NCBI GenBank assembly: GCA_964567625.1
Contig: CAZMNK010000005.1
Coordinates: 343 to 64,342, forward strand
Length of the DNA stretch: 64,000 nucleotides
From: an uncultured Enterobacterales bacterium
GTDB lineage: Bacteria > Myxococcota_A > UBA796 > CAJQPC01
Direction: 5' to 3'
Part shown: positions 1 to 64,000 of the stretch, one piece after another
Position numbering within the stretch: the first letter of the stretch is position 1
Layout of the letters: the number at the start of each line of letters is the position of its first letter
Notes under the pieces: model-generated
What the model saw: only the letters and a program-made list of their open reading frames with translations
Database searches by the model: none
What the model was told of the DNA's origin: nothing
Position numbers and translations under genes: made by a program

Positions 1-20
1 ATACTGATGCTGTTGGGGGT

Positions 21-947
21 TCACTGTTTTGTGAGGGCTGTCCCCAGCCAGGCTGCCAGTTCCCTGACCTCGTCAGGGCTGGTGATGGACGCCACCACTG
101 AGGCGTAGCCGGCCGAGGCTTCTTCGGTGCGTCCGCGGCGTCGATAGAGATCCGCCAGGACATAAGTGGTGCGGAGGCGGCTCTCCTCGTCCAGGTCGTC
201 GGTCTTCAAGGCCAGGGTGAATTCCTCGATGGCCTGGTCCTGGAGCCGCGGCTCCACAACGTGGACTGCCTGTCGGAACTCCCTCAAGACCTGGCGTTCC
301 CTGGGGCTCAGGTCATCCATCTCAGCGAATTGTCGGAGCCTGTGGTCCCGCTCTTCGTTGAAGCCGCCCCTGTGGGCGATTCGTGCCAGGTTGTGGAGCA
401 CGATCTTCCGGGTGGCTCCATCCAGGTCCTTGGCCAGTTCCTGGTCTCCGGAATCGAGGAGCGCTCGAGCAGCCTGGGGGCCCTGCAATCCGACAAAGAC
501 CCCGACCGCGATGTCTCGGGCGGTCCAACTTCCCTGCAGGTAGAGTTCGCCCAGTTGGTGGTGGGGCTTTCCCAGGGCCCGGTAGACAGCGGCAGCGATC
601 TCGTAGCGCTCCCAGTGGGGAATGGTTTCGGCGTCCTTGTAGCGGTTCTGCCAGGGGCTGAGAACCGGGGTCACCCTGGCCAACTCTTCCTTTGGAATCC
701 TGGCGAAGTCGGTTCCATAGAGGGTCAACAGGCTCAGGGGGCAGGTCGCGAGGGCATAGGTTCGCCACTGTCCCTGGGAGGAATACCGAGCCAGGTCGGA
801 ATCCCAGCCTCCGAGGACATCGCTGGTGAGCTTTTCGTGGACCCGGATGGCGGTGCCATCCAGAGGGCAACGCATCGAGGTCAGAGCCACCTGGGTGGCC
901 AGGGCCGGAGAGGTCAGGAGGACAGCAACCCACCACAGTCGCTTCAT
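21..947 (-). CDS. Secreted hypothetical protein with helical/TPR-like C-terminal half; N-terminal part resembles a cysteine-depleted DUF2225-type zinc-ribbon region
   Basis: 308-aa ORF with signal peptide MKRLWWVAVLLTSPALA. The segment CPLDG...TCPLSLLTLYGTDF parallels the paired CPxC knuckles of DUF2225 proteins (recalled from memory) but keeps one Cys per knuckle. The ATG overlaps the upstream stop (ATGA at 944-947). Confidence 0.5.
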   Translation of the reverse strand: MKRLWWVAVLLTSPALATQVALTSMRCPLDGTAIRVHEKLTSDVLGGWDSDLARYSSQGQWRTYALATCPLSLLTLYGTDFARIPKEELARVTPVLSPWQNRYKDAETIPHWERYEIAAAVYRALGKPHHQLGELYLQGSWTARDIAVGVFVGLQGPQAARALLDSGDQELAKDLDGATRKIVLHNLARIAHRGGFNEERDHRLRQFAEMDDLSPRERQVLREFRQAVHVVEPRLQDQAIEEFTLALKTDDLDEESRLRTTYVLADLYRRRGRTEEASAGYASVVASITSPDEVRELAAWLGTALTKQ

Positions 948-2041
948 CCGCCATCCTCCTGGGTCAGATCCAGGATGTCGACACCCTGCAGGTAGGGTTT
1001 TGTCCGGTAGCTGGTGACTTCGGACAGGTCCTTTACGATCTCGGCCATGCGCTCCAACTGGCCATAGGCTCGCTCCAGCCGCTGTTTGGTCTCTTCGTCC
1101 AGGTTTCCACGGATCTGCATCATCTCCACGAGGCCCATCACCGAGGTGAGGGGCTGGTTGAGTTCATGGGCGGCTGTTCCTGCCACCTCGATCGCCGCGG
1201 TTCGTTTTTCCGAGTCGATCAACTGTACGGTTGCCCGTTGGAGTTGGGTGGAGAGGGACTCGGTCTCGCGGGTGTCCCGGAACAGTCCGCAGGAGGCGAT
1301 GGCCTGTCCATTGCCGTCGTGGAGCTGAAAGCCCCACAGTTGTACGGGAATCTGCTCGCCGCTTCGACTGCGGACCCGGATCTTGATGTTCTCGACACGC
1401 AGGTGGTCAGACCCTCGGATGGACGCCATGATTCGCTTCGCATCTTCGGGATTGGCATAGAGATCCGTCACGTGGAGCTCGTTGAGAGCCTCTTGTTCGC
1501 CATAGCCCAGGATCTGTTGGGCAGCGCGATTGAAGGTCAGCAGTCGACCCTTCATGTCTGCGACCACTGTGGGATCGGGCACGGCCTGGAGCAGCCCGTC
1601 CAGGAAGTCTCGGGCCTCGTTGAGTTCGGACTGCATCTGGGCTGCCCGTGCCACCGCTTCAAGTTCCCGGGCGCGGGCGAGCACCACGTCTCGTTGGATG
1701 GCCGCCGCCCGCAAGTGTCCTTCGATACGGGCCCTGACGAGCCCGGGGGGAAGGGGGCGCCGGAGGATGTCCGAGGCTCCGGCATCCAGAGCAGTGGAGG
1801 GGTCCTCACCGTCCTTCAGGATCCAGAGGATGGGGAGGGTTTCCCTGACCTTTCGGGCGGCCTGGGTCCAGGCCGTTGCATCCAGACCATCGGCTGCGGT
1901 GGAGACCAGGGCCAGGGTGGCTTCTTTTGCGCACACGGCTGGTGGCCGGCCGACCAGCAGGTCATGGCCGGCCTGTTCCAACTCCTTTCGCAGGGATCCG
2001 CCTGCGAGGTCTGGTTCCGCGTGAAGGGCGATTCGAGCCAT
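944..2041 (-). CDS. Sensor-like protein: degenerate receiver + PAS + DHp/HisKA helix, no catalytic ATPase domain
   Basis: 365 aa. Receiver-like layout (RIALHAE..., ILWILKDGEDPSTALDAGASDILRRP) without the acidic pocket or phospho-acceptor Asp. PAS-like PDPTVVADMKGRLLTFNRAAQQILGY. H-box AAHELNQPLTSVMG. The ORF ends about 60 aa after the H-box, so there is no room for HATPase_c. Confidence 0.7.
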   Translation of the reverse strand: MARIALHAEPDLAGGSLRKELEQAGHDLLVGRPPAVCAKEATLALVSTAADGLDATAWTQAARKVRETLPILWILKDGEDPSTALDAGASDILRRPLPPGLVRARIEGHLRAAAIQRDVVLARARELEAVARAAQMQSELNEARDFLDGLLQAVPDPTVVADMKGRLLTFNRAAQQILGYGEQEALNELHVTDLYANPEDAKRIMASIRGSDHLRVENIKIRVRSRSGEQIPVQLWGFQLHDGNGQAIASCGLFRDTRETESLSTQLQRATVQLIDSEKRTAAIEVAGTAAHELNQPLTSVMGLVEMMQIRGNLDEETKQRLERAYGQLERMAEIVKDLSEVTSYRTKPYLQGVDILDLTQEDGG

Positions 2042-3219
2042 CAGCGTGCCTCCCAGGCGGCAAGGGCTGCCCGCTGGACCCGGGACACTGGAACCCCGGC
2101 AGTGCGCGCGGCGACTGCGACATCCTCATACTCTGGCGCCACCTGTGCCACCTCTCCCTGCCACACGCCGATCTTCATCCGGATGGTTCCGTAGGGGGTT
2201 TCCACCTTTTCCCACCGGCGGTCCAGGATCTGCCGACTGGCGGTGGTTCGGCGTACACCAAAGGTTGTGCTGTGGTGCAGGAGGGCTGACCCGACGGCCG
2301 CCGCGGTCTCGGCACGGGCGAGAGCGCTCACCAGCAGCCCAGGCCTGCCTTTCTTCATGAGAACCGGCATGGCCCAGGCGTCCAGGGCGCCCGCGGAGAA
2401 CAAGGCCTCCAGCAAGGGGGGGATCCATTCCCCGGGCATGTCGTCGACCTGGGCCTCCAGGACCTCGACCGAGTCCGAAGAGGAGGCGTCTGTGGTCGTC
2501 CCGATTGCGGCGCGGACGACATTTGCCCGGTCGGTTGGATTGCGGGTGCCGGCACCGAGTCCGTGGCTGGTGAGGGTCATGGCGGGCATGGGTCCGGGCA
2601 CAGCCAGTGTGGTCAGCAGAGCGGCCCCCGTCGGGGTGACAAGCTCACCGATGCGGCCATCCTGTGTGGTGGGCCAGCCCTTCAGGAGGGCGATGACGGC
2701 AGGCACCGGCACGGGAAGGGGCCCATGGGCTGTCTGAACTGTTCCGCTCCCCAGGGGCAGAGGCGTGGCCACGAGGTGCTCGATCTCGAGCTGATCCAGC
2801 AGCAGGCAGGCCCCCACGATGTCCACGATCGAGTCCAGAGCGCCCACCTCGTGGAAGCTCACGTCATCCACGGGCACCCCGTGTACGGAAGCCTCGGCCT
2901 CTGCCAGTCGGCCAAAAACGCGCAGAGCCCGCTCCCGGGCCGTCGGTGGAAGCGCGGAAGACGCCAGCCGGTTCCGTATGTCTGCCCATTTCCGGTGAGG
3001 GTGGTGGTGCTCCGGGTGGGAGGGCGGTTCATCCACCACGAAGTGCAGAGCCTCCAGAGCGCCTCGCTTGACCCGTTCCAGGCGGAGGTTCCAGTCTCCC
3101 AGGTCCAGTGTCCGAAGCTGTTGCTCCAACTGGACGGCGTCGCCGCCGGCGTCCACCAGAGCGCCGCAGATCATGTCCCCGGCGGCCCCGGCGGAGGCAT
3201 CGATCCACAAGGTCTTCAT
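2041..3219 (-). CDS. larC: LarC family nickel insertion protein (DUF111; nickel-pincer cofactor biosynthesis)
   Basis: 392 aa. N-terminus MKTLWIDASAGAAGDMICGALVDAG matches the LarC/DUF111 signature. Start overlaps the larB stop (3216-3219). Confidence 0.85.
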   Translation of the reverse strand: MKTLWIDASAGAAGDMICGALVDAGGDAVQLEQQLRTLDLGDWNLRLERVKRGALEALHFVVDEPPSHPEHHHPHRKWADIRNRLASSALPPTARERALRVFGRLAEAEASVHGVPVDDVSFHEVGALDSIVDIVGACLLLDQLEIEHLVATPLPLGSGTVQTAHGPLPVPVPAVIALLKGWPTTQDGRIGELVTPTGAALLTTLAVPGPMPAMTLTSHGLGAGTRNPTDRANVVRAAIGTTTDASSSDSVEVLEAQVDDMPGEWIPPLLEALFSAGALDAWAMPVLMKKGRPGLLVSALARAETAAAVGSALLHHSTTFGVRRTTASRQILDRRWEKVETPYGTIRMKIGVWQGEVAQVAPEYEDVAVAARTAGVPVSRVQRAALAAWEAR

Positions 3220-3899
3220 GGGGACAACCGGTTGATCAGGGTGGCCTGGTAGGCGGCCCCAAATCCGTTGTCGATGTTGACGACGCTTACCCCGGGAGCA
3301 CAGCTGTTGAGCATGCCCAGCAGAGCTGCAATGCCGCCAAAGGCTGCACCGTAGCCCACCGAGGTGGGTACAGCGATGACCGGCCGATCGGTGAGGCCGG
3401 CCACCACGCTGGCCAGGGCCCCCTCCATTCCGGCGACGACAATGATGACGCGGGCCTCGCGAAGAACCTGGGCCTGGCGAAGAATGCGGTGGATTCCTGC
3501 AACGCCCACATCGTTGAGGCGTTGGATCCGGTTTCCGAAGTGCTCGGCGACCAGCGCAGCCTCGTCGGCCACGGACTGGTCGGATGTGCCCGCGGAGACC
3601 ACCAGGATTTCGCCCTGGCCCAGCTCCTCCCAGGGGCTCTCTCTCTGGACGAGGATTCTGGCCGTGGGGTGGTAGGTCGCATGGGGGTGGTGCTCGAGAA
3701 CAGTCGCGGCCTTGTCTGGGGCCAGTCGCGTGACGAGCACGGTCTGTCCTGCTTCCTTGAGGGCAGAGACAATGCCGGTGACCTGTGCCGCGGTCTTTCC
3801 CTCGCCGAAGATCACCTCGGGCAACCCGGTCCGGAGGGCCCGGGTAGTGTCGAGCGTGGCGCCCACCGCCTCATCTTCGGCGATGGTCAGGGTCGCCAC
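3216..3899 (-). CDS. larB: LarB, nickel-pincer cofactor biosynthesis protein (AIR-carboxylase-like)
   Basis: 227 aa. PurE-like core ARVIIVVAGMEGALASVVAGLTDRPVIAVPTSVGYGAAFGG is typical of LarB. First gene of a 4-gene overlapping operon. Confidence 0.88.
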   Translation of the reverse strand: MATLTIAEDEAVGATLDTTRALRTGLPEVIFGEGKTAAQVTGIVSALKEAGQTVLVTRLAPDKAATVLEHHPHATYHPTARILVQRESPWEELGQGEILVVSAGTSDQSVADEAALVAEHFGNRIQRLNDVGVAGIHRILRQAQVLREARVIIVVAGMEGALASVVAGLTDRPVIAVPTSVGYGAAFGGIAALLGMLNSCAPGVSVVNIDNGFGAAYQATLINRLSP

Positions 3900-4093
3900 G
3901 GCGGTATCCAGTTCCAGTTCCCCGGCCTGGAGTGCCGCTAACAGGGTCCTCAGACGGATCGGATCGATGGGGCCCTCCGGCCCTGGATCCTAGCCTGGAC
4001 CGGGCACATTTGCCCGTATGCGGGACGTTGGACGGGTTCATCTGGGGTTGTGTCGTCGACTTCGTCCTTGCGGGGATATCGTAGGGGAACCCC

Positions 4094-6640
4094 ATGAACG
4101 TGGCCTGCCGAACCCCTGTCCTGTTGTTCATCCTCTGGTTGATGCCCGGCGTGGTAGCTGCCCAGGACGATCCCTACAGCAAAGCGGTGGATCGCATCGA
4201 CAGCCTGTACCTGTGGCGGGACGAAGTGGAGCCATCCTCGCTCCTGCTGGCTGCGGTCCGCGAGCTGGAGGAGGACCTGTCCTGGTTGATGGTGGATACC
4301 GCGGCCGAGGAGGTCATCCTGCGCCATGGGCAGACCGGGGAGATGGGGCGGGTACGGGCAGCGGGCTGGGACGAACTGGTGAACGCCTTGAAGGAAGTGG
4401 AAGCCCTGGTGGTGTCGACAGGCCAGGCTCAGGACCTTGCCACTCCGATCTCGACGGTCCTGCTCAAGGGCGTGGCGGACGGCCTGGACAGACATTCGCG
4501 GCTTCTCTACGGGGAGCGTCTCAAGAGCTTCGACAAGCGCCTCAAGGGCACGCTCTACGGGCTCGGCTTCAAGATCTCCACGCGAGACCACCGCATTGCC
4601 GTCAGCGAGGTCTACCCGGACACCCCGGCGGCCCGGGGTGGGCTCATGGAGGGGGATCACATCCTGCGCATCGACGACGTCAGCACCCTGGGGATGTCGG
4701 TTCGAAGTGCGGTGGATCGCATCACTGGGCCCAGGGACACGCCGGTCACCCTGCGGATTGCCCGGGACATCGACGGCGAGAGTCGGGAATTCAACCAGGT
4801 CTTCATTCGGGCCGAGATCCGCATTCCCAACATCACATGGCGAACGCTGCCCAGTGGCCACTCCTATGTGCGCATCGATCACTTCTCGGAGAAGACGGTC
4901 GAAAATCTGCGCATCGCCCTGGCCGAACTGGAGGCAGAAGGAAGCCTGGACCGGGGACTGGTCATCGATCTGAGACACAACACGGGAGGCTCGATGATCC
5001 AGTCGGCCCGTTCCGTGGACCAGTTCGTGGTTTCTGGTGACCTGGTCCGCACGGTGGGACGGGGTGGTGGTTCGGTCAAGGGCCTGGTGTCGCGGCTTCA
5101 GGCGGTCGATGACGGCCGCGAACCCACCATGCCGCTGGTGGTCCTCCAGGACGACCACACGGCCTCGGGCGCCGAGATCCTTGCCGGTTCCCTGAGGCAG
5201 CTGGACAGAGGCATCCTCATTGGCGAGCGAAGCTACGGCAAGGGCACGGTCCAGAAGGTCTACCGGATCAACTCGGATGCCCGTCTCAAGCTCACGGTGG
5301 CCGAGTACCTGCTCAGCGATGACCTGGCGATCTCCGGAACCGGGCTGGTGCCGGACGTGCCTGTGGGGAAGCTTCGGTTCACCGAGCACGGGGTTCTCGG
5401 GGACGATCCGGGTGCCGGAATGGAACCCCTCTGGCTGGTGGAACGAGAGGAGAGTTGGGCCCCTGACGCCCCCGCGATCCAGGAGCGGGAGGACCCCTTG
5501 TTGGACCTGGCCATCTCGGTGTTGGCGGCCACTTCGGGACCCACCCGGACAGAGCTGCTTGCCTCCGCCACCGAGATGGTGGCCCAGGCCCGGATTCAGG
5601 AGGAAGAGCGTCTGCGCGATGCCTACAGTCTGCGGGGGATCGACTGGCTCGATGCCCCGATGGTCCTGGAGAGGTTTCCTGAAGCCGAGGTCGCCGTCAG
5701 CCTGGTCAGGCCGGCCCAGGCAGGCAACGGAACCGAGCTGCTGGCAAAGGTCACAAACGGTGGACTGGAGCCCATCTACCGGGCAAGTCTCGCCCTGGAG
5801 AGCAGTGATCGTGTGTGGGATGGCCGGGTCCTCTCCCTGGGACGCATCGATCCGGGCCAGACGGTCAGCGGTTCAGTGTGGGTCGAGGTGCCTCGGTCAG
5901 CTCGCAGTCGGGAGGCAGAGGTCGCCCTGGTTCTCCAGAGTTCTTCTCATCTTCCGGTGGCCCAGGAGGCCATTCTCCTGGGGATTCGAGGTCAGGGGAA
6001 GCCTCCCATGAGCGTCGACATCGTGTTGGAGGCAGAGGGCAGTGAGCGCCGGGCGCGGGTCCGTGTCGTCCAGGACTCCCGCGAAACCCTGGAGGGGATC
6101 CGGGTTCGGTTCGAACACCCGGTGTCGGCCGGGGTCGAGTTGACCCACTATGACGCCACTCTGCCGCCGCTGGAACCAGGCATCGCCGGCGAGGCCACCC
6201 TGGGTCTGCTCATGACAGGCGCGGAGCCCGAGATTCCCCTGCGCCTGATCGTGGAGGGCGACGACTGGGGTGAGTTGGCGGATTGGGACTTTGGCCTGCC
6301 CCTGGATGGCCGGGAAGTGACCCTGTCTCCACCGTTGGTCGAAGCGACCTCCCTACCGCTCTCTGCTCCGTCGGGGTCCTTGACGCTGGCGCTGGAAGTC
6401 AGTGATGACGTGCGAATCGATCACGTGGTTGTCTGGTCCGGCCGTCGCAAGGTTGCCTATGCGGCGGGAAATGGCAGCACACTCTCCCTGTTCGTGCCGG
6501 TGCCTATCGAGCCCGGTCGGAACCGGATCAGTGTCCAGGCCACCGATGACCAGGGGCTGTCTCGTTGGACACGCTGGACCGTGCGAGGCCTCGAGGAGCC
6601 CCCGGTGACCACGGACGCGGATGTGGAGCCAGCGGAGTAG
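4094..6640 (+). CDS. S41 family C-terminal processing peptidase with PDZ domain and long beta-sandwich-like C-terminal extension
   Basis: 848 aa with signal peptide MNVACRTPVLLFILWLMPGVVAA. PDZ: GLGFKISTRDHRIAVSEVYPDTPAARGGLMEGDHILRIDD. S41 motifs LVIDLRHNTGGS and ASGAEILAGSL...GERSYGKGTVQKV. Confidence 0.9.
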   Translation: MNVACRTPVLLFILWLMPGVVAAQDDPYSKAVDRIDSLYLWRDEVEPSSLLLAAVRELEEDLSWLMVDTAAEEVILRHGQTGEMGRVRAAGWDELVNALKEVEALVVSTGQAQDLATPISTVLLKGVADGLDRHSRLLYGERLKSFDKRLKGTLYGLGFKISTRDHRIAVSEVYPDTPAARGGLMEGDHILRIDDVSTLGMSVRSAVDRITGPRDTPVTLRIARDIDGESREFNQVFIRAEIRIPNITWRTLPSGHSYVRIDHFSEKTVENLRIALAELEAEGSLDRGLVIDLRHNTGGSMIQSARSVDQFVVSGDLVRTVGRGGGSVKGLVSRLQAVDDGREPTMPLVVLQDDHTASGAEILAGSLRQLDRGILIGERSYGKGTVQKVYRINSDARLKLTVAEYLLSDDLAISGTGLVPDVPVGKLRFTEHGVLGDDPGAGMEPLWLVEREESWAPDAPAIQEREDPLLDLAISVLAATSGPTRTELLASATEMVAQARIQEEERLRDAYSLRGIDWLDAPMVLERFPEAEVAVSLVRPAQAGNGTELLAKVTNGGLEPIYRASLALESSDRVWDGRVLSLGRIDPGQTVSGSVWVEVPRSARSREAEVALVLQSSSHLPVAQEAILLGIRGQGKPPMSVDIVLEAEGSERRARVRVVQDSRETLEGIRVRFEHPVSAGVELTHYDATLPPLEPGIAGEATLGLLMTGAEPEIPLRLIVEGDDWGELADWDFGLPLDGREVTLSPPLVEATSLPLSAPSGSLTLALEVSDDVRIDHVVVWSGRRKVAYAAGNGSTLSLFVPVPIEPGRNRISVQATDDQGLSRWTRWTVRGLEEPPVTTDADVEPAE

Positions 6641-6664
6641 CGTCCTGCCCTGTCTGCGGTCGGC

Positions 6665-8890
6665 TCAGTTCAGGTTTGCCACGCCAACGGCCACGTTGTC
6701 TCCGTTGCTGGCTGCCACCATGACGGTGTTGGACACCGTGGGAAGCCATACGGCGACCTCGTTGGCCTGGAAGTCCAGGGTCAGGGCGGTCTGGCTGGCG
6801 AAGCCGGTCTCTGTGCTGCCCCAGGCCACGTGGACGTCGCCATTGGTGTCCACCCAGCCCACGAAGATGACGCCTGTGCTGGGGTCCACGGCCAGGTCTG
6901 CGGTGACCGCCGTGGGGGAGGTGGTGATCTGCTGTGAACTCGCCCCTTTTGTGACCCGGATCAGGCCGCTTGTCGGCAGGATGGCGACTTCGATGACCTC
7001 CTCGTCCGCGACCTGGAGATCGATGTCAGTGGGCTGGTTGGTGGTGTCGCTGGAGAGTTCAAACAGCTCCGGGTGCTGGTCTGAACTGTCGTAGATGTTC
7101 GTGACCAGGGCGCTTGCGGCCTCGTCGTGCCAGGCGATGTAGACGATCTGGTTTCCCGCAACTCCGGCGAAGTGGCTCTCTGGTGGTGGGCCCGGGGGGC
7201 CGGAGTCGCCGGTGTCGGAACCTCCAGTGTCGGAACCTCCAGTGTCGGAATCTCCAGTGTCGGAATCCCCAGTGTCGGAATCCCCAGTGTCTGCGTCCGT
7301 GTCTGCGTCCGTGTCTGCATCGGTATCGGCATCGGCATCGGTATCGGTGTCGGTGTCGGTGTCTGCGTCCGTGTCGGTGTCGGTGTCGGTGTCTGCGTCC
7401 GTGTCCGTGTCCGTGTCTGCGTCGCTGCCGGGCACGGTTCCGTCGAGGATCACTGCATCGCACGCGGTGTAGGAGCCGGTCACCTGGCCGCCGGATTCCG
7501 TGGTCGAAGAGTTCAGGGACTCCTTGGTGGCCGTCAGGTAGTGCAGTCCGTTGGTCGCATCGCAACCGAGCACATGGAAGGTGTTTGTGTCGTCCAGCAC
7601 CATGGCGATGGAGGTGTAGTCTTCTGGCGCGGTGAACGAGTCCGAGGCGATCTTGCGCTGAGTTGTCGTCGGGTCGTAGCGGGTGAGTCGCATGGACCGA
7701 GTGGACTCATTGGTGAGCAATCCAATGACCCCGTAGATGTAGGTGTCGTCGACCATGAAGGCCTGGCCATTGGTGACCGTGTAGCTGTTGTCCGGGCTGT
7801 CGGCGGCGGTAAACCAGTGCACGGCCTGCTGGACGCCAGTGGTCGGATCCAGGGCGTCCCAGTAGGGCGCGATGGAGGTGTCGTACTTGGCGGTGCCGGC
7901 AAAGTCGACGCCGTCGACGATGAGCGACAGGTAGATCCGGTCCGTGTTCTCGGCCCACCGGGGAGAGCGCGGGTTCTCCCAGCTGACCCCGAGCGGGGAC
8001 CCTACAAAGGTGCCAGGATCGCCGTCGCAGTCGCGGTCGACCAGGTCGTTGAGGATCTCGGTGTTGCCAGGGGCTGCGGCCGGGTTGGTGTCGTCGCAGT
8101 CCTCGACCTCCAGGCCCAGACCGAACTGGACGCCGTCCTGGTCCTGGTCGTAGTCATCGGCTCCGTCGCAGTCCTTGTCGACGCCGTCGTACCAGTTCTC
8201 GGTGGCCGACGGGTTGATGCCGGTGGCCTCGTCGTTGCAGTCCAGCTCTTCATCGGGCACGTGTTGGCTGGAGTCTGGATCACTGTTGATCGACTCGTGA
8301 GGAGCCCCGTCTCCGTCCTGGTCGTAGTCGTTGGCCCCATCACAGTCGGTGTCGACGCCGTCGTACCAGGTGTCGGTGGCGGCGGGATTGGCCGTGACGT
8401 CGGTGTCGTCACAGTCGTCTCCACCATCGATCTCTCCCAGGGCCTGGAAGCCGTCTCCATCCTGGTCGTAGTCGTCATCACCCTGGCAGTTGCTGTCGAT
8501 GCCGTCGTACCAGGTGTCTTCGGCGTTTGGGTTGATGGTGGCGTCGTTGTCGTTGCAGTCGAGCTCGTTGTCTCCCTTCTGCTCCAGGCCCAGGCCTTCC
8601 AGCCAGTCGTTGACCGTGTTGTCGTAGTACAGGTCGCCGTCGGCATCGAAGTCGGCCTCTCCGTCGTCCCCCAGACAGTCCTGGTCCACTCCGTCGTACC
8701 AGATCTCGTCCACGTCCGGAGAGATGTCCCCGTCGTTGTCGTCGCAGTCTCCGGCGGCACTGCTGACCCCGTCTCCGTCCAGGTCGATCTCCAGCAACTG
8801 GTTGTCGACGTCTTCCTGGGAGACCCAGGTCCACAGGCCATCACAGCCGGACAGGACCGGCAGTAGCAGCAGGGGCATCCAGCGGCTCAT
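6665..8890 (-). CDS. Lipoprotein with five MopE-type Cys/Asp-rich putative metal-binding repeats, an acidic D/T/G/S tandem-repeat linker and a beta-rich C-terminal region
   Basis: Lipobox leader MSRWMPLLLLPVLSGC (start 8890; an in-frame ATG at 8920 is an alternative). Five repeats of the form DC(D/N)DxDxxxxPxAx(E/D)xWYDG(V/I)DxDCxGxxDYDQDGDG. Confidence 0.75.
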   Translation of the reverse strand: MSRWMPLLLLPVLSGCDGLWTWVSQEDVDNQLLEIDLDGDGVSSAAGDCDDNDGDISPDVDEIWYDGVDQDCLGDDGEADFDADGDLYYDNTVNDWLEGLGLEQKGDNELDCNDNDATINPNAEDTWYDGIDSNCQGDDDYDQDGDGFQALGEIDGGDDCDDTDVTANPAATDTWYDGVDTDCDGANDYDQDGDGAPHESINSDPDSSQHVPDEELDCNDEATGINPSATENWYDGVDKDCDGADDYDQDQDGVQFGLGLEVEDCDDTNPAAAPGNTEILNDLVDRDCDGDPGTFVGSPLGVSWENPRSPRWAENTDRIYLSLIVDGVDFAGTAKYDTSIAPYWDALDPTTGVQQAVHWFTAADSPDNSYTVTNGQAFMVDDTYIYGVIGLLTNESTRSMRLTRYDPTTTQRKIASDSFTAPEDYTSIAMVLDDTNTFHVLGCDATNGLHYLTATKESLNSSTTESGGQVTGSYTACDAVILDGTVPGSDADTDTDTDADTDTDTDTDADTDTDTDTDADADTDADTDADTDADTGDSDTGDSDTGDSDTGGSDTGGSDTGDSGPPGPPPESHFAGVAGNQIVYIAWHDEAASALVTNIYDSSDQHPELFELSSDTTNQPTDIDLQVADEEVIEVAILPTSGLIRVTKGASSQQITTSPTAVTADLAVDPSTGVIFVGWVDTNGDVHVAWGSTETGFASQTALTLDFQANEVAVWLPTVSNTVMVAASNGDNVAVGVANLN
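7212..7432 (-). repeat. In-frame coding tandem repeat: five 15-bp units followed by about 145 bp of degenerate 6/12-bp units
   Basis: On the + strand, GTGTCGGAAYCYCCA occurs 5 times (7212-7286). Then GTGTCTGCGTCC / GTGTCGGTGTCG-type units run to about 7432. These encode ...DADTDTDTDADT...TGDSDTGDSDTGDSDTGGSDTGGSDTGDSG. Confidence 0.9.
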
Positions 8891-9005
8891 TACACCTCCA
8901 TCGAGGGCGGACTGTAGCACGCAGACCCCGGGGGTTAGCGCCTGGGGGATCCCAGGGTCAAGGTGGAGGGAAAGGCTTCTTCCTGCGGAACGAATCGGGG
9001 TTTCG

Positions 9006-10322
9006 TCAGGGGCGGAAGATGCTGGTTTTGTTCGGGTTCCAGCCGGCCAGTTTGCTGTCCTTTGATTGCTTGAGTTCCGCGAGCCCGTCCAGTGCGGTCT
9101 GCACCAGTTGTTGGGCGGTCGGGCGCTTGTCTGGTTCCTGGTTCAGGGAGGTGGCGAAGACGTGGTGGGGACTGCACGCCTTGACATCATCCTGGTCATT
9201 GGCTGCCAGTTTCAGGCGCTGGGACATTCGCTCGGCCAGGATGCGAGCCCCCACGTGCTGGGTGCCGGGAAGCACGACCAGAAAATGCCCGGCATCCAGG
9301 AGTCCGATGGCGTCCCCGGTGCGGACAAGGTCCCGTATTGCCTGGAAGGTGGCGACCTGGCCATTGACTGTGGCCTCGCCGCCGAGGTCTCCACCACAGG
9401 AGATGGCGATCACGCTCAGGGGCATGTGGAAACGAGAAGCTGTGTGTAGTGCGGACTTCACCAGGGCCCAGATGAACCGAGGGTCTCCGGCAAGCTCCAG
9501 GCCGGTCTGGATCTTCGCCACGGCCTCGGCATCCATCTCAGCGCTCTTCTCCCCACTGATGCCCATCAGGCTGTGGAGGACTCCCAGGCCGGATGCGTCG
9601 ACAGAGGGCGTTTCCGTGGACGGGGTGACTTCGTCCTGGCCGAACATTTTCGCGACCTGCTGGATGATCGGCCAGGCCTCGTGTTCCGAGGTGATGTCCC
9701 CGCTCTTCAGGGCGAGGCCCTCCTGCTGGGTGCGGAGCGGGGAGCCCGCTTCCGGAGCCACGTGGTTTCGCGTCGTGGTGGGCAGCTTCCAGCGACGGGC
9801 CAGCACGGCGTTCTCCTCGGTCCCGTTGGTGCCGAAGAAGAAGGCCTCCGCTCGTGTCAGGGCCTCTCCCTGGAGATGGCTGAACACTTCGCCGAAGGAA
9901 GATCCCCGGAAGTGGCCCATCAGGCTGGCGGACCCGGCAATCGTGGACAGCCCGGTTGTGATCTCGTCAGCGACCTTCTCTGCGTCCTTTTTGTCGCTCA
10001 ATTCATGGACGGCGAGGCCGGCCATGATCGCTCCCCTTTGGATCAGGAGCGGGGAGATCTCCTCCAGGGTCTTGAGGAGTTGGCGCCAGAGCACGGCCTT
10101 GCGAAAGACGGAAGCCCCCATGGCCTCGGCGGCGTCGCCGACCTTGGTGGCCGGCTTCTGCTCTCCGATGACGGGGCTGTCGGCGATTCGGAGGAGGAGA
10201 TCCTTCAGGCCTTCATCAAAACCGGAGAGGGCTTGAGCAGCGTTGGTCGGGTCGAAGGAACAGAGCTCGTCCTGGAGGACGCTCTCGACCGTGAAGTCGA
10301 TCTCCGCCAGTTCTTCACTCAT
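9006..10322 (-). CDS. HDOD-like domain protein with degenerate GGDEF-like C-terminal domain
   Basis: 438 aa. LLRIADSPVIGEQKPATKVGDAAEAMGASVFRKAVLW and ENAVLARRWKLP resemble HDOD. The C-terminus PLSVIAISCGGDLGG...RTGDAIGLLDAGHFLVVLPGT has GGDEF-domain topology with GGDEF replaced by DAGHF. Strong GGAGG RBS upstream. Confidence 0.55.
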   Translation of the reverse strand: MSEELAEIDFTVESVLQDELCSFDPTNAAQALSGFDEGLKDLLLRIADSPVIGEQKPATKVGDAAEAMGASVFRKAVLWRQLLKTLEEISPLLIQRGAIMAGLAVHELSDKKDAEKVADEITTGLSTIAGSASLMGHFRGSSFGEVFSHLQGEALTRAEAFFFGTNGTEENAVLARRWKLPTTTRNHVAPEAGSPLRTQQEGLALKSGDITSEHEAWPIIQQVAKMFGQDEVTPSTETPSVDASGLGVLHSLMGISGEKSAEMDAEAVAKIQTGLELAGDPRFIWALVKSALHTASRFHMPLSVIAISCGGDLGGEATVNGQVATFQAIRDLVRTGDAIGLLDAGHFLVVLPGTQHVGARILAERMSQRLKLAANDQDDVKACSPHHVFATSLNQEPDKRPTAQQLVQTALDGLAELKQSKDSKLAGWNPNKTSIFRP

Positions 10323-10687
10323 GCTCTCCTCCCAGCCATGGCCGAGACAGCTTCCTCATCGGCAGTGTCTCCCGGCCTCTTGAGCGGATCAGGGGCGGAC
10401 CAGGGGCCAGCAGAAGGGTTCAGGAGGGCGAGTACGGGCATGGGGACTTCTGGCGACGCAGAGACCTGGTCCCCCCCAGGTCAGGGCCAACTGGCCGGGA
10501 ACGTTGATTTGTGGTGCGGCCATCATTGAACCACCTGGGAACGCCGCAGAGGAGGATAATCGAGTCATTGAGGTCTTCTCCTGCACAGCGGGTTGGGGCG
10601 ACAATGGAACCAGTCATCGTGGTTTCGGGAGATGATGATCTCTCGAGCAGGACATTCTCGTCCGGACCTACAGCGAGGAGATCACGA

Positions 10688-11023
10688 ATGCGGAATCAGC
10701 GCGGCGGTTGGGTTGCCCTCCTTCTGGCACTTCTACTGGTCCCGGGGATGAGTTGCGGGGGGGACGACCCCACGGATCCGGCGAATTGGGTCGCCAGGCA
10801 GTCGCTCTTCCACATCAATGATCTGCGGGACAGGCAAGGCGCGGCGAAGATCCGCTCGGCACTGCGCCGGACCCGAGGTGTCACCTATGTGGAGGTCGAT
10901 CTGCCTTTGTCCCAGGTCCTGGTCACCTATGAAACGTCCGTGACAGACAACAATGTGCTGATCAAGGTCATCCGTGATGCCGGCTATGTCGCCGTCTGGC
11001 AGAAGGAATTCGGAAACCCCTGA
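10688..11023 (+). CDS. Small lipoprotein with HMA (heavy-metal-associated) fold-like sequence lacking the CxxC metal site
   Basis: Start chosen at ATG 10688 (GAGGAG 8 nt upstream) so that the leader MRNQRGGWVALLLALLLVPGMSC is N-terminal. FHINDLRDRQGAAKIRSALRRTRGVTYVEVDL...VIRDAGY follows the HMA pattern, with DLRDRQG where M(T/H)CxxC is expected. Confidence 0.55.
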   Translation: MRNQRGGWVALLLALLLVPGMSCGGDDPTDPANWVARQSLFHINDLRDRQGAAKIRSALRRTRGVTYVEVDLPLSQVLVTYETSVTDNNVLIKVIRDAGYVAVWQKEFGNP

Positions 11024-11092
11024 CCGGCCAGGGTCGGCGAGGGATGCGGGCGGCTGCCCTGTCGCCAGGCTCCGGTGTTCGGGCCGTCCTCC

Positions 11093-12115
11093 TCAGCGCT
11101 CCTCCAACGCCTCCATCGCAGCGGGCGTGCAATCCGAGGGTGCGGTGACCGGGTTGCACCCCACCGGCTCTCCTCCCGGGATGGCGGCCACGTAGGAACG
11201 GCCCTCCACCGGTGCGGGGAAGTTCGTGGCCAGGAAGTGGGCGCCAGCCACCAGGGAGCCCTCCAGTTGGCTGGTGTTGGTCTCGTCGCTCTCGCCGGCG
11301 TTGTCCACATTGGAGGTGATCACAAAGCCCCGGTTGCCCCAGTCGGCGATGTCCTCGGCGTTTTCCACCGCGTCGTTGACCTTGAGCATGCCGGCCCAGG
11401 GCTGCTCGGGGCCGCTGGCGTCGGGGAAGATCAGCAGGCCCTCGGTGGAGGGGGAATCGGCCACGTACTCGTCCCGGTGTTCCTCGTCGCCGAGGAGGGC
11501 GAAGATCGCATGTCCCCGCAGTGAGCCCAGAGTGGGAAAGCCGTGTGCCTGGACCCCTTCGGACAGGGTGTCGGCGTCACCTCGGACGTCATCGGGGGTC
11601 AGGATGCGTTCCGCCGGCCAGCCGTCCTGGATCGCCTCCTCCAGCTCATCCCAGTGGCCGGACAGGTCCTCCAGGGTATCGACCAGGCCGTCCAGATCAT
11701 CTTTGGGCTCGAGCCAGAAGACGAGGGGCAGGTGGCAGGGGTGTTGCTTTGACCACTCCCAGGCCTCCGAGAGGCAGTCCTCCAGCCGCCGGCAGGTGGT
11801 CTCCTCGTCCACCACGGGCAGGTGAAAGACCTCGAATCCGACCCCTTTTCTCAGGTGCAGGTCCAGTTCGAAGCCTCGCACCCCCTGCTCCGACAACTGC
11901 ACCTCGAGGGGTGAATGGCTGTAGCGCTGGGACTCGTCGAAGATCGCTGCAGGTTCCAGGTGGTAGCTGTTGTGGGTCGCCAGGGCCTGGACGTGGTGCA
12001 GTTGCAGGATCTCGTCCAGGGGCCCCGGTGTCTCACAGGTGGGGAGGGGTTCCGGCTCCCCGGTGTCGTCTGCCGAGCCCGTGCAGGCGTGCAGGATCAG
12101 CAGAGGGGTCCACAC
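11093..12115 (-). CDS. Lipoprotein, Ca2+-dependent PI-PLC-like phosphodiesterase (PLC-like TIM barrel)
   Basis: 340 aa, GTG start. Leader MWTPLLILHAC followed by TGSADDTGEPEP. HHVQALATHNSYH is typical of the PI-PLC-C1 family. Lies 9 bp downstream of the PNGase F-like gene. Confidence 0.7.
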   Translation of the reverse strand: MWTPLLILHACTGSADDTGEPEPLPTCETPGPLDEILQLHHVQALATHNSYHLEPAAIFDESQRYSHSPLEVQLSEQGVRGFELDLHLRKGVGFEVFHLPVVDEETTCRRLEDCLSEAWEWSKQHPCHLPLVFWLEPKDDLDGLVDTLEDLSGHWDELEEAIQDGWPAERILTPDDVRGDADTLSEGVQAHGFPTLGSLRGHAIFALLGDEEHRDEYVADSPSTEGLLIFPDASGPEQPWAGMLKVNDAVENAEDIADWGNRGFVITSNVDNAGESDETNTSQLEGSLVAGAHFLATNFPAPVEGRSYVAAIPGGEPVGCNPVTAPSDCTPAAMEALEER

Positions 12116-12124
12116 GCCGTGTGC

Positions 12125-13102
12125 CTAGTGTGCCCGGAGCAGGAGACCGCTCATGTAGTAGTAGGGCTGGTCCCCGTCTCCGGACCAGGTGTACGGCTCC
12201 AGGGCATAGCCGACAGTGGCGGTCTCACCGGTCCAGTGCTCGGTCACATCCATGTCCCAGGGATGGACCTGGGCACCTGGACACCAGCCCGCTCGGTTGT
12301 ACTCCCAGGTGCCGGCCTGGGTGCCATCGGTCACGGTGTCGGCACAGTCGTCTCGCCAGACTTCCCGATCCCAGGTCCCTTCCCCGACCGTGTAGCTGTG
12401 GTCCTTGGCACAGAACTCGGCGCAGTTCTGGCGGTTGTCCCAGCCGTGACCGGAGATGAAGGAGCGCAAGGTGACCTGGGTGGCCGAGTCCACGGGGAGT
12501 TCCACCGGAACCACCTGGTCCGTGACTGGGTTGTCCTCGAGCCCGGCGTTGTAGGAGAGGTGGGGCCAGACCGGGATGATCTCGGTGACCTCGGGGACAG
12601 GCGGTGCCCCGCCTTCGAAGTCCAGTTCTGCGTCGAACAGCCATCCTTCCCCCTGGCTGTGGCCGGGGCCCACCCAGGTGTCGATGAAGACCCTCAGGGT
12701 GATGGTGTCGCTGAGAAGGGGCCGGAGTTCGGTCAGGTCACTCTCCCAGGAGAAGCCGACGCGGTAGGCCGTGATGAAGCGGTCCAGCTCCACGTAGGTC
12801 TCGTCGTCGGTGCCGGGGTCCAGCACGATGCCAAAGGTGCCGTAGCGGTCCCAGTAGTCGCACTTGTCATCGGGGCAACTCAACTCGAAGCGCCCTGTGA
12901 TGCGACTGTAGGTCGTGCTGGCGTCCGGGAAGTCGACCTGGACATCCACGGACCGGCGGTTCTCGTCGCCGTAGTAGACGTGCTCGGCGTCAAAGGCCGA
13001 GATCGTGGCGTCCTCCCCCGGTGTGCGGGTGTCTCCGGAGTCGACGGGCTCGGTTCCGGTACAGGCCACGAGGAACAGTGCGGACAACAGTGCAGTGAAC
13101 AT
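12125..13102 (-). CDS. Lipoprotein, peptide-N4-(N-acetyl-beta-glucosaminyl)asparagine amidase F (PNGase F) homolog
   Basis: Start at ATG 13102 gives the leader MFTALLSALFLVAC. CPDDKCDYWDRYGTFGIV...LDRFITAYRVG and RSFISGHGWDNRQNCAEFCAKDH...NRAGWCPGAQV align with remembered PNGase F segments CPNKTCDEWDRYANVYV...IGRFITPYWVG and TTISGWGH...GCAEWC...DRAGWCPGMAV. Confidence 0.85.
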   Translation of the reverse strand: MFTALLSALFLVACTGTEPVDSGDTRTPGEDATISAFDAEHVYYGDENRRSVDVQVDFPDASTTYSRITGRFELSCPDDKCDYWDRYGTFGIVLDPGTDDETYVELDRFITAYRVGFSWESDLTELRPLLSDTITLRVFIDTWVGPGHSQGEGWLFDAELDFEGGAPPVPEVTEIIPVWPHLSYNAGLEDNPVTDQVVPVELPVDSATQVTLRSFISGHGWDNRQNCAEFCAKDHSYTVGEGTWDREVWRDDCADTVTDGTQAGTWEYNRAGWCPGAQVHPWDMDVTEHWTGETATVGYALEPYTWSGDGDQPYYYMSGLLLRAH

Positions 13103-13163
13103 GCCCTCTGAGGTACACCCTGGGCCGCCAACGCGCCACTGGCTTTGGCGCTTCAGGGGGCCG

Positions 13164-13946
13164 TCAGACAGGGTTTGTTGCCGCTGGAATTGCTGCCGAT
13201 GAGGCCGTCCGGGCCCACAGAAGGAATTCCACGTTGCCGCCCTTGGCGCCCTTGATCGGGGACACGCAGTCGCCCAGGATCTCGAAGCCTCCCAGCCGGG
13301 CTGCGGACTTGATGTCTTCCAGGGCCTCGCGCCGTACCCCTTCATCGCGAACCACGCCTCCGCGACCCAGCTTGGCTCGACCCACCTCGAACTGGGGTTT
13401 CACCAGCACCACGACATCGGCCCCGGGGGAGGCGATGGCGGTGATCGCTGGGAGCACCTTTTCCAGGGAGATGAAGGACAGGTCCCCCACCACGAGATCG
13501 ACCGGCTCGGGAAGGCTCTCGGCAGTCAGGTGGCGGGCATTGGTCCGTTCGAGCACCGTCACTCGATCGTCCTGGCGCAGCCTCCAGGCAAGCTGCCCGT
13601 AGCCCACGTCGATGGCGTAGACCCTGGTGGCGCCGCGCTGGACCAGGCAGTCGGTGAAGCCGCCAGTGCTCGCGCCCAGGTCCGCGGCGATCCGACCGGT
13701 CACGTCCAGTCCAAAGGTCTCCAGGGCTCCTTCCAGCTTCACCCCACCCCGGGAGACAAACCGCATGTCTGTGCCCCGAAGGCGCACTTCGACATCGGTC
13801 CGGACCTGGGTTCCCGCCTTGGTGACCGGGGTGTCGGCCACCAGGACCTTCCCCGCCAGGATCAGCGCCTGGGCCCTCGCCCGGGAAGGGACCAGCCCCC
13901 GGTCCACCAGGAGCTTGTCGAGGCGGACCTTGGGGATGGCGGGCAC
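13164..13946 (-). CDS. tlyA: TlyA family rRNA (cytidine-2'-O)-methyltransferase
   Basis: 260 aa, GTG start abutting the ispA stop. S4-like N-terminus VRLDKLLVDRGLVPSRARAQALILAGKV. FtsJ-like SAM motif AADLGASTGGFTDCL. Confidence 0.9.
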   Translation of the reverse strand: MPAIPKVRLDKLLVDRGLVPSRARAQALILAGKVLVADTPVTKAGTQVRTDVEVRLRGTDMRFVSRGGVKLEGALETFGLDVTGRIAADLGASTGGFTDCLVQRGATRVYAIDVGYGQLAWRLRQDDRVTVLERTNARHLTAESLPEPVDLVVGDLSFISLEKVLPAITAIASPGADVVVLVKPQFEVGRAKLGRGGVVRDEGVRREALEDIKSAARLGGFEILGDCVSPIKGAKGGNVEFLLWARTASSAAIPAATNPV

Positions 13947-14801
13947 TCAGACCTTCCGGTCGATCGTGAACCGGGCCAGGGCCTCGAGTGCGGGGTGTTC
14001 CAGCACCTCCAGGGCCTCCATGGCTCCTTTGACCAGTCCCCGGGCCCGGCGAGTGGTCTCTTCGGCCCCCAGGAGCTTCACGAAGCTCGGGGGGCCGTCT
14101 TCCCCCGCGTCTTGTTGGGCATCGAGCACATCATCGGCCAGCTGGAAGGCGAGTCCCAGGTCCCGTCCGAACCGGTCGAGGGCGTGGGCCTGGACCTCGT
14201 CGCCGCCACCAGCGATGGCCCCCATGCGCACCGAGGCCTGGATCAGGGCCCCGGTCTTGCGCCGGTGCAGTGCCATCAGGGTTTCGATGTCTTCCACGGG
14301 TCCCCCAAGCCCCAGGTCGAGGACCTGGCCGCCGATCATCCCGGCGTACCCGGCGGCATGGGACAGTTCATGAACCAGCGCCATGCGGCCATCCCCATCC
14401 AGCAGCGGGCAGAGGTGCAACTGGCGGAAGGCCTCGGTCAACAGGGCATCGCCCACCAGGATCGCCGCAGCCTCACCGTGAACCCTGTGCAGTGTGGGGC
14501 GCCCCCTCCGGGTCTCGTCGTCGTCCATGGCGGGCAGGTCGTCGTGGACCAGGGAGTAGCAGTGGACGAGTTCCACGCTGGCGAAGAGCGGCAGCAGGAG
14601 TTCCGAGCTGTCGGTGCCGCTGGTCTCTTCATAGGCGGCCATCGCCAGCAGGGGGCGGATGCGCTTGCCGCCGTTCTGGAGCGGGCAGCGGCACATCTCT
14701 CCGAAACGTGGAGGCACCGCATCCTGGAAGAGGCTGTCCAGGTGCTCCTGGAGGGCTCGACGCCGTGGGTCGGCCCAGGCCTCGAGATCAAATCCGGTCA
14801 T
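13947..14801 (-). CDS. ispA: Polyprenyl (farnesyl/geranyl) diphosphate synthase
   Basis: 284 aa. First DDxxD-type motif LVHDDLPAMDDDETRRGRPTLH and second motif FQLADDVLD. Confidence 0.9.
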   Translation of the reverse strand: MTGFDLEAWADPRRRALQEHLDSLFQDAVPPRFGEMCRCPLQNGGKRIRPLLAMAAYEETSGTDSSELLLPLFASVELVHCYSLVHDDLPAMDDDETRRGRPTLHRVHGEAAAILVGDALLTEAFRQLHLCPLLDGDGRMALVHELSHAAGYAGMIGGQVLDLGLGGPVEDIETLMALHRRKTGALIQASVRMGAIAGGGDEVQAHALDRFGRDLGLAFQLADDVLDAQQDAGEDGPPSFVKLLGAEETTRRARGLVKGAMEALEVLEHPALEALARFTIDRKV

Positions 14802-15280
14802 CCGTCCGCAGGGACCTCGGCACCGCCTTCTTCAGCGGGTGCTGCACTGGGGGGCTTGGCCGGTCCCTCGTCCTTCATTCGCGCCAGCCCGACGCGGTCG
14901 GCACCAGCATCGCGAACCAGGTCCATCACCGCGATGACCTGGCCGTACTCCAGGTTCGGGTGGGCGTCGACAAAGACGACCTTCTTGTCCTTGACCCGCA
15001 GCCGCTTTCGCAACTGCTCGTAGAGCTCGCGCTTCTCCAGGATCCGCAGGTTGAGCGCGACCTTGCCGTCTTCGTAGGCGGCCACCAGCAACTGGTCCTT
15101 CTTGTCGTCGTCCTTGGGTCGTTGCTGCTTGGTCTGGGAGGGCAGGTTGGCGGCCATCTCGTCAATGGTTCTCGGGGTGATGACCATGAAGATGATCAGC
15201 AAGACCAGGACGATGTCGATCAACGGGGTGACGTTGATGTCGCTGTCGGGGCCAGACCCCTTGTTCATCTGGAAGCCCAT
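14798..15280 (-). CDS. exbD: ExbD/TolR family biopolymer transport protein
   Basis: 160 aa. INVTPLIDIVLVLLIIFMV signature. 1-nt overlap with the upstream exbD (TGATG). Confidence 0.85.
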   Translation of the reverse strand: MGFQMNKGSGPDSDINVTPLIDIVLVLLIIFMVITPRTIDEMAANLPSQTKQQRPKDDDKKDQLLVAAYEDGKVALNLRILEKRELYEQLRKRLRVKDKKVVFVDAHPNLEYGQVIAVMDLVRDAGADRVGLARMKDEGPAKPPSAAPAEEGGAEVPADG

Positions 15281-15696
15281 CAGTCTTCCTGGAGCTTTTC
15301 GGCGGCCAGGAGCAGGGTGCTCATGCCACCTTCATTGAGGACGTCCATGACTGCGCGGACCTCGCCGTAGAAGAGCTGGGTGTCCGCCTTGATCAGGATC
15401 GCCCGGTTGGGATCCCGCCGGTACTCGGCGTTGACCTCATCGATCAGGTTCTCCAGTGGGACCTGCTTGCTGTCCACGAAGACAGCGCCGTCATCCCGGA
15501 TGCTGACCACCAGGTGCTGGCCGTTGTCCTGGGCAGTGGTGCTGGTCCGGGCGTTGGGCAGCTTCACGTCCACCCCCGAGCTGAGCATCGGGGTGACGAC
15601 CATGAAGATGATGAGCAGCACCAGCACCACGTCCACAAGGGGCGTGACGTTGATGTCGCTCATCGCGCCGCCCTTCTCGCCGACCTTCATGCCCAT
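15280..15696 (-). CDS. exbD: ExbD/TolR family biopolymer transport protein
   Basis: 138 aa. INVTPLVDVVLVLLIIFMVV signature. Confidence 0.85.
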   Translation of the reverse strand: MGMKVGEKGGAMSDINVTPLVDVVLVLLIIFMVVTPMLSSGVDVKLPNARTSTTAQDNGQHLVVSIRDDGAVFVDSKQVPLENLIDEVNAEYRRDPNRAILIKADTQLFYGEVRAVMDVLNEGGMSTLLLAAEKLQED

Positions 15697-15733
15697 GGGG
15701 CTGCCTCGACAAGGGGAGTGGTGGAGAACAGGC

Positions 15734-16444
15734 TCACTTGGCCGGGGCCTCCATGGTGGGAGCGTCTTCTCCCTCGGTCATCCTCAGCAGGGTCTTTTCA
15801 CCCCAGTCCATGAACTCCTCGATCGCCACGGTGATGTCGTTGATGATCGCGTCGACCCGGGCGGTGAAGTAGTTGTAGAGCCAGACGCCGAGAATCGCGA
15901 CGGCGATTCCGATGGCGGTGGCCACCAGGGCTTCGGCGATCCCTGCGGAGACGGAAGCCAGCCCACCGGAGCCGCTTTCAGCCATGGCCTGGAAGGCGTT
16001 GATGATTCCGAAGATCGTGCCGACCAGGCCCACAAAGGGTGCGGTGGAGCCGACGGTGGCCAGGATGTTCATCCCTCTCCGAAGGTCAGCGGATTCCCGG
16101 ACGGACCGTCGGTCCATGGCTCGCCGCGCGGCGTCCAGTCCAGGTCGATCGATGTCAGGTCGCTCTTTCAGCTCGGCGAGCCCGACCTCCATCATGTGCC
16201 CAAGGTACGCGTGCTTGACCTCTGGCTCCTGGGTGGCCTGGAGGGCCCCCGCCAGGTTGCCTGAAGCGAGGTGCGCCGTGAGGCTCTCCGCCAGCTCGCG
16301 GGACTGTGTCCGCGCCTTGCCAAAGGTGACCCAGCGTTCCAGGCCCACGTACACGCTGATGATTGCCATCAAGATGAGGAGGATGATGATCAGCTTGGGG
16401 ATGAGGCCCATCTGGGCCCAGAGGTGGGTGAGCTCAAAACTCAT
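15734..16444 (-). CDS. exbB: MotA/TolQ/ExbB proton channel protein
   Basis: 236 aa, three TM segments. LATVGSTAPFVGLVGTIFGIINAF signature. Confidence 0.9.
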   Translation of the reverse strand: MSFELTHLWAQMGLIPKLIIILLILMAIISVYVGLERWVTFGKARTQSRELAESLTAHLASGNLAGALQATQEPEVKHAYLGHMMEVGLAELKERPDIDRPGLDAARRAMDRRSVRESADLRRGMNILATVGSTAPFVGLVGTIFGIINAFQAMAESGSGGLASVSAGIAEALVATAIGIAVAILGVWLYNYFTARVDAIINDITVAIEEFMDWGEKTLLRMTEGEDAPTMEAPAK

Positions 16445-16477
16445 GGTTTTCCTCTCAGGGACTCGGGGGTCATTTGC

Positions 16478-17233
16478 CTACCGCAGAACGAAGCGGAAGG
16501 TCAGGACGAATTGGGCTTTCTGGGCCTTTCCTTCGACCTTGTAGGGGTAGAATTTCCATTTCCACGCCGCGCCGACGGCGTTGTCTTTGTAGATGGCGGG
16601 ACAGGCCTCGACCTTGACGTCGTAGACATTGCCCTTCTGGTCGATGAACAGGCGGACATTGCAGCGCTCGTCGGTCAGGCCGAGCTCCACCGCCGCCCGA
16701 GGAGTCTTGGGCTCCACGCGCTTCTTCGGGCGTACCTCGGTCCAGTGCACTGCACGGACACCGGTGCCTCCCAACTGTCCACCCAGGACACCACCGATCT
16801 GACCACCGATGACGCCGCCGACTTCGCCGCCCTCGACGCCACCCTCCATGCCGCCCTCGACACCGGCCACTTCAGGCTCCGTTTTCTTCTCGGGCTCGGG
16901 GACTTCTTCGGGGAGCTCCTCGATCTCTTCAGGCTCCTCCTCCTCCTCTTCCTCCTCCTCTTCTTCTTCTTCCTCTTCCTCTTCCTCTTCCTGGGTTTCC
17001 TCCACCTTGGTCTCGGCCTGGGCGGGGGGAGGCGGAGGTGGCGGCGGAGGTGGCGCGGCCTCGTCCATGAAGGTCACCTCGACCGCCTCGTCGTCCTCGA
17101 CTTCCTCGACGATCTGGGTGCCCAGGAAGATCGCAGCGCTGGTGGAACTACCGGTAAGGAGCAGGGCGAGCAGCATGGCGCCGGCCTGGCGGCGGCGGTT
17201 TGCCTTGCGTGACTTTCCAACGGTGTCGAACAT
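16478..17233 (-). CDS. TonB-like energy transducer with poly-Pro and poly-Glu spacer
   Basis: 251 aa. N-terminal TM anchor (AGAMLLALLLTGSSTSAAIFLG), P10 run, E19 run. C-terminal TonB_C-like CNVRLFIDQKGNVYDVKV...AAWKWKFYPYKVEGK. Confidence 0.7.
   Translation of the reverse strand: MFDTVGKSRKANRRRQAGAMLLALLLTGSSTSAAIFLGTQIVEEVEDDEAVEVTFMDEAAPPPPPPPPPPAQAETKVEETQEEEEEEEEEEEEEEEEEEEPEEIEELPEEVPEPEKKTEPEVAGVEGGMEGGVEGGEVGGVIGGQIGGVLGGQLGGTGVRAVHWTEVRPKKRVEPKTPRAAVELGLTDERCNVRLFIDQKGNVYDVKVEACPAIYKDNAVGAAWKWKFYPYKVEGKAQKAQFVLTFRFVLR
16934..16990 (-). repeat. Trinucleotide (CTY/GAR) run encoding 19 consecutive Glu
   Basis: 19 consecutive CTC/TTC triplets on the + strand, in frame with the TonB-like CDS. 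Confidence 0.9.
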
Positions 17234-17377
17234 CGGCCGTCAGCTGGAGGGGCCCGCGATCATAAGGTGGCGGTCCGTGGTCTTCTACCCCCCAGGACAA
17301 CAGGAATGTGTCTGGAGTTCGTTCGGCGTCGGCGTGGGACGTCGATCTGGGCCCTTCGACACACCCGGGTTGTTGGC

Positions 17378-18037
17378 TCAACGTATTCGAAAAGTAAGCT
17401 CCAGATCCGAGCGCACCGTCCGTGCAAGGCCATCGCTGATCACTGGCTGGAACACCCAGGTCTCGATCGTGGAGAGGGCCAGGGCGTGGGCTACCTCGGG
17501 GCCGTCGACCACCACGGCTTCGACCACCTCGCCCTTCTCGTTTACCAGGATCCTCACGTGGACGGTGGCCTCGCTCAACTCGGCGTCCCGGAAGGCCATC
17601 CGGGTTTCGCGGTCAAGGCGGGTCGGGGTGTGGATCTCGGTGAGCAGTGCCGAACTTGGAACGTGCAGGACGCCTTTTTCGTCCAGGCAGGGGCCGTAAT
17701 CGACTTCGCAGGGGACGGCGGCTGTCTCGGGAGGATCCCAGGGCAACAGGCCAGGCGCGTAGCGTGGGGCGGTGCTCACGGTGGGGTTTAGCAGGGCCAC
17801 CTCTCCTTTCACGCCCACGCAGCGGGTGTTGGGGGATGTTCGGTCCAGCGCGGTGCGAAAGGCTTTCTCTGTGGTCGGTTCGCCCAGGGCCTGGGCACAC
17901 CCGGGCAGGCCTGTGGGGCTCACTGCGGCTGCCCGGGCGCTGCGCTCGTGCCAGAGTCGGATGTTCGCTTGCTGGGCCTCGTGACTGCTTGTCTGGGGGT
18001 CGGCCAAAGCAGCGGTGAGAAGAAGGCTCCAGACCAT
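17378..18037 (-). CDS. Secreted protein with TonB_C-like C-terminal domain
   Basis: 219 aa with N-terminal signal-like MVWSLLLTAALA. The C-terminus VHVRILVNEKGEVVEAVVVDGPEVAHALALSTIETWVFQPV follows the TonB C-terminal pattern. Confidence 0.5.
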   Translation of the reverse strand: MVWSLLLTAALADPQTSSHEAQQANIRLWHERSARAAAVSPTGLPGCAQALGEPTTEKAFRTALDRTSPNTRCVGVKGEVALLNPTVSTAPRYAPGLLPWDPPETAAVPCEVDYGPCLDEKGVLHVPSSALLTEIHTPTRLDRETRMAFRDAELSEATVHVRILVNEKGEVVEAVVVDGPEVAHALALSTIETWVFQPVISDGLARTVRSDLELTFRIR

Positions 18038-18101
18038 GGAATCGGACCTCCGTTTGACCGGTGGGTGCTTGAGAAGCGGTCAGGGGAAACCGCTGACAGG
18101 G

Positions 18102-18335
18102 CTAGATTTCCCGCTCCTGGATTCCACCATCCGAAGTGCGGGTGAGTTCGACCAGCTTCTGGTCCGCGGCGTCGAGCTTTTCGTGGCATTCCCGGGTCAG
18201 GGCAATGCCCTCCTCGAAGAGGGCCAGGGAGTCCTCGAGGCTCAGTTCGCCGCCCTCGAGCTTGCGAACCTTGTTCTCAAGCTCGGTCAGGGCCTCTTCA
18301 AAGGTGCGGTCTGGGACTTCGGCTTGGTCGGACAT
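18102..18335 (-). CDS. xseB: Exodeoxyribonuclease VII small subunit
   Basis: 77 aa. FEEALTELENKVRKLEGGELSLEDSLALFEEGIALTREC is the XseB signature. Confidence 0.85.
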   Translation of the reverse strand: MSDQAEVPDRTFEEALTELENKVRKLEGGELSLEDSLALFEEGIALTRECHEKLDAADQKLVELTRTSDGGIQEREI

Positions 18336-18395
18336 TCCAGACGCGTAACCGCACAGGATCCGGGGTGCAGGTCCGGCCCGTTGCCCGAGGTCTCT

Positions 18396-20240
18396 TCAGC
18401 CCTGTCTGGTCTCCAGTTGCTCCCATCGGGCATAGATCGCCTCGATCTCGGCCTGTTGGGCCTCGTAGGTCTGGGTCAGGTCCGCGATTCGCTCGGTGGC
18501 CTCCTGGTAGGTCTCCGGCGCGGCGAGTTGTGCTCCCAGGGATTCGTGTGCGGCCTCCAGGGCCTCCAGCCGTGCGGGCAGGGCTGCGAGCTCCTGTCGC
18601 TCCTGGTGGCTCAGGCCTCCCTTCTTCTTCGGCCGGGGCTTCTCGGTCTGGGGCGTGGACTTCTCGCGTCTTGGGGCTTCCACTGTGGCGTCCAGGGCTC
18701 TCTGGGCCTGGAGCCGAGAGGCATAGGAGGTGACCTGGCCTTTCTGTTCGAAGCTCACCACCGTGGTGCAGACCCGGTCCAGCAGGGCCCGATCATGGCT
18801 GATCACCAGGCTCGCGCCATCAAAGGCGATCAGGGCTTCCTCCAGGATGCGAAGGGTCATCAGGTCCAGGTCGTTGGTGGGTTCGTCCAGAAGCAACAGG
18901 TTGCCGCCATCCAGCAACAGGCGGGCCAGCAACAGGCGCATGCGCTCTCCCCCTGACAGGCTGGCCACGGTCTGGGTCAGTTGTTGCTGGCGGAACATGA
19001 ACCGTCTCAGGAAGCTCGCCACGTGCACCCCACGGTCCCCCACGATCACGTGGCTGTTTCCGTGTCCGGCTGCGTCAAAGAGAGTGTCTGTCGGGTCCAG
19101 TCCACTCCGGGCCTGGTCGATGGTCGCCACCTTGAGGCGAGGTGCCCAGTGGACCCGTCCGGCGAGAGGAGGCAGGTCCCGGCGGATCAGCTTGAACAGG
19201 GTGGACTTGCCGATGCCATTGGGCCCCAGGATCCCGACCCGGTCCCCGGCCTGGACCGACAGCGTCACCCCGTGAAAGAGAGGCACACCGTCGTAGCCCC
19301 CGTCGACGTCCTCCAACTCCAACAGCGTGCTGCCAGCGCGAAACCCCGTGCAGAGGTCCAGTTCAAAGGTCTGTTCCCGCATCAAGGGCCTCTCCGCCTG
19401 GAGTTGCTCCAGTCGAGAGAGTCGTGCTCGCTGCTTGGTGCTGCGGGCTGCGGGGCTTCGGGCAGCCCAGGCGGCTTCCCGGGCCAGGGTCCCCAGCCGG
19501 CTGGCCTCGGTCTGCTCCTGGCGGGCCCGTCGCTCGGCCCGTGCGATCAGGTAGTCACCATAGCTTCCGTCGTAGGAGACGGTGAGTCCGTCCTCGACCT
19601 CGACGATTCGATCGGCGACGGCCTCCAACAGGTAGCGGTCGTGGGTGACCAGGACGATGGCGCCGCGGTAGCCGAGCAGGAAACTCTGGAGCCACTCGAT
19701 GGTCTCTGCGTCCAGGTGGTTGGTGGGCTCGTCCAGGAGCAACAAGTCCGGGGTCTGCAACAGGGCCTGGGCCAGGGCCACCCGCCGGGTCTCGCCGCCG
19801 GAGAGGGTTTCGATGGCATCTGTTCGAGGGGGGGTTTTCAGTCGTTCGCAGACGCCATCGACCCGGTGGTCGAGGCGCCAACCCACATCATCGAGTCGAT
19901 CCTGCAGGGCACTGGATCGTTCCAGGTCGCCCTCTGCGATGGCTGTTTCGAACGCCGCAACGAGCTGGTGATGCCAGGAAATGGCCTCGTCCAGGGCGTC
20001 CTGGACGGTGCTTCCACGCAGAACGGGCGCCTGGTCCAGCAGCCCGGCAGGCGCCTGGCGGTGCACGGTGCCGTGGTCGGGCTCCAGGAGGCCGGCCAAC
20101 ACCCGGAGCAGGGTCGACTTGCCGGAGCCGTTGGGGCCCACCAGGCCCACGCACTCCCCCTTGGAGACGGACAGGTCCGCGCCCCGCAGGATGAGTTGAT
20201 CGGCAAAGGCGACCTCGATGCCCTGGGCCCGGAGGATCAT
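18396..20240 (-). CDS. ABC-F family ATPase (Uup/EttA-like, two ABC domains, C-terminal coiled coil)
   Basis: Two Walker A sites (GPNGSGKST, GPNGIGKST) and two LSGGE signatures. Start placed at ATG 20240, which forms ATGA with the SDR stop; the ORF track start 20300 would overlap the SDR gene by 64 nt. Confidence 0.9.
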   Translation of the reverse strand: MILRAQGIEVAFADQLILRGADLSVSKGECVGLVGPNGSGKSTLLRVLAGLLEPDHGTVHRQAPAGLLDQAPVLRGSTVQDALDEAISWHHQLVAAFETAIAEGDLERSSALQDRLDDVGWRLDHRVDGVCERLKTPPRTDAIETLSGGETRRVALAQALLQTPDLLLLDEPTNHLDAETIEWLQSFLLGYRGAIVLVTHDRYLLEAVADRIVEVEDGLTVSYDGSYGDYLIARAERRARQEQTEASRLGTLAREAAWAARSPAARSTKQRARLSRLEQLQAERPLMREQTFELDLCTGFRAGSTLLELEDVDGGYDGVPLFHGVTLSVQAGDRVGILGPNGIGKSTLFKLIRRDLPPLAGRVHWAPRLKVATIDQARSGLDPTDTLFDAAGHGNSHVIVGDRGVHVASFLRRFMFRQQQLTQTVASLSGGERMRLLLARLLLDGGNLLLLDEPTNDLDLMTLRILEEALIAFDGASLVISHDRALLDRVCTTVVSFEQKGQVTSYASRLQAQRALDATVEAPRREKSTPQTEKPRPKKKGGLSHQERQELAALPARLEALEAAHESLGAQLAAPETYQEATERIADLTQTYEAQQAEIEAIYARWEQLETRQG

Positions 20241-21028
20241 CTCTGCAACCACCAGCGGGCCACCACTCGGTAGAGGCGCATCACGGGTCGCTGGAGCCAC
20301 AGGGGAGACAGGCGTGCATGCCAGGCCAGGATTCTCCCGATGAGGCCGATCAGGACAACGGGCCTGTCTCGCTCCAGCCCATTCAGGCCGGCCCTGGCGA
20401 CTTGCTCGGCGGTGACGAATAGCCAGCCTGGTGGCTTTTGTAGGCCCGCAAAGGCCACATCGAAGAAGGGGGTGTCGACGGGACCTGCGGCCAGGAGCGT
20501 CACCGCCACGCCCGTGGAGCGGGTCTCGATCCGCAGGCTCTCGCTCAACACGAAGAGAAAGGCCTTGGTGCCGGAATAGGCCGCCATGTCCGGCAGGGGG
20601 CCGTAGCCAGCCACAGAGCCCACGTTCAGCACCCCGCCCCGTCCCCGGGCGACCATTCCCGGCAGCCAGCCGTGAATCAGCTGTAGGGGCGCCTTGCAGT
20701 TCAGGTCCACCATTGCCAGTGCCTGCTTTCCGTCTGCCTCCAGCAGGGGCATGCCCATGCCGACTCCTGCACAGTTCACGAGGATGTCGATGTCGGGGTG
20801 GCGATGAAGCAACCCGTCGATCGCTCGGGCATCACACAGGTCCACGCACTCCACCATCGTCTCGCAGGACAGTTCTCGAGCGAGGACCTCCAGGCGGTCC
20901 AGGGAGCGTCCCAAGAGGACGATCCGGGTTGTTCCCCGGGCACAGAGTTCTCGGGCCAGGGCGGCGCCGATGCCCGACGATGCCCCGGTCACGACCGCGG
21001 TCGCCCCGACCAGTTCCAAGCTCACCAC
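20237..21028 (-). CDS. SDR family oxidoreductase
   Basis: 263 aa. TGASSGIGAALAREL cofactor motif. YSGTK (YxxxK) catalytic motif. Confidence 0.85.
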   Translation of the reverse strand: MVSLELVGATAVVTGASSGIGAALARELCARGTTRIVLLGRSLDRLEVLARELSCETMVECVDLCDARAIDGLLHRHPDIDILVNCAGVGMGMPLLEADGKQALAMVDLNCKAPLQLIHGWLPGMVARGRGGVLNVGSVAGYGPLPDMAAYSGTKAFLFVLSESLRIETRSTGVAVTLLAAGPVDTPFFDVAFAGLQKPPGWLFVTAEQVARAGLNGLERDRPVVLIGLIGRILAWHARLSPLWLQRPVMRLYRVVARWWLQR

Positions 21029-21041
21029 GAAGACAGGGCTG

Positions 21042-23249
21042 CTAATTCCGGGGCTTGTATGCCCGCAGCCGCTCGATGCTGGTGAGACGGTAGGTGCGGC
21101 GAGCGGACTTGCCCAGGTCCAGGGCGACCATGACCTCGTCTCCGGCGGGGGTGATCGCCAGTCGTTCGGGGTTGACCTTGCACGTCACGCGCTTGCCGTC
21201 CCGGGCCAGGTAGAGCACCTCCATGTGCTGGCCGCCGCCCAGGGCATCCTCGATGAGCATCCTGGCTTCCCGGGGAGAGACCCTCGGGGGCTGGTCTTTC
21301 CGCTTCTTCTTCTTTCGCGTATGGCCGGCACTCGAGCCGGGCACGGCCTGGAGTTCCGCCGGCAGCGTGTCGGCGGCATGGGCCCGTGCCTGGGGATTCT
21401 CGGAGACCTCCCGGGCCTCGACGACCAGCTGGAGCAGCCGCTCACGGGCGCTGACCTGGTCGGGGGTGCCGGGGTAGCACTTGGTCTGGAGGGCGGGAGA
21501 GAAGCCCGAGCCGCCCAGGACCTCTCGGATCTCGTCGAGCTTGTTGCGGTCGACCGCGTACAGCCCGGGGGTAAACCGGTGGAGCAGGAAGGGCTTGAGC
21601 TCTCGCATACTCTCCAGCTTGCGGATCCGGCTGCGATGCACGCTCAGCAGGACGGTGTCATGGAACTCCACGTCGCCGTGGTGGCCCATCCAGCCCTTGA
21701 GGGTCTGTTCGACGTTCTCGGGCAGGCCTGTCTGGCAATTGTCCCGCAGGAAGTCCAGCACATCGTCTCGGCGCCAGGTCTTCTCCAGGGCGCGTTCGAT
21801 CGAGATCTCGGTGACCTTGTAGGTGTTGGCCCGGTCACAACCGACGAGCTCGCAGATCTCGCCGATGCGGAAGAGCAGCAGCGGCGCCAGACCTGCTGGC
21901 GCCATGATCTCGAAGCTTGGGGTCAGGTAGAAGGCGGTGAATCCGTCGTCTTCGGGGGGCTCAAGGAGCGCCTGGGCCCGGGGAGTGAGCTTGTAGAACT
22001 TCTCCTGGCCCCACTCGCCAAGCTCGATCATCCCGCAGTTGACCAGGGGTGCAAAAGAGAACGACTCGCGCTCGTTGGTGCGGGTCGGGGCGTACTCACC
22101 CTTGTGGAAACGGGTGCGCCAGTCCTCGCCGCGATTCCACCTGCGGTACAGGTTCGACAGCGGGCGTTCGGGCACCCACTCCCCTTTGCCGCTGTGCACG
22201 GCCCAGAGGATCCACTCGGCGTAGGAGAAGCGACGGTCCAGGGACCGGAAGATCAGGTCTCGCTGGTCCTGGGGGTCCAGGTTGAGCCACTCCTCGACGA
22301 CCTCGCGGTTCACGCTGATGTGATCCCCGCGCAACTCGACCAGTCCGTGCAGGATCAGGAAGTCCACGTGGAAGTGGAACAGCTCGGCGCTGGTGTCCCA
22401 CAACTGCGCGAAGAAGGTGTCCATCTCCTCCTGGTGGGCCTTGTAGATGTCGTGTTGCTGGGTCAGTCGGGGCGGTCGCTGGTCGATGTAGGTGCACAGC
22501 GTCGCAATGGAGAAGTCCAGCGGTGGGCAGAACGGTCTGTGGTCCCGAGCGCGGACATCCTCGTGGGCAAATGTCGGCACGCCGAGTTCGACCTTGAGGT
22601 GCTCGATCATGTGGTCCACGAGGGGGTCGGGAACCAGGTAGAAGAAGTGTCCGTCCTGTGTGGCTGTGGCCGCCAGCAAGCCCTTGTCGGCCAGGGTGAT
22701 CATCACCTTCTGCCACTCGCGCTCGTGGCCTCCAAGGGACAGCCCAAGCTCCCGGTGGAACTCGTCGGCGTGGGCCAGGCCTCCACACTGGAGGAGCGTC
22801 GCCAGGGCGGTGCGTTCCCGCTCGTGCATGGACTTGAGCAGGTTGCCCATGCGGTTGCCCTGGGCCACGGCACGGACGGTGAGCTGCACGAGTCGATCGT
22901 GGTCTGGAACCCGCTTGGGCTGGCCGCCCAGGCCCCGGTACAGGGCGTGCAGCAGGTTCTCGGGCAGCTGGGTGACGTAGCCGGAAAGGTCTTCCAGTTC
23001 GGCGCGGGACAGGCGCCGCCGACGGGTCAGGCCGGTGACTGCTGCGGAGCGCCGCCGCCGACTACGCCGGCGCCGGACATTTCGGCCGCCGTTCGGGGTC
23101 TTGACCCCCTGGTGGCCGTCGCCGGATCGATTGCCGCCACGGCCTCGCCGTCCGCGTCGGTTGCGTCGCCCGCCACCACCGCCTTCCGACTTTCCGGGGT
23201 CTTTTTTTTCCTGGCCTTCCGACTTGCCGGTGCCTTGAACCTGTTCCAT
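21042..23249 (-). CDS. XPB-associated protein: Arg/Gly-rich N-terminal tail, TFIIH p52/Tfb2-like (helicase-associated) core, WYL-like C-terminal domain
   Basis: 735 aa, 49 bp downstream of XPB, GGAGAG RBS. GFTAFYLTPSFEIMAP...VTEISIERALEKTWRRDDVLDFLRDNCQTGLPENVEQTLKGWMG parallels the remembered p52 C-terminal region. N-terminus GGGGRRNRRGRRGRGGNR...RRRRSRRRRS. C-terminus MEVLYLARDGKRVTCKVNPERL...RRTYRLTSIERL follows the WYL-domain pattern. Confidence 0.6.
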   Translation of the reverse strand: MEQVQGTGKSEGQEKKDPGKSEGGGGGRRNRRGRRGRGGNRSGDGHQGVKTPNGGRNVRRRRSRRRRSAAVTGLTRRRRLSRAELEDLSGYVTQLPENLLHALYRGLGGQPKRVPDHDRLVQLTVRAVAQGNRMGNLLKSMHERERTALATLLQCGGLAHADEFHRELGLSLGGHEREWQKVMITLADKGLLAATATQDGHFFYLVPDPLVDHMIEHLKVELGVPTFAHEDVRARDHRPFCPPLDFSIATLCTYIDQRPPRLTQQHDIYKAHQEEMDTFFAQLWDTSAELFHFHVDFLILHGLVELRGDHISVNREVVEEWLNLDPQDQRDLIFRSLDRRFSYAEWILWAVHSGKGEWVPERPLSNLYRRWNRGEDWRTRFHKGEYAPTRTNERESFSFAPLVNCGMIELGEWGQEKFYKLTPRAQALLEPPEDDGFTAFYLTPSFEIMAPAGLAPLLLFRIGEICELVGCDRANTYKVTEISIERALEKTWRRDDVLDFLRDNCQTGLPENVEQTLKGWMGHHGDVEFHDTVLLSVHRSRIRKLESMRELKPFLLHRFTPGLYAVDRNKLDEIREVLGGSGFSPALQTKCYPGTPDQVSARERLLQLVVEAREVSENPQARAHAADTLPAELQAVPGSSAGHTRKKKKRKDQPPRVSPREARMLIEDALGGGQHMEVLYLARDGKRVTCKVNPERLAITPAGDEVMVALDLGKSARRTYRLTSIERLRAYKPRN

Positions 23250-23298
23250 CTTTCTCTCCGGGATTGCAGGGCCTCTGAGTGGAGCGCCGGGGGCGCCG

Positions 23299-24987
23299 TC
23301 AGCTCGCAGCCCGCTCCTCGATGGTGTAGCGATAGCCTTGCTCAGTGAGGAACAACTGTCGCTTCAGTGCGAAGTCCTGTTCCTTGGTGTCACGGGTAAT
23401 GACAGTGTAGAAGTGGGCCTCTCCGCCGTCTTTCTTGGGACGCAGGATTCGACCCAGGCGCTGGGCTTCTTCCTGGCGAGAGCCGAAGCTCCCCGAGATC
23501 TGGATGGCGACGTTTGCGTCGGGAAGATCGATCGAGAAGTTCGCGACCTTGCTCACCACCAGGACAGGGATCTTCCCATGCCGGAACCCGTTGAAGAGCT
23601 CCTCTCGGCGCTTGTGCGGCGTCTTGCCTGTGATCAGGGGAGCCCGGATCATCTTGGCGACCTGCTCCAGTTGGTCCACATAGGTCCCGATGACCAGGAT
23701 GTGGTTGCCCTCGTGGCGGTTGAGTAGTTCTCGGATGGCCCCGAGCTTGAGTGGGTTGACCGACGCCATCTTGAACTTGCGGTTCTCGTCGGTATTCTCG
23801 TACTTCTGGGCATCGCCGTTGTTGAATCCGACCCGGACCTCGTGACAGCGGGCTTCGGCGATGAAGCCACCATCCTCGAGCATCTGCCAGGGCAGGTCAT
23901 AGCGCTTGGGGCCGACCAGGGAGAAGACATCCCCCTCTCGGCCATCCTCGCGCACCAGGGTCGCGGTCATTCCCAGCCGTCGACGGGCCTGGAGGTTGGC
24001 GGTGGCGCCAAAGACAGGCGCAGGCAACAGGTGGACCTCGTCGTAGATCAGCAGGCCCCAGTCCTGGTCGGTGAACAGGTGAAGGTGCTCGAACTCGGCA
24101 TCCCTCGATCGGCGCCAGGTCATGATCTGGTAGGTCGCCACGGTGACCGGCCGGATCTGCTTGGTGGACCCCATGTAGGCGCCGACCTGGGCGGAGGTCA
24201 GGTGGGTCTTGTCGATGATCTCGCGGACCCACTGGTTTACCGCGGCGGCGTTGGTGGCCAGGATCAGCGTGTGGGTCTGGACCAGGTTCATGGTCTGCAG
24301 GGCCACGATGGTCTTGCCTGCACCGCAGGGCAGAACCACCACGCCGTGCCCGCCGGAAGGCTTGCCATCCAGGAACCAGCGTTCGGCCGCCTCGACCTGG
24401 TAGGGGCGCACGGCAAAGGGCTTGCCGTTGCTCTTCATCTTTGTTCGAAGGGCGACGTCCAGGTGTGCGCCGGGCAGGAAGCCGGCCAGGTCCTCGATGG
24501 GCCAGTTGGCCTGGAGAGCCCGCTGCTTGAAGATGCCGCGGTGTCCGGCGTCAATGGCCCAGTGCCGCCGGCCGTCCTCGACAAGGAGCTCTCGAATCTC
24601 CGGCAGGTTGGACACCACCTTGGCGATGTAGGTGGTGGCAAAGTCGAGCCGGATGAGGCTCGCCGGGTCGGTGGGGTGTGGCACCAGCTTGACGAGCCCG
24701 TAGCGCTCGATGGTGTCGCTGACCGAGTCCACGACATTCTGGGGAATATCGAACTTCGTGAACTCTCGAAGCTCGTCGACGATGTCCGCGCGACTCAATC
24801 CGGAGGAAGCGGCATTCCACAGGGACAACGGTGTGATTCGGTAGGTGTGCAGGTGCTCTGGGGACGCCTCGAGCTCCGCGAAGCGCCCGAGCAGATCTCG
24901 CGCAGCCTCGTACCGAGGATGCTTTGTCTCGACCAGGACCTTTCCGTCGCCCTGGACGATGACCGGATTTTCAGGCCGGACTTGCAT
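23299..24987 (-). CDS. XPB/ERCC3-type SF2 DNA helicase/translocase
   Basis: 562 aa. N-terminal XPB-specific region (VIVQGDGKVLVETKHPRYEAARDLLGRFAELEASPEHLHTYRITPLSLWNA), Walker A LPCGAGKT, DEVH box (IYDEVHLLPA), helicase C motifs. Confidence 0.85.
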   Translation of the reverse strand: MQVRPENPVIVQGDGKVLVETKHPRYEAARDLLGRFAELEASPEHLHTYRITPLSLWNAASSGLSRADIVDELREFTKFDIPQNVVDSVSDTIERYGLVKLVPHPTDPASLIRLDFATTYIAKVVSNLPEIRELLVEDGRRHWAIDAGHRGIFKQRALQANWPIEDLAGFLPGAHLDVALRTKMKSNGKPFAVRPYQVEAAERWFLDGKPSGGHGVVVLPCGAGKTIVALQTMNLVQTHTLILATNAAAVNQWVREIIDKTHLTSAQVGAYMGSTKQIRPVTVATYQIMTWRRSRDAEFEHLHLFTDQDWGLLIYDEVHLLPAPVFGATANLQARRRLGMTATLVREDGREGDVFSLVGPKRYDLPWQMLEDGGFIAEARCHEVRVGFNNGDAQKYENTDENRKFKMASVNPLKLGAIRELLNRHEGNHILVIGTYVDQLEQVAKMIRAPLITGKTPHKRREELFNGFRHGKIPVLVVSKVANFSIDLPDANVAIQISGSFGSRQEEAQRLGRILRPKKDGGEAHFYTVITRDTKEQDFALKRQLFLTEQGYRYTIEERAAS

Positions 24988-25235
24988 GGCTCATGGTGTC
25001 TTCATGACGGTCAGGCGCGGCTCCCGGATGGGGAAGCGTAGGGGGGCCGCAGGCAAGGACCTCAGCGCAGCCGCCACATGGACGGCATGGGGTTGCGCAC
25101 CTGTGATGGCCTCAAGGCCTTACAGGTGGTTGGGCGATCTGCCCAGGCAAACGGGACGCGGGAATCCATCCCTTTGTCCAAGTCCCAATGTAGCAGCCTT
25201 TTCGGGCATGTCAAGGGAGTCGTGTCAGGGGCTTG

Positions 25236-26864
<1,629 letters not shown>

Positions 26865-26916
26865 GGAGTCCTCCTGAGACTGGGAAGGGCGGACCTAACC
26901 GAGGTAGACCTCACAG

Positions 26917-29433
26917 GTGGCATGGACCTTGTCCCTCGCAGAAATCGATCCCGACGACGTTCGTGCTGTCGGGGGAAAGGCCGCAGCCTTGGCCCGGCTG
27001 GTGGAGCGGGGGCTGCCGGTGCCTGCTGCGTTTGTGGTGCCTGTCGAGGGGTTGCGGGCCACCCTGGACGCCAATGGACTGACCGAGGTTGCGCGCAAGC
27101 TCCGGCGTGATCCCACGCCTCAACGGGCGCAGGAGCTTCGGCAGGGGATCCTGGCGGCGACCTTGCCCGGGAAGCTCGAGGCGGCCGTCGACCGGGCTGC
27201 TCGGCGCCTCGGGGGAGCGTTGGCTGTCCGGTCGTCGGCGGTGGACGAGGACAGCCGGGATCGGTCCTTTGCGGGGCAGTACGAGACCGTGCTCAACGTC
27301 TCTCCCGGCCCAGGGCTCCACCAGGCACTGAGGCGCTGTTGGGCCTCCTGGTATGGCGAGCGAGCCCTGGCCTACCGGCGCAAGGGATTGCGGCGGCCTC
27401 CTCTCGTGGGGATGGCGGTGGTCGTGCAGGGGCTGGTGGACGCCCGGGTGTCCGGGGTCTTGTTCACGGTGAACCCGGTGACGGGCAACTGGCGCGAGAT
27501 GACCCTGGAGGCGGCCTGGGGGCAGGGGGAAGCGCTTGTTTCGGGCCAGGTGGCTCCGGAACGCTACCGTTTGCAGCGACCTCGTCGGAGCCCGGGTCCA
27601 CTGCGGCGTCGGATGGGTTTCTGGGGGCTCAGTGAGCTGGGCTGGGAGCCGTCTGACCAGCAGAGGCAACTGTTGCCTGGAGACTCGGGAGAACTGTCCT
27701 GGCACCCGGCGCCCCAGGGCCATCGGGCATTGACGCGCGCCCAGGTTCTCGCCATTGGCCAGATGGGGCTCAAGGCCGAGGACCTGACAGGAAGCGCCCA
27801 GGACGTGGAGTGGGCGCTGGGACAGGATGGCCGGGTGCGGGTGCTTCAGGCCCGGGCTGTCACTGCCGCCGGGGAGCCTGTGCCCAGTGGCCAGGTCCTC
27901 TGGACCCGTCGTTTTGTGGGAGAGCGTTGGACGGAACCGGCCAGTCCCTGTGGCTGGAGCATCGTGGGTCCACTGTTGGAGTGGTTCATCGAGTACCCGG
28001 AGACTGCTCGCAGGTACCTGGGCGGCGCGCCACCCACGCGACTCCATCGGGGATGGCCCTACTTCAACGTCACCGTGTTCCGGCACCTCGCATTCAAGCC
28101 TCCGGGCCGACCCCCGCCACGGTTCATGCTGGAGTTCCTGCCGCCGGAGGAGTCGGATCGCTGGATGCGTCGTTTCGCCGCGCCGGTGGATTTCCGGGTC
28201 TACGGTTCGATCCTGAAGACCACCCTCCAGGAGAAGCGCTGGCGGCGGTTTCGGCCGAACCCGCTGAACAATCCGGCGGCTTGGGATGCCCTGGAGCAGC
28301 GGTTGGAGCGGGACATCCCGGCGTTGGCTCGCAGCGAGGAGCCGCCGGTGGCTCGGGTCCGAGCGGGAATCGAGCTGGCCCGGGACTACATCAAGGTCCA
28401 CATCTGTTCGCTGCTCTTCGCAAACCTGACCTTTCAGATCGCCGAGAACCGGGTCCCCTCAGACCTCCAGGAAGACCTGCTCCGTTGCCCCAAGGAGAAC
28501 TGGACCCAGCGGACGAATCGCGAGTTGTACGGGCTGGCCAAGGGCGGCGATCTGTCCGAGTTTCTGGAACGGTACGGCTTTCGAGGGGCCACGTCCTCCT
28601 GGGAGATCTTCAGCCCTCGGTGGGCGGAAGAACCCCACCGGGTCGAGCGGCTGGTGGCCCCCTATGCCGACGGGGTGTTGGCGGACCCGGAACGGGTGGC
28701 GCGGGAGCAGGAACAGGCGTCCCGTGCAGCCATGGAAGCTCTGGAGTCCCGGACCTCGGGTCTCCGGGGACGGGGCCTGGTGCGCCTGGTGCGATTGACC
28801 CGCCGCTATCTCCAGCTTCGAGAGGATCAGCGCTACCAGTTCGATCGGCTCCTCTACGTGCTCAAGCAGGCGCTGCTGGACCTGGGGGGGGAACTTCTGG
28901 ACGACCGGGAAGAGGTCCGCTGGTTGGAGTGGCGGGAGCTCGAAGGACTGGCTTCGGGGACCTTCCAGCGAGGAGAAGCCCGCGATCGCATTGCCTCCCG
29001 GCAGAAGCGGTGGGCTGACTATGGGCAGGAGGGGCGCCCTCCGGCGTTTCTGGTCGGCGATGAGGCGTTGGAGATCCCGGTGGGTGGCGATCGATTGCGC
29101 GGCCTCGGGATCTCCCCGGGACGGGTGACCGGGACCGTGCGCATCCTGCGAAGCCCCGATGAAGCCTGGCGACTCGGTCGGGGGGACATCCTGGTCGCCA
29201 CCGCCACGGACCCGGGGTGGACCCCCCTGTTCCTGGTGGCTGGAGGGGTGGTGCTGGAGTTGGGTTCCATGCTCAGTCACGGGGCGGTCGTGGCCCGGGA
29301 GTACCGCCTGCCGGCCGTGGTGAATGTGCCCGATGCCACCGAGGTGCTGCGGGATGGGCAGCGGATCACGCTGGATGGAACCACCGGCCGCATCTATGTC
29401 TTCGGACACCTGGGGACGCCCCACCCCAGCTGA
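26917..29433 (+). CDS. PEP-utilising enzyme family protein: N-terminal PEP/pyruvate-binding ATP-grasp, long central domain, C-terminal swivelling phospho-His domain; no PEP TIM barrel (rifampin-phosphotransferase-like layout)
   Basis: 838 aa, GTG start. AVGGKAAALARLVERGLPVPAAFVV and AVRSSAVDEDS (ATP-grasp). C-terminus GISPGRVTGTVRIL...GDILVATATDPGWTPLF...GSMLSHGAVVAREYRLPAVVNV. Confidence 0.8.
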   Translation: MAWTLSLAEIDPDDVRAVGGKAAALARLVERGLPVPAAFVVPVEGLRATLDANGLTEVARKLRRDPTPQRAQELRQGILAATLPGKLEAAVDRAARRLGGALAVRSSAVDEDSRDRSFAGQYETVLNVSPGPGLHQALRRCWASWYGERALAYRRKGLRRPPLVGMAVVVQGLVDARVSGVLFTVNPVTGNWREMTLEAAWGQGEALVSGQVAPERYRLQRPRRSPGPLRRRMGFWGLSELGWEPSDQQRQLLPGDSGELSWHPAPQGHRALTRAQVLAIGQMGLKAEDLTGSAQDVEWALGQDGRVRVLQARAVTAAGEPVPSGQVLWTRRFVGERWTEPASPCGWSIVGPLLEWFIEYPETARRYLGGAPPTRLHRGWPYFNVTVFRHLAFKPPGRPPPRFMLEFLPPEESDRWMRRFAAPVDFRVYGSILKTTLQEKRWRRFRPNPLNNPAAWDALEQRLERDIPALARSEEPPVARVRAGIELARDYIKVHICSLLFANLTFQIAENRVPSDLQEDLLRCPKENWTQRTNRELYGLAKGGDLSEFLERYGFRGATSSWEIFSPRWAEEPHRVERLVAPYADGVLADPERVAREQEQASRAAMEALESRTSGLRGRGLVRLVRLTRRYLQLREDQRYQFDRLLYVLKQALLDLGGELLDDREEVRWLEWRELEGLASGTFQRGEARDRIASRQKRWADYGQEGRPPAFLVGDEALEIPVGGDRLRGLGISPGRVTGTVRILRSPDEAWRLGRGDILVATATDPGWTPLFLVAGGVVLELGSMLSHGAVVAREYRLPAVVNVPDATEVLRDGQRITLDGTTGRIYVFGHLGTPHPS

Positions 29434-29490
29434 GTCGGGGGAGTTCATGGCCTGTGGGCCCGGATTGCAGCGGGAGTGATCCTCAGCAAG

Positions 29491-29512
29491 AAGTCTTGAC
29501 ATGACAAGACTT
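29491..29512. promoter_or_regulatory. Perfect 8-bp inverted repeat with 6-nt spacer (AAGTCTTG-ACATGA-CAAGACTT), containing a TTGACA hexamer
   Basis: Read directly in the visibly less GC-rich gap between the PEP-utilising gene stop (29433) and the dam start. TTGACA lies at 29496-29501 and TATGTT 15 nt downstream. Could be a terminator, an operator or a promoter element. Confidence 0.5.
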
Positions 29513-29530
29513 GTGCTATGTTGATGGTGC

Positions 29531-29548
29531 GACCTGAAGCTTCAGGTC
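29531..29548. promoter_or_regulatory. Perfect 18-bp palindrome GACCTGAAGCTTCAGGTC upstream of dam
   Basis: Self-complementary over all 18 nt. The heptamer TGAAGCT recurs at 29535, 29551 and 29587, the last abutting the GTG start. Confidence 0.55.
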
Positions 29549-29593
29549 ATTGAAGCTCTTGCTGTTTCTGCTGATCCTATCCCCGCTGAAGCT

Positions 29594-30436
29594 GTGTCTA
29601 CACTCCCCCTGCATGCCCCCCGGATTCCCGGTCGGGCCTCGCTCCCGCGCCCCTTCCTGAAGTGGGTCGGTGGGAAACGGCAACTCCTCCGAGAGTTGCT
29701 ACAACATGTGCCCAGGCGCTTTGGTCGCTACCACGAGCCCTTCCTGGGGGGTGGCGCCCTGTACTTTGCGCTCCAGCCCGAGCACTCCTGCCTGGCGGAC
29801 TTCAACACCCGGCTGGTCGCGACCTACAAAGGGGTTCGCGATGACGTGGATGCGGTCGTGAAGACGCTGTCGAAGTGGCCCTATGACAAGGATTTCTATC
29901 TGAAATGCCGGGCTCGCTCGATCGATGGCAAGCCGGCGAAACAGATCGCTGCCTGGATGATCTACCTCAACAAGGCAGGCTTCAATGGCCTGTACCGGGT
30001 CAACCAGAAGGGGCAGTTCAACGTGCCCTTCGGCCGCTACACCAACCCGCGGATCTGCGATGAGGACAACCTGAGGGCGTGCTCGAGCGTGCTCGGGAAG
30101 ACCCTCCTGGAGACCGGGGACTTCGAGCAGGTGCTCGATCGGGCCGAGCGCGGGGACTTTGTCTACTTCGACCCGCCCTATGTGCCGGTCTCGCCCACAG
30201 CGTCGTTCACCTCGTACACCGCGAGGGGTTTCAATCTTGCCGATCAGGTTCGTCTGCGCGACACCGCCCTGGCGTTGAAGCACCGTGGGGTGCACGTTCT
30301 CTTGTCGAATTCGGACACCGAGTTGGTCCATCGCCTCTATGGCCGAGGCTTCCGCATGCGCAGGGTCCAGGCCAGCCGAAACATCAACTGCAAGGCAGGC
30401 AAACGAGGCAAGGTGGGCGAGGTCATTCTCTGGTAG
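29594..30436 (+). CDS. dam: Dam-family (D12 class, alpha-type) DNA N6-adenine methyltransferase, probably GATC-specific
   Basis: 280 aa. FLKWVGGKRQLL, EPFLGGGALYF (motif I) and DFVYFDPPYVP (motif IV) in Dam order. GTG start at 29594 is uncertain. No nuclease-like ORF adjacent. Confidence 0.85.
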   Translation: MSTLPLHAPRIPGRASLPRPFLKWVGGKRQLLRELLQHVPRRFGRYHEPFLGGGALYFALQPEHSCLADFNTRLVATYKGVRDDVDAVVKTLSKWPYDKDFYLKCRARSIDGKPAKQIAAWMIYLNKAGFNGLYRVNQKGQFNVPFGRYTNPRICDEDNLRACSSVLGKTLLETGDFEQVLDRAERGDFVYFDPPYVPVSPTASFTSYTARGFNLADQVRLRDTALALKHRGVHVLLSNSDTELVHRLYGRGFRMRRVQASRNINCKAGKRGKVGEVILW

Positions 30437-30466
30437 GGCGCTGACCGGGCTACCCTGGGGCGGCCC

Positions 30467-31468
30467 ATGGTCTCTCATTCCCACGGTGTCTCGCTCTCGG
30501 CGGTGGTTGTCACCCACCGCGGCGGTGCCTTGCTGGGCGCTTGCCTGGACGCTCTGGGGCCCCAACTCCAGCCGGGGGACGAGATCGTGGTTGTGGCTTC
30601 CGCGGAGCCCGGCCAGGCGGATCTGACGCCGGTCAGAGGGCGTGCCCAGGTGGTGGAGATCGGGGCCAACGAGGGCTATGCCCGTGCGGCAAACCGGGGA
30701 CTGGCCCGGGCCCAGGGCGATGGGCTGTTGGTGCTCAACGATGACACCCGTGCGCTTCCGGGATTCTTGTCGGCCCTTCGAGGTGCGGCCCGGGTTCCTG
30801 GTCTCTACCAGCCTCGGATCCTCCTGGACGATGACACTGGGCGGCTGGACAACACGGGCCATGGCCTCTTCCCTGACGGCTTCAACTGGGCCATCGGTCG
30901 GGAGGATGCCGATGGACCGAGCTACGACGTTCCACGCCAGGTAGGGGCCTGTAGCGGAGCGGCCATGGGGCTCCACCGGGCGGTGTTGGAGGCGGTTGGC
31001 GCCTTTGACGAGGACCTGGAGTCCTTTGGCGAGGATGTGGACCTGTCCCTGCGGGCACGGCGGCGGGGCTTTCCCCTGTGCTACGTCCCCGCCGCGCGGA
31101 TCGCCCATGTCCTCGGAGCAACCCATGGACGCTATGGGTCCCGAAAGTGCTACCTGGTGGAGCGCAACCGGGTGCGTGCAGCGGTGCGATCCCTGCCCTC
31201 GACAGCGATCCTCACCATGCCTGCCTGGACCGCACTCCGGATCGCCGGACTGGGGGTCGCGGCCATGACCGGGCGAGGATGGGGAGCCCGCATCCAGGGC
31301 TCGGCGGGCCCGGCAGCCCTGGCAGGTATCGTCTCCGGGTTGGCCCACTTGCCCGATGCGCTGGCCAAGAGAAGCGCCGACGCCCGGGAGTGGCAGGCGG
31401 ATGATCGGGAAATGTGGGGGCACATCTTGCGGCACCGGGTCCGTCTGCGGGACCTGTTGCGCCCATGA
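30467..31468 (+). CDS. Glycosyltransferase family 2
   Basis: 333 aa. LSAVVVTHRGGALLGACLDAL...GANEGYARAANRGL...LVLNDDT...EDVDLSLRARRRGF. Confidence 0.8.
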   Translation: MVSHSHGVSLSAVVVTHRGGALLGACLDALGPQLQPGDEIVVVASAEPGQADLTPVRGRAQVVEIGANEGYARAANRGLARAQGDGLLVLNDDTRALPGFLSALRGAARVPGLYQPRILLDDDTGRLDNTGHGLFPDGFNWAIGREDADGPSYDVPRQVGACSGAAMGLHRAVLEAVGAFDEDLESFGEDVDLSLRARRRGFPLCYVPAARIAHVLGATHGRYGSRKCYLVERNRVRAAVRSLPSTAILTMPAWTALRIAGLGVAAMTGRGWGARIQGSAGPAALAGIVSGLAHLPDALAKRSADAREWQADDREMWGHILRHRVRLRDLLRP

Positions 31469-32121
31469 ATGCGGCTGTCGTGGTCGCCCTGGACGTGGCC
31501 AGCACCCTTCCGGGCGTCCTGGCCCAGCTCCCCCCGGAGTTGCACGTGGTGGTGGTCGATGATGGGAGCACGGATGGCACGGCCCGACCGGGCCCCGAAG
31601 GGGCAGAACTGGTTCGACATGCCGCCAATCGCGGCTACGGCGCCGCTCAGAAGTCCGGCTATGCAGCAGCGCTGGACCAGGGCTGTGAGCGCATCGTTCT
31701 GGTTCATGGAGACGGCCAGTACCAGGTGGGAGACCTGCTCTCCCTCCTGGAGGCCCTGGATGAAGCGGACGTGGCCCTGGGCTCTCGTTTTCTACAGGAC
31801 GAGGGCCGCACCATTCCCGGCTGGCGCCGCTGGGGCAACCGGGGGTTGACGACAGTGTTCAATCGGCGACTGGACACCTCCTTCACCGATCTGCACACCG
31901 GGGCTCGGGCCTACCGCGCCAGCGCACTGCAGGAGCTGCCCCTGGCGGACTTCTCCGACGACTATCTCTTCGATCAGCAGGTGCTCGTGGAGGCCGTGCG
32001 AGCGGGTCTGCGGGTTGTCGAGCGGCCCTGTGCCGTTTCCTATGACTCTTCAGTGCAGTCGATCAGCCTGGGCCGATCCGTGGTCTATGGCCTGGGGTGT
32101 CTCCGGACGATCCTGGGCTGA
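31465..32121 (+). CDS. Glycosyltransferase family 2 (polyprenol-phosphate sugar transferase-like)
   Basis: Start at ATG 31465 forms ATGA with the upstream stop. VVVVDDGSTDGT...AANRGYGAAQKSGY...LVHGDGQY. Confidence 0.8.
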   Translation: MNAAVVVALDVASTLPGVLAQLPPELHVVVVDDGSTDGTARPGPEGAELVRHAANRGYGAAQKSGYAAALDQGCERIVLVHGDGQYQVGDLLSLLEALDEADVALGSRFLQDEGRTIPGWRRWGNRGLTTVFNRRLDTSFTDLHTGARAYRASALQELPLADFSDDYLFDQQVLVEAVRAGLRVVERPCAVSYDSSVQSISLGRSVVYGLGCLRTILG

Positions 32122-32128
32122 GGGCTCG

Positions 32129-33193
32129 TCAGCGGACCTGCTTGTGGTGTTTGTGCCGGTGATGCAGGTCTGGCTGGTGGGGATGGGCGTGACGGTTGGC
32201 TTCGTGGGCGTGCTCATGGGTGTGCCAGGCCTCGGGTGGCAGGCCTTCATGGGTGTGGTTGTGGTGCCCATCGTCGTGGCGATGGGGGTGGGTGTGGACC
32301 GTGGCCTCGTGGTCATGGAGGTGTTCGTGATGGCTGGTGAGCAGCAAGGCCAGCGCCAGCGCCATCGTGGCTCCGGCGGCGAGTTGCACCGGGAGGACAG
32401 GCTCATGGAGGGCGAACCAGGCCAGCCCCATGCCCAGGAAGGGGGCCGTGGCAAAGAGCATCTGTGACCGCGTGGCCCCCAGTTGCTGGGCGCCCCGGAT
32501 GTAGAGGACGATGGACGCCCCATAGGCCAGCGCCCCCACGACCAGGGCGGACACCACCAAGACCGGGCCTGGCAGGGCTCCTTCCAGAACCAGCCCCAGC
32601 CCCAGGTTCAGGCTGCCGGCCACCAGGCCCTTGGCACAGGTGGTCTGGGCCGGGGTGTAGCCGTCGATCACGGCGGTGAAGTTGTTGTCCAGCCCCCAGC
32701 AGACACAGGCCAGCCCGATGAGGAGGGCGGAGGGCGCCACAGCGAAGTTCTCTGGGGCGGCCAGCATCACGCCGGCGGTCAGCACGAGGAGGTTGGCGAC
32801 CCAGGTGCGACCATCCATGTTTTCGCGGAAGAAGGTCCAGGCCAGCAGGGCCGTGGCGGTGGTCTCCAGGTTGAGCCAGAGGGAGACGCTGGCCGAAGGG
32901 GCGGTCTGCAGGCCCAGCAGGAGTGCCACGGGTCCCAGGATGCCACCGAAGAGAATCGCGCCCCCCAGGCGGACCAGGTTGGCCCGGTCCCGATGGCGAG
33001 ATCGAAAGCCGCTGGAGAGGGCGCTTGGCAAGGTGGCCAGGGCCGCCCCCAGGTACAGCAGACCGGCCAGGCTCAAGGGCCCCAAGGCCCCGTCGAGCAG
33101 GGCCTTTGAGGCCGGAATGGAGGCTCCAAAAAGGGCTGCGGAGGCGAGGCACCAGAACACCGGCAATGTGTGGGACCGGGGGTGTTCCGTCAT
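32129..33193 (-). CDS. DMT/EamA family transporter (about 10 TM) with a roughly 67-aa His-rich cytoplasmic C-terminal tail
   Basis: Start at ATG 33193 (ATGA overlap with the upstream stop; alternative start 33208). Two EamA-like halves. Tail: SHHEHLHDHEATVHTHPHRHDDGHHNHTHEGLPPEAWHTHEHAHEANRHAHPHQPDLHHRHKHHK. Confidence 0.75.
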   Translation of the reverse strand: MTEHPRSHTLPVFWCLASAALFGASIPASKALLDGALGPLSLAGLLYLGAALATLPSALSSGFRSRHRDRANLVRLGGAILFGGILGPVALLLGLQTAPSASVSLWLNLETTATALLAWTFFRENMDGRTWVANLLVLTAGVMLAAPENFAVAPSALLIGLACVCWGLDNNFTAVIDGYTPAQTTCAKGLVAGSLNLGLGLVLEGALPGPVLVVSALVVGALAYGASIVLYIRGAQQLGATRSQMLFATAPFLGMGLAWFALHEPVLPVQLAAGATMALALALLLTSHHEHLHDHEATVHTHPHRHDDGHHNHTHEGLPPEAWHTHEHAHEANRHAHPHQPDLHHRHKHHKQVR

Positions 33194-34140
33194 CGTCCGC
33201 CCTGCCACTGTCCCAGGAGTTCTGCGAGCTGGTTGGGCAATTCCCTTGGTCCCCCATGGAGAACCGGGGAGATGATTCCGGGAAGCGCTCGTACAAGTGC
33301 CGCCAGCGAAGGGATCCGCGGGTCTTCTCCCAGTGCGCGGTGCTGGCGGTGGATGTCTCGGGTTCGCCTGTAGAGCGCCCCGGGCCTGCGGGTGTGGCTG
33401 TGCACGACGGGTGCTCCCGGCACGTAGCCGATGCGGTGACTCCGACCCCAGTGCAGGTCTTCGGCGATGGGAACCTCGGGAAGGGGGTCCCGCAACAGCG
33501 TCTCTCGGCGAGCCAGGGCGAAGACGTGGTCCAGCCGATCCATCCGCCTCACAGAACCCGCCGGTGGGGTCCAGTTTCGCAGTCGCTGGCGGGTGATGGA
33601 ATCGGCGGAAGGCCAGGGAATCTGACGTCCGAAGACGGCATCAAATCCACCCGCCTCCAGGGCCTCGACCAGGGTGGAGACAACTCCTGGGCCCCGTGGG
33701 ATGGCATCGTCCACCGTGAACAACACGTAGTCCCCCTGGGCGGCCTCTACGCCCCGTTGACGGGTCCGTCCGTGGCCTTGCCAGGGCACCTGGAGGACCC
33801 GGTCCCCCTCGGGCCGGACATCTCCATTTGCCAGCACCAGGACCTCGACGGAACAGTCCTGGGCCCGGAGGGCTGAAAGGCCGAGGGGGGTCTGTCGGTG
33901 GGTGGGGATCACGGCTGTGACCCGGTGTGTGCGGCCGGGCACAGCCTGGGGTGCCAGCAGGGGACGCAGGGAGCTCAGCAGGTCCGGGTCCGGGCTCTCC
34001 AGGGCGTCCACCAGTGGCAGGAGCTCGTCTGCAGGCCGATCCCGAGGGAGCCTGGTGAGGGTCAAATCGACCCGTTCTCCCTCGCGAAGGGCCGCTTCGA
34101 GCCGGTGTCGTTCAGGCGCGTCCAGACCGGTGAGTCTCAT
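33190..34140 (-). CDS. Glycosyltransferase family 2-like protein with about 85-aa N-terminal extension
   Basis: Start at ATG 34140, 13 bp after the rfbB stop; the longer ORF to 34269 would overlap rfbB. VTAVIPTHRQ...GHGRTRQRGVEAAQGDYVLFTVDDAIP. Confidence 0.6.
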   Translation of the reverse strand: MRLTGLDAPERHRLEAALREGERVDLTLTRLPRDRPADELLPLVDALESPDPDLLSSLRPLLAPQAVPGRTHRVTAVIPTHRQTPLGLSALRAQDCSVEVLVLANGDVRPEGDRVLQVPWQGHGRTRQRGVEAAQGDYVLFTVDDAIPRGPGVVSTLVEALEAGGFDAVFGRQIPWPSADSITRQRLRNWTPPAGSVRRMDRLDHVFALARRETLLRDPLPEVPIAEDLHWGRSHRIGYVPGAPVVHSHTRRPGALYRRTRDIHRQHRALGEDPRIPSLAALVRALPGIISPVLHGGPRELPNQLAELLGQWQGGR

Positions 34141-34153
34141 GGGTCTAGAGAGA

Positions 34154-35086
34154 CTACTCGGAAGGGGGACGTTCCCGGTACCAGCGCACGGTCTCTGCCA
34201 GGCCATCCCTGAAATCGACTCGAGGTGTCCAGCCCAGTTTCGTCCGGGTGTCCCGGTCATCCAGGGCATAGCGCATGTCCTGGCCTGGGCGGTCGGGACC
34301 GGGCTGCAGGGCCGATGGAGGGCGGCTGCACAGGTCCAGCACCTGTTCAGCGACCTGGCGGTTCTGGCGGGGGTTGCCTCCGGAGAAGTGGTAGGTGCTT
34401 CCCGGCTTTCCTCGCTGGAGCACGGTCACCAGGCCAGCAGCGAAGTCCGACACGTGCAGCCAGTCACGGACCGGAGAGCCATCCCCGTGAATCACCAGGG
34501 GCCCCTGGCCCAGTGCGGCGGCGATCCAGGAAGGGACCGCCTTTTCGGTGTGCTGCCGAGGTCCGTAGTTGTTCGTGCTGCGAACCACGGTGGCCCGGTA
34601 GCCAAAAGCGTGTGCTGTGGCGTGGACAAAGGCCTCGGCGGCGGCCTTGGTGGCCGCGTAGGGGTTGCCCGGTGCCAGTCGGTCCCGGGGGCCAAAAGGC
34701 GGGTGATCGGGGGGGCAGGATCCGAAGACTTCGTCGGTGGAGATGTGCACCGTGTGGGGCACCGCGGCGCGGGCAGCGGCCTCGAGCACGATGCGGGTTC
34801 CCTCGACGTTCGTCTGGATGAAGGTCCTGGGGTCGTCCAGGGACCGGGTCACGTGGGATTCGGCCGCGGCGTGGATGATCGCTCCGGTGCCATCGACCAG
34901 CTTCTCCACCAGGTCCTGGTCGCACACGTCGCCCACCACGAGTTCGAGGTCCAGTCCGTCCAGGTGTTCCCGCCGTCCGGCGTAGGTGAGTTTGTCCAGC
35001 ACGACGACCTGGTGTCGTGCGCTCACGAGTTGGCGGGCGAGTTCGGAGCCGATGAAGCCGGCTCCTCCGGTCAGAAGGACCTTCAC
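34154..35086 (-). CDS. rfbB: dTDP-glucose 4,6-dehydratase
   Basis: 310 aa. MKVLLTGGAGFIGSEL, DKLTYAGRREHL, and YAATKAAAE (YxxxK). Confidence 0.9.
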   Translation of the reverse strand: MKVLLTGGAGFIGSELARQLVSARHQVVVLDKLTYAGRREHLDGLDLELVVGDVCDQDLVEKLVDGTGAIIHAAAESHVTRSLDDPRTFIQTNVEGTRIVLEAAARAAVPHTVHISTDEVFGSCPPDHPPFGPRDRLAPGNPYAATKAAAEAFVHATAHAFGYRATVVRSTNNYGPRQHTEKAVPSWIAAALGQGPLVIHGDGSPVRDWLHVSDFAAGLVTVLQRGKPGSTYHFSGGNPRQNRQVAEQVLDLCSRPPSALQPGPDRPGQDMRYALDDRDTRTKLGWTPRVDFRDGLAETVRWYRERPPSE

Positions 35087-35556
35087 GAATCGATGCGACG
35101 CCAGTCGAAGTCGAGCACGCCGTGGGGTGGAATGCGGGTTTCGTCCGGATCATCGCGGTCGTATGGCTGGGACACCATGTTGCAGATCATCGCTTCCTCG
35201 GTGCCGATGTTCTTGAGTCCATGCCAGACGCCGGCCGGGATCCGGACCACGCAGAAATTCCGGTCTCCCAGGACGATGCGCATCTGGTTCCCGTGGGTGG
35301 GGGAGTCCGGGCGGTCGTCCACCAGTCCCAGCAGGACCCGACCTCGCAGGCAGACCATGCGGTCCCACTGCACGGTGTGCTGGTGCCAACCCTTGACCAC
35401 ACCTGGGTAGAGCGTGGTCACGTATACCTGGCCAAAGCCAGCGAACTGGCCGAACATCTCCGGGTCGTCGATCCGCACCAGTTCGGCCAGGGATCCACGC
35501 TGGTCGTTGTGCCAGACCAGCGGCTTGGTCAGCACGCCATCGATGGTCGGGTCCAT
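35083..35556 (-). CDS. rfbC: dTDP-4-dehydrorhamnose 3,5-epimerase family cupin (short archaeal/Thermus-like RmlC type)
   Basis: Start at ATG 35556 (MDPTIDGV...), 157 aa. HNDQRGSLAELVR, VKGWHQH, IPAGVWHGLKN. The 417-aa ORF-track version is an artefactual 5' extension into the CPBP gene. Confidence 0.8.
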   Translation of the reverse strand: MDPTIDGVLTKPLVWHNDQRGSLAELVRIDDPEMFGQFAGFGQVYVTTLYPGVVKGWHQHTVQWDRMVCLRGRVLLGLVDDRPDSPTHGNQMRIVLGDRNFCVVRIPAGVWHGLKNIGTEEAMICNMVSQPYDRDDPDETRIPPHGVLDFDWRRIDS

Positions 35557-35564
35557 GTGCGTCG

Positions 35565-37304
35565 CTATCCTTCGCTCGCAGCAGGGGCCATGCGCCCTGA
35601 AACGGCCCAGGCCGCCACCGGAAGCAGCGGTAAGAGCAAGATCACCAGGGTGATGGCCACCGTGTCTCCATGCCCCGATGCCAGGCGGGGCCAGTTGTAG
35701 ATGAACAGGTCCGCCGTGTAGTGGGAGAGCACGACGGTCAAGGCATCGTACCGGAAGAAGGCCCACCCCCAGACCAGGCCGATGGAGGCCATGGCGACCG
35801 CACGACCCCACCAGGGGTGCTCGGGTGGAAGGAAGCTGAAATTGGTGTGCACCAGTCCATAGATCAGAGCGGGCACCAGGATGGCCACCCACCTTCGGCC
35901 GGTCTTGGCTTCCAGCCAGGTCCCCAGGAACAGTCGATACCCGATCTCCTCCCCCAGGGCGATGGGCAGAAAGATCAGCAGGGACATCAGGGCTGGCGAG
36001 GAGGCGTTGAGCACCGTCAGGAAGTAGAAGCGGGGCTGCAGGTCGATCCGGCCGCCGGTGGCCCAGACCTCCAGGCCGACCACGACCGAGAGCACCAGCC
36101 CACAGACAAGGCCGATGGCAAATCCACGGGCAGCCGCAGCGGCCACTCTGGGGTGCCCGAACTTCCCGGCGGACAGGAGCCACAGGGAAGCTCCACGGTT
36201 GGCCCCAGACGCGCGATCCACGGCGTCGCCTGCGGCGATCACGGCCAGGATTACGATGAACACCCAGGCCATGTGGACGTGGTACTGGAGCAGTTCCACG
36301 GTGTCGGAGACCCACCGGGGCCAGAGGGTCTCCCACTTTCCGAAGAGCCAGGACTGCCGCAGCAGGCTGGTGGTGAGGAGACAGAAGGCCACCACACCGG
36401 TCCAGCGCAGGGCGCCCTTGAGCTGGACCTTGCCCTCCTGGAGTCGATTCAGAAACACCAGGAAGGCGGTCACGGCGCCCAGGGCCAGCAGGGCAAAGCC
36501 AATGGCCTCCGCGAATTTTCGCGGCGCCTCGGCGGCCTTGGCGGCCCGGCGGGCCTTGGCGGGGACCTCCAGTTCGTGGCCGGCAAAGCTGACCTCCCCG
36601 CCGCGGATGCTCACCGACAGCCGTTGATCCAGCCTGGGCTCCTTGGAGACCCGGCGTCGCCAGGTCAGCACGTGGTCGATCCGGGATCCGCGGTTGGTGG
36701 TCGCTGCAGAGACCTCTCGGAACTGGGAAACGTCCAGTCCCAGCCCGTCACGGATCGCCACGTGGGCCCGCTTTCGGGCGTCCTCCACGGAGAGCTTCTC
36801 CCCGCGCTCGTCATCCTGGATCGCCCGCCTCCAGGCCAGGATTCCCCGCTCGGGGTGAATGTCTACTCGCCAGACGACCCGGTTGCCGCGCTCCTTGAAC
36901 AGGACCTCGTAGAAGTAGAGCCTGTGGCCGTCTCGGATGAGATCCTGGACGCCTTCACGAGGGAGGATCTCCTCGACGTGATCCAGGTCCTGGGCGTTTA
37001 TCCGCAGCTTCACCGACGCCTGGGCGTTCTCGGCCGCAAAGCCCTGGGTCACCAGGAACTGGCGGGCTTCCTGGATCAACTCGGTCCGGTCCGCGTCCAG
37101 GTCCATGTCCGGCAGAGGCCAGAGCACGGGCAGGGCGAACAGGACCAGCCCTGCACAGAGCAAGGCAAGAAAGGCCAGAACACGGTCGGAGCGGGACAAG
37201 GCGCGGGGTGTGTATCCCCTTGCCCAGGCAGCGCCGATGCCATGGAGCAACGAGGGAGTTCCGATCTGCGCGCCGAAGGGAATTGCGGGGGGCGAGCCCT
37301 CCAT
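35565..37304 (-). CDS. CPBP family intramembrane glutamic endopeptidase with a large N-terminal extracytoplasmic region
   Basis: 579 aa. CPBP motifs LGEEIGYRLFL (EExxxR) and LIYGLVHTNF. Multiple TM segments in the C-terminal half. Confidence 0.75.
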   Translation of the reverse strand: MEGSPPAIPFGAQIGTPSLLHGIGAAWARGYTPRALSRSDRVLAFLALLCAGLVLFALPVLWPLPDMDLDADRTELIQEARQFLVTQGFAAENAQASVKLRINAQDLDHVEEILPREGVQDLIRDGHRLYFYEVLFKERGNRVVWRVDIHPERGILAWRRAIQDDERGEKLSVEDARKRAHVAIRDGLGLDVSQFREVSAATTNRGSRIDHVLTWRRRVSKEPRLDQRLSVSIRGGEVSFAGHELEVPAKARRAAKAAEAPRKFAEAIGFALLALGAVTAFLVFLNRLQEGKVQLKGALRWTGVVAFCLLTTSLLRQSWLFGKWETLWPRWVSDTVELLQYHVHMAWVFIVILAVIAAGDAVDRASGANRGASLWLLSAGKFGHPRVAAAAARGFAIGLVCGLVLSVVVGLEVWATGGRIDLQPRFYFLTVLNASSPALMSLLIFLPIALGEEIGYRLFLGTWLEAKTGRRWVAILVPALIYGLVHTNFSFLPPEHPWWGRAVAMASIGLVWGWAFFRYDALTVVLSHYTADLFIYNWPRLASGHGDTVAITLVILLLPLLPVAAWAVSGRMAPAASEG

Positions 37305-37585
37305 GCCGAGACAAACCCTGACAAGCGCCTAAAACCCCTTTCATCCTCAAGACTTGCGCGTTCTGTCCGATGGAAGGGGCCGGAAGACAAGCTGCAGTTG
37401 CCGGGTTGTTCGTGCAAAGTGAAGTGTGAGTGGACCCCTGGGTCCCGACGACGCTGATCACCTCGACTCTGTAGTTCTCACATCGCGGAGCCTCTTCATC
37501 AAGAGAGGCACCCCCCATCGACCGGCCAGGTCGGGCGCTGTCGTCGTCGCCCCGCGACGGGATCGCCCCGCCAAGAGGAGACCCC

Positions 37586-39640
37586 ATGAGTACATCCCAG
37601 CCTGCCACCACCGATCGCCTGCTCGGCATGATCGCCGAGCTGCAAGATGTCGAACAGTTCCGTGCCGAGAACTGGGAAGGGAGCTTCGCCGACTACCTCA
37701 ATGTGGTCCGGCAGAACCCCGAGGTCTGCCGAAACGCCTATCAGCGTCTCTACGACCTGATCTGCCGCTTCGGGACCGAGGAATACACCGAGTACAAGAA
37801 GCGGATCGTCCGCTACAAGTTCTTCGACGATCCCTTCGGCCATGGCAAGGACGCGGTCTACGGCATCGACGTCCACCTGATGAAGCTGCTCCATGTGCTC
37901 AAGAGCGCTGCCCTGGGCTACGGCTCCGAGAAGCGGGTGATCCTTCTTCACGGCCCGGTGGGCTCTGCCAAGAGCACGATCGTGCGGCTGCTCAAGAAGG
38001 GCCTGGAGTGGTACAGCCGGCAGCCCGAGGGGGCCCTCTATACCTTCGACTGGGTAATGCCCGATGGCAGTGTGGTCCCCAGTCCCCTGAACGAGGAGCC
38101 GCTGAAGCTGGTCCCCCTGGACATGCGTGTGGCCTTCCTCAAGGAACTGAACCAGGCGACCGAGGGTCGCTACCCCATCGCGCTGGAAGGGGACCTGGAC
38201 CCCGTCAGCCGCTTTTTGTACAAGAAAGGCCTGAAGGAGGTCGACGGAGACTGGAGCCGCCTGATCGAGACCGTGCGGATCCGGCGGGTCATCCTCAGTG
38301 AGAAGGACCGGGTGGGAATCGGGACCTTCCAGCCCAAGGACGAAAAGAACCAGGACTCCACGGAGCTGACCGGTGACGTCAACTACCGGAAGCTGGCGGA
38401 ATTCGGATCGGACTCCGATCCGAGGGCCTTCAACTTCGACGGGGAGTTCTGTGTCGCCAACCGGGGCCTCATCGAGTTCGTCGAGGTGCTCAAGCTCGAC
38501 GTGGCCTTCCTCTACGACCTGCTGGGTGCCAGCCAGGAACACGTGATCAAGCCCAAGAAATTTGCCCAGACCGCCATCGACGAGGTGATCATCGGGCACA
38601 CCAACGAGCCCGAATACCGCAAGCTCACCAGCAACGAGTTCATGGAGGCCTTGCGGGATCGAACCATCAAGATCGACATTCCCTACATCACCAAGTGGCA
38701 TGAGGAGGCCCGGATCTACGAACGGGACTTCCACAGCGACCGGGTGCACAAGCACGTGGCTCCCCACACCCTGGAGATGGCGGCGATGTGGGCGGTGCTG
38801 ACCCGACTCGAAGAGCCCAAGAAACACAACCTGACCATCGCCCAGAAGCTCAAGCTCTACGACGGCAAGATGCTCCCCGGGTTCACCGAGGACAACGTCA
38901 AGGAACTGCGCAAGGGGGCTCGCCGGGAAGGCCTGGGGGGCATCTCTCCCCGCTTTGTCCAGGACAAGCTCTCCAACGCACTGGTGCGCGAGGTCGACGT
39001 GCCGAGCATCAACCCCTTCATGGTGCTCAACGAACTGGAGAGTGGCCTGAACCACCACTCGCTGATCTCCGACGAGGAGACCCGCAAGCGGTACAAGGAC
39101 CTGCTGACCGTGGTGAAGCAGGAGTACGACGCCATCGTGAAGAACGAGGTGCAGAAGGCCATCACAGCAGACGAGGGCGCCATCGCCCGGCTGTGCGCCA
39201 ACTACATCGACAACGTCAAGGCCTACACCCAGAAGGAGAAGGTCAAGAATGCCTTCACCGGGGCCTACGAGGAGCCGGACGAGCGACTCATGCGCTCGAT
39301 CGAGGAGAAGATCGAGATCGCCGATTCCCGCAAGGACGACTTCCGCCGGGAGATCATGAACTACATCGGGGCCCTGGCCGTCGATGGCAAGTCCTTTGAC
39401 TACAAGACCAATGAGCGGCTGCACAAGGCCCTGGAGCTCAAGCTCTTCGAGGACCAGAAGGACAGCATCAAGCTGACCAGCCTGGTCAGCCAGGTGGTCG
39501 ACAAGGACACCCAGGCCAAGATCGACGTGGTGAAACAACGCCTCATCGATCGCTATGGCTACGACGATCACAGTGCGACCGATGTGTTGAACTACGTGGC
39601 CTCGATCTTTGCTCGCGGGGACGCCAAGGACACCGAGTAG
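37586..39640 (+). CDS. prkA: PrkA family serine protein kinase (AAA-like N-domain)
   Basis: 684 aa. [26 protein letters not shown]. Walker [13 protein letters not shown]. High similarity by eye to YeaG/PrkA throughout. Confidence 0.92.
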
Positions 39641-39646
39641 GGCCCG

Positions 39647-40725
39647 ATGCCTCTCCCGATCGAGAACGATCTCTACCGCTTCCGGTCCATCGTCAAGGGC
39701 CGGCTGCGCAAGGATCTTCGCCGGTACATGGGATCGGGAGAGTTGCTGGGCAAGCAGGGGGACAAGGTCGTCTCGATTCCCCTGCCTCAGATCCAGATCC
39801 CCCGGTTCCGCTACGGCAAGAACATGGGAGGGGTGGGCCAGGGCGAAGGCGAAGGCAAGGGCAGTGGCCAGGGCGAGGCAGGTGACCAGCCTGGTGAGCA
39901 CCTGCTCGAGGTGGACATCTCCCTCGAAGAACTCGCGGAGATCCTGGGTGAGGAGTTGGAGCTACCGAACATCGAACCCAGGGGCCAGAAGGAGGTCACC
40001 AGCGCCCGGGACCGGTATGTGGGCATCTCCAGGCAGGGCCCCGAAGCCCTGAGGCATGGGCGGCGGACCTACAAGACGGCGTTGAAGCGCCAGATCGCCA
40101 GCGGGACCTATGAAAAGGGCAACCCGATCGTCATTCCCTACAAGGAGGATCGGCGCTACCGCACCTGGAAGGCCCAGACCAACCCCCAGAGCGCCGCGGT
40201 CGTTGTCTACATGATGGATGTCTCGGGTTCGATGGGCCAGGAGCAGAAGGAGATCGTGCGCCGGGAGACCTTCTGGATCGATACCTGGCTGCGACACCAG
40301 TACAAGAACGTCGTCACGCGGTTCATCATCCACGACGCCGTGGCTCGGGAGGTCGACCGTCACACGTTCTTCCGCACCCGGGAGAGTGGCGGCACCCTGA
40401 TCAGTTCGGCCTACAACCTGGCCATGCGCATCCTGGACGAGGACTACCCGGTCCAGGAGTGGAACATCTACCCCTTCCACTTCTCCGATGGGGACAACTG
40501 GTCGGCGGCGGACACCCGGGCCTGCATGGAGCTGTTGAAGACCAGGATGCTGCCCGTCTCCAACCAGTTCTCCTATGGCCAGGTCGAGTCCGAGTACGGT
40601 TCGGGCCAGTTCATCAAGGACCTGGAGGAACACTTCAAGGAGGAGGAGTCTGTGGTGCTCACGCGCATTCCGGATCGTGACGCGATCATGGATTCGATCA
40701 AGGGCTTCCTGGGAGCGGGAAACTG

Positions 40726-40726
<1 letters not shown>
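39647..40726 (+). CDS. YeaH/YhbH family protein (DUF444, vWA-like)
   Basis: 359 aa. [22 protein letters not shown]; [13 protein letters not shown]. Confidence 0.9.
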
Positions 40727-42246
<1,520 letters not shown>

Positions 42247-42322
42247 ACCAGGAGTTCAAGAGTTGGGAGCCTGGCCCTGTGGAAGCAGGCGTTCGCTCAT
42301 TGGGGCGCAGGGAGGTTGCGGG

Positions 42323-42778
42323 ATGAGCCGACTGTCCGATGCCCTGCGGGACAAGCTCAAGCTTCCTGGTGTGGGGGATGGTCCCGTGGTGGTGGACAAC
42401 GAACTTGGCTCGGTGGAGGTGGACCTGTCGGCCAAGGGCCCCATTGGTGCCAAGGTTCAGCGGGTTCGGGTGGAGTCTCGAAACCCGACCGACCTGGGGG
42501 AGCAGGCCCGGCGCATCTGCGACCGGGTTCGGGGGCTGGGCGAGCGGTTGGTTCCGGTCGAGGTCGACCCGCGTATCGGGGGAGCAGTGCTGCGGAGCGA
42601 CCCCGCTGACATGCGCGGCAAGCGCTACTTCGAGGTCGGTCTGGACGGCAAGGGAGCGACCCTGGAGCGGTACAAGGCCAGGGAAGGCGGAGGCCGAGAC
42701 CGGGAGCCCTTCGAGGTCACCCAGGAACAACTGGGGCGACTGGTGGATGACCTGTCGGAGGGCCTGGCCGGGGAGTGA
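42323..42778 (+). CDS. Hypothetical protein (151 aa) trailing the prkA operon
   Basis: ATG 42323 is preceded by GGAGG at 42311-42315. No recognisable motif, no signal peptide. The ORF-track start 42188 overlaps spoVR and is rejected. Confidence 0.5.
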   Translation: MSRLSDALRDKLKLPGVGDGPVVVDNELGSVEVDLSAKGPIGAKVQRVRVESRNPTDLGEQARRICDRVRGLGERLVPVEVDPRIGGAVLRSDPADMRGKRYFEVGLDGKGATLERYKAREGGGRDREPFEVTQEQLGRLVDDLSEGLAGE

Positions 42779-42817
42779 ACCTGCGGGTCCGCGGGCCCGT
42801 TCCTTGTCCACCAGGGT

Positions 42818-44593
42818 ATGAGGGGCGTTGTGGACACCCTTCGTCGATACCTCCCCTGGACGGACCTGGCCGGCTACGGTCGAAGGGAGTTCGTTCCAGA
42901 CCTGGTCGCGGCCCTGGCGGTCACCTTTCTCTGCATCCCCCAGGGCATTGCCTACGCGCTGATCGCGGGACTCCCCCCGGCGATGGGACTCTATGCGGCA
43001 GCGCTGCCTGCGATCGTGGCGTCCCTCTTTCGGACTTCGCGCCACCTGGTCACCGGCCCGACCAATGCGGTGAGCCTGCTGGTGGGGTCCGCCTTTGCCA
43101 CGGGTATCTACAGCGATCCTGCGACGGCTGCCGTGACCCTGGCGCTGATGGTGGGGATGCTCCAGGTGTTCGCTGGCGTCCTGCGGCTGGGAACCCTGGT
43201 CGACTACATCTCCGGTTCCGTGGTGCTCGGTTTTGTGACCGGGGCGGCGATTCTCATCGGGGTGGGACAGCTCTCCAATGTGACAGCCACGGCGGGGACG
43301 ACCGGGTCCCTCCTGGTCCAGCTCCTGGCCTGGGGTGGAGACCTGGCCCAGGCGGACGTCCTGTCGGTGGCCATCGCACTGGGCACCGCCGCCACCATCG
43401 TCCTGCTCAAGAGGTTTCTCCCGCGCGCCCCCGCTGCGATCATCGCCCTGGGGCTGGCGACCGTGGTGAGCATGTTCCTGGGCTCTGCCACCAGCCTGCG
43501 CACGGTCGCGGACCTGGCACCGATTGGCGCCAGCTTCCCGCCGGTCACCATGCCGGATCTTGCCCTCCTGTCGGAGTTGTTGCCCCTGGCGGTGGCGGTG
43601 ATGGTCCTGAGCGTCGTGGAGAGCACCTCGATTGCCCGGACGATCGCCACCCGCAGCGGCCAGCGCCTGGACATCAGCGTGGAGTTCACAGGCGAAGGCC
43701 TGGGCAACATCGTGGCGGGTTTCTTTGGCGGCTACCCGGTCACCGGTAGCCTGTCCCGGTCCTCCCTGAACGAACGCGAGGGGGCCCGTACCCGAATGGC
43801 CGGCGTGCTGTCGGGCCTGATGGTCCTGGTGTCCCTGGTGCTGCTGGGGCCCGCCCTGGGGCACATTCCCATCGCCGCTCTGGCCGGCCTCTTGTTGGTG
43901 GTGGCTGCCCGCCTGATTCACGTGGGCGAGATCCTCACCACCCTTCGCAGTCACAGTGGTGATCGAATTGCATTTGCGGCCACCTTGCTGGGGACCTTTG
44001 TGCTCCACCTGGACCAGGCGATCTACCTGGGGGTCGGCATCTCCCTGGTCATGGTCCTGCGCCGTGCTCGCCTGTTGCGCTTCCGTGACCTGGTGATCGA
44101 TGCCCAGGGCCACATTCGAGAGGTCGCCCGACGGGTTCGGGGGGTGCATGCCCCCATTCCCGAGGGTGTCCGCTACTGCGCGAGTGTCCATGTGCTCAAC
44201 GTCGAGGGCAGCCTGTTCTTTGCGGCTGCAGGGGAGCTTCAGCTCGCGGTCGAGGACGTCCTGCGCCAGGAGGACATCCAGGTGTTGGTGCTCCGGCTCA
44301 AGCGGGTCCGAAACCTCGACGTGACCTCGGTGCGGGAGTTGATCAACGTTGCGGCCACCATGGGCCAGAGAGGTGGCAAGCTCCTGGTGGTCGGGGTCAG
44401 CCCGGGCTCGATGTCCTACCTGGGACGGACCGGGGCGATGGAGGTTCTGGGCCAGGAGAACCTCTTTCCCACCAGGGACGACCACTGGTTCGCTGCCCTG
44501 GAGGACGCCCTTCGCGCCTCCCTGGACAGGGTGGGAGACCATGGCTGTGGAGAGGACTGCCCGTACCAGGGATGGCTGTCGGATCGCCGCTGA
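42818..44593 (+). CDS. SulP family inorganic anion transporter with C-terminal STAS domain
   Basis: 591 aa. FVPDLVAALAVTFLCIPQGIAYALIAGLPPAMGLYAA. C-terminal STAS-like VLNVEGSLFFAAAGEL. Confidence 0.9.
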   Translation: MRGVVDTLRRYLPWTDLAGYGRREFVPDLVAALAVTFLCIPQGIAYALIAGLPPAMGLYAAALPAIVASLFRTSRHLVTGPTNAVSLLVGSAFATGIYSDPATAAVTLALMVGMLQVFAGVLRLGTLVDYISGSVVLGFVTGAAILIGVGQLSNVTATAGTTGSLLVQLLAWGGDLAQADVLSVAIALGTAATIVLLKRFLPRAPAAIIALGLATVVSMFLGSATSLRTVADLAPIGASFPPVTMPDLALLSELLPLAVAVMVLSVVESTSIARTIATRSGQRLDISVEFTGEGLGNIVAGFFGGYPVTGSLSRSSLNEREGARTRMAGVLSGLMVLVSLVLLGPALGHIPIAALAGLLLVVAARLIHVGEILTTLRSHSGDRIAFAATLLGTFVLHLDQAIYLGVGISLVMVLRRARLLRFRDLVIDAQGHIREVARRVRGVHAPIPEGVRYCASVHVLNVEGSLFFAAAGELQLAVEDVLRQEDIQVLVLRLKRVRNLDVTSVRELINVAATMGQRGGKLLVVGVSPGSMSYLGRTGAMEVLGQENLFPTRDDHWFAALEDALRASLDRVGDHGCGEDCPYQGWLSDRR

Positions 44594-44617
44594 GCATCCG
44601 AGGGTTAGGCCCCTGAC

Positions 44618-45523
44618 ATGCTGACCCTGACCCTGACCCTGACCCTGCTGTCCTGTACCGGCACAACGACTGGTGACGATTCGGGCCTCGAGCCTGCGTT
44701 GGAGTACGTCTTCTCCTTTGCGCTGATCGCGGATCCCCACATCGTCTCCGACCCGGAGCACGAGGAACGGCTGATCCAGGTGCGGGACTGGCTCGACGCC
44801 GAGGCGGAGGACCGCGGCCTGGAGCTGGTGCTCGTCCTGGGAGACATTGGCTGGGGCGAGGGCCTGGACCGCTCCCACGAGTTGCTGGAGGCGTTCTCCC
44901 TTCCCTGGGTGCCTGTCGCCGGGGACAACATGTTGCATGTGGGCGACGAGGAGCGCTGGCAACAGGTCTTCGACCCCCAGCTGCAGGTCCTGGAAGAGAC
45001 CTTTGACGACTTCCGAGAGGCGCCCCAGCCCACGTACAACCCGGATTGGGAACGGGACTCCTGGTTCGCCAACTACACCTTTGCCCACAAGGGTGTGACG
45101 TTCATGGTGCTGGACTGGTGCTCTCGATCGGACGAACCCATCTACGGGGACACCGCCGATCTGCACGACTTCGAGGGGGGCACCTTTGACTGGTTCAAGG
45201 GGGAGGTGACGTCCCTTGAAGAGGGCCCCGACGAGTCGGTGGTCATGGCCTCACACATGGCCATGCACCTGGGCCCGGGGTCTTTCAACATCGCCATGGA
45301 CGAAGAACTGGAGGGCTGGGCTGGCGCCTATGAGGATCGGCTGGCGCTCAGCGTGGGGGGACACCTGCACCTGGACGTGGACGACACGGCCAGCGTGGGT
45401 GGCTGGGAGGTTCACGTGCTCGATGCCACCTGGGACGACGCGCTTTCCCTGTCCATTGTCGACGTCTGGGGGAATGGTCGGCGACACGCCTACGAGATCG
45501 AGCGGCATGTGCTGGATCGATAG
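44618..45523 (+). CDS. Lipoprotein, calcineurin-like metallophosphoesterase
   Basis: 301 aa. Leader MLTLTLTLTLLSC. FALIADPHIV (DxH), VLVLGDIGW (GD), VAGDNM. Confidence 0.6.
   Translation: MLTLTLTLTLLSCTGTTTGDDSGLEPALEYVFSFALIADPHIVSDPEHEERLIQVRDWLDAEAEDRGLELVLVLGDIGWGEGLDRSHELLEAFSLPWVPVAGDNMLHVGDEERWQQVFDPQLQVLEETFDDFREAPQPTYNPDWERDSWFANYTFAHKGVTFMVLDWCSRSDEPIYGDTADLHDFEGGTFDWFKGEVTSLEEGPDESVVMASHMAMHLGPGSFNIAMDEELEGWAGAYEDRLALSVGGHLHLDVDDTASVGGWEVHVLDATWDDALSLSIVDVWGNGRRHAYEIERHVLDR
44621..44647 (+). repeat. (CTGACC)4-CTG hexanucleotide tandem repeat inside the signal peptide
   Basis: CTGACC occurs 4 times starting right after the ATG. Encodes LTLTLTLTL. Confidence 0.9.
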
Positions 45524-45665
45524 CGTATCGAAGACGCCGTGGGTTGTTGCCTGAGCGTTTTTCCAGGCCGAAGGGGGCACTTTGGGGCTGCGTTGATTAG
45601 ACGCGGAGCCAGATGGACACTCGGGACTCTGTGGAAAGTCACAGACAGCGTCTCCGGGAAATCCA

Positions 45666-45956
45666 ATGCTTCTGACGGAGAAGACCATGCAGCAACTCAA
45701 GACTGACATCAAGGAACTGATCGTTCGCGCTCTCATGCTCGAAGAGGTCTCCCCCGCCGAGATCGAGGACGCAGCGCCTCTCTTCGGGGAAGGGTTGGGG
45801 CTCGACTCCGTGGATGCCCTGGAGCTTGCCATCGAGATCGAGCGGACCTTCAACATCACGATTCCCGATGACGAGGACAACCGGAAGATCTTCCGGTCCG
45901 TGGATACCCTTGCCACCTTTATTTCTGCCAATCGTACAGCGGCTCAGGCCAAGTAG
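45666..45956 (+). CDS. Acyl carrier protein
   Basis: Phosphopantetheine attachment motif GLGLDSVDALELAIEIE. An alternative start, ATG 45687, has GGAG 8 nt upstream (89 aa). Confidence 0.85.
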   Translation: MLLTEKTMQQLKTDIKELIVRALMLEEVSPAEIEDAAPLFGEGLGLDSVDALELAIEIERTFNITIPDDEDNRKIFRSVDTLATFISANRTAAQAK

Positions 45957-45965
45957 GAGCGTGTC

Positions 45966-47309
45966 ATGAAGATCCGTCTGATCTACCCCACCTGGGAACG
46001 AATCTACTACCAGACCAAGTACATTCTCCCGCCCCTGGGCGTCATCACGATGGCCTCGACCATCCCGGGAGAGCACGAGGTCAACCTGACCGATGAGAAT
46101 GTCGAGACCATCGACTTCGAAGAGGATGTCGACCTGGTCATGATCTCCACGATGCTGCTGGCCCAGGCCAAGCGTGGGTGGGAAGTCGCTGACGAATTCC
46201 GTCGCCGTGGCAAGACCGTCGTGCTGGGTGGGCTTTCCGTCACCACCCTGCCCGAGCTGGCTGCCGAGCACGCCGATGCCATCGTCATCGGCGAGGCAGA
46301 GGGGGTGGTGCCCCAGTTGATCAAGGACTTCCAGAACGGCCAGCTCAAGCGTGTCTACCAGCGTCCGGCCTACGTGGCGGGCGACGACATGGAGAAGCCC
46401 CGTCGGGACCTGCTCAACAAGCCCCTGTACAACTACCGGGGTGTCGAGATGCTCGACCTGATCGAGACCACGCGGGGTTGTCGCTTCGGTTGCTACCCCT
46501 GCCAGGTTCCCTTCGTGTCCGGCACCAAGCACCGGATCAAGGCCATCGATCGTGTGATCGAGGAGATGGCCTCCATTCCGAACGAGCGGCTGTTCATCGT
46601 GGACAACTCGCTGGAGCAGAACGAGCAGCACCAGAAGGAGCTGTTCCAGGCGATGATCGACGCGGACCTTGGCAAGAAGTGGGTCGCCCACCCGATCTCG
46701 GTCAAGCCGGAGATCCTGGACCTCGCCGCCCGTTCCGGCTGCTGGTACGTCTACCACGCCATTCACAAGCCCTCGGACCTGATGCGCGAGCGCATCAAGA
46801 TGCACCATGACTTCGGCATCGGTGTCGAGGGCACCATCATGGTGGGCCTGGACAACCACAACAAGGACATCTTCCGCGAGCTGACCGACTTCTTGTTGGA
46901 ATGCGACCTGGACCTGGCGGAGTTCACCGTGCTGACGCCGTTCCCCGGCACGCCTGTCTTCGAGAAGATGAAGTCAGAAGGACGCCTGCTCCACACCGAC
47001 TGGAACAAGTACAACGCCGAGCAGGTGGTCTACAAGCCCGCCCAGATGACCCCCGATGAGCTCCAGGAGGGCTACATCTACATGTGGGATGAGTTCTACA
47101 AGGCCATCCCCGAGCGTCATCGCATGTGGCGGCTGTTCAAGCGCCTCTACAAGCGCCACGAGTGGGCGCCTGTCACCACCGCTCCCGGCGATGCCCAGTT
47201 CCAGGCCAAGGGTGCTCCCGGTGCTCGCCTCTGGGGAGGCGTGGTCCAGGGCAACCGCGACCTGGAAGAGGTCAAGAAGGCTCGGGGCGACAACCTGCAG
47301 AACAAGTAG
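45966..47309 (+). CDS. B12-binding domain-containing (class B) radical SAM enzyme
   Basis: 447 aa, AGGAG RBS. N-terminal cobalamin-binding-type region (DLVMISTM...GKTVVLGGLSVT). ETTRGCRFGCYPC = CX3CX2C cluster motif. Confidence 0.88.
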   Translation: MKIRLIYPTWERIYYQTKYILPPLGVITMASTIPGEHEVNLTDENVETIDFEEDVDLVMISTMLLAQAKRGWEVADEFRRRGKTVVLGGLSVTTLPELAAEHADAIVIGEAEGVVPQLIKDFQNGQLKRVYQRPAYVAGDDMEKPRRDLLNKPLYNYRGVEMLDLIETTRGCRFGCYPCQVPFVSGTKHRIKAIDRVIEEMASIPNERLFIVDNSLEQNEQHQKELFQAMIDADLGKKWVAHPISVKPEILDLAARSGCWYVYHAIHKPSDLMRERIKMHHDFGIGVEGTIMVGLDNHNKDIFRELTDFLLECDLDLAEFTVLTPFPGTPVFEKMKSEGRLLHTDWNKYNAEQVVYKPAQMTPDELQEGYIYMWDEFYKAIPERHRMWRLFKRLYKRHEWAPVTTAPGDAQFQAKGAPGARLWGGVVQGNRDLEEVKKARGDNLQNK

Positions 47310-47331
47310 TCCTCGGGATTGCTGAACCGGT

Positions 47332-47356
47332 CTCCTGCCGAACCTCTCGGCGGGAG
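47332..47356. terminator. Hairpin between convergent genes (10-bp stem with one G-U pair, 5-nt loop)
   Basis: CTCCTGCCGA-ACCTC-TCGGCGGGAG sits in the 50-bp gap between the rSAM stop (47309) and the AOS stop (47360). There is no clear U-tract, so intrinsic-terminator function is unproven. Confidence 0.45.
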
Positions 47357-47359
47357 TTC

Positions 47360-48586
47360 CTACCGGATTCGCTCCAGGACTCCCAGCACCTCGTCGATGT
47401 CCGCCGCCGTGTGGGCCGCGTTGATCTGGAAGCGAATGGTCTGGTCTCCTTCGGGCACGACCGGGTAGTTCAGGCCGACCACCAGCACACCGTGCTCGGT
47501 GAAGCCCTGCACCATGCGCCGGGTCTTCTCGGTGTTTCGGACCATCAGTGGGGTCACAGGGTGTACACCGTCGATGGTCTCCAGCCCCAGGGCGTCGATT
47601 CCGCCCCGGAACTGCGCGATCCGGGCCTGGACGTGCCTCAATCGCTGTAGACCTTCCGCGGAGTCCGCGATGTCCACCGCGGCTTTGGCGGCTGCACAGT
47701 CCGCCGCGGAGAGCGGGTTGGTGTAGATGTAGGTGTCGGCTTTCTGGCGAATCGCCTCGATGACCTCTCCACTGGCTGCGACGAAACCGCCGTTGACGCC
47801 AAAGGCCTTGCCAAAGGTGCCCACATTGATGTCGACCGGGGCACCGGCGACCTCTTCCGTGCCTCTTCCCGTGGTGCCATAGGCCCCGATGCCATGGGAG
47901 TCGTCCACCACGGTGACCAGGCCTTCCTTGAACCGGTTGCGGTGGGGCTCGAGCACCGCGTTGATCTCGGGAATGAGGGCGTGATCTCCGCGCATGGAAA
48001 ACACCCCATCGAAGATGACGATGACTCGCTCGATGGTGTCGGGAATGTTCGCCACGCACTCGGCCAGGTGGGCCATGTCGTTGTGTCGGAAGATCGCCTT
48101 GTTCTCTCGCGGCACGTTGGCGATGCGCATCGCCCGGATGATGCAGTTGTGGTTCAGGGCATCGCCGACCCAGAAGGTCTTCTTGTTCTGCAGGGTCAGG
48201 GCCAGTCCCAGGTTGGCGGTGTAGGCCGAGTTGAAGATCTTGGCGGCGGGCCTTCCCAGGAATGCGGCGATCCGCTCCTCCAGATCCACGTGGGAAGAAA
48301 ACGTGCCGTCGATGAAGCGCACAGCGCCGGGGCCGGCGCCGAAACGATGGGTTGCCTCGTCGGCGGCGTGCATCACGTCGGGGTGGTGGGACAGCGACAG
48401 GTAGCTGTTGCTGTTCATCCGGATGAAGGGCTGGTCCCCGAAACCAGCCAGCTTGTAGCGGGGCCCTCGGTCGCCCGTGGGGGCCAGGTAGTCCACGATG
48501 ACCCGCTCAGGGGCCTTGGCGCGGCCCTCCGCGTGCAGGGCTTCGATGTCTCGGGTCAGGCCGGCATTGAGCCGCGCGAGGGACAT
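47360..48586 (-). CDS. PLP-dependent alpha-oxoamine synthase family acyltransferase (Kbl/BioF/SPT family; substrate not assignable)
   Basis: 408 aa. NSNSYLSLSHHP, GAGPGAVRFIDGT, DDSHGIG, PLP-lysine context VGTFGKAFG. Overall layout resembles Kbl / Thermus AONS as remembered. Confidence 0.85.
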   Translation of the reverse strand: MSLARLNAGLTRDIEALHAEGRAKAPERVIVDYLAPTGDRGPRYKLAGFGDQPFIRMNSNSYLSLSHHPDVMHAADEATHRFGAGPGAVRFIDGTFSSHVDLEERIAAFLGRPAAKIFNSAYTANLGLALTLQNKKTFWVGDALNHNCIIRAMRIANVPRENKAIFRHNDMAHLAECVANIPDTIERVIVIFDGVFSMRGDHALIPEINAVLEPHRNRFKEGLVTVVDDSHGIGAYGTTGRGTEEVAGAPVDINVGTFGKAFGVNGGFVAASGEVIEAIRQKADTYIYTNPLSAADCAAAKAAVDIADSAEGLQRLRHVQARIAQFRGGIDALGLETIDGVHPVTPLMVRNTEKTRRMVQGFTEHGVLVVGLNYPVVPEGDQTIRFQINAAHTAADIDEVLGVLERIR

Positions 48587-48634
48587 GTCTCCTCCGGGTC
48601 GTGGCCAGCACTCTATCGCCCGGGGGCGACGGGG

Positions 48635-49222
48635 TCAGCCCGTTCGCACCCGACCCGCAGTGGCGTCGCTCAGAGCCTGGCCCAGCTCGCTGGCCTCGGC
48701 TGCGGGAACCCGGAGAGTCAGTCGGATCTCGGCGCCGTAGTCGGCATCTGTGACCATGGCGCCTGCCGCCTCCAGTACGCCTGTGACCACTCCCTGGTCC
48801 CCATAGCCATGGCGAACCTCCAGGGTGACCGTGGGCACACTGGGCACAGAGGTCGCCCTGGCCAGGGCCTCGCCAGCGGTTCGCCCATAGGCGCGAACCA
48901 GGCCTCCGACGCCCAGCTTGGTGCCGCCGAACCACCGGCTGACGACGACCAGCACATGCACCCAGTCCCCCCCTTCGAGCCGGGCCAGGATTGGCCGCCC
49001 TGCGGATCCGCTGGGCTCCCCGTCGTCGGAACTGCGCACGGTCCCATCTCCCAGGCGGTAGGCCCAGCAGTGGTGGGTGGCGTCCGGGTCGGTGACCTGG
49101 ATGTCGGCGATGGCCTGGGTGGCGTCCTGGGCGGTCTCCACAGGGATCACGGTCGCCCGAAAACGAGAACCCTTGATGGGATCAGCGTGGTGGACATGGA
49201 GCCCGGTGAGGGTGAGGGGCAT
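48635..49222 (-). CDS. yigZ: YigZ / IMPACT family protein
   Basis: 195 aa. IKGSRFRATV...DATHHCWAYRLG...SSDDGEPSGSAGRPIL. Confidence 0.85.
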   Translation of the reverse strand: MPLTLTGLHVHHADPIKGSRFRATVIPVETAQDATQAIADIQVTDPDATHHCWAYRLGDGTVRSSDDGEPSGSAGRPILARLEGGDWVHVLVVVSRWFGGTKLGVGGLVRAYGRTAGEALARATSVPSVPTVTLEVRHGYGDQGVVTGVLEAAGAMVTDADYGAEIRLTLRVPAAEASELGQALSDATAGRVRTG

Positions 49223-49228
49223 CGGCCC

Positions 49229-51217
49229 TCACAGTCCCCGGCGGAAGAGACCTTCTCCCCGGAGAGCGGCCCAGGCCGCGCCGCCATCGGCGCTGATCGC
49301 CAGGGCTGCCAGGTACTGGTCTTCCAGGGTCTTGAAGGCTTCCAGGTCCTGGTCCCAGGCCGTCCAGGACGTGCCCCGGTCATCGCTTCGGACCAGGCCG
49401 TCCAGCTGATCCAGGGCGAGGACGGTGTCCCCGAAACAGGCCACAGCCAGGGTCTGGTGTTCGCTTGCCCAGGTCGTCTCCCAGGTCTGGCCGGCGTCGT
49501 CGCTGGCCAGTACCCCGGTGGTTGTCGCCGCGTGGATTCGGCCATCACATTCGACGAATCCGGCGACGTCCTCGACACCGTCCAGGGGGATCGCTGACCA
49601 GGATCGGCCCCCGTCCGTGCTGCGGAACATCCCGATACCCGGGTTGCCGTTGTGGGCGATGTCGCCGCCACGGAAGCTCCCCATCAGGACCACGTCCTCG
49701 GTCGACCGGGCGAAGTGGAGGGCGTGTACCGAGTATTCTCCGTCGGGCAGGCCTTCACTGGAGTCCTTCCAGCGCACGCCGTCGTCGTCGGTCCGGTAGA
49801 CCCGGGGCCGGCTGTCTCGGAAGGTGCCCGAAGCCACCGATCCGATCAGCACCGTTCCCGGGTGGTGGGGGTCCAGGTCCAGGCCGTGGAAGTGGACGTG
49901 GAGCGAATCCGGGACGGCGATCTCCCAGGTGGCTCCCAGGTCTCTGCTGCGGTTCACCCGGTCATCGCTGGTGACCCAGAGGCTGTAGGGGTCGTGGGGG
50001 TCTTGCCTGGCGACCATCACGTAGTGCATGTAGATCGAGGCCATCTGGAGACTGTTCCCGGCGTCCGTCGAGAGGTAGGCACCGCCCTCGCACTGGGTGC
50101 CGACGAAGACCAGGTCCGAACACTGGTCGTGGGCGAGCAGCACCGCAAGGTCATCGTCCACCAGTCCGTCCTGGCTCGCGGACCAGGTGAGTCCGCCATC
50201 CTGGGACCGGAGAATGCCCTGCTCGTGGCCCATCAGCACCGTGTCATCGAACAGGGTGTGGGCGGACAGGGCCTGGCTGTTGGAGAGATCCGCCACAGCC
50301 CAGGGATTCAGGGTCCCCCCCTCGTACCGCCAGATCGCCTTCTCGGTGAACAAGAGCACGCTTCCGTCCTCCTGTCCCGCACTCGCCACGAACCGGTTTC
50401 CGTCGTGGCTGTGTCTCACAAAGGTCGCCCCGCCGTCCTCGCTGAAATGGAAGCCGTCGTTGTCCGCGTACCAGGCCCGGGTCTCGTCCATGCCCAGGGA
50501 GGCCGCCTCGACCTGGCGCATCCCGCTCACATCTTCCCAGGTCTCCCCCCCGTCGAAGGAGCGCCAGACGCCGAACCTGTGGCGGGCGGCCAGCACCGTG
50601 TCGCCCTGGGCTTCCAGTCGCCACCAGTTGTTGTCCGGCTCGTAGTAGGTCGCGTGTCGCGTGGCATCGATCGCCTCGCCTTCCTCGAAGGTGAGCCCCT
50701 GGTCCGTCGAACGAAAGACCTGGCCCGAGGCATCCACGGCCAGGAGATCCGAACCCACCCAGGCGAGCCCCTTGATGTAGCGCTGGTTGTCCTGGCGGTC
50801 GCCGATCCCGGTTCCCTGCCAGGAATCCCCCCCGTCTTCAGACCGGTAGAGCTCCCCCACCGAGTGGAAGACCAGGTCCGGGTCGTCGTTGCTGGCGAGA
50901 GGCTGGGCCAGCACATGGGTGATGATCGCGTTCATCGAGGTCCATGTGTGTCCGCCGTCATCGGAACGGAACGGGCCGTTGACCGTGGACATCGCGTACA
51001 CCCGGTCAGGATCCGCATCGGAAGTGGCAAAGGCGATCACGTCACCGGCAGAGGCCAGGGGCAAGGCCTCCCAGTCCTCGGTGATCACCGGTGCGGGGTC
51101 GGGGACGGGACAGTCGGCCAGGACCGGTTCGGTGGAGGTCTGGGAGGGGCCGGAGTCCCCGGTGTCGCTCGTGCCCGTGTCGGTGCACGCCAGGGACAAC
51201 AACCAGACAGCGATCAT
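49229..51217 (-). CDS. Lipoprotein with about 13 BNR/Asp-box repeats (double beta-propeller, sortilin/GH74-like)
   Basis: Start at ATG 51217 gives the leader MIAVWLLSLAC. Asp-boxes SDDGGHTW, SEDGGDSW, SFDGGETW, SQDGGLTW, SRDLGATW, STDGGRSW, SDDAGQTW, SDDRGTSW and others. Confidence 0.8.
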   Translation of the reverse strand: MIAVWLLSLACTDTGTSDTGDSGPSQTSTEPVLADCPVPDPAPVITEDWEALPLASAGDVIAFATSDADPDRVYAMSTVNGPFRSDDGGHTWTSMNAIITHVLAQPLASNDDPDLVFHSVGELYRSEDGGDSWQGTGIGDRQDNQRYIKGLAWVGSDLLAVDASGQVFRSTDQGLTFEEGEAIDATRHATYYEPDNNWWRLEAQGDTVLAARHRFGVWRSFDGGETWEDVSGMRQVEAASLGMDETRAWYADNDGFHFSEDGGATFVRHSHDGNRFVASAGQEDGSVLLFTEKAIWRYEGGTLNPWAVADLSNSQALSAHTLFDDTVLMGHEQGILRSQDGGLTWSASQDGLVDDDLAVLLAHDQCSDLVFVGTQCEGGAYLSTDAGNSLQMASIYMHYVMVARQDPHDPYSLWVTSDDRVNRSRDLGATWEIAVPDSLHVHFHGLDLDPHHPGTVLIGSVASGTFRDSRPRVYRTDDDGVRWKDSSEGLPDGEYSVHALHFARSTEDVVLMGSFRGGDIAHNGNPGIGMFRSTDGGRSWSAIPLDGVEDVAGFVECDGRIHAATTTGVLASDDAGQTWETTWASEHQTLAVACFGDTVLALDQLDGLVRSDDRGTSWTAWDQDLEAFKTLEDQYLAALAISADGGAAWAALRGEGLFRRGL

Positions 51218-51277
51218 CGGGATCCTCGATGGAAGGGACGCATGATGACACACCACCTCGACCGCCGCGATTCGGCT

Positions 51278-53203
51278 CTAGCAGCCGTCGTTGGCCCCGC
51301 CGGGGGTGCCCAGATCCCCGTCGCCATAGGGGCTGGTTCCCTCGCACCAGTTGCCGCTGTCGTCGTTCTGCTCGGCGGTCAGGGCCGAGGGGTCCAGGCT
51401 GATGCTGGCACCGACCGGGTCCGGCCAGGTCTCGCCGTCGTCATAGACCACCCGGTCGATCTCCACGCCGCCGTGCAACAGGACCAGCTCGTCGTCGCCG
51501 TTGGCCAGCTGCATGCCGGTTGCGTAGCCATGATCGGCGAGCACACCGCCATTGGAAGAGGTGTCGGCGTCCCTGGCAAAGACGGCGAAGCTTCCCGCAG
51601 GCACCAGTACAGTGGTCTCACTGGGCAGCACAAACCAGTCGGTTCCGTCGTCAGCAAAGGCCCAGTCGCTGCAGATTCGAATGTCGGTGGTGGTGGTGTT
51701 GTAGACCTCAAACCACTCCCCACTGCTGTCGCTGACCAGGGTGGGATCCTTCATCATCTCGGTCACGATCAACTCACCCGTCGCGATCAGTCCTTCGTCA
51801 CAGGCCCCATTGCAGTCGTTGTCGAGACCGTCGCGAACCTCGGTGGCACCGGGACTGATGGTGTTGTCGCCGTCGTCGCAGTCCGAGCCCCCCTGCTCGA
51901 TGGCGTCGTGACCGTCCCCGTCGGCATCGTTGTCGCTCCAGTCGTCGCAGTCGGTGTCGACACCGTCGTACCAGCTCTCCGTGGCGCCAGGATGGACCCA
52001 GGGATCGCTGTCATTGCAGTCGTCGCCCCCGTGATCCTCGCTGTCGTAGGTGTCGCCATCCGCGTCCAGATCGCTGTCGCCGGCGCAGTCCTGGTCGATG
52101 CCGTCGTACCAGGTCTCCGTGGCCCCCGGGTAGACGGTGGCGTCGTCGTCGTCGCAGTCGATGCCGCCGCTCTCGGTCCCGGTATAGCCGTCGTTGTCGT
52201 GGTCGGTCTCGTCGGAACCATCGCAGTCCTGGTCGATGCCGTCGTGGGCGATCTCGGGTGCGCCCGGGTGTACGGAGAGCTCGTTGTCGTCGCAGTCGCC
52301 GTCGACCTCGGTGAAGCCGTCCCCATCATCGTCGTAGAGCGCCGTGCCCTCGTCGACCCGCTCGTCACAGTCGTTGTCCGTGCCGTCGGCCGCCTCGTCG
52401 GCCTCTGGAAAGGCTGTCTCGTCGTTGTCGTCGCAGTCACCCGTGCAACTGGAGAACCCATCCAGGTCCTCGTCCAGGCAGGGGTCGACGATCACGGTGG
52501 CTTCACAGCGTTGCAGCTTTCCGCGAGGGTCCGTCACCGTGAGGATCAGCGCATGGGTGCCATCCAGTGCGGGTGTCCAGTGTGGGGTCACCCCGCCGGC
52601 GCTGTCGGGTTGTCCCGACCAGATCTCCCCGTCCAGGTTGCTCTCCAGGGTCACGGTCAACTCGGTCTGATCGACCTCGGCATCCCCGACGCTGGCCTCG
52701 ATTGCCAGGGATTCGCCCAGAGCCATTTCGTGGCCATCCTGGGGGAAATCCAGTTCACACCAGGGGGCGGAGTTCGTGTCTGCGACCAGGTGCAGGGAGG
52801 CCTGGCCCGCGCGGCCCCGGGTGTCGATGGCGGTCAGCAGCAGGTCGTGATCCCCGTCGGTCAGGGCTTCCAGCAGCCCCAGGTTTCCACCTGCACAGGG
52901 ACTCCAGCCCTCGTCCTGGGTCCAGAGAATGTCGTCGACGCTGCTGCTCAGGCTGATCTCGAGCACATCGACACTGTCTTCGTCGGAGACCTGGGCGCAC
53001 AGGTTGAAGGCCTCGTCGGGCTGGAAGGAGGCCCCGTCCACAGGGCTGACCCAGGTGACCTGGGGCGGTTCGTCCGTGGAGGAGACCGTCGCATCCAGGC
53101 AGGCGATGAAGAAGGCGTACAGGAGCACGAATCCGACCCTATCCCCCGATACGGGGGGTCGGCCCGTGGAGGCCACGGATCCCCAACGGGTCCCCGGGGA
53201 CAC
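51278..53203 (-). CDS. Secreted/lipoprotein with Ig-like N-terminal modules, five MopE-type Cys/Asp repeats and a C-terminal lamin-tail domain (LTD)
   Basis: About 641 aa. GTG start at 53203 is uncertain; a leader-like RVGFVLLYAFFIAC is present. Repeats such as DCDDDDATVYPGATETWYDGIDQDCAGDSDLDADGD. LTD-like GELIVTEMMKDPTLVSDSSGEWFEVYNTTTTDI. Confidence 0.72.
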   Translation of the reverse strand: MSPGTRWGSVASTGRPPVSGDRVGFVLLYAFFIACLDATVSSTDEPPQVTWVSPVDGASFQPDEAFNLCAQVSDEDSVDVLEISLSSSVDDILWTQDEGWSPCAGGNLGLLEALTDGDHDLLLTAIDTRGRAGQASLHLVADTNSAPWCELDFPQDGHEMALGESLAIEASVGDAEVDQTELTVTLESNLDGEIWSGQPDSAGGVTPHWTPALDGTHALILTVTDPRGKLQRCEATVIVDPCLDEDLDGFSSCTGDCDDNDETAFPEADEAADGTDNDCDERVDEGTALYDDDGDGFTEVDGDCDDNELSVHPGAPEIAHDGIDQDCDGSDETDHDNDGYTGTESGGIDCDDDDATVYPGATETWYDGIDQDCAGDSDLDADGDTYDSEDHGGDDCNDSDPWVHPGATESWYDGVDTDCDDWSDNDADGDGHDAIEQGGSDCDDGDNTISPGATEVRDGLDNDCNGACDEGLIATGELIVTEMMKDPTLVSDSSGEWFEVYNTTTTDIRICSDWAFADDGTDWFVLPSETTVLVPAGSFAVFARDADTSSNGGVLADHGYATGMQLANGDDELVLLHGGVEIDRVVYDDGETWPDPVGASISLDPSALTAEQNDDSGNWCEGTSPYGDGDLGTPGGANDGC

Positions 53204-53261
53204 CTCATCGGTGAGAGCCCTTGTCCACGGGATCAGAACCCGCTAAGGCCAGGAAGCTGCA

Positions 53262-53627
53262 ATGGCTCCTTCCCCCTGGCTGCTGATCCTGGCCTTTTGG
53301 GCTCTGAGCGCGTTGATTGCGTTCGGAACTCTGCTCGCCTCGTGGGCCTTGCGTGTTCGTGCCAGGGAGAACCTGCCCACCAAGGGCCTGACCTATGAGT
53401 GTGGCGAGGAGCCGGATGGCCTGGCCTGGCTGCGTTTCCACCCGCGCTACTACGTGGTTGCACTGATCTTTGTGCTCTTCGACGTCGAGGCGGCTTTTCT
53501 GTTCCCCTGGGCCCTGAACCTGGAATCCCTCGGCACCCTGGCCCTGCTGGAGATGGGGGCCTTCCTGGGCATCCTGACCCTGGGTTGGGTCTATGCCTTG
53601 CGGAAGGGGGCGCTGAAGTGGCAGTAG
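53262..53627 (+). CDS. nuoA: NADH-quinone oxidoreductase subunit A
   Basis: 121 aa. TYECGEEP motif and three TM segments. Confidence 0.9.
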   Translation: MAPSPWLLILAFWALSALIAFGTLLASWALRVRARENLPTKGLTYECGEEPDGLAWLRFHPRYYVVALIFVLFDVEAAFLFPWALNLESLGTLALLEMGAFLGILTLGWVYALRKGALKWQ

Positions 53628-54301
53628 ACGAGTCTGGACGGAACTACACCCACCCCATCTACGGCTACGCCGAGTCGTTGCCGGGGGCGGATCTCCTGCT
53701 GACCAAGGCCGATGAGTTCCTGACCTGGGGACTGAAGAACGCTCTATGGGTCTTCCCGATGGCCACCAGCTGCTGTGGCATCGAGTTCATGGCCACCGCC
53801 TGCAGTCGCTTCGACATGGATCGGATCGGATCCATTGCCCGGGGCTCTCCGCGCCAGTGTGACGTCATGATCATCGCCGGAACCATCACGGTGAAGATGG
53901 CGCCCCGGGTGAAGAAGCTCTGGGACCAGATGCCCGAACCCAAGTGGGCCATCGCCATGGGTTCTTGCGCGATCTCCGGCGACTTCTACCGGGACATCTA
54001 CAGCGTGGTTCCCGGGGTCGACACCTTCATGCCCATCGATGTCTACGTCCCTGGCTGTCCGCCGAACCCGGATGATCTCTTGATGGGCATGCGTCGTTTG
54101 CAGGAAAAAATCACCCGGGTGCGGGATGGGACCTGGGTGGAGCCCGAGCTGGCACCGGACACCCCGGGCTTCCGTCGTCCCGCCATCGGGCGTCTGCAGG
54201 ATCCGGACAGGGACCCACGAACCAGCCAGGACCAGCTGGACCGCGTGCTGGGCATGGGGCTCAATGGCGAGGCTGTTCGCCCGGCGGAGAAGGGCGAATG
54301 A
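53618..54301 (+). CDS. nuoB: NADH-quinone oxidoreductase subunit B (N2 cluster subunit) with C-terminal extension
   Basis: GTG 53618 overlaps the nuoA 3' end and has an upstream GGAAGGGGG. Motifs [33 protein letters not shown]. Confidence 0.88.
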
Positions 54302-54810
54302 ACACGGACACCGCTGCCTGGGTGGCCGAGCGCTTCGGCTGGGAAACCACGGATCCCGAGCTGGGCCCCGAGGTGCCAGCGGAGCAGTTGGTGGCGTTGG
54401 CCCGGGCGTTGAAGGAGGAGGGCGACTTCCGCTACCTCTGCTACTGCGTGGCTGCGCACTACCCGGCTGAAGAACCTCCGCCACCGCCCGAGGTCCCCGA
54501 AGGGGAGGAGGCGCCCGAACCGGTTCCCGGAAAGCCGGACCGTGTCCTGGTGACCTACCGGGTCCGTCGGCTGGGGGCTGGCACCACGACCTTCGGCTTC
54601 CACCTGTGGGTACCCACCGACGGGACCTGTCCCTCCCTGGCCGGGATCTGGGCGGGGGCCGACTGGCAGGAACGGGAGCAGTACGACCTGGTGGGCGTGC
54701 GCTTCGAGGGACACCCGGATCTCCGTCGGATCATGATGGACGAGGACTGGCCGGGACACCCGCTGCGGCGGGACTATGCCATCGACACGAGGCACCACCC
54801 GTGGCGGTAG
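54298..54810 (+). CDS. nuoC: NADH-quinone oxidoreductase subunit C
   Basis: 170 aa, ATGA overlap with nuo[24 protein letters not shown] signature. Contains a Pro/Glu-rich insert. Confidence 0.85.
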
Positions 54811-54827
54811 CTCGCCCGGCCCCGGCC

Positions 54828-56069
54828 GTGCCTGCCCCGACCACCCGGCGGGTCGGTGGGCTGGACGTTCCGGTCAGCTTGATCCGGCCCGGGTGGGCGA
54901 ATCCCTACCTGGACCTGGACGACTACGACGCCGAGTCGGACGTGATGGCCCTGAACCTGGGCCCACAGCACCCATCGACCCACGGGGTCCTGCGGGTCAA
55001 GCTGTACATGGACGGCGAGATCTGCGTGAAGGCTGTGCCGTACCTGGGGTACCTGCACCGCGGGGTCGAGAAACTCTGCGAGAAGCTCACCTACGCCAAC
55101 GTCACGCCCATCGTCGACAAGAACGACTACGTCTCGCCGATGATGAACGAGCTGGCGATCAACATGACCTTCGAGAAGCTCATGGGGTGCGAGCCGCCCC
55201 CGCGGGCCCAGGTCATGCGAACGATCACCGCTGAACTCCAACGGGTGGCCAGCCACCTGCTCTGGATCGGCACCTTCTGCCTGGACATCGGTGGTGCCAT
55301 CGGAGGCGGTGCCAGTGCCTTCATGCACACCTTTCGGGAGCGGGAACTGATCCTGGAGGTCTTCGAGGAACTGACGGGCTGTCGCTTTCACTACAACCAC
55401 CACACGGTGGGCGGACAGCGCCACGACATTCCGGCCGGTTGGGATGTGCTCGTGAAGAAGACCCTCGACGAGATCGAGGGCCGGATCCACGAGTACGAGG
55501 ACATGTTGACCGAGAACACGGTCTTTCGAGCCAGGACCATCGGGGTCGGGGTGATCGACCCGGTTCTGGCCATGGAGTGTGGGGTCTCGGGGCCGATCCT
55601 GCGGGCCAGCGGCGGCGATCATGACCTGCGAAGGGATGCGCCCTACGCGGCCTATGACCGGGTCGAGATCAATGTTCCCGTACGGACCGAGGGGGACATC
55701 TACGCCCGCTACCAGGTTCGCCTGGCGGAGTTGCGGGAGTCCATTCGCATCGTGCGTTGCCTGATCGATGACATCCCGCCAGGACCGATCTGTGCGCTCA
55801 AGGCGGTCAAGCTCCCGGGGGCGGTCAAGCCACCGCCGGGATTCGCCTACACCGCCATCGAGTCCCCCAGGGGCGAGCTCGGAACCTTCGTGATCGCCGG
55901 TCCGGGCAAGCGTGGGCGCGGGGACCCGAGCCCCTATCGGTGCAAGATCAGGCCACCGAGCTACCACGTGCTCTCGCTATTGCCCTACATTGCGCCCGGG
56001 GAGAACCTGAGCGACATCATCGCGATCCTGGGGTCCCTGGACCCGATCATGGGCGAGGCGGATCGATGA
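54828..56069 (+). CDS. nuoD: NADH-quinone oxidoreductase subunit D
   Basis: MALNLGPQHPSTHGVLRV...GYLHRGVEKL. Start is uncertain (GTG 54828, TTG 54879 or ATG 54945); the ORF-track start 54606 lies inside nuoC. Confidence 0.88.
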   Translation: MPAPTTRRVGGLDVPVSLIRPGWANPYLDLDDYDAESDVMALNLGPQHPSTHGVLRVKLYMDGEICVKAVPYLGYLHRGVEKLCEKLTYANVTPIVDKNDYVSPMMNELAINMTFEKLMGCEPPPRAQVMRTITAELQRVASHLLWIGTFCLDIGGAIGGGASAFMHTFRERELILEVFEELTGCRFHYNHHTVGGQRHDIPAGWDVLVKKTLDEIEGRIHEYEDMLTENTVFRARTIGVGVIDPVLAMECGVSGPILRASGGDHDLRRDAPYAAYDRVEINVPVRTEGDIYARYQVRLAELRESIRIVRCLIDDIPPGPICALKAVKLPGAVKPPPGFAYTAIESPRGELGTFVIAGPGKRGRGDPSPYRCKIRPPSYHVLSLLPYIAPGENLSDIIAILGSLDPIMGEADR

Positions 56070-57046
56070 GCGGACCCTGGGTCACCCCACTGGTCATCGG
56101 TTTTGTGCTCGCCAATGCGGTGATGCTCGGCACGGCCTGGTTGATGTGGTTCGAGCGCAAGTTCGCCGGCCGGATGCAGAACCGCCCGGGACCGACCGAG
56201 GTGGGTCCTTTTGGTCTGCTGCAGCCCATCGCCGACCTGGTCAAGCTGCTGCAGAAGGAGGACATCGTTCCGGACAAGGCCGATCGGGGCCTGTTCAACT
56301 TGATGCCGCCGCTGACGGTGACCTTCACCTTGACCATGCTGGCGGTGGTGCCGTTCTCGGACACCATCGTGGTGGCCGACCTGAACGTGGGACTCCTGTT
56401 CCTGTTGGCCATGGGGTCGATCCTGATCCTGCCGGTCTGGGCAGCGGGCTGGGCCAGCAACAACAAGTACGCCCTGCTCGGGGCGATGCGTGGGATGGCC
56501 CAGGGCATCTCCTATGAGATCCCGATGATCCTCTGCGCAGCGGTGCCGGTGATCTACGCAGGGTCGTTGAACCTGGGAGAGATCGTGGCCGCCCAGCAGG
56601 GGTGGCGGTGGTTCCTGTGGTACCCGCTGGGTCCGGGCCTGGTCGCCTTTGGGCTTTTCCTGCTGTGTTCGCTGGCCGAGGCGAACCGGATTCCCTTCGA
56701 CATTCCCGAGGCCGAGGCCGAGCTCGTGGCCGGCGTGTCCACCGAGTACACCGGCATGAAGTTCGGGCTGTTCTACCTGGCGGAGTACCTGCACACCTTC
56801 ATCTCCGCGGCGTTGGCCAGCTGCCTCTTCCTGGGGGGCTGGGAAGGCCCGGGCCCCGACGGCGTGCACTGGATGCTCTTCAAGACCCTGGGGCTCTTTG
56901 TGGGGGTCTACTGGGCCCGGTGGACCCTGATGCGTTTTCGTTCCGACCAGCTGCTCCGGATCTGCTGGGTCTGGTTCCTGCCGGTGAGCCTGGTCCTGGT
57001 CGCGGCGGCGGGGACCTGGACGGCTCTCGTGGGGATGCCCTCCTGA
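56066..57046 (+). CDS. nuoH: NADH-quinone oxidoreductase subunit H
   Basis: ATG 56066 forms ATGA with the nuoD stop. WFERKFAGRMQNRPGP, and EAEAELVAGVSTEYTGMKF. Confidence 0.9.
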   Translation: MSGPWVTPLVIGFVLANAVMLGTAWLMWFERKFAGRMQNRPGPTEVGPFGLLQPIADLVKLLQKEDIVPDKADRGLFNLMPPLTVTFTLTMLAVVPFSDTIVVADLNVGLLFLLAMGSILILPVWAAGWASNNKYALLGAMRGMAQGISYEIPMILCAAVPVIYAGSLNLGEIVAAQQGWRWFLWYPLGPGLVAFGLFLLCSLAEANRIPFDIPEAEAELVAGVSTEYTGMKFGLFYLAEYLHTFISAALASCLFLGGWEGPGPDGVHWMLFKTLGLFVGVYWARWTLMRFRSDQLLRICWVWFLPVSLVLVAAAGTWTALVGMPS

Positions 57047-57576
57047 TGTCTGAACCGATGCTGGCGGCGATGTGGACCACGATGAAGAACGTGTTCCGGA
57101 ACAAGACCACGGAGACCCTTCCGTGGAAGGAGACCCGGGCCCGCAGGGATCGCTATCGGTCGACCTTTGCCCTGGTGCACAACGAGCAGGGTGAGGAGGC
57201 TTGCATTGGCTGCAAGATGTGTGAGCGCATCTGCCCCAGCGACATCATCACGGTGGTGGCGGGCGGTCGAAAGGAGAGTCCGGTCACCGGCAAGAAGCGG
57301 GGCTATGCCGACGACTTCATCCTGGATCTGAACGCCTGCATCGTCTGCGAGCTCTGTGTCCAGGTCTGCCCCGAGGACGCCATCCTGCACCTGCGTGTGC
57401 CCCAGGGCCCCGGCTACAGCCGCGAGGACCTGGTCCTCACGATGGACAAGCTCTACGACAACGAGAAGCGGGAGGCCACCACCTGGGGCACGGGCACGGG
57501 TCTCGTGGCCATGCAGGACCCCAAGCGGGGCCTGGAACCGGAAGAGCCGCAAGGATCGGAAGGGGGAGGGTCGTGA
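57046..57576 (+). CDS. nuoI: NADH-quinone oxidoreductase subunit I (2x[4Fe-4S])
   Basis: TGATG overlap with nuoH. CIGCKMCERICP and CIVCELCVQVCP. Confidence 0.88.
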   Translation: MSEPMLAAMWTTMKNVFRNKTTETLPWKETRARRDRYRSTFALVHNEQGEEACIGCKMCERICPSDIITVVAGGRKESPVTGKKRGYADDFILDLNACIVCELCVQVCPEDAILHLRVPQGPGYSREDLVLTMDKLYDNEKREATTWGTGTGLVAMQDPKRGLEPEEPQGSEGGGS

Positions 57577-58055
57577 TCGGTTTCCTGCTGACGGCTGTGG
57601 TGCTGCTGTTCGCTGCGGTGAAGGTGGTGACCAGCCGTGACCTGGTCCGGGCGGTGCTCTGGCTGGGGGTGACGCTGGTGGTCACGGCTGCGGCCTATGC
57701 CCAACTGGCCGCCGACATGCTCGCCGCCATCCAGGTGATGCTCTACGCCGGAGGGGTGGTCACCCTGGTGCTCTTCGGGGTGATGCTCACCCCTCGGCCC
57801 GACGACGAGCGGCCGACCGTGGAGATGGTGAAGCCCATCCGGGGGCTGGCCGTGGGGCTGCTGTTCTTCTTTGTCCTGGCGATGGCCCTGGTCCAGACCC
57901 CCTGGCCCGCTGGTCCAGGGTTGATCTCTGACTCCCAGGGGGTGGGCCGGCTCTTCCTGACCGAACACCTCCTGGCCTTCGAGGTCCTGAGCGTGCTGTT
58001 GCTCGCGGCCATGATCGGTGCGATCACGATCTCCCGACGGAGGGATGCGCCCTGA
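57573..58055 (+). CDS. nuoJ: NADH-quinone oxidoreductase subunit J
   Basis: 160 aa, GTGA overlap. AAIQVMLYAGGVVTLVLFGVML. Confidence 0.85.
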   Translation: MIGFLLTAVVLLFAAVKVVTSRDLVRAVLWLGVTLVVTAAAYAQLAADMLAAIQVMLYAGGVVTLVLFGVMLTPRPDDERPTVEMVKPIRGLAVGLLFFFVLAMALVQTPWPAGPGLISDSQGVGRLFLTEHLLAFEVLSVLLLAAMIGAITISRRRDAP

Positions 58056-58357
58056 TGGCTGGTGTCCTTCCCTGGCTCCTGTTGAGTGCTGCCCTGTTCT
58101 GTACCGGGCTGTTCGGGTTGCTGACCCGCAAGAATGCCCTGGGCCTCCTGTTGTCCGTGGAGCTCATGGCCAATGCCGTGAACCTCAACCTGGTGGCTCT
58201 GGGCGCTTTTCGCGGCGACCTGGTGGGCCAGGTCATCGCCCTCTTCGGCATCGCCTTGACCGTGGCCGAAGTCGTGGTCGGACTGGCGCTGGTCATCCAG
58301 TTGCACCGGCACCAGAAGTCCGTCGATGTGGACAGTGCTCGGGAGCTGGCGGGATGA
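58055..58357 (+). CDS. nuoK: NADH-quinone oxidoreductase subunit K
   Basis: 100 aa. LLSVELMANAVNLNLVA. Confidence 0.9.
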   Translation: MAGVLPWLLLSAALFCTGLFGLLTRKNALGLLLSVELMANAVNLNLVALGAFRGDLVGQVIALFGIALTVAEVVVGLALVIQLHRHQKSVDVDSARELAG

Positions 58358-60180
58358 CCTGGGGCGCCTGGATGTTGCCGCTGCCAGCCCTGGTGCTGTT
58401 GGCGCCCTTGACGGCCTTTGCGCTGGTCGCGCTCATTCCCCCCTTGCGTCGGCGGGGCCGGGTTGCCGGGCTCGTCGTGGTCACCGGTTCGACCGTGTCC
58501 CTCCTGGCGGCGGTGAGCCTGCTCTGTGGCCAACACGGCCTGGACCAGCCCCTGTCTCGCCAGGTCTGGCGCTGGCTCCCCTCGGCAGGCCAGGACCTGG
58601 CCCAGGTCGGGTGGCTGGTGGACAGCACCTCGGCGCCCATGCTGGTGGTCGTGGGGTTGGTGGCTCTGTGTGTGCAGGTCTACAGCTTCAGCTACCTGGA
58701 GGATGAGCCCGGCCCCGCCCTGGGGCGGTACTTCGGCTGGCACGCACTCTTTGTCGTCGCCATGCAGATCCTGGTGTTGGCCCCGAACCTGCTGCAGGCT
58801 TTTGTCGGCTGGGAACTTGTGGGCCTCTGCAGCTACCTGTTGATCGGGTACTGGTGGAAGGAGGCCCATGTCGGCAAGGCGGCGGTCAAGGCCTTCTGGG
58901 TAAACAAGGTCGCGGATGGCGGCCTGTTGCTGGGGCTGGTGGTGTTGGTGGGGGCCACGGGGACCTTTGCGTGGGACCCGACTGGTCTCGATCCGGCCGT
59001 GCTGACCGCCGTGACCCTCCTGCTGTTCGTGGGAGTGATGGGCAAGTCGGCCCAGGTCCCTCTGCACGTGTGGTTGCCCGACGCCATGGCGGGTCCGACG
59101 CCGGTCTCTGCGCTGTTGCATGCGGCGACGATGGTGGCGGCTGGGGTCTTCCTGGTCGTGAGGGCCTGGCCCCTGTTCGAGGGGGCCGAGACCACGCTGA
59201 TGGTCCTCTGCTGGTTTGGGGGCATCACGGCCTTTGCTGCGGCCTGTTTCGCGCTTGTGGAAGACGACGTGAAGAAGATGCTCGCCTTCAGCACCTGTTC
59301 CCAGCTTGGCTACATGGTTGCGGCCCTGGGCGCGGGGGCGATGGTCGCTGGCTACTTCCACCTGACCACCCACGCGATGTTCAAGGCGCTCCTGTTCCTG
59401 GGAGCCGGTTCGTTGATCCACGCGGTGGGCAGCAACTCCATGGCGGCGATGGGTGGACTGCGCAAGCAGATGCCCTGGACCTGCCTGTTGTTCGTGATCG
59501 GGGGGCTGGCACTGGCCGGCATTCCACCCCTGGCGGGCTTCTTCTCCAAGGACCTGGTGCTGGAGGGGCTGATGCGCTCCGGTCACTGGGGTCCCTTTGT
59601 GCTGTGCCTGGCGGGTGTGCTCCTGACGGCGGTCTACACGGGCAGGGCCCTGGTGCGGATCTTCTGGGGAGAGCTGCGTAGCCCGGAGGCCCATCCCCAC
59701 GAGAGCCCGGCGCTGATGCTGCTACCGATGGTGCTCCTGGGGGTCGCGACGGTCGTGGTCGGCTTCCTGGGAGCCCATTTCTCAGTCCTGGTGACCGGGT
59801 CTGCAGAAGGCGGAGCCTTCCACATCGGACCGGTGGGAATTGGCGGACTGGTCCTGGCCCTGGCCGGACTGGGGATCGGCAAGTGGCTGGCGGATGGTGG
59901 CAGCCTCTCGGCCCTGGCCGGGGTGGCGGCGCAGATTGCCAGCAGTCCTCTGGACCGCTTCTACGAGACGGTCTGGCGGCGGGTGGTCCTGGTGGCTGCC
60001 GCGGGTGTGGCATGGATCGACCGCTACGTGGTCGATGGCCTCATGAACCTGGTGGGCTGGGCGAGTCTGTGGGGTGCAGAGCGTGCCCGGAGACTGCAGA
60101 CGGGCCTGGTCACGGACTATGTGGCCGCGGTGGCGGTCGGCGTGGTCGTGCTCGTGCTGTACACCGTGGGAGGGCTCTAG
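58354..60180 (+). CDS. nuoL: NADH-quinone oxidoreductase subunit L
   Basis: ATG 58354 forms ATGA with the nuoK stop. 608 aa antiporter-like subunit (WELVGLCSYLLIGYW, GKSAQVPLHVWLPDAMAGPTPVSALLHAATMV). Confidence 0.9.
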   Translation: MTWGAWMLPLPALVLLAPLTAFALVALIPPLRRRGRVAGLVVVTGSTVSLLAAVSLLCGQHGLDQPLSRQVWRWLPSAGQDLAQVGWLVDSTSAPMLVVVGLVALCVQVYSFSYLEDEPGPALGRYFGWHALFVVAMQILVLAPNLLQAFVGWELVGLCSYLLIGYWWKEAHVGKAAVKAFWVNKVADGGLLLGLVVLVGATGTFAWDPTGLDPAVLTAVTLLLFVGVMGKSAQVPLHVWLPDAMAGPTPVSALLHAATMVAAGVFLVVRAWPLFEGAETTLMVLCWFGGITAFAAACFALVEDDVKKMLAFSTCSQLGYMVAALGAGAMVAGYFHLTTHAMFKALLFLGAGSLIHAVGSNSMAAMGGLRKQMPWTCLLFVIGGLALAGIPPLAGFFSKDLVLEGLMRSGHWGPFVLCLAGVLLTAVYTGRALVRIFWGELRSPEAHPHESPALMLLPMVLLGVATVVVGFLGAHFSVLVTGSAEGGAFHIGPVGIGGLVLALAGLGIGKWLADGGSLSALAGVAAQIASSPLDRFYETVWRRVVLVAAAGVAWIDRYVVDGLMNLVGWASLWGAERARRLQTGLVTDYVAAVAVGVVVLVLYTVGGL

Positions 60181-60182
60181 AC

Positions 60183-61742
60183 ATGGGCCTGTTGTCCCTG
60201 ACCGTGCTCTCCCCCATGGTGGCGGCGGTCTGTCTGCTGTTCATTCCCTCGGTGTCCCGGGCGGTGGTGCGGCTGGTGAGCCTGTGCGGTGCGGGGGTGT
60301 CCCTGGTGGGCGCCCTGCTGGTGACCGCTCGCTACGACCTGGCGGTCGGCGGCATCCAGTTGCGGGAGCAGTGGGACGTGGTGCCGAGCCTGGGCATCTC
60401 CTGGAAGCTGGGGGTTGATGGCTGGGGGGTCTCCCTGCTGCTCCTGACCGCCGTGATCATCACGGCCGGTGTCTGGGCCACCTGGACGGAGGAGCGCCGG
60501 GCCAAGGAGTTCTACGCCTGGCTGCTGGTGCTCGTCACCGGGGTCTTTGGGGTCTTTGTCTCCCTGGACCTCTTCCTGTTCTTCTTGTTCTACGAGATCG
60601 CGGTCCTGCCGATGTACCTGCTCATCGGCATCTGGGGCAGCACCAAGCGGGTGGAGAGCGGAGGGCCCTTCCGCTTTGCCTACGACCTGCTGGATGTGGG
60701 CGGCAAGGAATACGCCGCCATGAAGCTGACGCTGATGCTGTTGGCGGGCTCGGCCCTGATCCTGGCCACATTTTTCGGCATGGTCAGCCAGGGCCCCCTG
60801 ACCTGGGACCTGGAGGTACTCCAGGCCCGGGAGTACAGCCGGACCTTCCAGCTCATCGCTTTCCCGGCCCTGTGGGTGGGTTTTGGTTCCCTCGCCGGGC
60901 TGTTTCCCTTCCACACCTGGTCGCCTGATGGCCATGCCTCGGCCCCCACTGCGGTGTCCATGCTGCACGCCGGGGTGCTGATGAAGCTTGGGGCCTTCGG
61001 GGTCATTCGCGTGGGCATGGTCTGCCTGCCCGAGGGCGCGACGGCCTGGGCCTTCGTGGTGGGCACTGTGGCGGTGGTCAACGTGGTCTGGGGGGCGATC
61101 TCGGCCATGGGCCAGAAGGACCTGAAGTACGTCGTCGCCTACTCCAGTGTGAGCCACATGGGCGTGGTCATGCTGGGGGCGGCCACGATGACGATCGAGG
61201 GCTGGAATGGCGCCGTCTTCCAGATGTTCGCCCACGGAGTCATGACGGGCCTGTTCTTTGCACTCGTGGGGCTGGTCTATGAAAAGTCCCACTCTCGCGA
61301 GATCTTCGCGATGGGGGGCTTTGCCAGCAAGATGCCGGCGGTGGCGGTGTTCTTCACCATCGCCTGTTTGAGCTCCCTGGGCCTGCCGGGAATGGCGGGT
61401 TTCGCAGCGGAACTGCTGGTGTTTGTGGGGGCCTGGAACAGTGCCCACGCATGGTGGGCGATTCCGGGGATCCTGGGGGCGGTGATCACCGCGTTCTACG
61501 TGCTGCGGGTCTCCCGGGCGATTTTCTGGGGTGAGGGGCCGTCTGAGAACTTCCCGGATCTTGTGGACTGTCGAGGCACTGAATGGGTGGCCCCGATCAT
61601 GCTGACGGCCTGCATCCTGCTCTTCGGCCTGGCCCCGGATCTGCTGCTTCGATTCATTGACGTCTCCACCGTGGAACACCTCGGCTGGCTGACGGAGCAT
61701 GCTGACGGCGTGGCAACTCTCGTGGAAGGGGGTCAGCCGTGA
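60183..61742 (+). CDS. nuoM: NADH-quinone oxidoreductase subunit M
   Basis: ATG 60183 lies 2 nt after the nuoL stop. 519 aa (FFLFYEIAVLPMYLLIGIWG, FHTWSPDGHASAPTAVSMLHAGVLMKLG). Confidence 0.9.
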   Translation: MGLLSLTVLSPMVAAVCLLFIPSVSRAVVRLVSLCGAGVSLVGALLVTARYDLAVGGIQLREQWDVVPSLGISWKLGVDGWGVSLLLLTAVIITAGVWATWTEERRAKEFYAWLLVLVTGVFGVFVSLDLFLFFLFYEIAVLPMYLLIGIWGSTKRVESGGPFRFAYDLLDVGGKEYAAMKLTLMLLAGSALILATFFGMVSQGPLTWDLEVLQAREYSRTFQLIAFPALWVGFGSLAGLFPFHTWSPDGHASAPTAVSMLHAGVLMKLGAFGVIRVGMVCLPEGATAWAFVVGTVAVVNVVWGAISAMGQKDLKYVVAYSSVSHMGVVMLGAATMTIEGWNGAVFQMFAHGVMTGLFFALVGLVYEKSHSREIFAMGGFASKMPAVAVFFTIACLSSLGLPGMAGFAAELLVFVGAWNSAHAWWAIPGILGAVITAFYVLRVSRAIFWGEGPSENFPDLVDCRGTEWVAPIMLTACILLFGLAPDLLLRFIDVSTVEHLGWLTEHADGVATLVEGGQP

Positions 61743-63163
61743 TGGCCTTGCCCGATCTGGGCCCGGTGGCTCTGGAGCTGTCCCTCCTGGCCCTGGCTCT
61801 GCTGGTCTTTGTCGCTGACCTGCTGCTGCCCGCCGAGCAGAAGCGTGGGTTGGGGGCGCTGACCGCCCTGGGGCTGGGAGCCATTCTGGCGGCCAGTTGC
61901 TGCTGGGTTCGGCCGGAAGGGGTGACCTTCTGGGGGACCTATGTGTCGGATGGGGTCGGGCTCTACCTCAAGCAGGTTCTCCTGGTTGCGGGTCTCCTGG
62001 GGGCGCTGGGGTCCATCGACCATGTGGACAGGCACTTCCCGGCCCGACAGGGCGAGCACTACCTGATGATGCTCTGCTCTCTGACGGGCATGCTGCTCCT
62101 GACGGGGGCCCGGGACCTGCTGTTGTGGGTCGTGTGTTTCGAGCTGGCGGGAATTCCGCTGGTCGTGTTGGCGGGTCTGAACAAGGACAGGCGAGGTACT
62201 GAGGCCGCGCTGAAACTGTTCTTGACCACCGCTGCAAGCAGTGTGTTCACCCTGTATGGCTTCTCCCTCCTGTGGGGATTGTCCGGTTCCACGGTGTTCT
62301 CGGAGATGGCTGTCATGGGGGTCGGTCCCCTCCAGGCCCTGGCCCTGGCGATGGTGTTGGCCGGGGTGGCTTTCAAGCTGGGCGTGGTTCCCTTCCACCT
62401 GTGGATGGCCGACACCTACGAGGGGGCCCCGACGCCCACGGTGGCCTTCTTGAGTGTGGCGCCGAAGGTGGCTGCCTTTGCCGGACTCATCCGACTTCTT
62501 CTGGAGGGCCTGTTGCCTCTCCAGGCGGTCTGGGGTGGTGCCCTGATCCTGCTGGCCACGGTCACCCTGGTGCAAGGGAACCTGTCGGCGTTGGCCCAGA
62601 CCGATTCTCGTCGGCTCCTGGCGCTCTCAGGGGTGGCCCACATGGGGCTCATGTTGATGGCCCTGGCGGTGGGGACCGCAGAAGGCCTGGGGATGCTCTG
62701 TTTCTACGCCCTGGCCTATGCGTTGACGAACATGGGGGCGTTTCTCGTGGTGTCGGTGGTGTCTGAGGCTGAGGGCAATGCAGACCTGGGGGCCTATGCG
62801 GGCCTGGCCAGAAGGGCTCCGGCCCTGAGCCTGGCCATGCTCATCTTCCTCCTGTCCCTGGGCGGCATCCCGTTCGTGGCGGGGTTCTGGGCCAAGGTCC
62901 TCCTGCTCTGGGCGGCGTGGACGGGCGGCCTGTTCCTGCTGGTCGTGCTCGCGGTCCTGCTCGCGGTCCTGGCGCTCTTCTACTACCTGAAGATCGCCCG
63001 TTCCATGTACATCGTCGAGCAGGGGCCGGACACCGTGCCGAGACCAGGTCCGGCGATGGCAGGGGCCATTGGCCTGTGTGTGGCCGGTGTGGTTCTGCTG
63101 GGCGTGTGGCCGGCACCGTTTGTGGAGACGGCCCTGTCAGCGGCACGTGCCCTGGGGTTGTAG
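61739..63163 (+). CDS. nuoN: NADH-quinone oxidoreductase subunit N
   Basis: 474 aa. Start is GTG 61739 or ATG 61742, overlapping the nuoM stop. FKLGVVPFHLWMADTYEGAPTPTVAFL. Confidence 0.9.
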   Translation: MMALPDLGPVALELSLLALALLVFVADLLLPAEQKRGLGALTALGLGAILAASCCWVRPEGVTFWGTYVSDGVGLYLKQVLLVAGLLGALGSIDHVDRHFPARQGEHYLMMLCSLTGMLLLTGARDLLLWVVCFELAGIPLVVLAGLNKDRRGTEAALKLFLTTAASSVFTLYGFSLLWGLSGSTVFSEMAVMGVGPLQALALAMVLAGVAFKLGVVPFHLWMADTYEGAPTPTVAFLSVAPKVAAFAGLIRLLLEGLLPLQAVWGGALILLATVTLVQGNLSALAQTDSRRLLALSGVAHMGLMLMALAVGTAEGLGMLCFYALAYALTNMGAFLVVSVVSEAEGNADLGAYAGLARRAPALSLAMLIFLLSLGGIPFVAGFWAKVLLLWAAWTGGLFLLVVLAVLLAVLALFYYLKIARSMYIVEQGPDTVPRPGPAMAGAIGLCVAGVVLLGVWPAPFVETALSAARALGL

Positions 63164-63169
63164 CCAGGC

Positions 63170-63568
63170 GTGTGGGTCTACGCGGCGGTTCTGGTGGGGG
63201 TGACGGCCGTTGCCGTGATTCAACTCAACCGCTTGAGGAGCCACCGACACCCCGAGATCTCGCCAGAGGCCCTCCAGGCCGCTGCGGATAGCGGCCAGGC
63301 GATGATCGATGACGCCCTGGCCCGTGCTGCACCGGTGGGCGAGGGACTTCCGGTGAGCCACAGCAGCAGCTACGGGTGGCCGAAGTTCGAGGTCCACCTG
63401 GGGAACTCGGCAGCCCTGGCAGCCCTGGAGGAGAGTGGTGGAGTGGAGACACTCCGGGCGGCCTTTGGGGAGGCCGTGGCGGCGCGAGGCGGCGACCTGG
63501 GCGATGGGAGGGTCTTCGACACGAACCTGGGGGTTGTCTTTCGGGTCGACTCGGAGGAGCAGGGATGA
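63170..63568 (+). CDS. Hypothetical membrane-anchored protein (132 aa)
   Basis: GTG start 7 nt after the nuoN stop. One N-terminal TM (WVYAAVLVGVTAVAVIQL). The stop overlaps the pirin start (ATGA). Confidence 0.4.
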   Translation: MWVYAAVLVGVTAVAVIQLNRLRSHRHPEISPEALQAAADSGQAMIDDALARAAPVGEGLPVSHSSSYGWPKFEVHLGNSAALAALEESGGVETLRAAFGEAVAARGGDLGDGRVFDTNLGVVFRVDSEEQG

Positions 63569-64000
63569 CCACTCGTGTCCTCGAGTCGATTGTGCGTGGC
63601 CAGCCCACCTCCGATGGTGCCGGTGTTCGGCTGACCCGGATCATTGGACAGGCTGCTCTACGTCACCTGGATCCATTTCTCCTCTTTGACGAGTTCCGAA
63701 GCGACGACTCAGAGGACTACATCGCCGGCTTTCCGCCCCACCCCCACCGGGGATTCGAGACGGTCACGACCATGTTGGCCGGTTCCATGCGTCACCGGGA
63801 CAGTGTGGGAAACGTGGGGTTTCTGGGGCCCGGAAGTGTTCAGTGGATGACTGCCGGCCGCGGCATTCTCCACGAGGAGATGCCCGAGCAGGAAGCAGGG
63901 CTGTTGTGGGGCTTTCAGCTCTGGGTGAACCTTCCGTCCGACCGCAAGATGACCGAGCCTCGCTACCAGGACATATCGGTGGACGAAATCCCCGAGGTCC
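63565..64000 (+). CDS. Pirin family protein (5' partial; runs off the window end)
   Basis: Own translation from ATG 63565: MTTRVLESIVRGQPTSDGAGVRLTRIIG...DPFLLFDEF...GFPPHPHRGFETVTTMLAGSMRHRDS...QWMTAGRGILHEE (pirin cupin His motif). No stop before 64000. Confidence 0.85.
   Translation, partial: MTTRVLESIVRGQPTSDGAGVRLTRIIGQAALRHLDPFLLFDEFRSDDSEDYIAGFPPHPHRGFETVTTMLAGSMRHRDSVGNVGFLGPGSVQWMTAGRGILHEEMPEQEAGLLWGFQLWVNLPSDRKMTEPRYQDISVDEIPEV

Follow-up and report, generated by a model that had tools for sequence, protein, structure and literature searches.

We consider it reasonably probable that two adjacent genes in the 64-kb stretch of DNA analysed here (the window), one for an ACP and the other for a radical SAM (rSAM) enzyme with a B12-binding domain, form a functional module that descends from aryl-polyene (APE)/ladderane-like type II FAS/PKS lipid-pigment clusters and modifies a chain held by the ACP. 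Few kinds of bacterial biosynthetic gene cluster are as widespread, and the pathway is an offshoot of this long-known family rather than a wholly uncharted route. It is reasonable to connect the pair with a lipid or pigment pathway because the two genes are probably coupled, their adjacency is kept in relatives, and both protein families recur in APE/ladderane-like clusters.

The ACP gene (45666..45956, forward strand, 96 aa; one gene caller chose the alternative start 45687) ends with a TAG stop codon at 45954-45956. An AGGAG ribosome-binding site (45955-45959, forward strand) overlaps this stop and lies 6 nt 5′ of the ATG at 45966, with which the rSAM gene (45966..47309, forward strand, 447 aa) begins. 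Reading of the sequence thus confirmed the 9-bp gap and the ribosome-binding site of the original prediction, and this arrangement makes translational coupling of the two genes likely. The third gene, for an alpha-oxoamine synthase (AOS) of 408 aa, is convergent (47360..48586, reverse strand); all three open reading frames were found exactly where they had been placed. The 50-bp spacer between the rSAM and AOS genes holds the predicted hairpin, a G+C-rich stem of 10 bp (47332..47356, not assigned to a strand). A 61-nt fold, which also includes a second, 8-bp hairpin, had a free energy of -29.4 kcal/mol (z = -3.5) that was equalled by none of 200 shuffled sequences. A terminator scan missed the hairpin because a U-tract is absent; it is probably a transcription stop common to both genes. 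Upstream of the pair lies a gene for a calcineurin-like metallophosphoesterase (PF00149; 44618..45523, forward strand) with a lipoprotein-like N-terminus, which is also present upstream in loci L001 and L002, a synteny seen only within the closest relatives. No σ70-like promoter was found over 44.4-49.4 kb, and an Rfam search 5′ of the pair revealed no cobalamin or SAM riboswitch, the sole match being a chance snoRNA (E=0.6).

As predicted, the first gene codes for a stand-alone ACP (PF00550, E=5e-9), with the phosphopantetheine serine in the DS motif of GLDSVDALE. The protein, which has the PP-binding fold in addition to the serine motif, scored 87.6 bits against NF006617, above the curated cut-off of 70. 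With the first ACP of the APE cluster of Cedecea neteri, a canonical enterobacterial cluster, it shares 46% identity; this ACP is annotated as a phosphopantetheine-binding protein and occupies the ApeE position (the order being CLF, LPLAT, PP-binding protein, ACP, hypothetical protein, AMP-ligase, hypothetical protein, GT2, thioesterase, LolA, MMPL, DUF3261, KS). In Cedecea and in loci L019 and L023, homologues are found in an APE cluster beside LPLAT, a second ACP and an AMP-ligase. We therefore conclude that the window ACP is a member of NF006617/PRK09184, the ApeE-position carrier of APE clusters, even though no LPLAT, second ACP or AMP-ligase gene lies beside it in the window. In the E. 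coli APE system, ApeE is an essential ACP that bears the starter and the growing chain (PMC8253772). The window ACP may carry an acyl, enoyl or polyenoyl thioester on its phosphopantetheine arm, and we infer that this is how the substrate is offered to the rSAM enzyme.

The second protein matched PF02310 (B12-binding; 36.2 bits, gathering cut-off 32.1), PF04055 (36.4 bits, cut-off 29.5) and, in its C-terminal part, DUF4070. The motif CRFGCYPC (residues 172-179, nucleotides 46479-46502) corresponds to CX3CX2C, and its cysteines C172, C176 and C179 are invariant in an alignment of 30 homologues. The predicted B12-binding rSAM protein of 447 aa was thus upheld by Pfam and by the alignment. In the AF2 model (pLDDT 85.7), the N-terminal domain is of the beta-alpha type and the tail is disordered from about residue 403. 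As judged from sequence and predicted structure, the protein combines the two features of class B rSAM enzymes, a CX3CX2C motif and an N-terminal Rossmann-like domain of the cobalamin type. It would act as a tailoring enzyme with one [4Fe-4S] cluster and, presumably, cobalamin; most probably it would methylate a carbon that is unactivated or sp2, although a different radical step that forms or rearranges C-C bonds is possible.

The best Foldseek matches of the model were AprD4, MgmA, TsrM and CysS. AprD4 is the closest solved structure (TMq 0.74, 32 bits, 17-18% identity). AprD4, a 1,2-diol dehydratase, carries a cobalamin-type domain and is not known to use cobalamin, so that the window enzyme need not use B12 or methylate its substrate. 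The DUF4070 C-terminal domain is a usual feature of BchE and HpnJ, B12-rSAMs that do not methylate. One can accordingly envisage a cobalamin-independent enzyme that would subject the tethered chain to a non-methylating radical step, for which dehydration, desaturation, rearrangement and cyclisation are candidates. AprD4 being the best match in both sequence and fold, the DUF4070 domain and low-scoring matches with the models of BchE and HpnJ speak for such an enzyme, which would also fit proposals of ring-making B12-rSAMs in ladderane clusters (PMC13459092). We nevertheless regard it as quite unlikely, since identity to AprD4 is low, PF02310 is matched above its gathering threshold, and the next fold neighbours, MgmA, TsrM and CysS, are all cobalamin methylases.

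The rSAM protein reached the cut-off of no NCBIfam model. Against the equivalog models of HpnR, HpnJ, BchE, PhpK, AprD4 and MgmA it scored 37-63 bits, with cut-offs of 360-650. Its score against TIGR04072 (rSAM_ladder_B12) was 78 bits (cut-off 360), and the match covered residues 73-259 only; proteins P0019, P0071 and P0075 scored 47-63 bits with this model, and P0097 did not appear among the matches with E <= 1e-10. Since these scores are far below the cut-off, the family of the window rSAM differs from TIGR04072. The family is well delimited: among sequences clustered at 90% identity, more than 120 clusters matched at 462 bits or more, sharing 48-88% identity, and in a library reduced to 50% identity the top two full-length matches (474 and 454 bits) were followed by one of 255 bits. 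It is thus a tight family without a name, which keeps 48-59% identity across several bacterial lineages. We found no curated model, solved structure or characterised member for it in the models, structures and literature searched. A plasmid search with the rSAM protein retrieved only matches of ~29-32% identity, outside the family.

The genomic context of the family was surveyed by 12 exact-protein look-ups, a small and non-random sample. All five members sampled at 48-59% identity (L005, L019, L021, L023 and L025) were located inside APE/ladderane-like type II FAS/PKS clusters. These clusters contain KS and CLF genes together with varied sets of genes for ApeI/ApeP dehydratases, KR, LolA, MMPL, LPLAT, GT2 and AMP-ligase; aromatic ammonia-lyase, 4HBT thioesterase and FAD amine-oxidase/phytoene-desaturase-like genes vary likewise. 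Class I SAM methyltransferases occur alongside the rSAM in L025 and L021, which argues against the rSAM being a simple substitute for ApeB, the class I methyltransferase proposed to methylate the APE aryl head (PMC8253772).

A scan of a genome collection with a single protein as query gave three loci only. The ACP and rSAM genes are likewise neighbours in L001 and L002, where rSAM identity is 85-87%, and also at 72% rSAM identity. An apparent frameshift in the L002 rSAM gene was dismissed, the break being a stretch of 74 masked N. Within 10 kb of the rSAM gene, L004, L019, L021 and L023 each carry an ACP of the subfamily to which the window ACP belongs. It is immediately adjacent in L023 and separated by a 151-bp divergent gap in L004; the ACP that adjoins the rSAM in L025 matches the subfamily only weakly. 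Two of the three relatives sampled at 72-75% identity (L012 and L024) have an rSAM gene with no adjoining ACP; the pairing is therefore not obligatory. Purifying selection acts on both genes: relative to L001 and L002, dN/dS was 0.10-0.12 for the ACP and 0.20-0.24 for the rSAM. Altogether, the probably coupled layout, the adjacency kept at two levels of divergence and the shared cluster families support the original prediction that the ACP and the rSAM act together.

As far as 64 kb shows, the window lineage retains only the ACP-rSAM pair of the cluster. The window contains no KS, dehydratase, LolA or MMPL gene, which counts against the module proposed above, and neither other APE-type cluster genes nor additional lipid genes were found in it. 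A polyprenyl synthase gene (13947-14801) and an SDR gene (20237-21028) were considered as partners and rejected, since both lie in distant, unrelated operons. If the pair is indeed detached from its cluster, the chain would be built by enzymes encoded elsewhere, either in a distant APE-like cluster or by the housekeeping fatty acid synthase. Should the pair act on ordinary fatty acid synthase products with no APE-like cluster involved, the outcome would be a lineage-specific methyl-branched, cyclised or cross-linked membrane fatty acid. The 64 kb devoid of cluster genes and the purifying selection that holds the solo or paired state are consistent with this. So are two loci elsewhere: in L012 a fatty acid desaturase gene and a BtrH_N acyltransferase-fold gene are found 8 kb from a solo rSAM, and in L019 the family member adjoins a Tes-like rSAM of lipid C-C coupling. 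Yet the ACP belongs to the APE-specific ApeE subfamily and is not AcpP-like, and a distant APE-like cluster may lie beyond the 64-kb view; we therefore hold use of ordinary fatty acids to be unlikely. For the preferred reading, a module derived from APE/ladderane-like clusters, the type of reaction and the identity of the chain are proposals made from sequence.

The convergent gene was confirmed to code for an AOS (PF00155, E=2e-37) with the PLP lysine, K260, in VGTFGKAFG. The protein shares VRFIxGT, DDSH, GT(F/L)GKA and YPVVPxG...R with Kbl, and it aligns with the Kbl structures 7bxp and 1fc4 at the His of NHxxII, DDSH, the PLP lysine, the Arg of xIRxQ and VRFIxGT, i.e., at the catalytic and signature positions of Kbl. 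Its best PDB matches were 7bxp (214 bits) and 1fc4 (194 bits), both end-to-end, followed by SPT (162 bits), with the cysteate-C-fatty acyltransferase chain among the weakest (125 bits). It nevertheless fell short of the Kbl models NF005394 (281.6 bits vs 460) and TIGR01822 (257.3 vs 493), of the BioF model TIGR00858 (277.9 vs 426) and of the SPT models (165-222 bits, cut-offs 500-670). When placed by scores among the Kbl, BioF, SPT and sulfonolipid families, the AOS is thus most Kbl-like and still below the Kbl cut-offs; it represents an unnamed, strongly conserved clade that resembles Kbl and reaches the cut-off of no curated family. The insertion originally noted relative to Kbl held in part: extra residues exist at residues ~31-50, but there are ~8 of them spread over three small gaps, not 19, and with GPRY invariant at residues 41-44 they are a feature of the whole family.

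As a further, tentative step, the original prediction had the AOS condense the modified, ACP-tethered chain with an amino acid, which would yield a base of the sphingoid, sulfonolipid or aminolipid type. Bacterial ceramide synthesis does involve dedicated ACPs, the genes are adjacent and convergent with a hairpin in common, and an AOS below all curated cut-offs might use such a chain. Synteny, though, largely refutes this route. No AOS is found beside the ACP-rSAM genes in L001, L002 and L004, and none of this clade is present in the five full rSAM-family clusters; a truncated Aminotran_1_2 gene (393 aa) 7.7 kb from the rSAM gene in L005 was not matched by tblastn with the window AOS. Conversely, AOS orthologues with 74-83% identity stand in unrelated neighbourhoods in L016, L017 and L026, with no ACP or rSAM gene within 6-8 kb. 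Thus, ACP-rSAM adjacency is conserved, and the AOS is not syntenic with the pair. Taken together with the position of the AOS on the opposite strand, its Kbl-type motifs and its closer match to Kbl than to SPT and cysteate acyltransferase, this makes condensation by the AOS highly improbable, and we conclude that it is an unrelated Kbl-like housekeeping enzyme, a chance neighbour of the pair. The statement that no tdh or bio genes are nearby holds for the window ORFs scanned (the nuo region, 53.3-64 kb, was covered in part). No tdh gene was present within 6-8 kb of the orthologues either (four contexts with the window), and no bio gene in any context viewed. Epimerase-family genes near the AOS were rejected as SDR-type threonine dehydrogenases, the window gene at 34154-35086 being dTDP-glucose-dehydratase-like and that in L026 HpnA-like.

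The analysis defines a separate, tightly conserved rSAM family that travels with an ApeE-type carrier, removes a tempting but unsupported tie to sphingolipid-like chemistry, and separately flags a very highly conserved Kbl-like AOS clade. Reduction of one lineage to carrier and enzyme suggests that the substrate is likely ACP-tethered and offers a two-protein system for reconstitution. The window lineage is probably a high-G+C, Myxococcota-like bacterium, judging only by the names of AOS homologues and by MopE-motif proteins. There is a small chance that the detached pair is a self-sufficient minimal module which introduces a methyl branch, ring or cross-link into a general fatty acid synthase chain, yielding a new membrane lipid in an uncultured marine lineage of this kind. 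If so, these two genes would be the simplest experimental entry to the whole rSAM family of APE/ladderane-like clusters, and the first tractable example of radical SAM chemistry in which the lipid is of the ketoacyl, non-isoprenoid type. For such chemistry, a 2026 review names no proposed cases other than ladderanes and the Jaw5 product (PMC13459092), and attempts to express the anammox B12 rSAM failed (PMC10139942).

Among known systems, Kbl is the best end-to-end structural match of the window AOS, which differs from it by the ~8 extra N-terminal residues with the invariant GPRY and by two further small insertions; the AOS scores equally well on the BioF model (278 vs 426) as on the Kbl models. 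The APE clusters (E. coli CFT073 apeA-R; Xenorhabdus doucetiae) share with the window the ApeE-position ACP subfamily NF006617, and homologues of the window rSAM lie in clusters with the APE hallmarks KS/CLF, ApeI/ApeP, LolA, MMPL, LPLAT, GT2, AMP-ligase and thioesterase. The window has the ACP and rSAM genes alone, with no core genes, whereas the Cedecea APE cluster has no radical SAM gene. Ladderane-type clusters (anammox, and 'ladderane-like' in other phyla) contain amxACP, amxFabZ, a FabF pair, a phytoene-desaturase-like enzyme and a B12 radical SAM protein; L005 and L023 likewise combine a dedicated ACP, a B12-domain rSAM, KS/CLF and a FAD desaturase-like gene. The rSAM of ladderane clusters belongs to a different family, TIGR04072 (78 vs 360 bits for the window protein), and nothing in the sequence points to ladderane production at the window locus. 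Reports place clusters of this type in Myxococcota and Desulfobacterota (PMC9902471). In ladderane-type clusters, as in those of the window rSAM family, the proposed substrates of the rSAM are ketoacyl chains bound to the ACP (PMC10139942, PMC13459092, PMC2649909). CysS, a cobalamin-dependent rSAM methyltransferase from cystobactamid biosynthesis, is a neighbour by its class-B-type fold (Foldseek E ~1e-13), although it is only 14% identical, has ~625 aa with extra domains, and belongs to an NRPS context, where its substrate is a small alkoxy-benzoyl unit. Since CysS was crystallised with pantetheinylated substrates, it provides a precedent for a class B rSAM enzyme acting on a carrier-arm thioester.

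The three genes of interest, which encode an acyl carrier protein (ACP), a radical SAM protein with a B12-binding domain (rSAM) and a convergent alpha-oxoamine synthase (AOS), match open reading frames at exactly the positions given in the original prediction. The ACP gene (45666-45956, plus strand) encodes a 96-amino-acid protein that matches PF00550 (E=5e-9), with the serine in GLDSVDALE. The rSAM gene (45966-47309, plus strand) encodes 447 amino acids containing B12-binding and Radical_SAM domains and a DUF4070 C-terminal region. The TAG stop codon of the former (45954-45956) overlaps an AGGAG sequence (45955-45959) upstream of the rSAM ATG at 45966, and the two genes appear to be translationally coupled. 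The AOS gene (47360-48586, opposite strand; 408 amino acids, PLP lysine in VGTFGKAFG) has its 3′ end 50 bases beyond rSAM, and the hairpin noted in the spacer is present as a 10-bp, G+C-rich structure at 47332-47356 (fold z = -3.5 relative to shuffled sequences).

A single NCBIfam model, NF006617/PRK09184 ("phosphopantetheine-binding protein"), was passed by the window ACP (87.6 bits, cut-off 70). A translated search of annotated plasmids retrieved proteins that are 44-54% identical, carry the same PGAP name and are often encoded next to a lysophospholipid acyltransferase gene. One of them, from a Cedecea neteri plasmid, is located in a textbook aryl polyene (APE) cluster with genes for a chain-length factor (CLF), LPLAT, the window-type ACP, a second ACP, a hypothetical protein, an AMP-ligase, another hypothetical protein, GT2, thioesterase, LolA, MMPL, DUF3261 and ketosynthase (KS). 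Judged by this gene order, the window ACP type corresponds to ApeE. The E. coli ApeE protein is an essential ACP, which accepts the 4-hydroxybenzoate starter and bears the chain; ApeF, unlike ApeE, is dispensable (PMC8253772).

The rSAM protein exceeds the Pfam thresholds for both B12-binding (36.2 bits versus 32.1) and Radical_SAM (36.4 versus 29.5) and contains a CX3CX2C motif, CRFGCYPC. None of the curated NCBIfam families was reached; the top score, 78 bits, was obtained with TIGR04072 (cut-off 360), the model of the ladderane-associated B12 rSAM. Scores on the HpnR, HpnJ, BchE, PhpK, AprD4 and MCR glutamine methylase models were 37-63 bits, and sequence matches in the PDB were negligible. 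The best 120 clusters (at 90% identity) all reached 462 bits or more and are 48-88% identical; the handful with a named source point to Planctomycetota, Bacteroidales, Syntrophaceae, Elusimicrobia, Verrucomicrobia/Lentisphaerae and "Deltaproteobacteria". In an exhaustive 50%-identity library, the two best full-length matches scored 474 and 454 bits and the next one only 255, and the family is, as judged from such searches, sharply bounded. Across 30 members 68 positions are invariant. Since the only invariant cysteines are the three of the cluster motif, a single [4Fe-4S] cluster is expected. An AlphaFold2 model built from the family alignment is of high confidence (pLDDT 85.7, pTM 0.84) and is disordered only in the C-terminal tail. 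In this tail (residues ~403-447, window 47172-47309; pLDDT below 50), a conserved WGG motif, mostly LWGGV, is shared by the majority of aligned members with at least 51% identity and by the Elusimicrobia protein P0058, and is missing from Bacteroidales, Syntrophaceae and P0050-type members.

Genomic contexts of rSAM relatives were collected by exact-protein look-ups. The resulting sample is small and biased to long contigs; not counting the window, it comprises eleven distinct contexts. In this sample, each of the five members that are 48-59% identical is located in a type II FAS/PKS cluster of the APE/ladderane-like kind. The Bacteroidales cluster (loci L005-7) contains KS, CLF, LolA, an ApeI-like dehydratase, GT2, an MMPL-acyltransferase, an FAD amine-oxidase-like protein, an AMP-ligase and an acyltransferase. 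The Syntrophaceae cluster (L021) contains KS, ACP, AMP-ligase, ApeP dehydratase, KR, LolA, an aromatic ammonia-lyase, a 4HBT thioesterase, DegV and GT2. Three clusters come from metagenome contigs. The first (L019, JGI) has ACP, KS, CLF, a BtrH_N protein, a deacetylase, a second B12 rSAM, a Tes-like rSAM, an ACP-like protein, LPLAT, MMPL and LolA; the second (L023, ENA) has ApeI, ApeP, an AMP-ligase, two KS genes, two further rSAMs, two ACPs directly after the query-family rSAM, KS-CLF, an FAD oxidase, an ammonia-lyase, a thioesterase and an acyltransferase; in the third (L025, JGI), LPLAT, methyltransferase, rSAM, ACP and KS-CLF follow in that order. The L019 and L023 cluster ACPs score 67-68 bits on NF006617 and were matched by tblastn with the window ACP at 35-44% identity.

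Several features of these loci deserve separate mention. At L019:8630-13437, three radical SAM genes follow one another. Besides the query-family member (59% identity), they encode the second B12 rSAM and a Zn-ribbon rSAM that scores 330 bits on the model of the tetraether lipid synthase Tes, below the cut-off of 450. The arrangement may indicate that a bacterial cluster for ketoacyl lipids uses C-C coupling chemistry. BtrH_N/DUF4872 proteins, which have an ACP-dependent acyltransferase fold, are encoded at L019:5391-6467, within the cluster, and at L012:1-1709; in L012-13, this gene and a fatty acid desaturase gene lie ~8-10 kb upstream of a solo rSAM. In the Bacteroidales locus, an SDR gene is accompanied by a 393-aa Aminotran_1_2 gene that is truncated by the locus boundary (L005:16302-17293), ~7-8 kb away from rSAM. 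These two may be SPT/KDS-reductase-like or CapB/CapC-like; the window AOS gave no tblastn match to the L005 Aminotran_1_2 gene.

In closer rSAM relatives, the cluster is progressively lost. Among loci of the 72-75% identity class, L004 keeps a divergently oriented ACP (48% identical), and L012-15 and L024 have rSAM alone. At 85-87% identity (L001 and L002), the order metallophosphoesterase-ACP-rSAM is the same as in the window. A seeming break in the L002 rSAM homologue (L002:8472-8547) is a masked stretch of 74 N in the genome-collection sequence rather than a frameshift or pseudogene. No KS, dehydratase, LolA, MMPL or LPLAT genes were found in the window by Pfam analysis of candidate ORFs at 0-53 kb and precomputed Pfam assignments for the first six genes of the nuo region. 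The detached genes are not decaying, with dN/dS values of 0.10-0.12 for ACP and 0.20-0.24 for rSAM. The predicted ACP-rSAM partnership is supported: the two families recur together, and their adjacency is kept in L001 and L002. Descent from APE/ladderane-like clusters accounts for the pair better than the possible uncharacterised lipid route of the original prediction.

The suggestion that the chain is passed on to AOS, the weakest element of the prediction, is not supported, and synteny contradicts it in both directions. No AOS gene is found beside ACP-rSAM in L001, L002 or L004, where the downstream genes encode unknowns, DUF547, sulfatase and HDOD proteins. Conversely, AOS orthologues in L026, L016 and L017 (83%, 78% and 74% identity) are solitary: their three neighbourhoods, which are unrelated, contain neither ACP nor rSAM nor IMPACT genes. 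The AOS clade spans at least 120 clusters at 74-86% identity, always with ~407-408 amino acids, and such high conservation is more in keeping with core metabolism than with an enzyme dedicated to one pathway. Against solved structures, AOS aligned end-to-end with Kbl (214 and 194 bits), ahead of BioF (185), ALAS (184), SPT (162) and cysteate acyltransferase (125), and it contains the Kbl-type motifs VRFIxGT and YPVVPxG. An insertion is indeed present, though compared with Kbl structures it adds ~8 residues rather than 19; it is common to the whole family, in which an N-terminal GPRY motif is invariant. These matches favour Kbl but do not decide the matter: because all curated Kbl, BioF, SPT and ALAS cut-offs were missed and the Kbl and BioF models scored nearly equally (282 and 278 bits), the enzyme is named only as an unassigned Kbl-like AOS. 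No tdh was seen among the scanned ORFs of the window or within 6-8 kb of the L016, L017 and L026 orthologues.

Elsewhere in the window, recognition of translations indicated a PrkA/YeaH (DUF444)/SpoVR three-gene operon (37586-42246), with a SulP-STAS transporter gene downstream (42818-44593). LarC-like (nickel insertion, PF01969) and LarB-like (AIR carboxylase) genes at 2041-3899 serve maturation of the nickel-pincer cofactor. An XPB/ERCC3-type helicase adjoins a second protein with Helicase_C_3 (21042-24987). Two large secreted-looking proteins (6665-8920 and 51278-53203), one with a lamin-tail domain, contain repeated MopE "putative metal-binding" motifs, which are common in Myxococcota and contribute to the weak evidence for such an affiliation.

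The best-supported reading is that ACP and rSAM form a carrier-plus-tailoring-enzyme module, in which an ApeE-type ACP would hold a chain by a thioester link and rSAM would perform radical chemistry on it. Such tethering is suggested by the recurrent, adjacent occurrence of the two families, by the apparent translational coupling of the two window genes and by the precedent of CysS, whose crystals were obtained with pantetheinylated substrates. CysS is among the solved folds closest to the rSAM model, together with AprD4 (TMq 0.74) and the cobalamin methylases MgmA and TsrM. Methylation is the commonest outcome of class B rSAM chemistry. Cyclisation, rearrangement or dehydration are plausible alternatives, since the top structural neighbour, AprD4, is a diol dehydratase that is not known to use cobalamin, BchE and HpnJ are matched weakly, and class I methyltransferases co-occur with rSAM in L021 and L025. 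Our full-text literature searches retrieved neither an account of the window rSAM family nor a report of an APE cluster containing a B12 rSAM. The ladderane B12 rSAM is still uncharacterised (PMC13459092; PMC10139942), and ladderane-like clusters of unknown function have been reported in Myxococcota, Desulfobacterota and other phyla (PMC9902471; PMC2649909). Set beside these systems, the locus represents an uncharacterised rSAM family in a known cluster type, pared down here to an unusual degree, to two genes.
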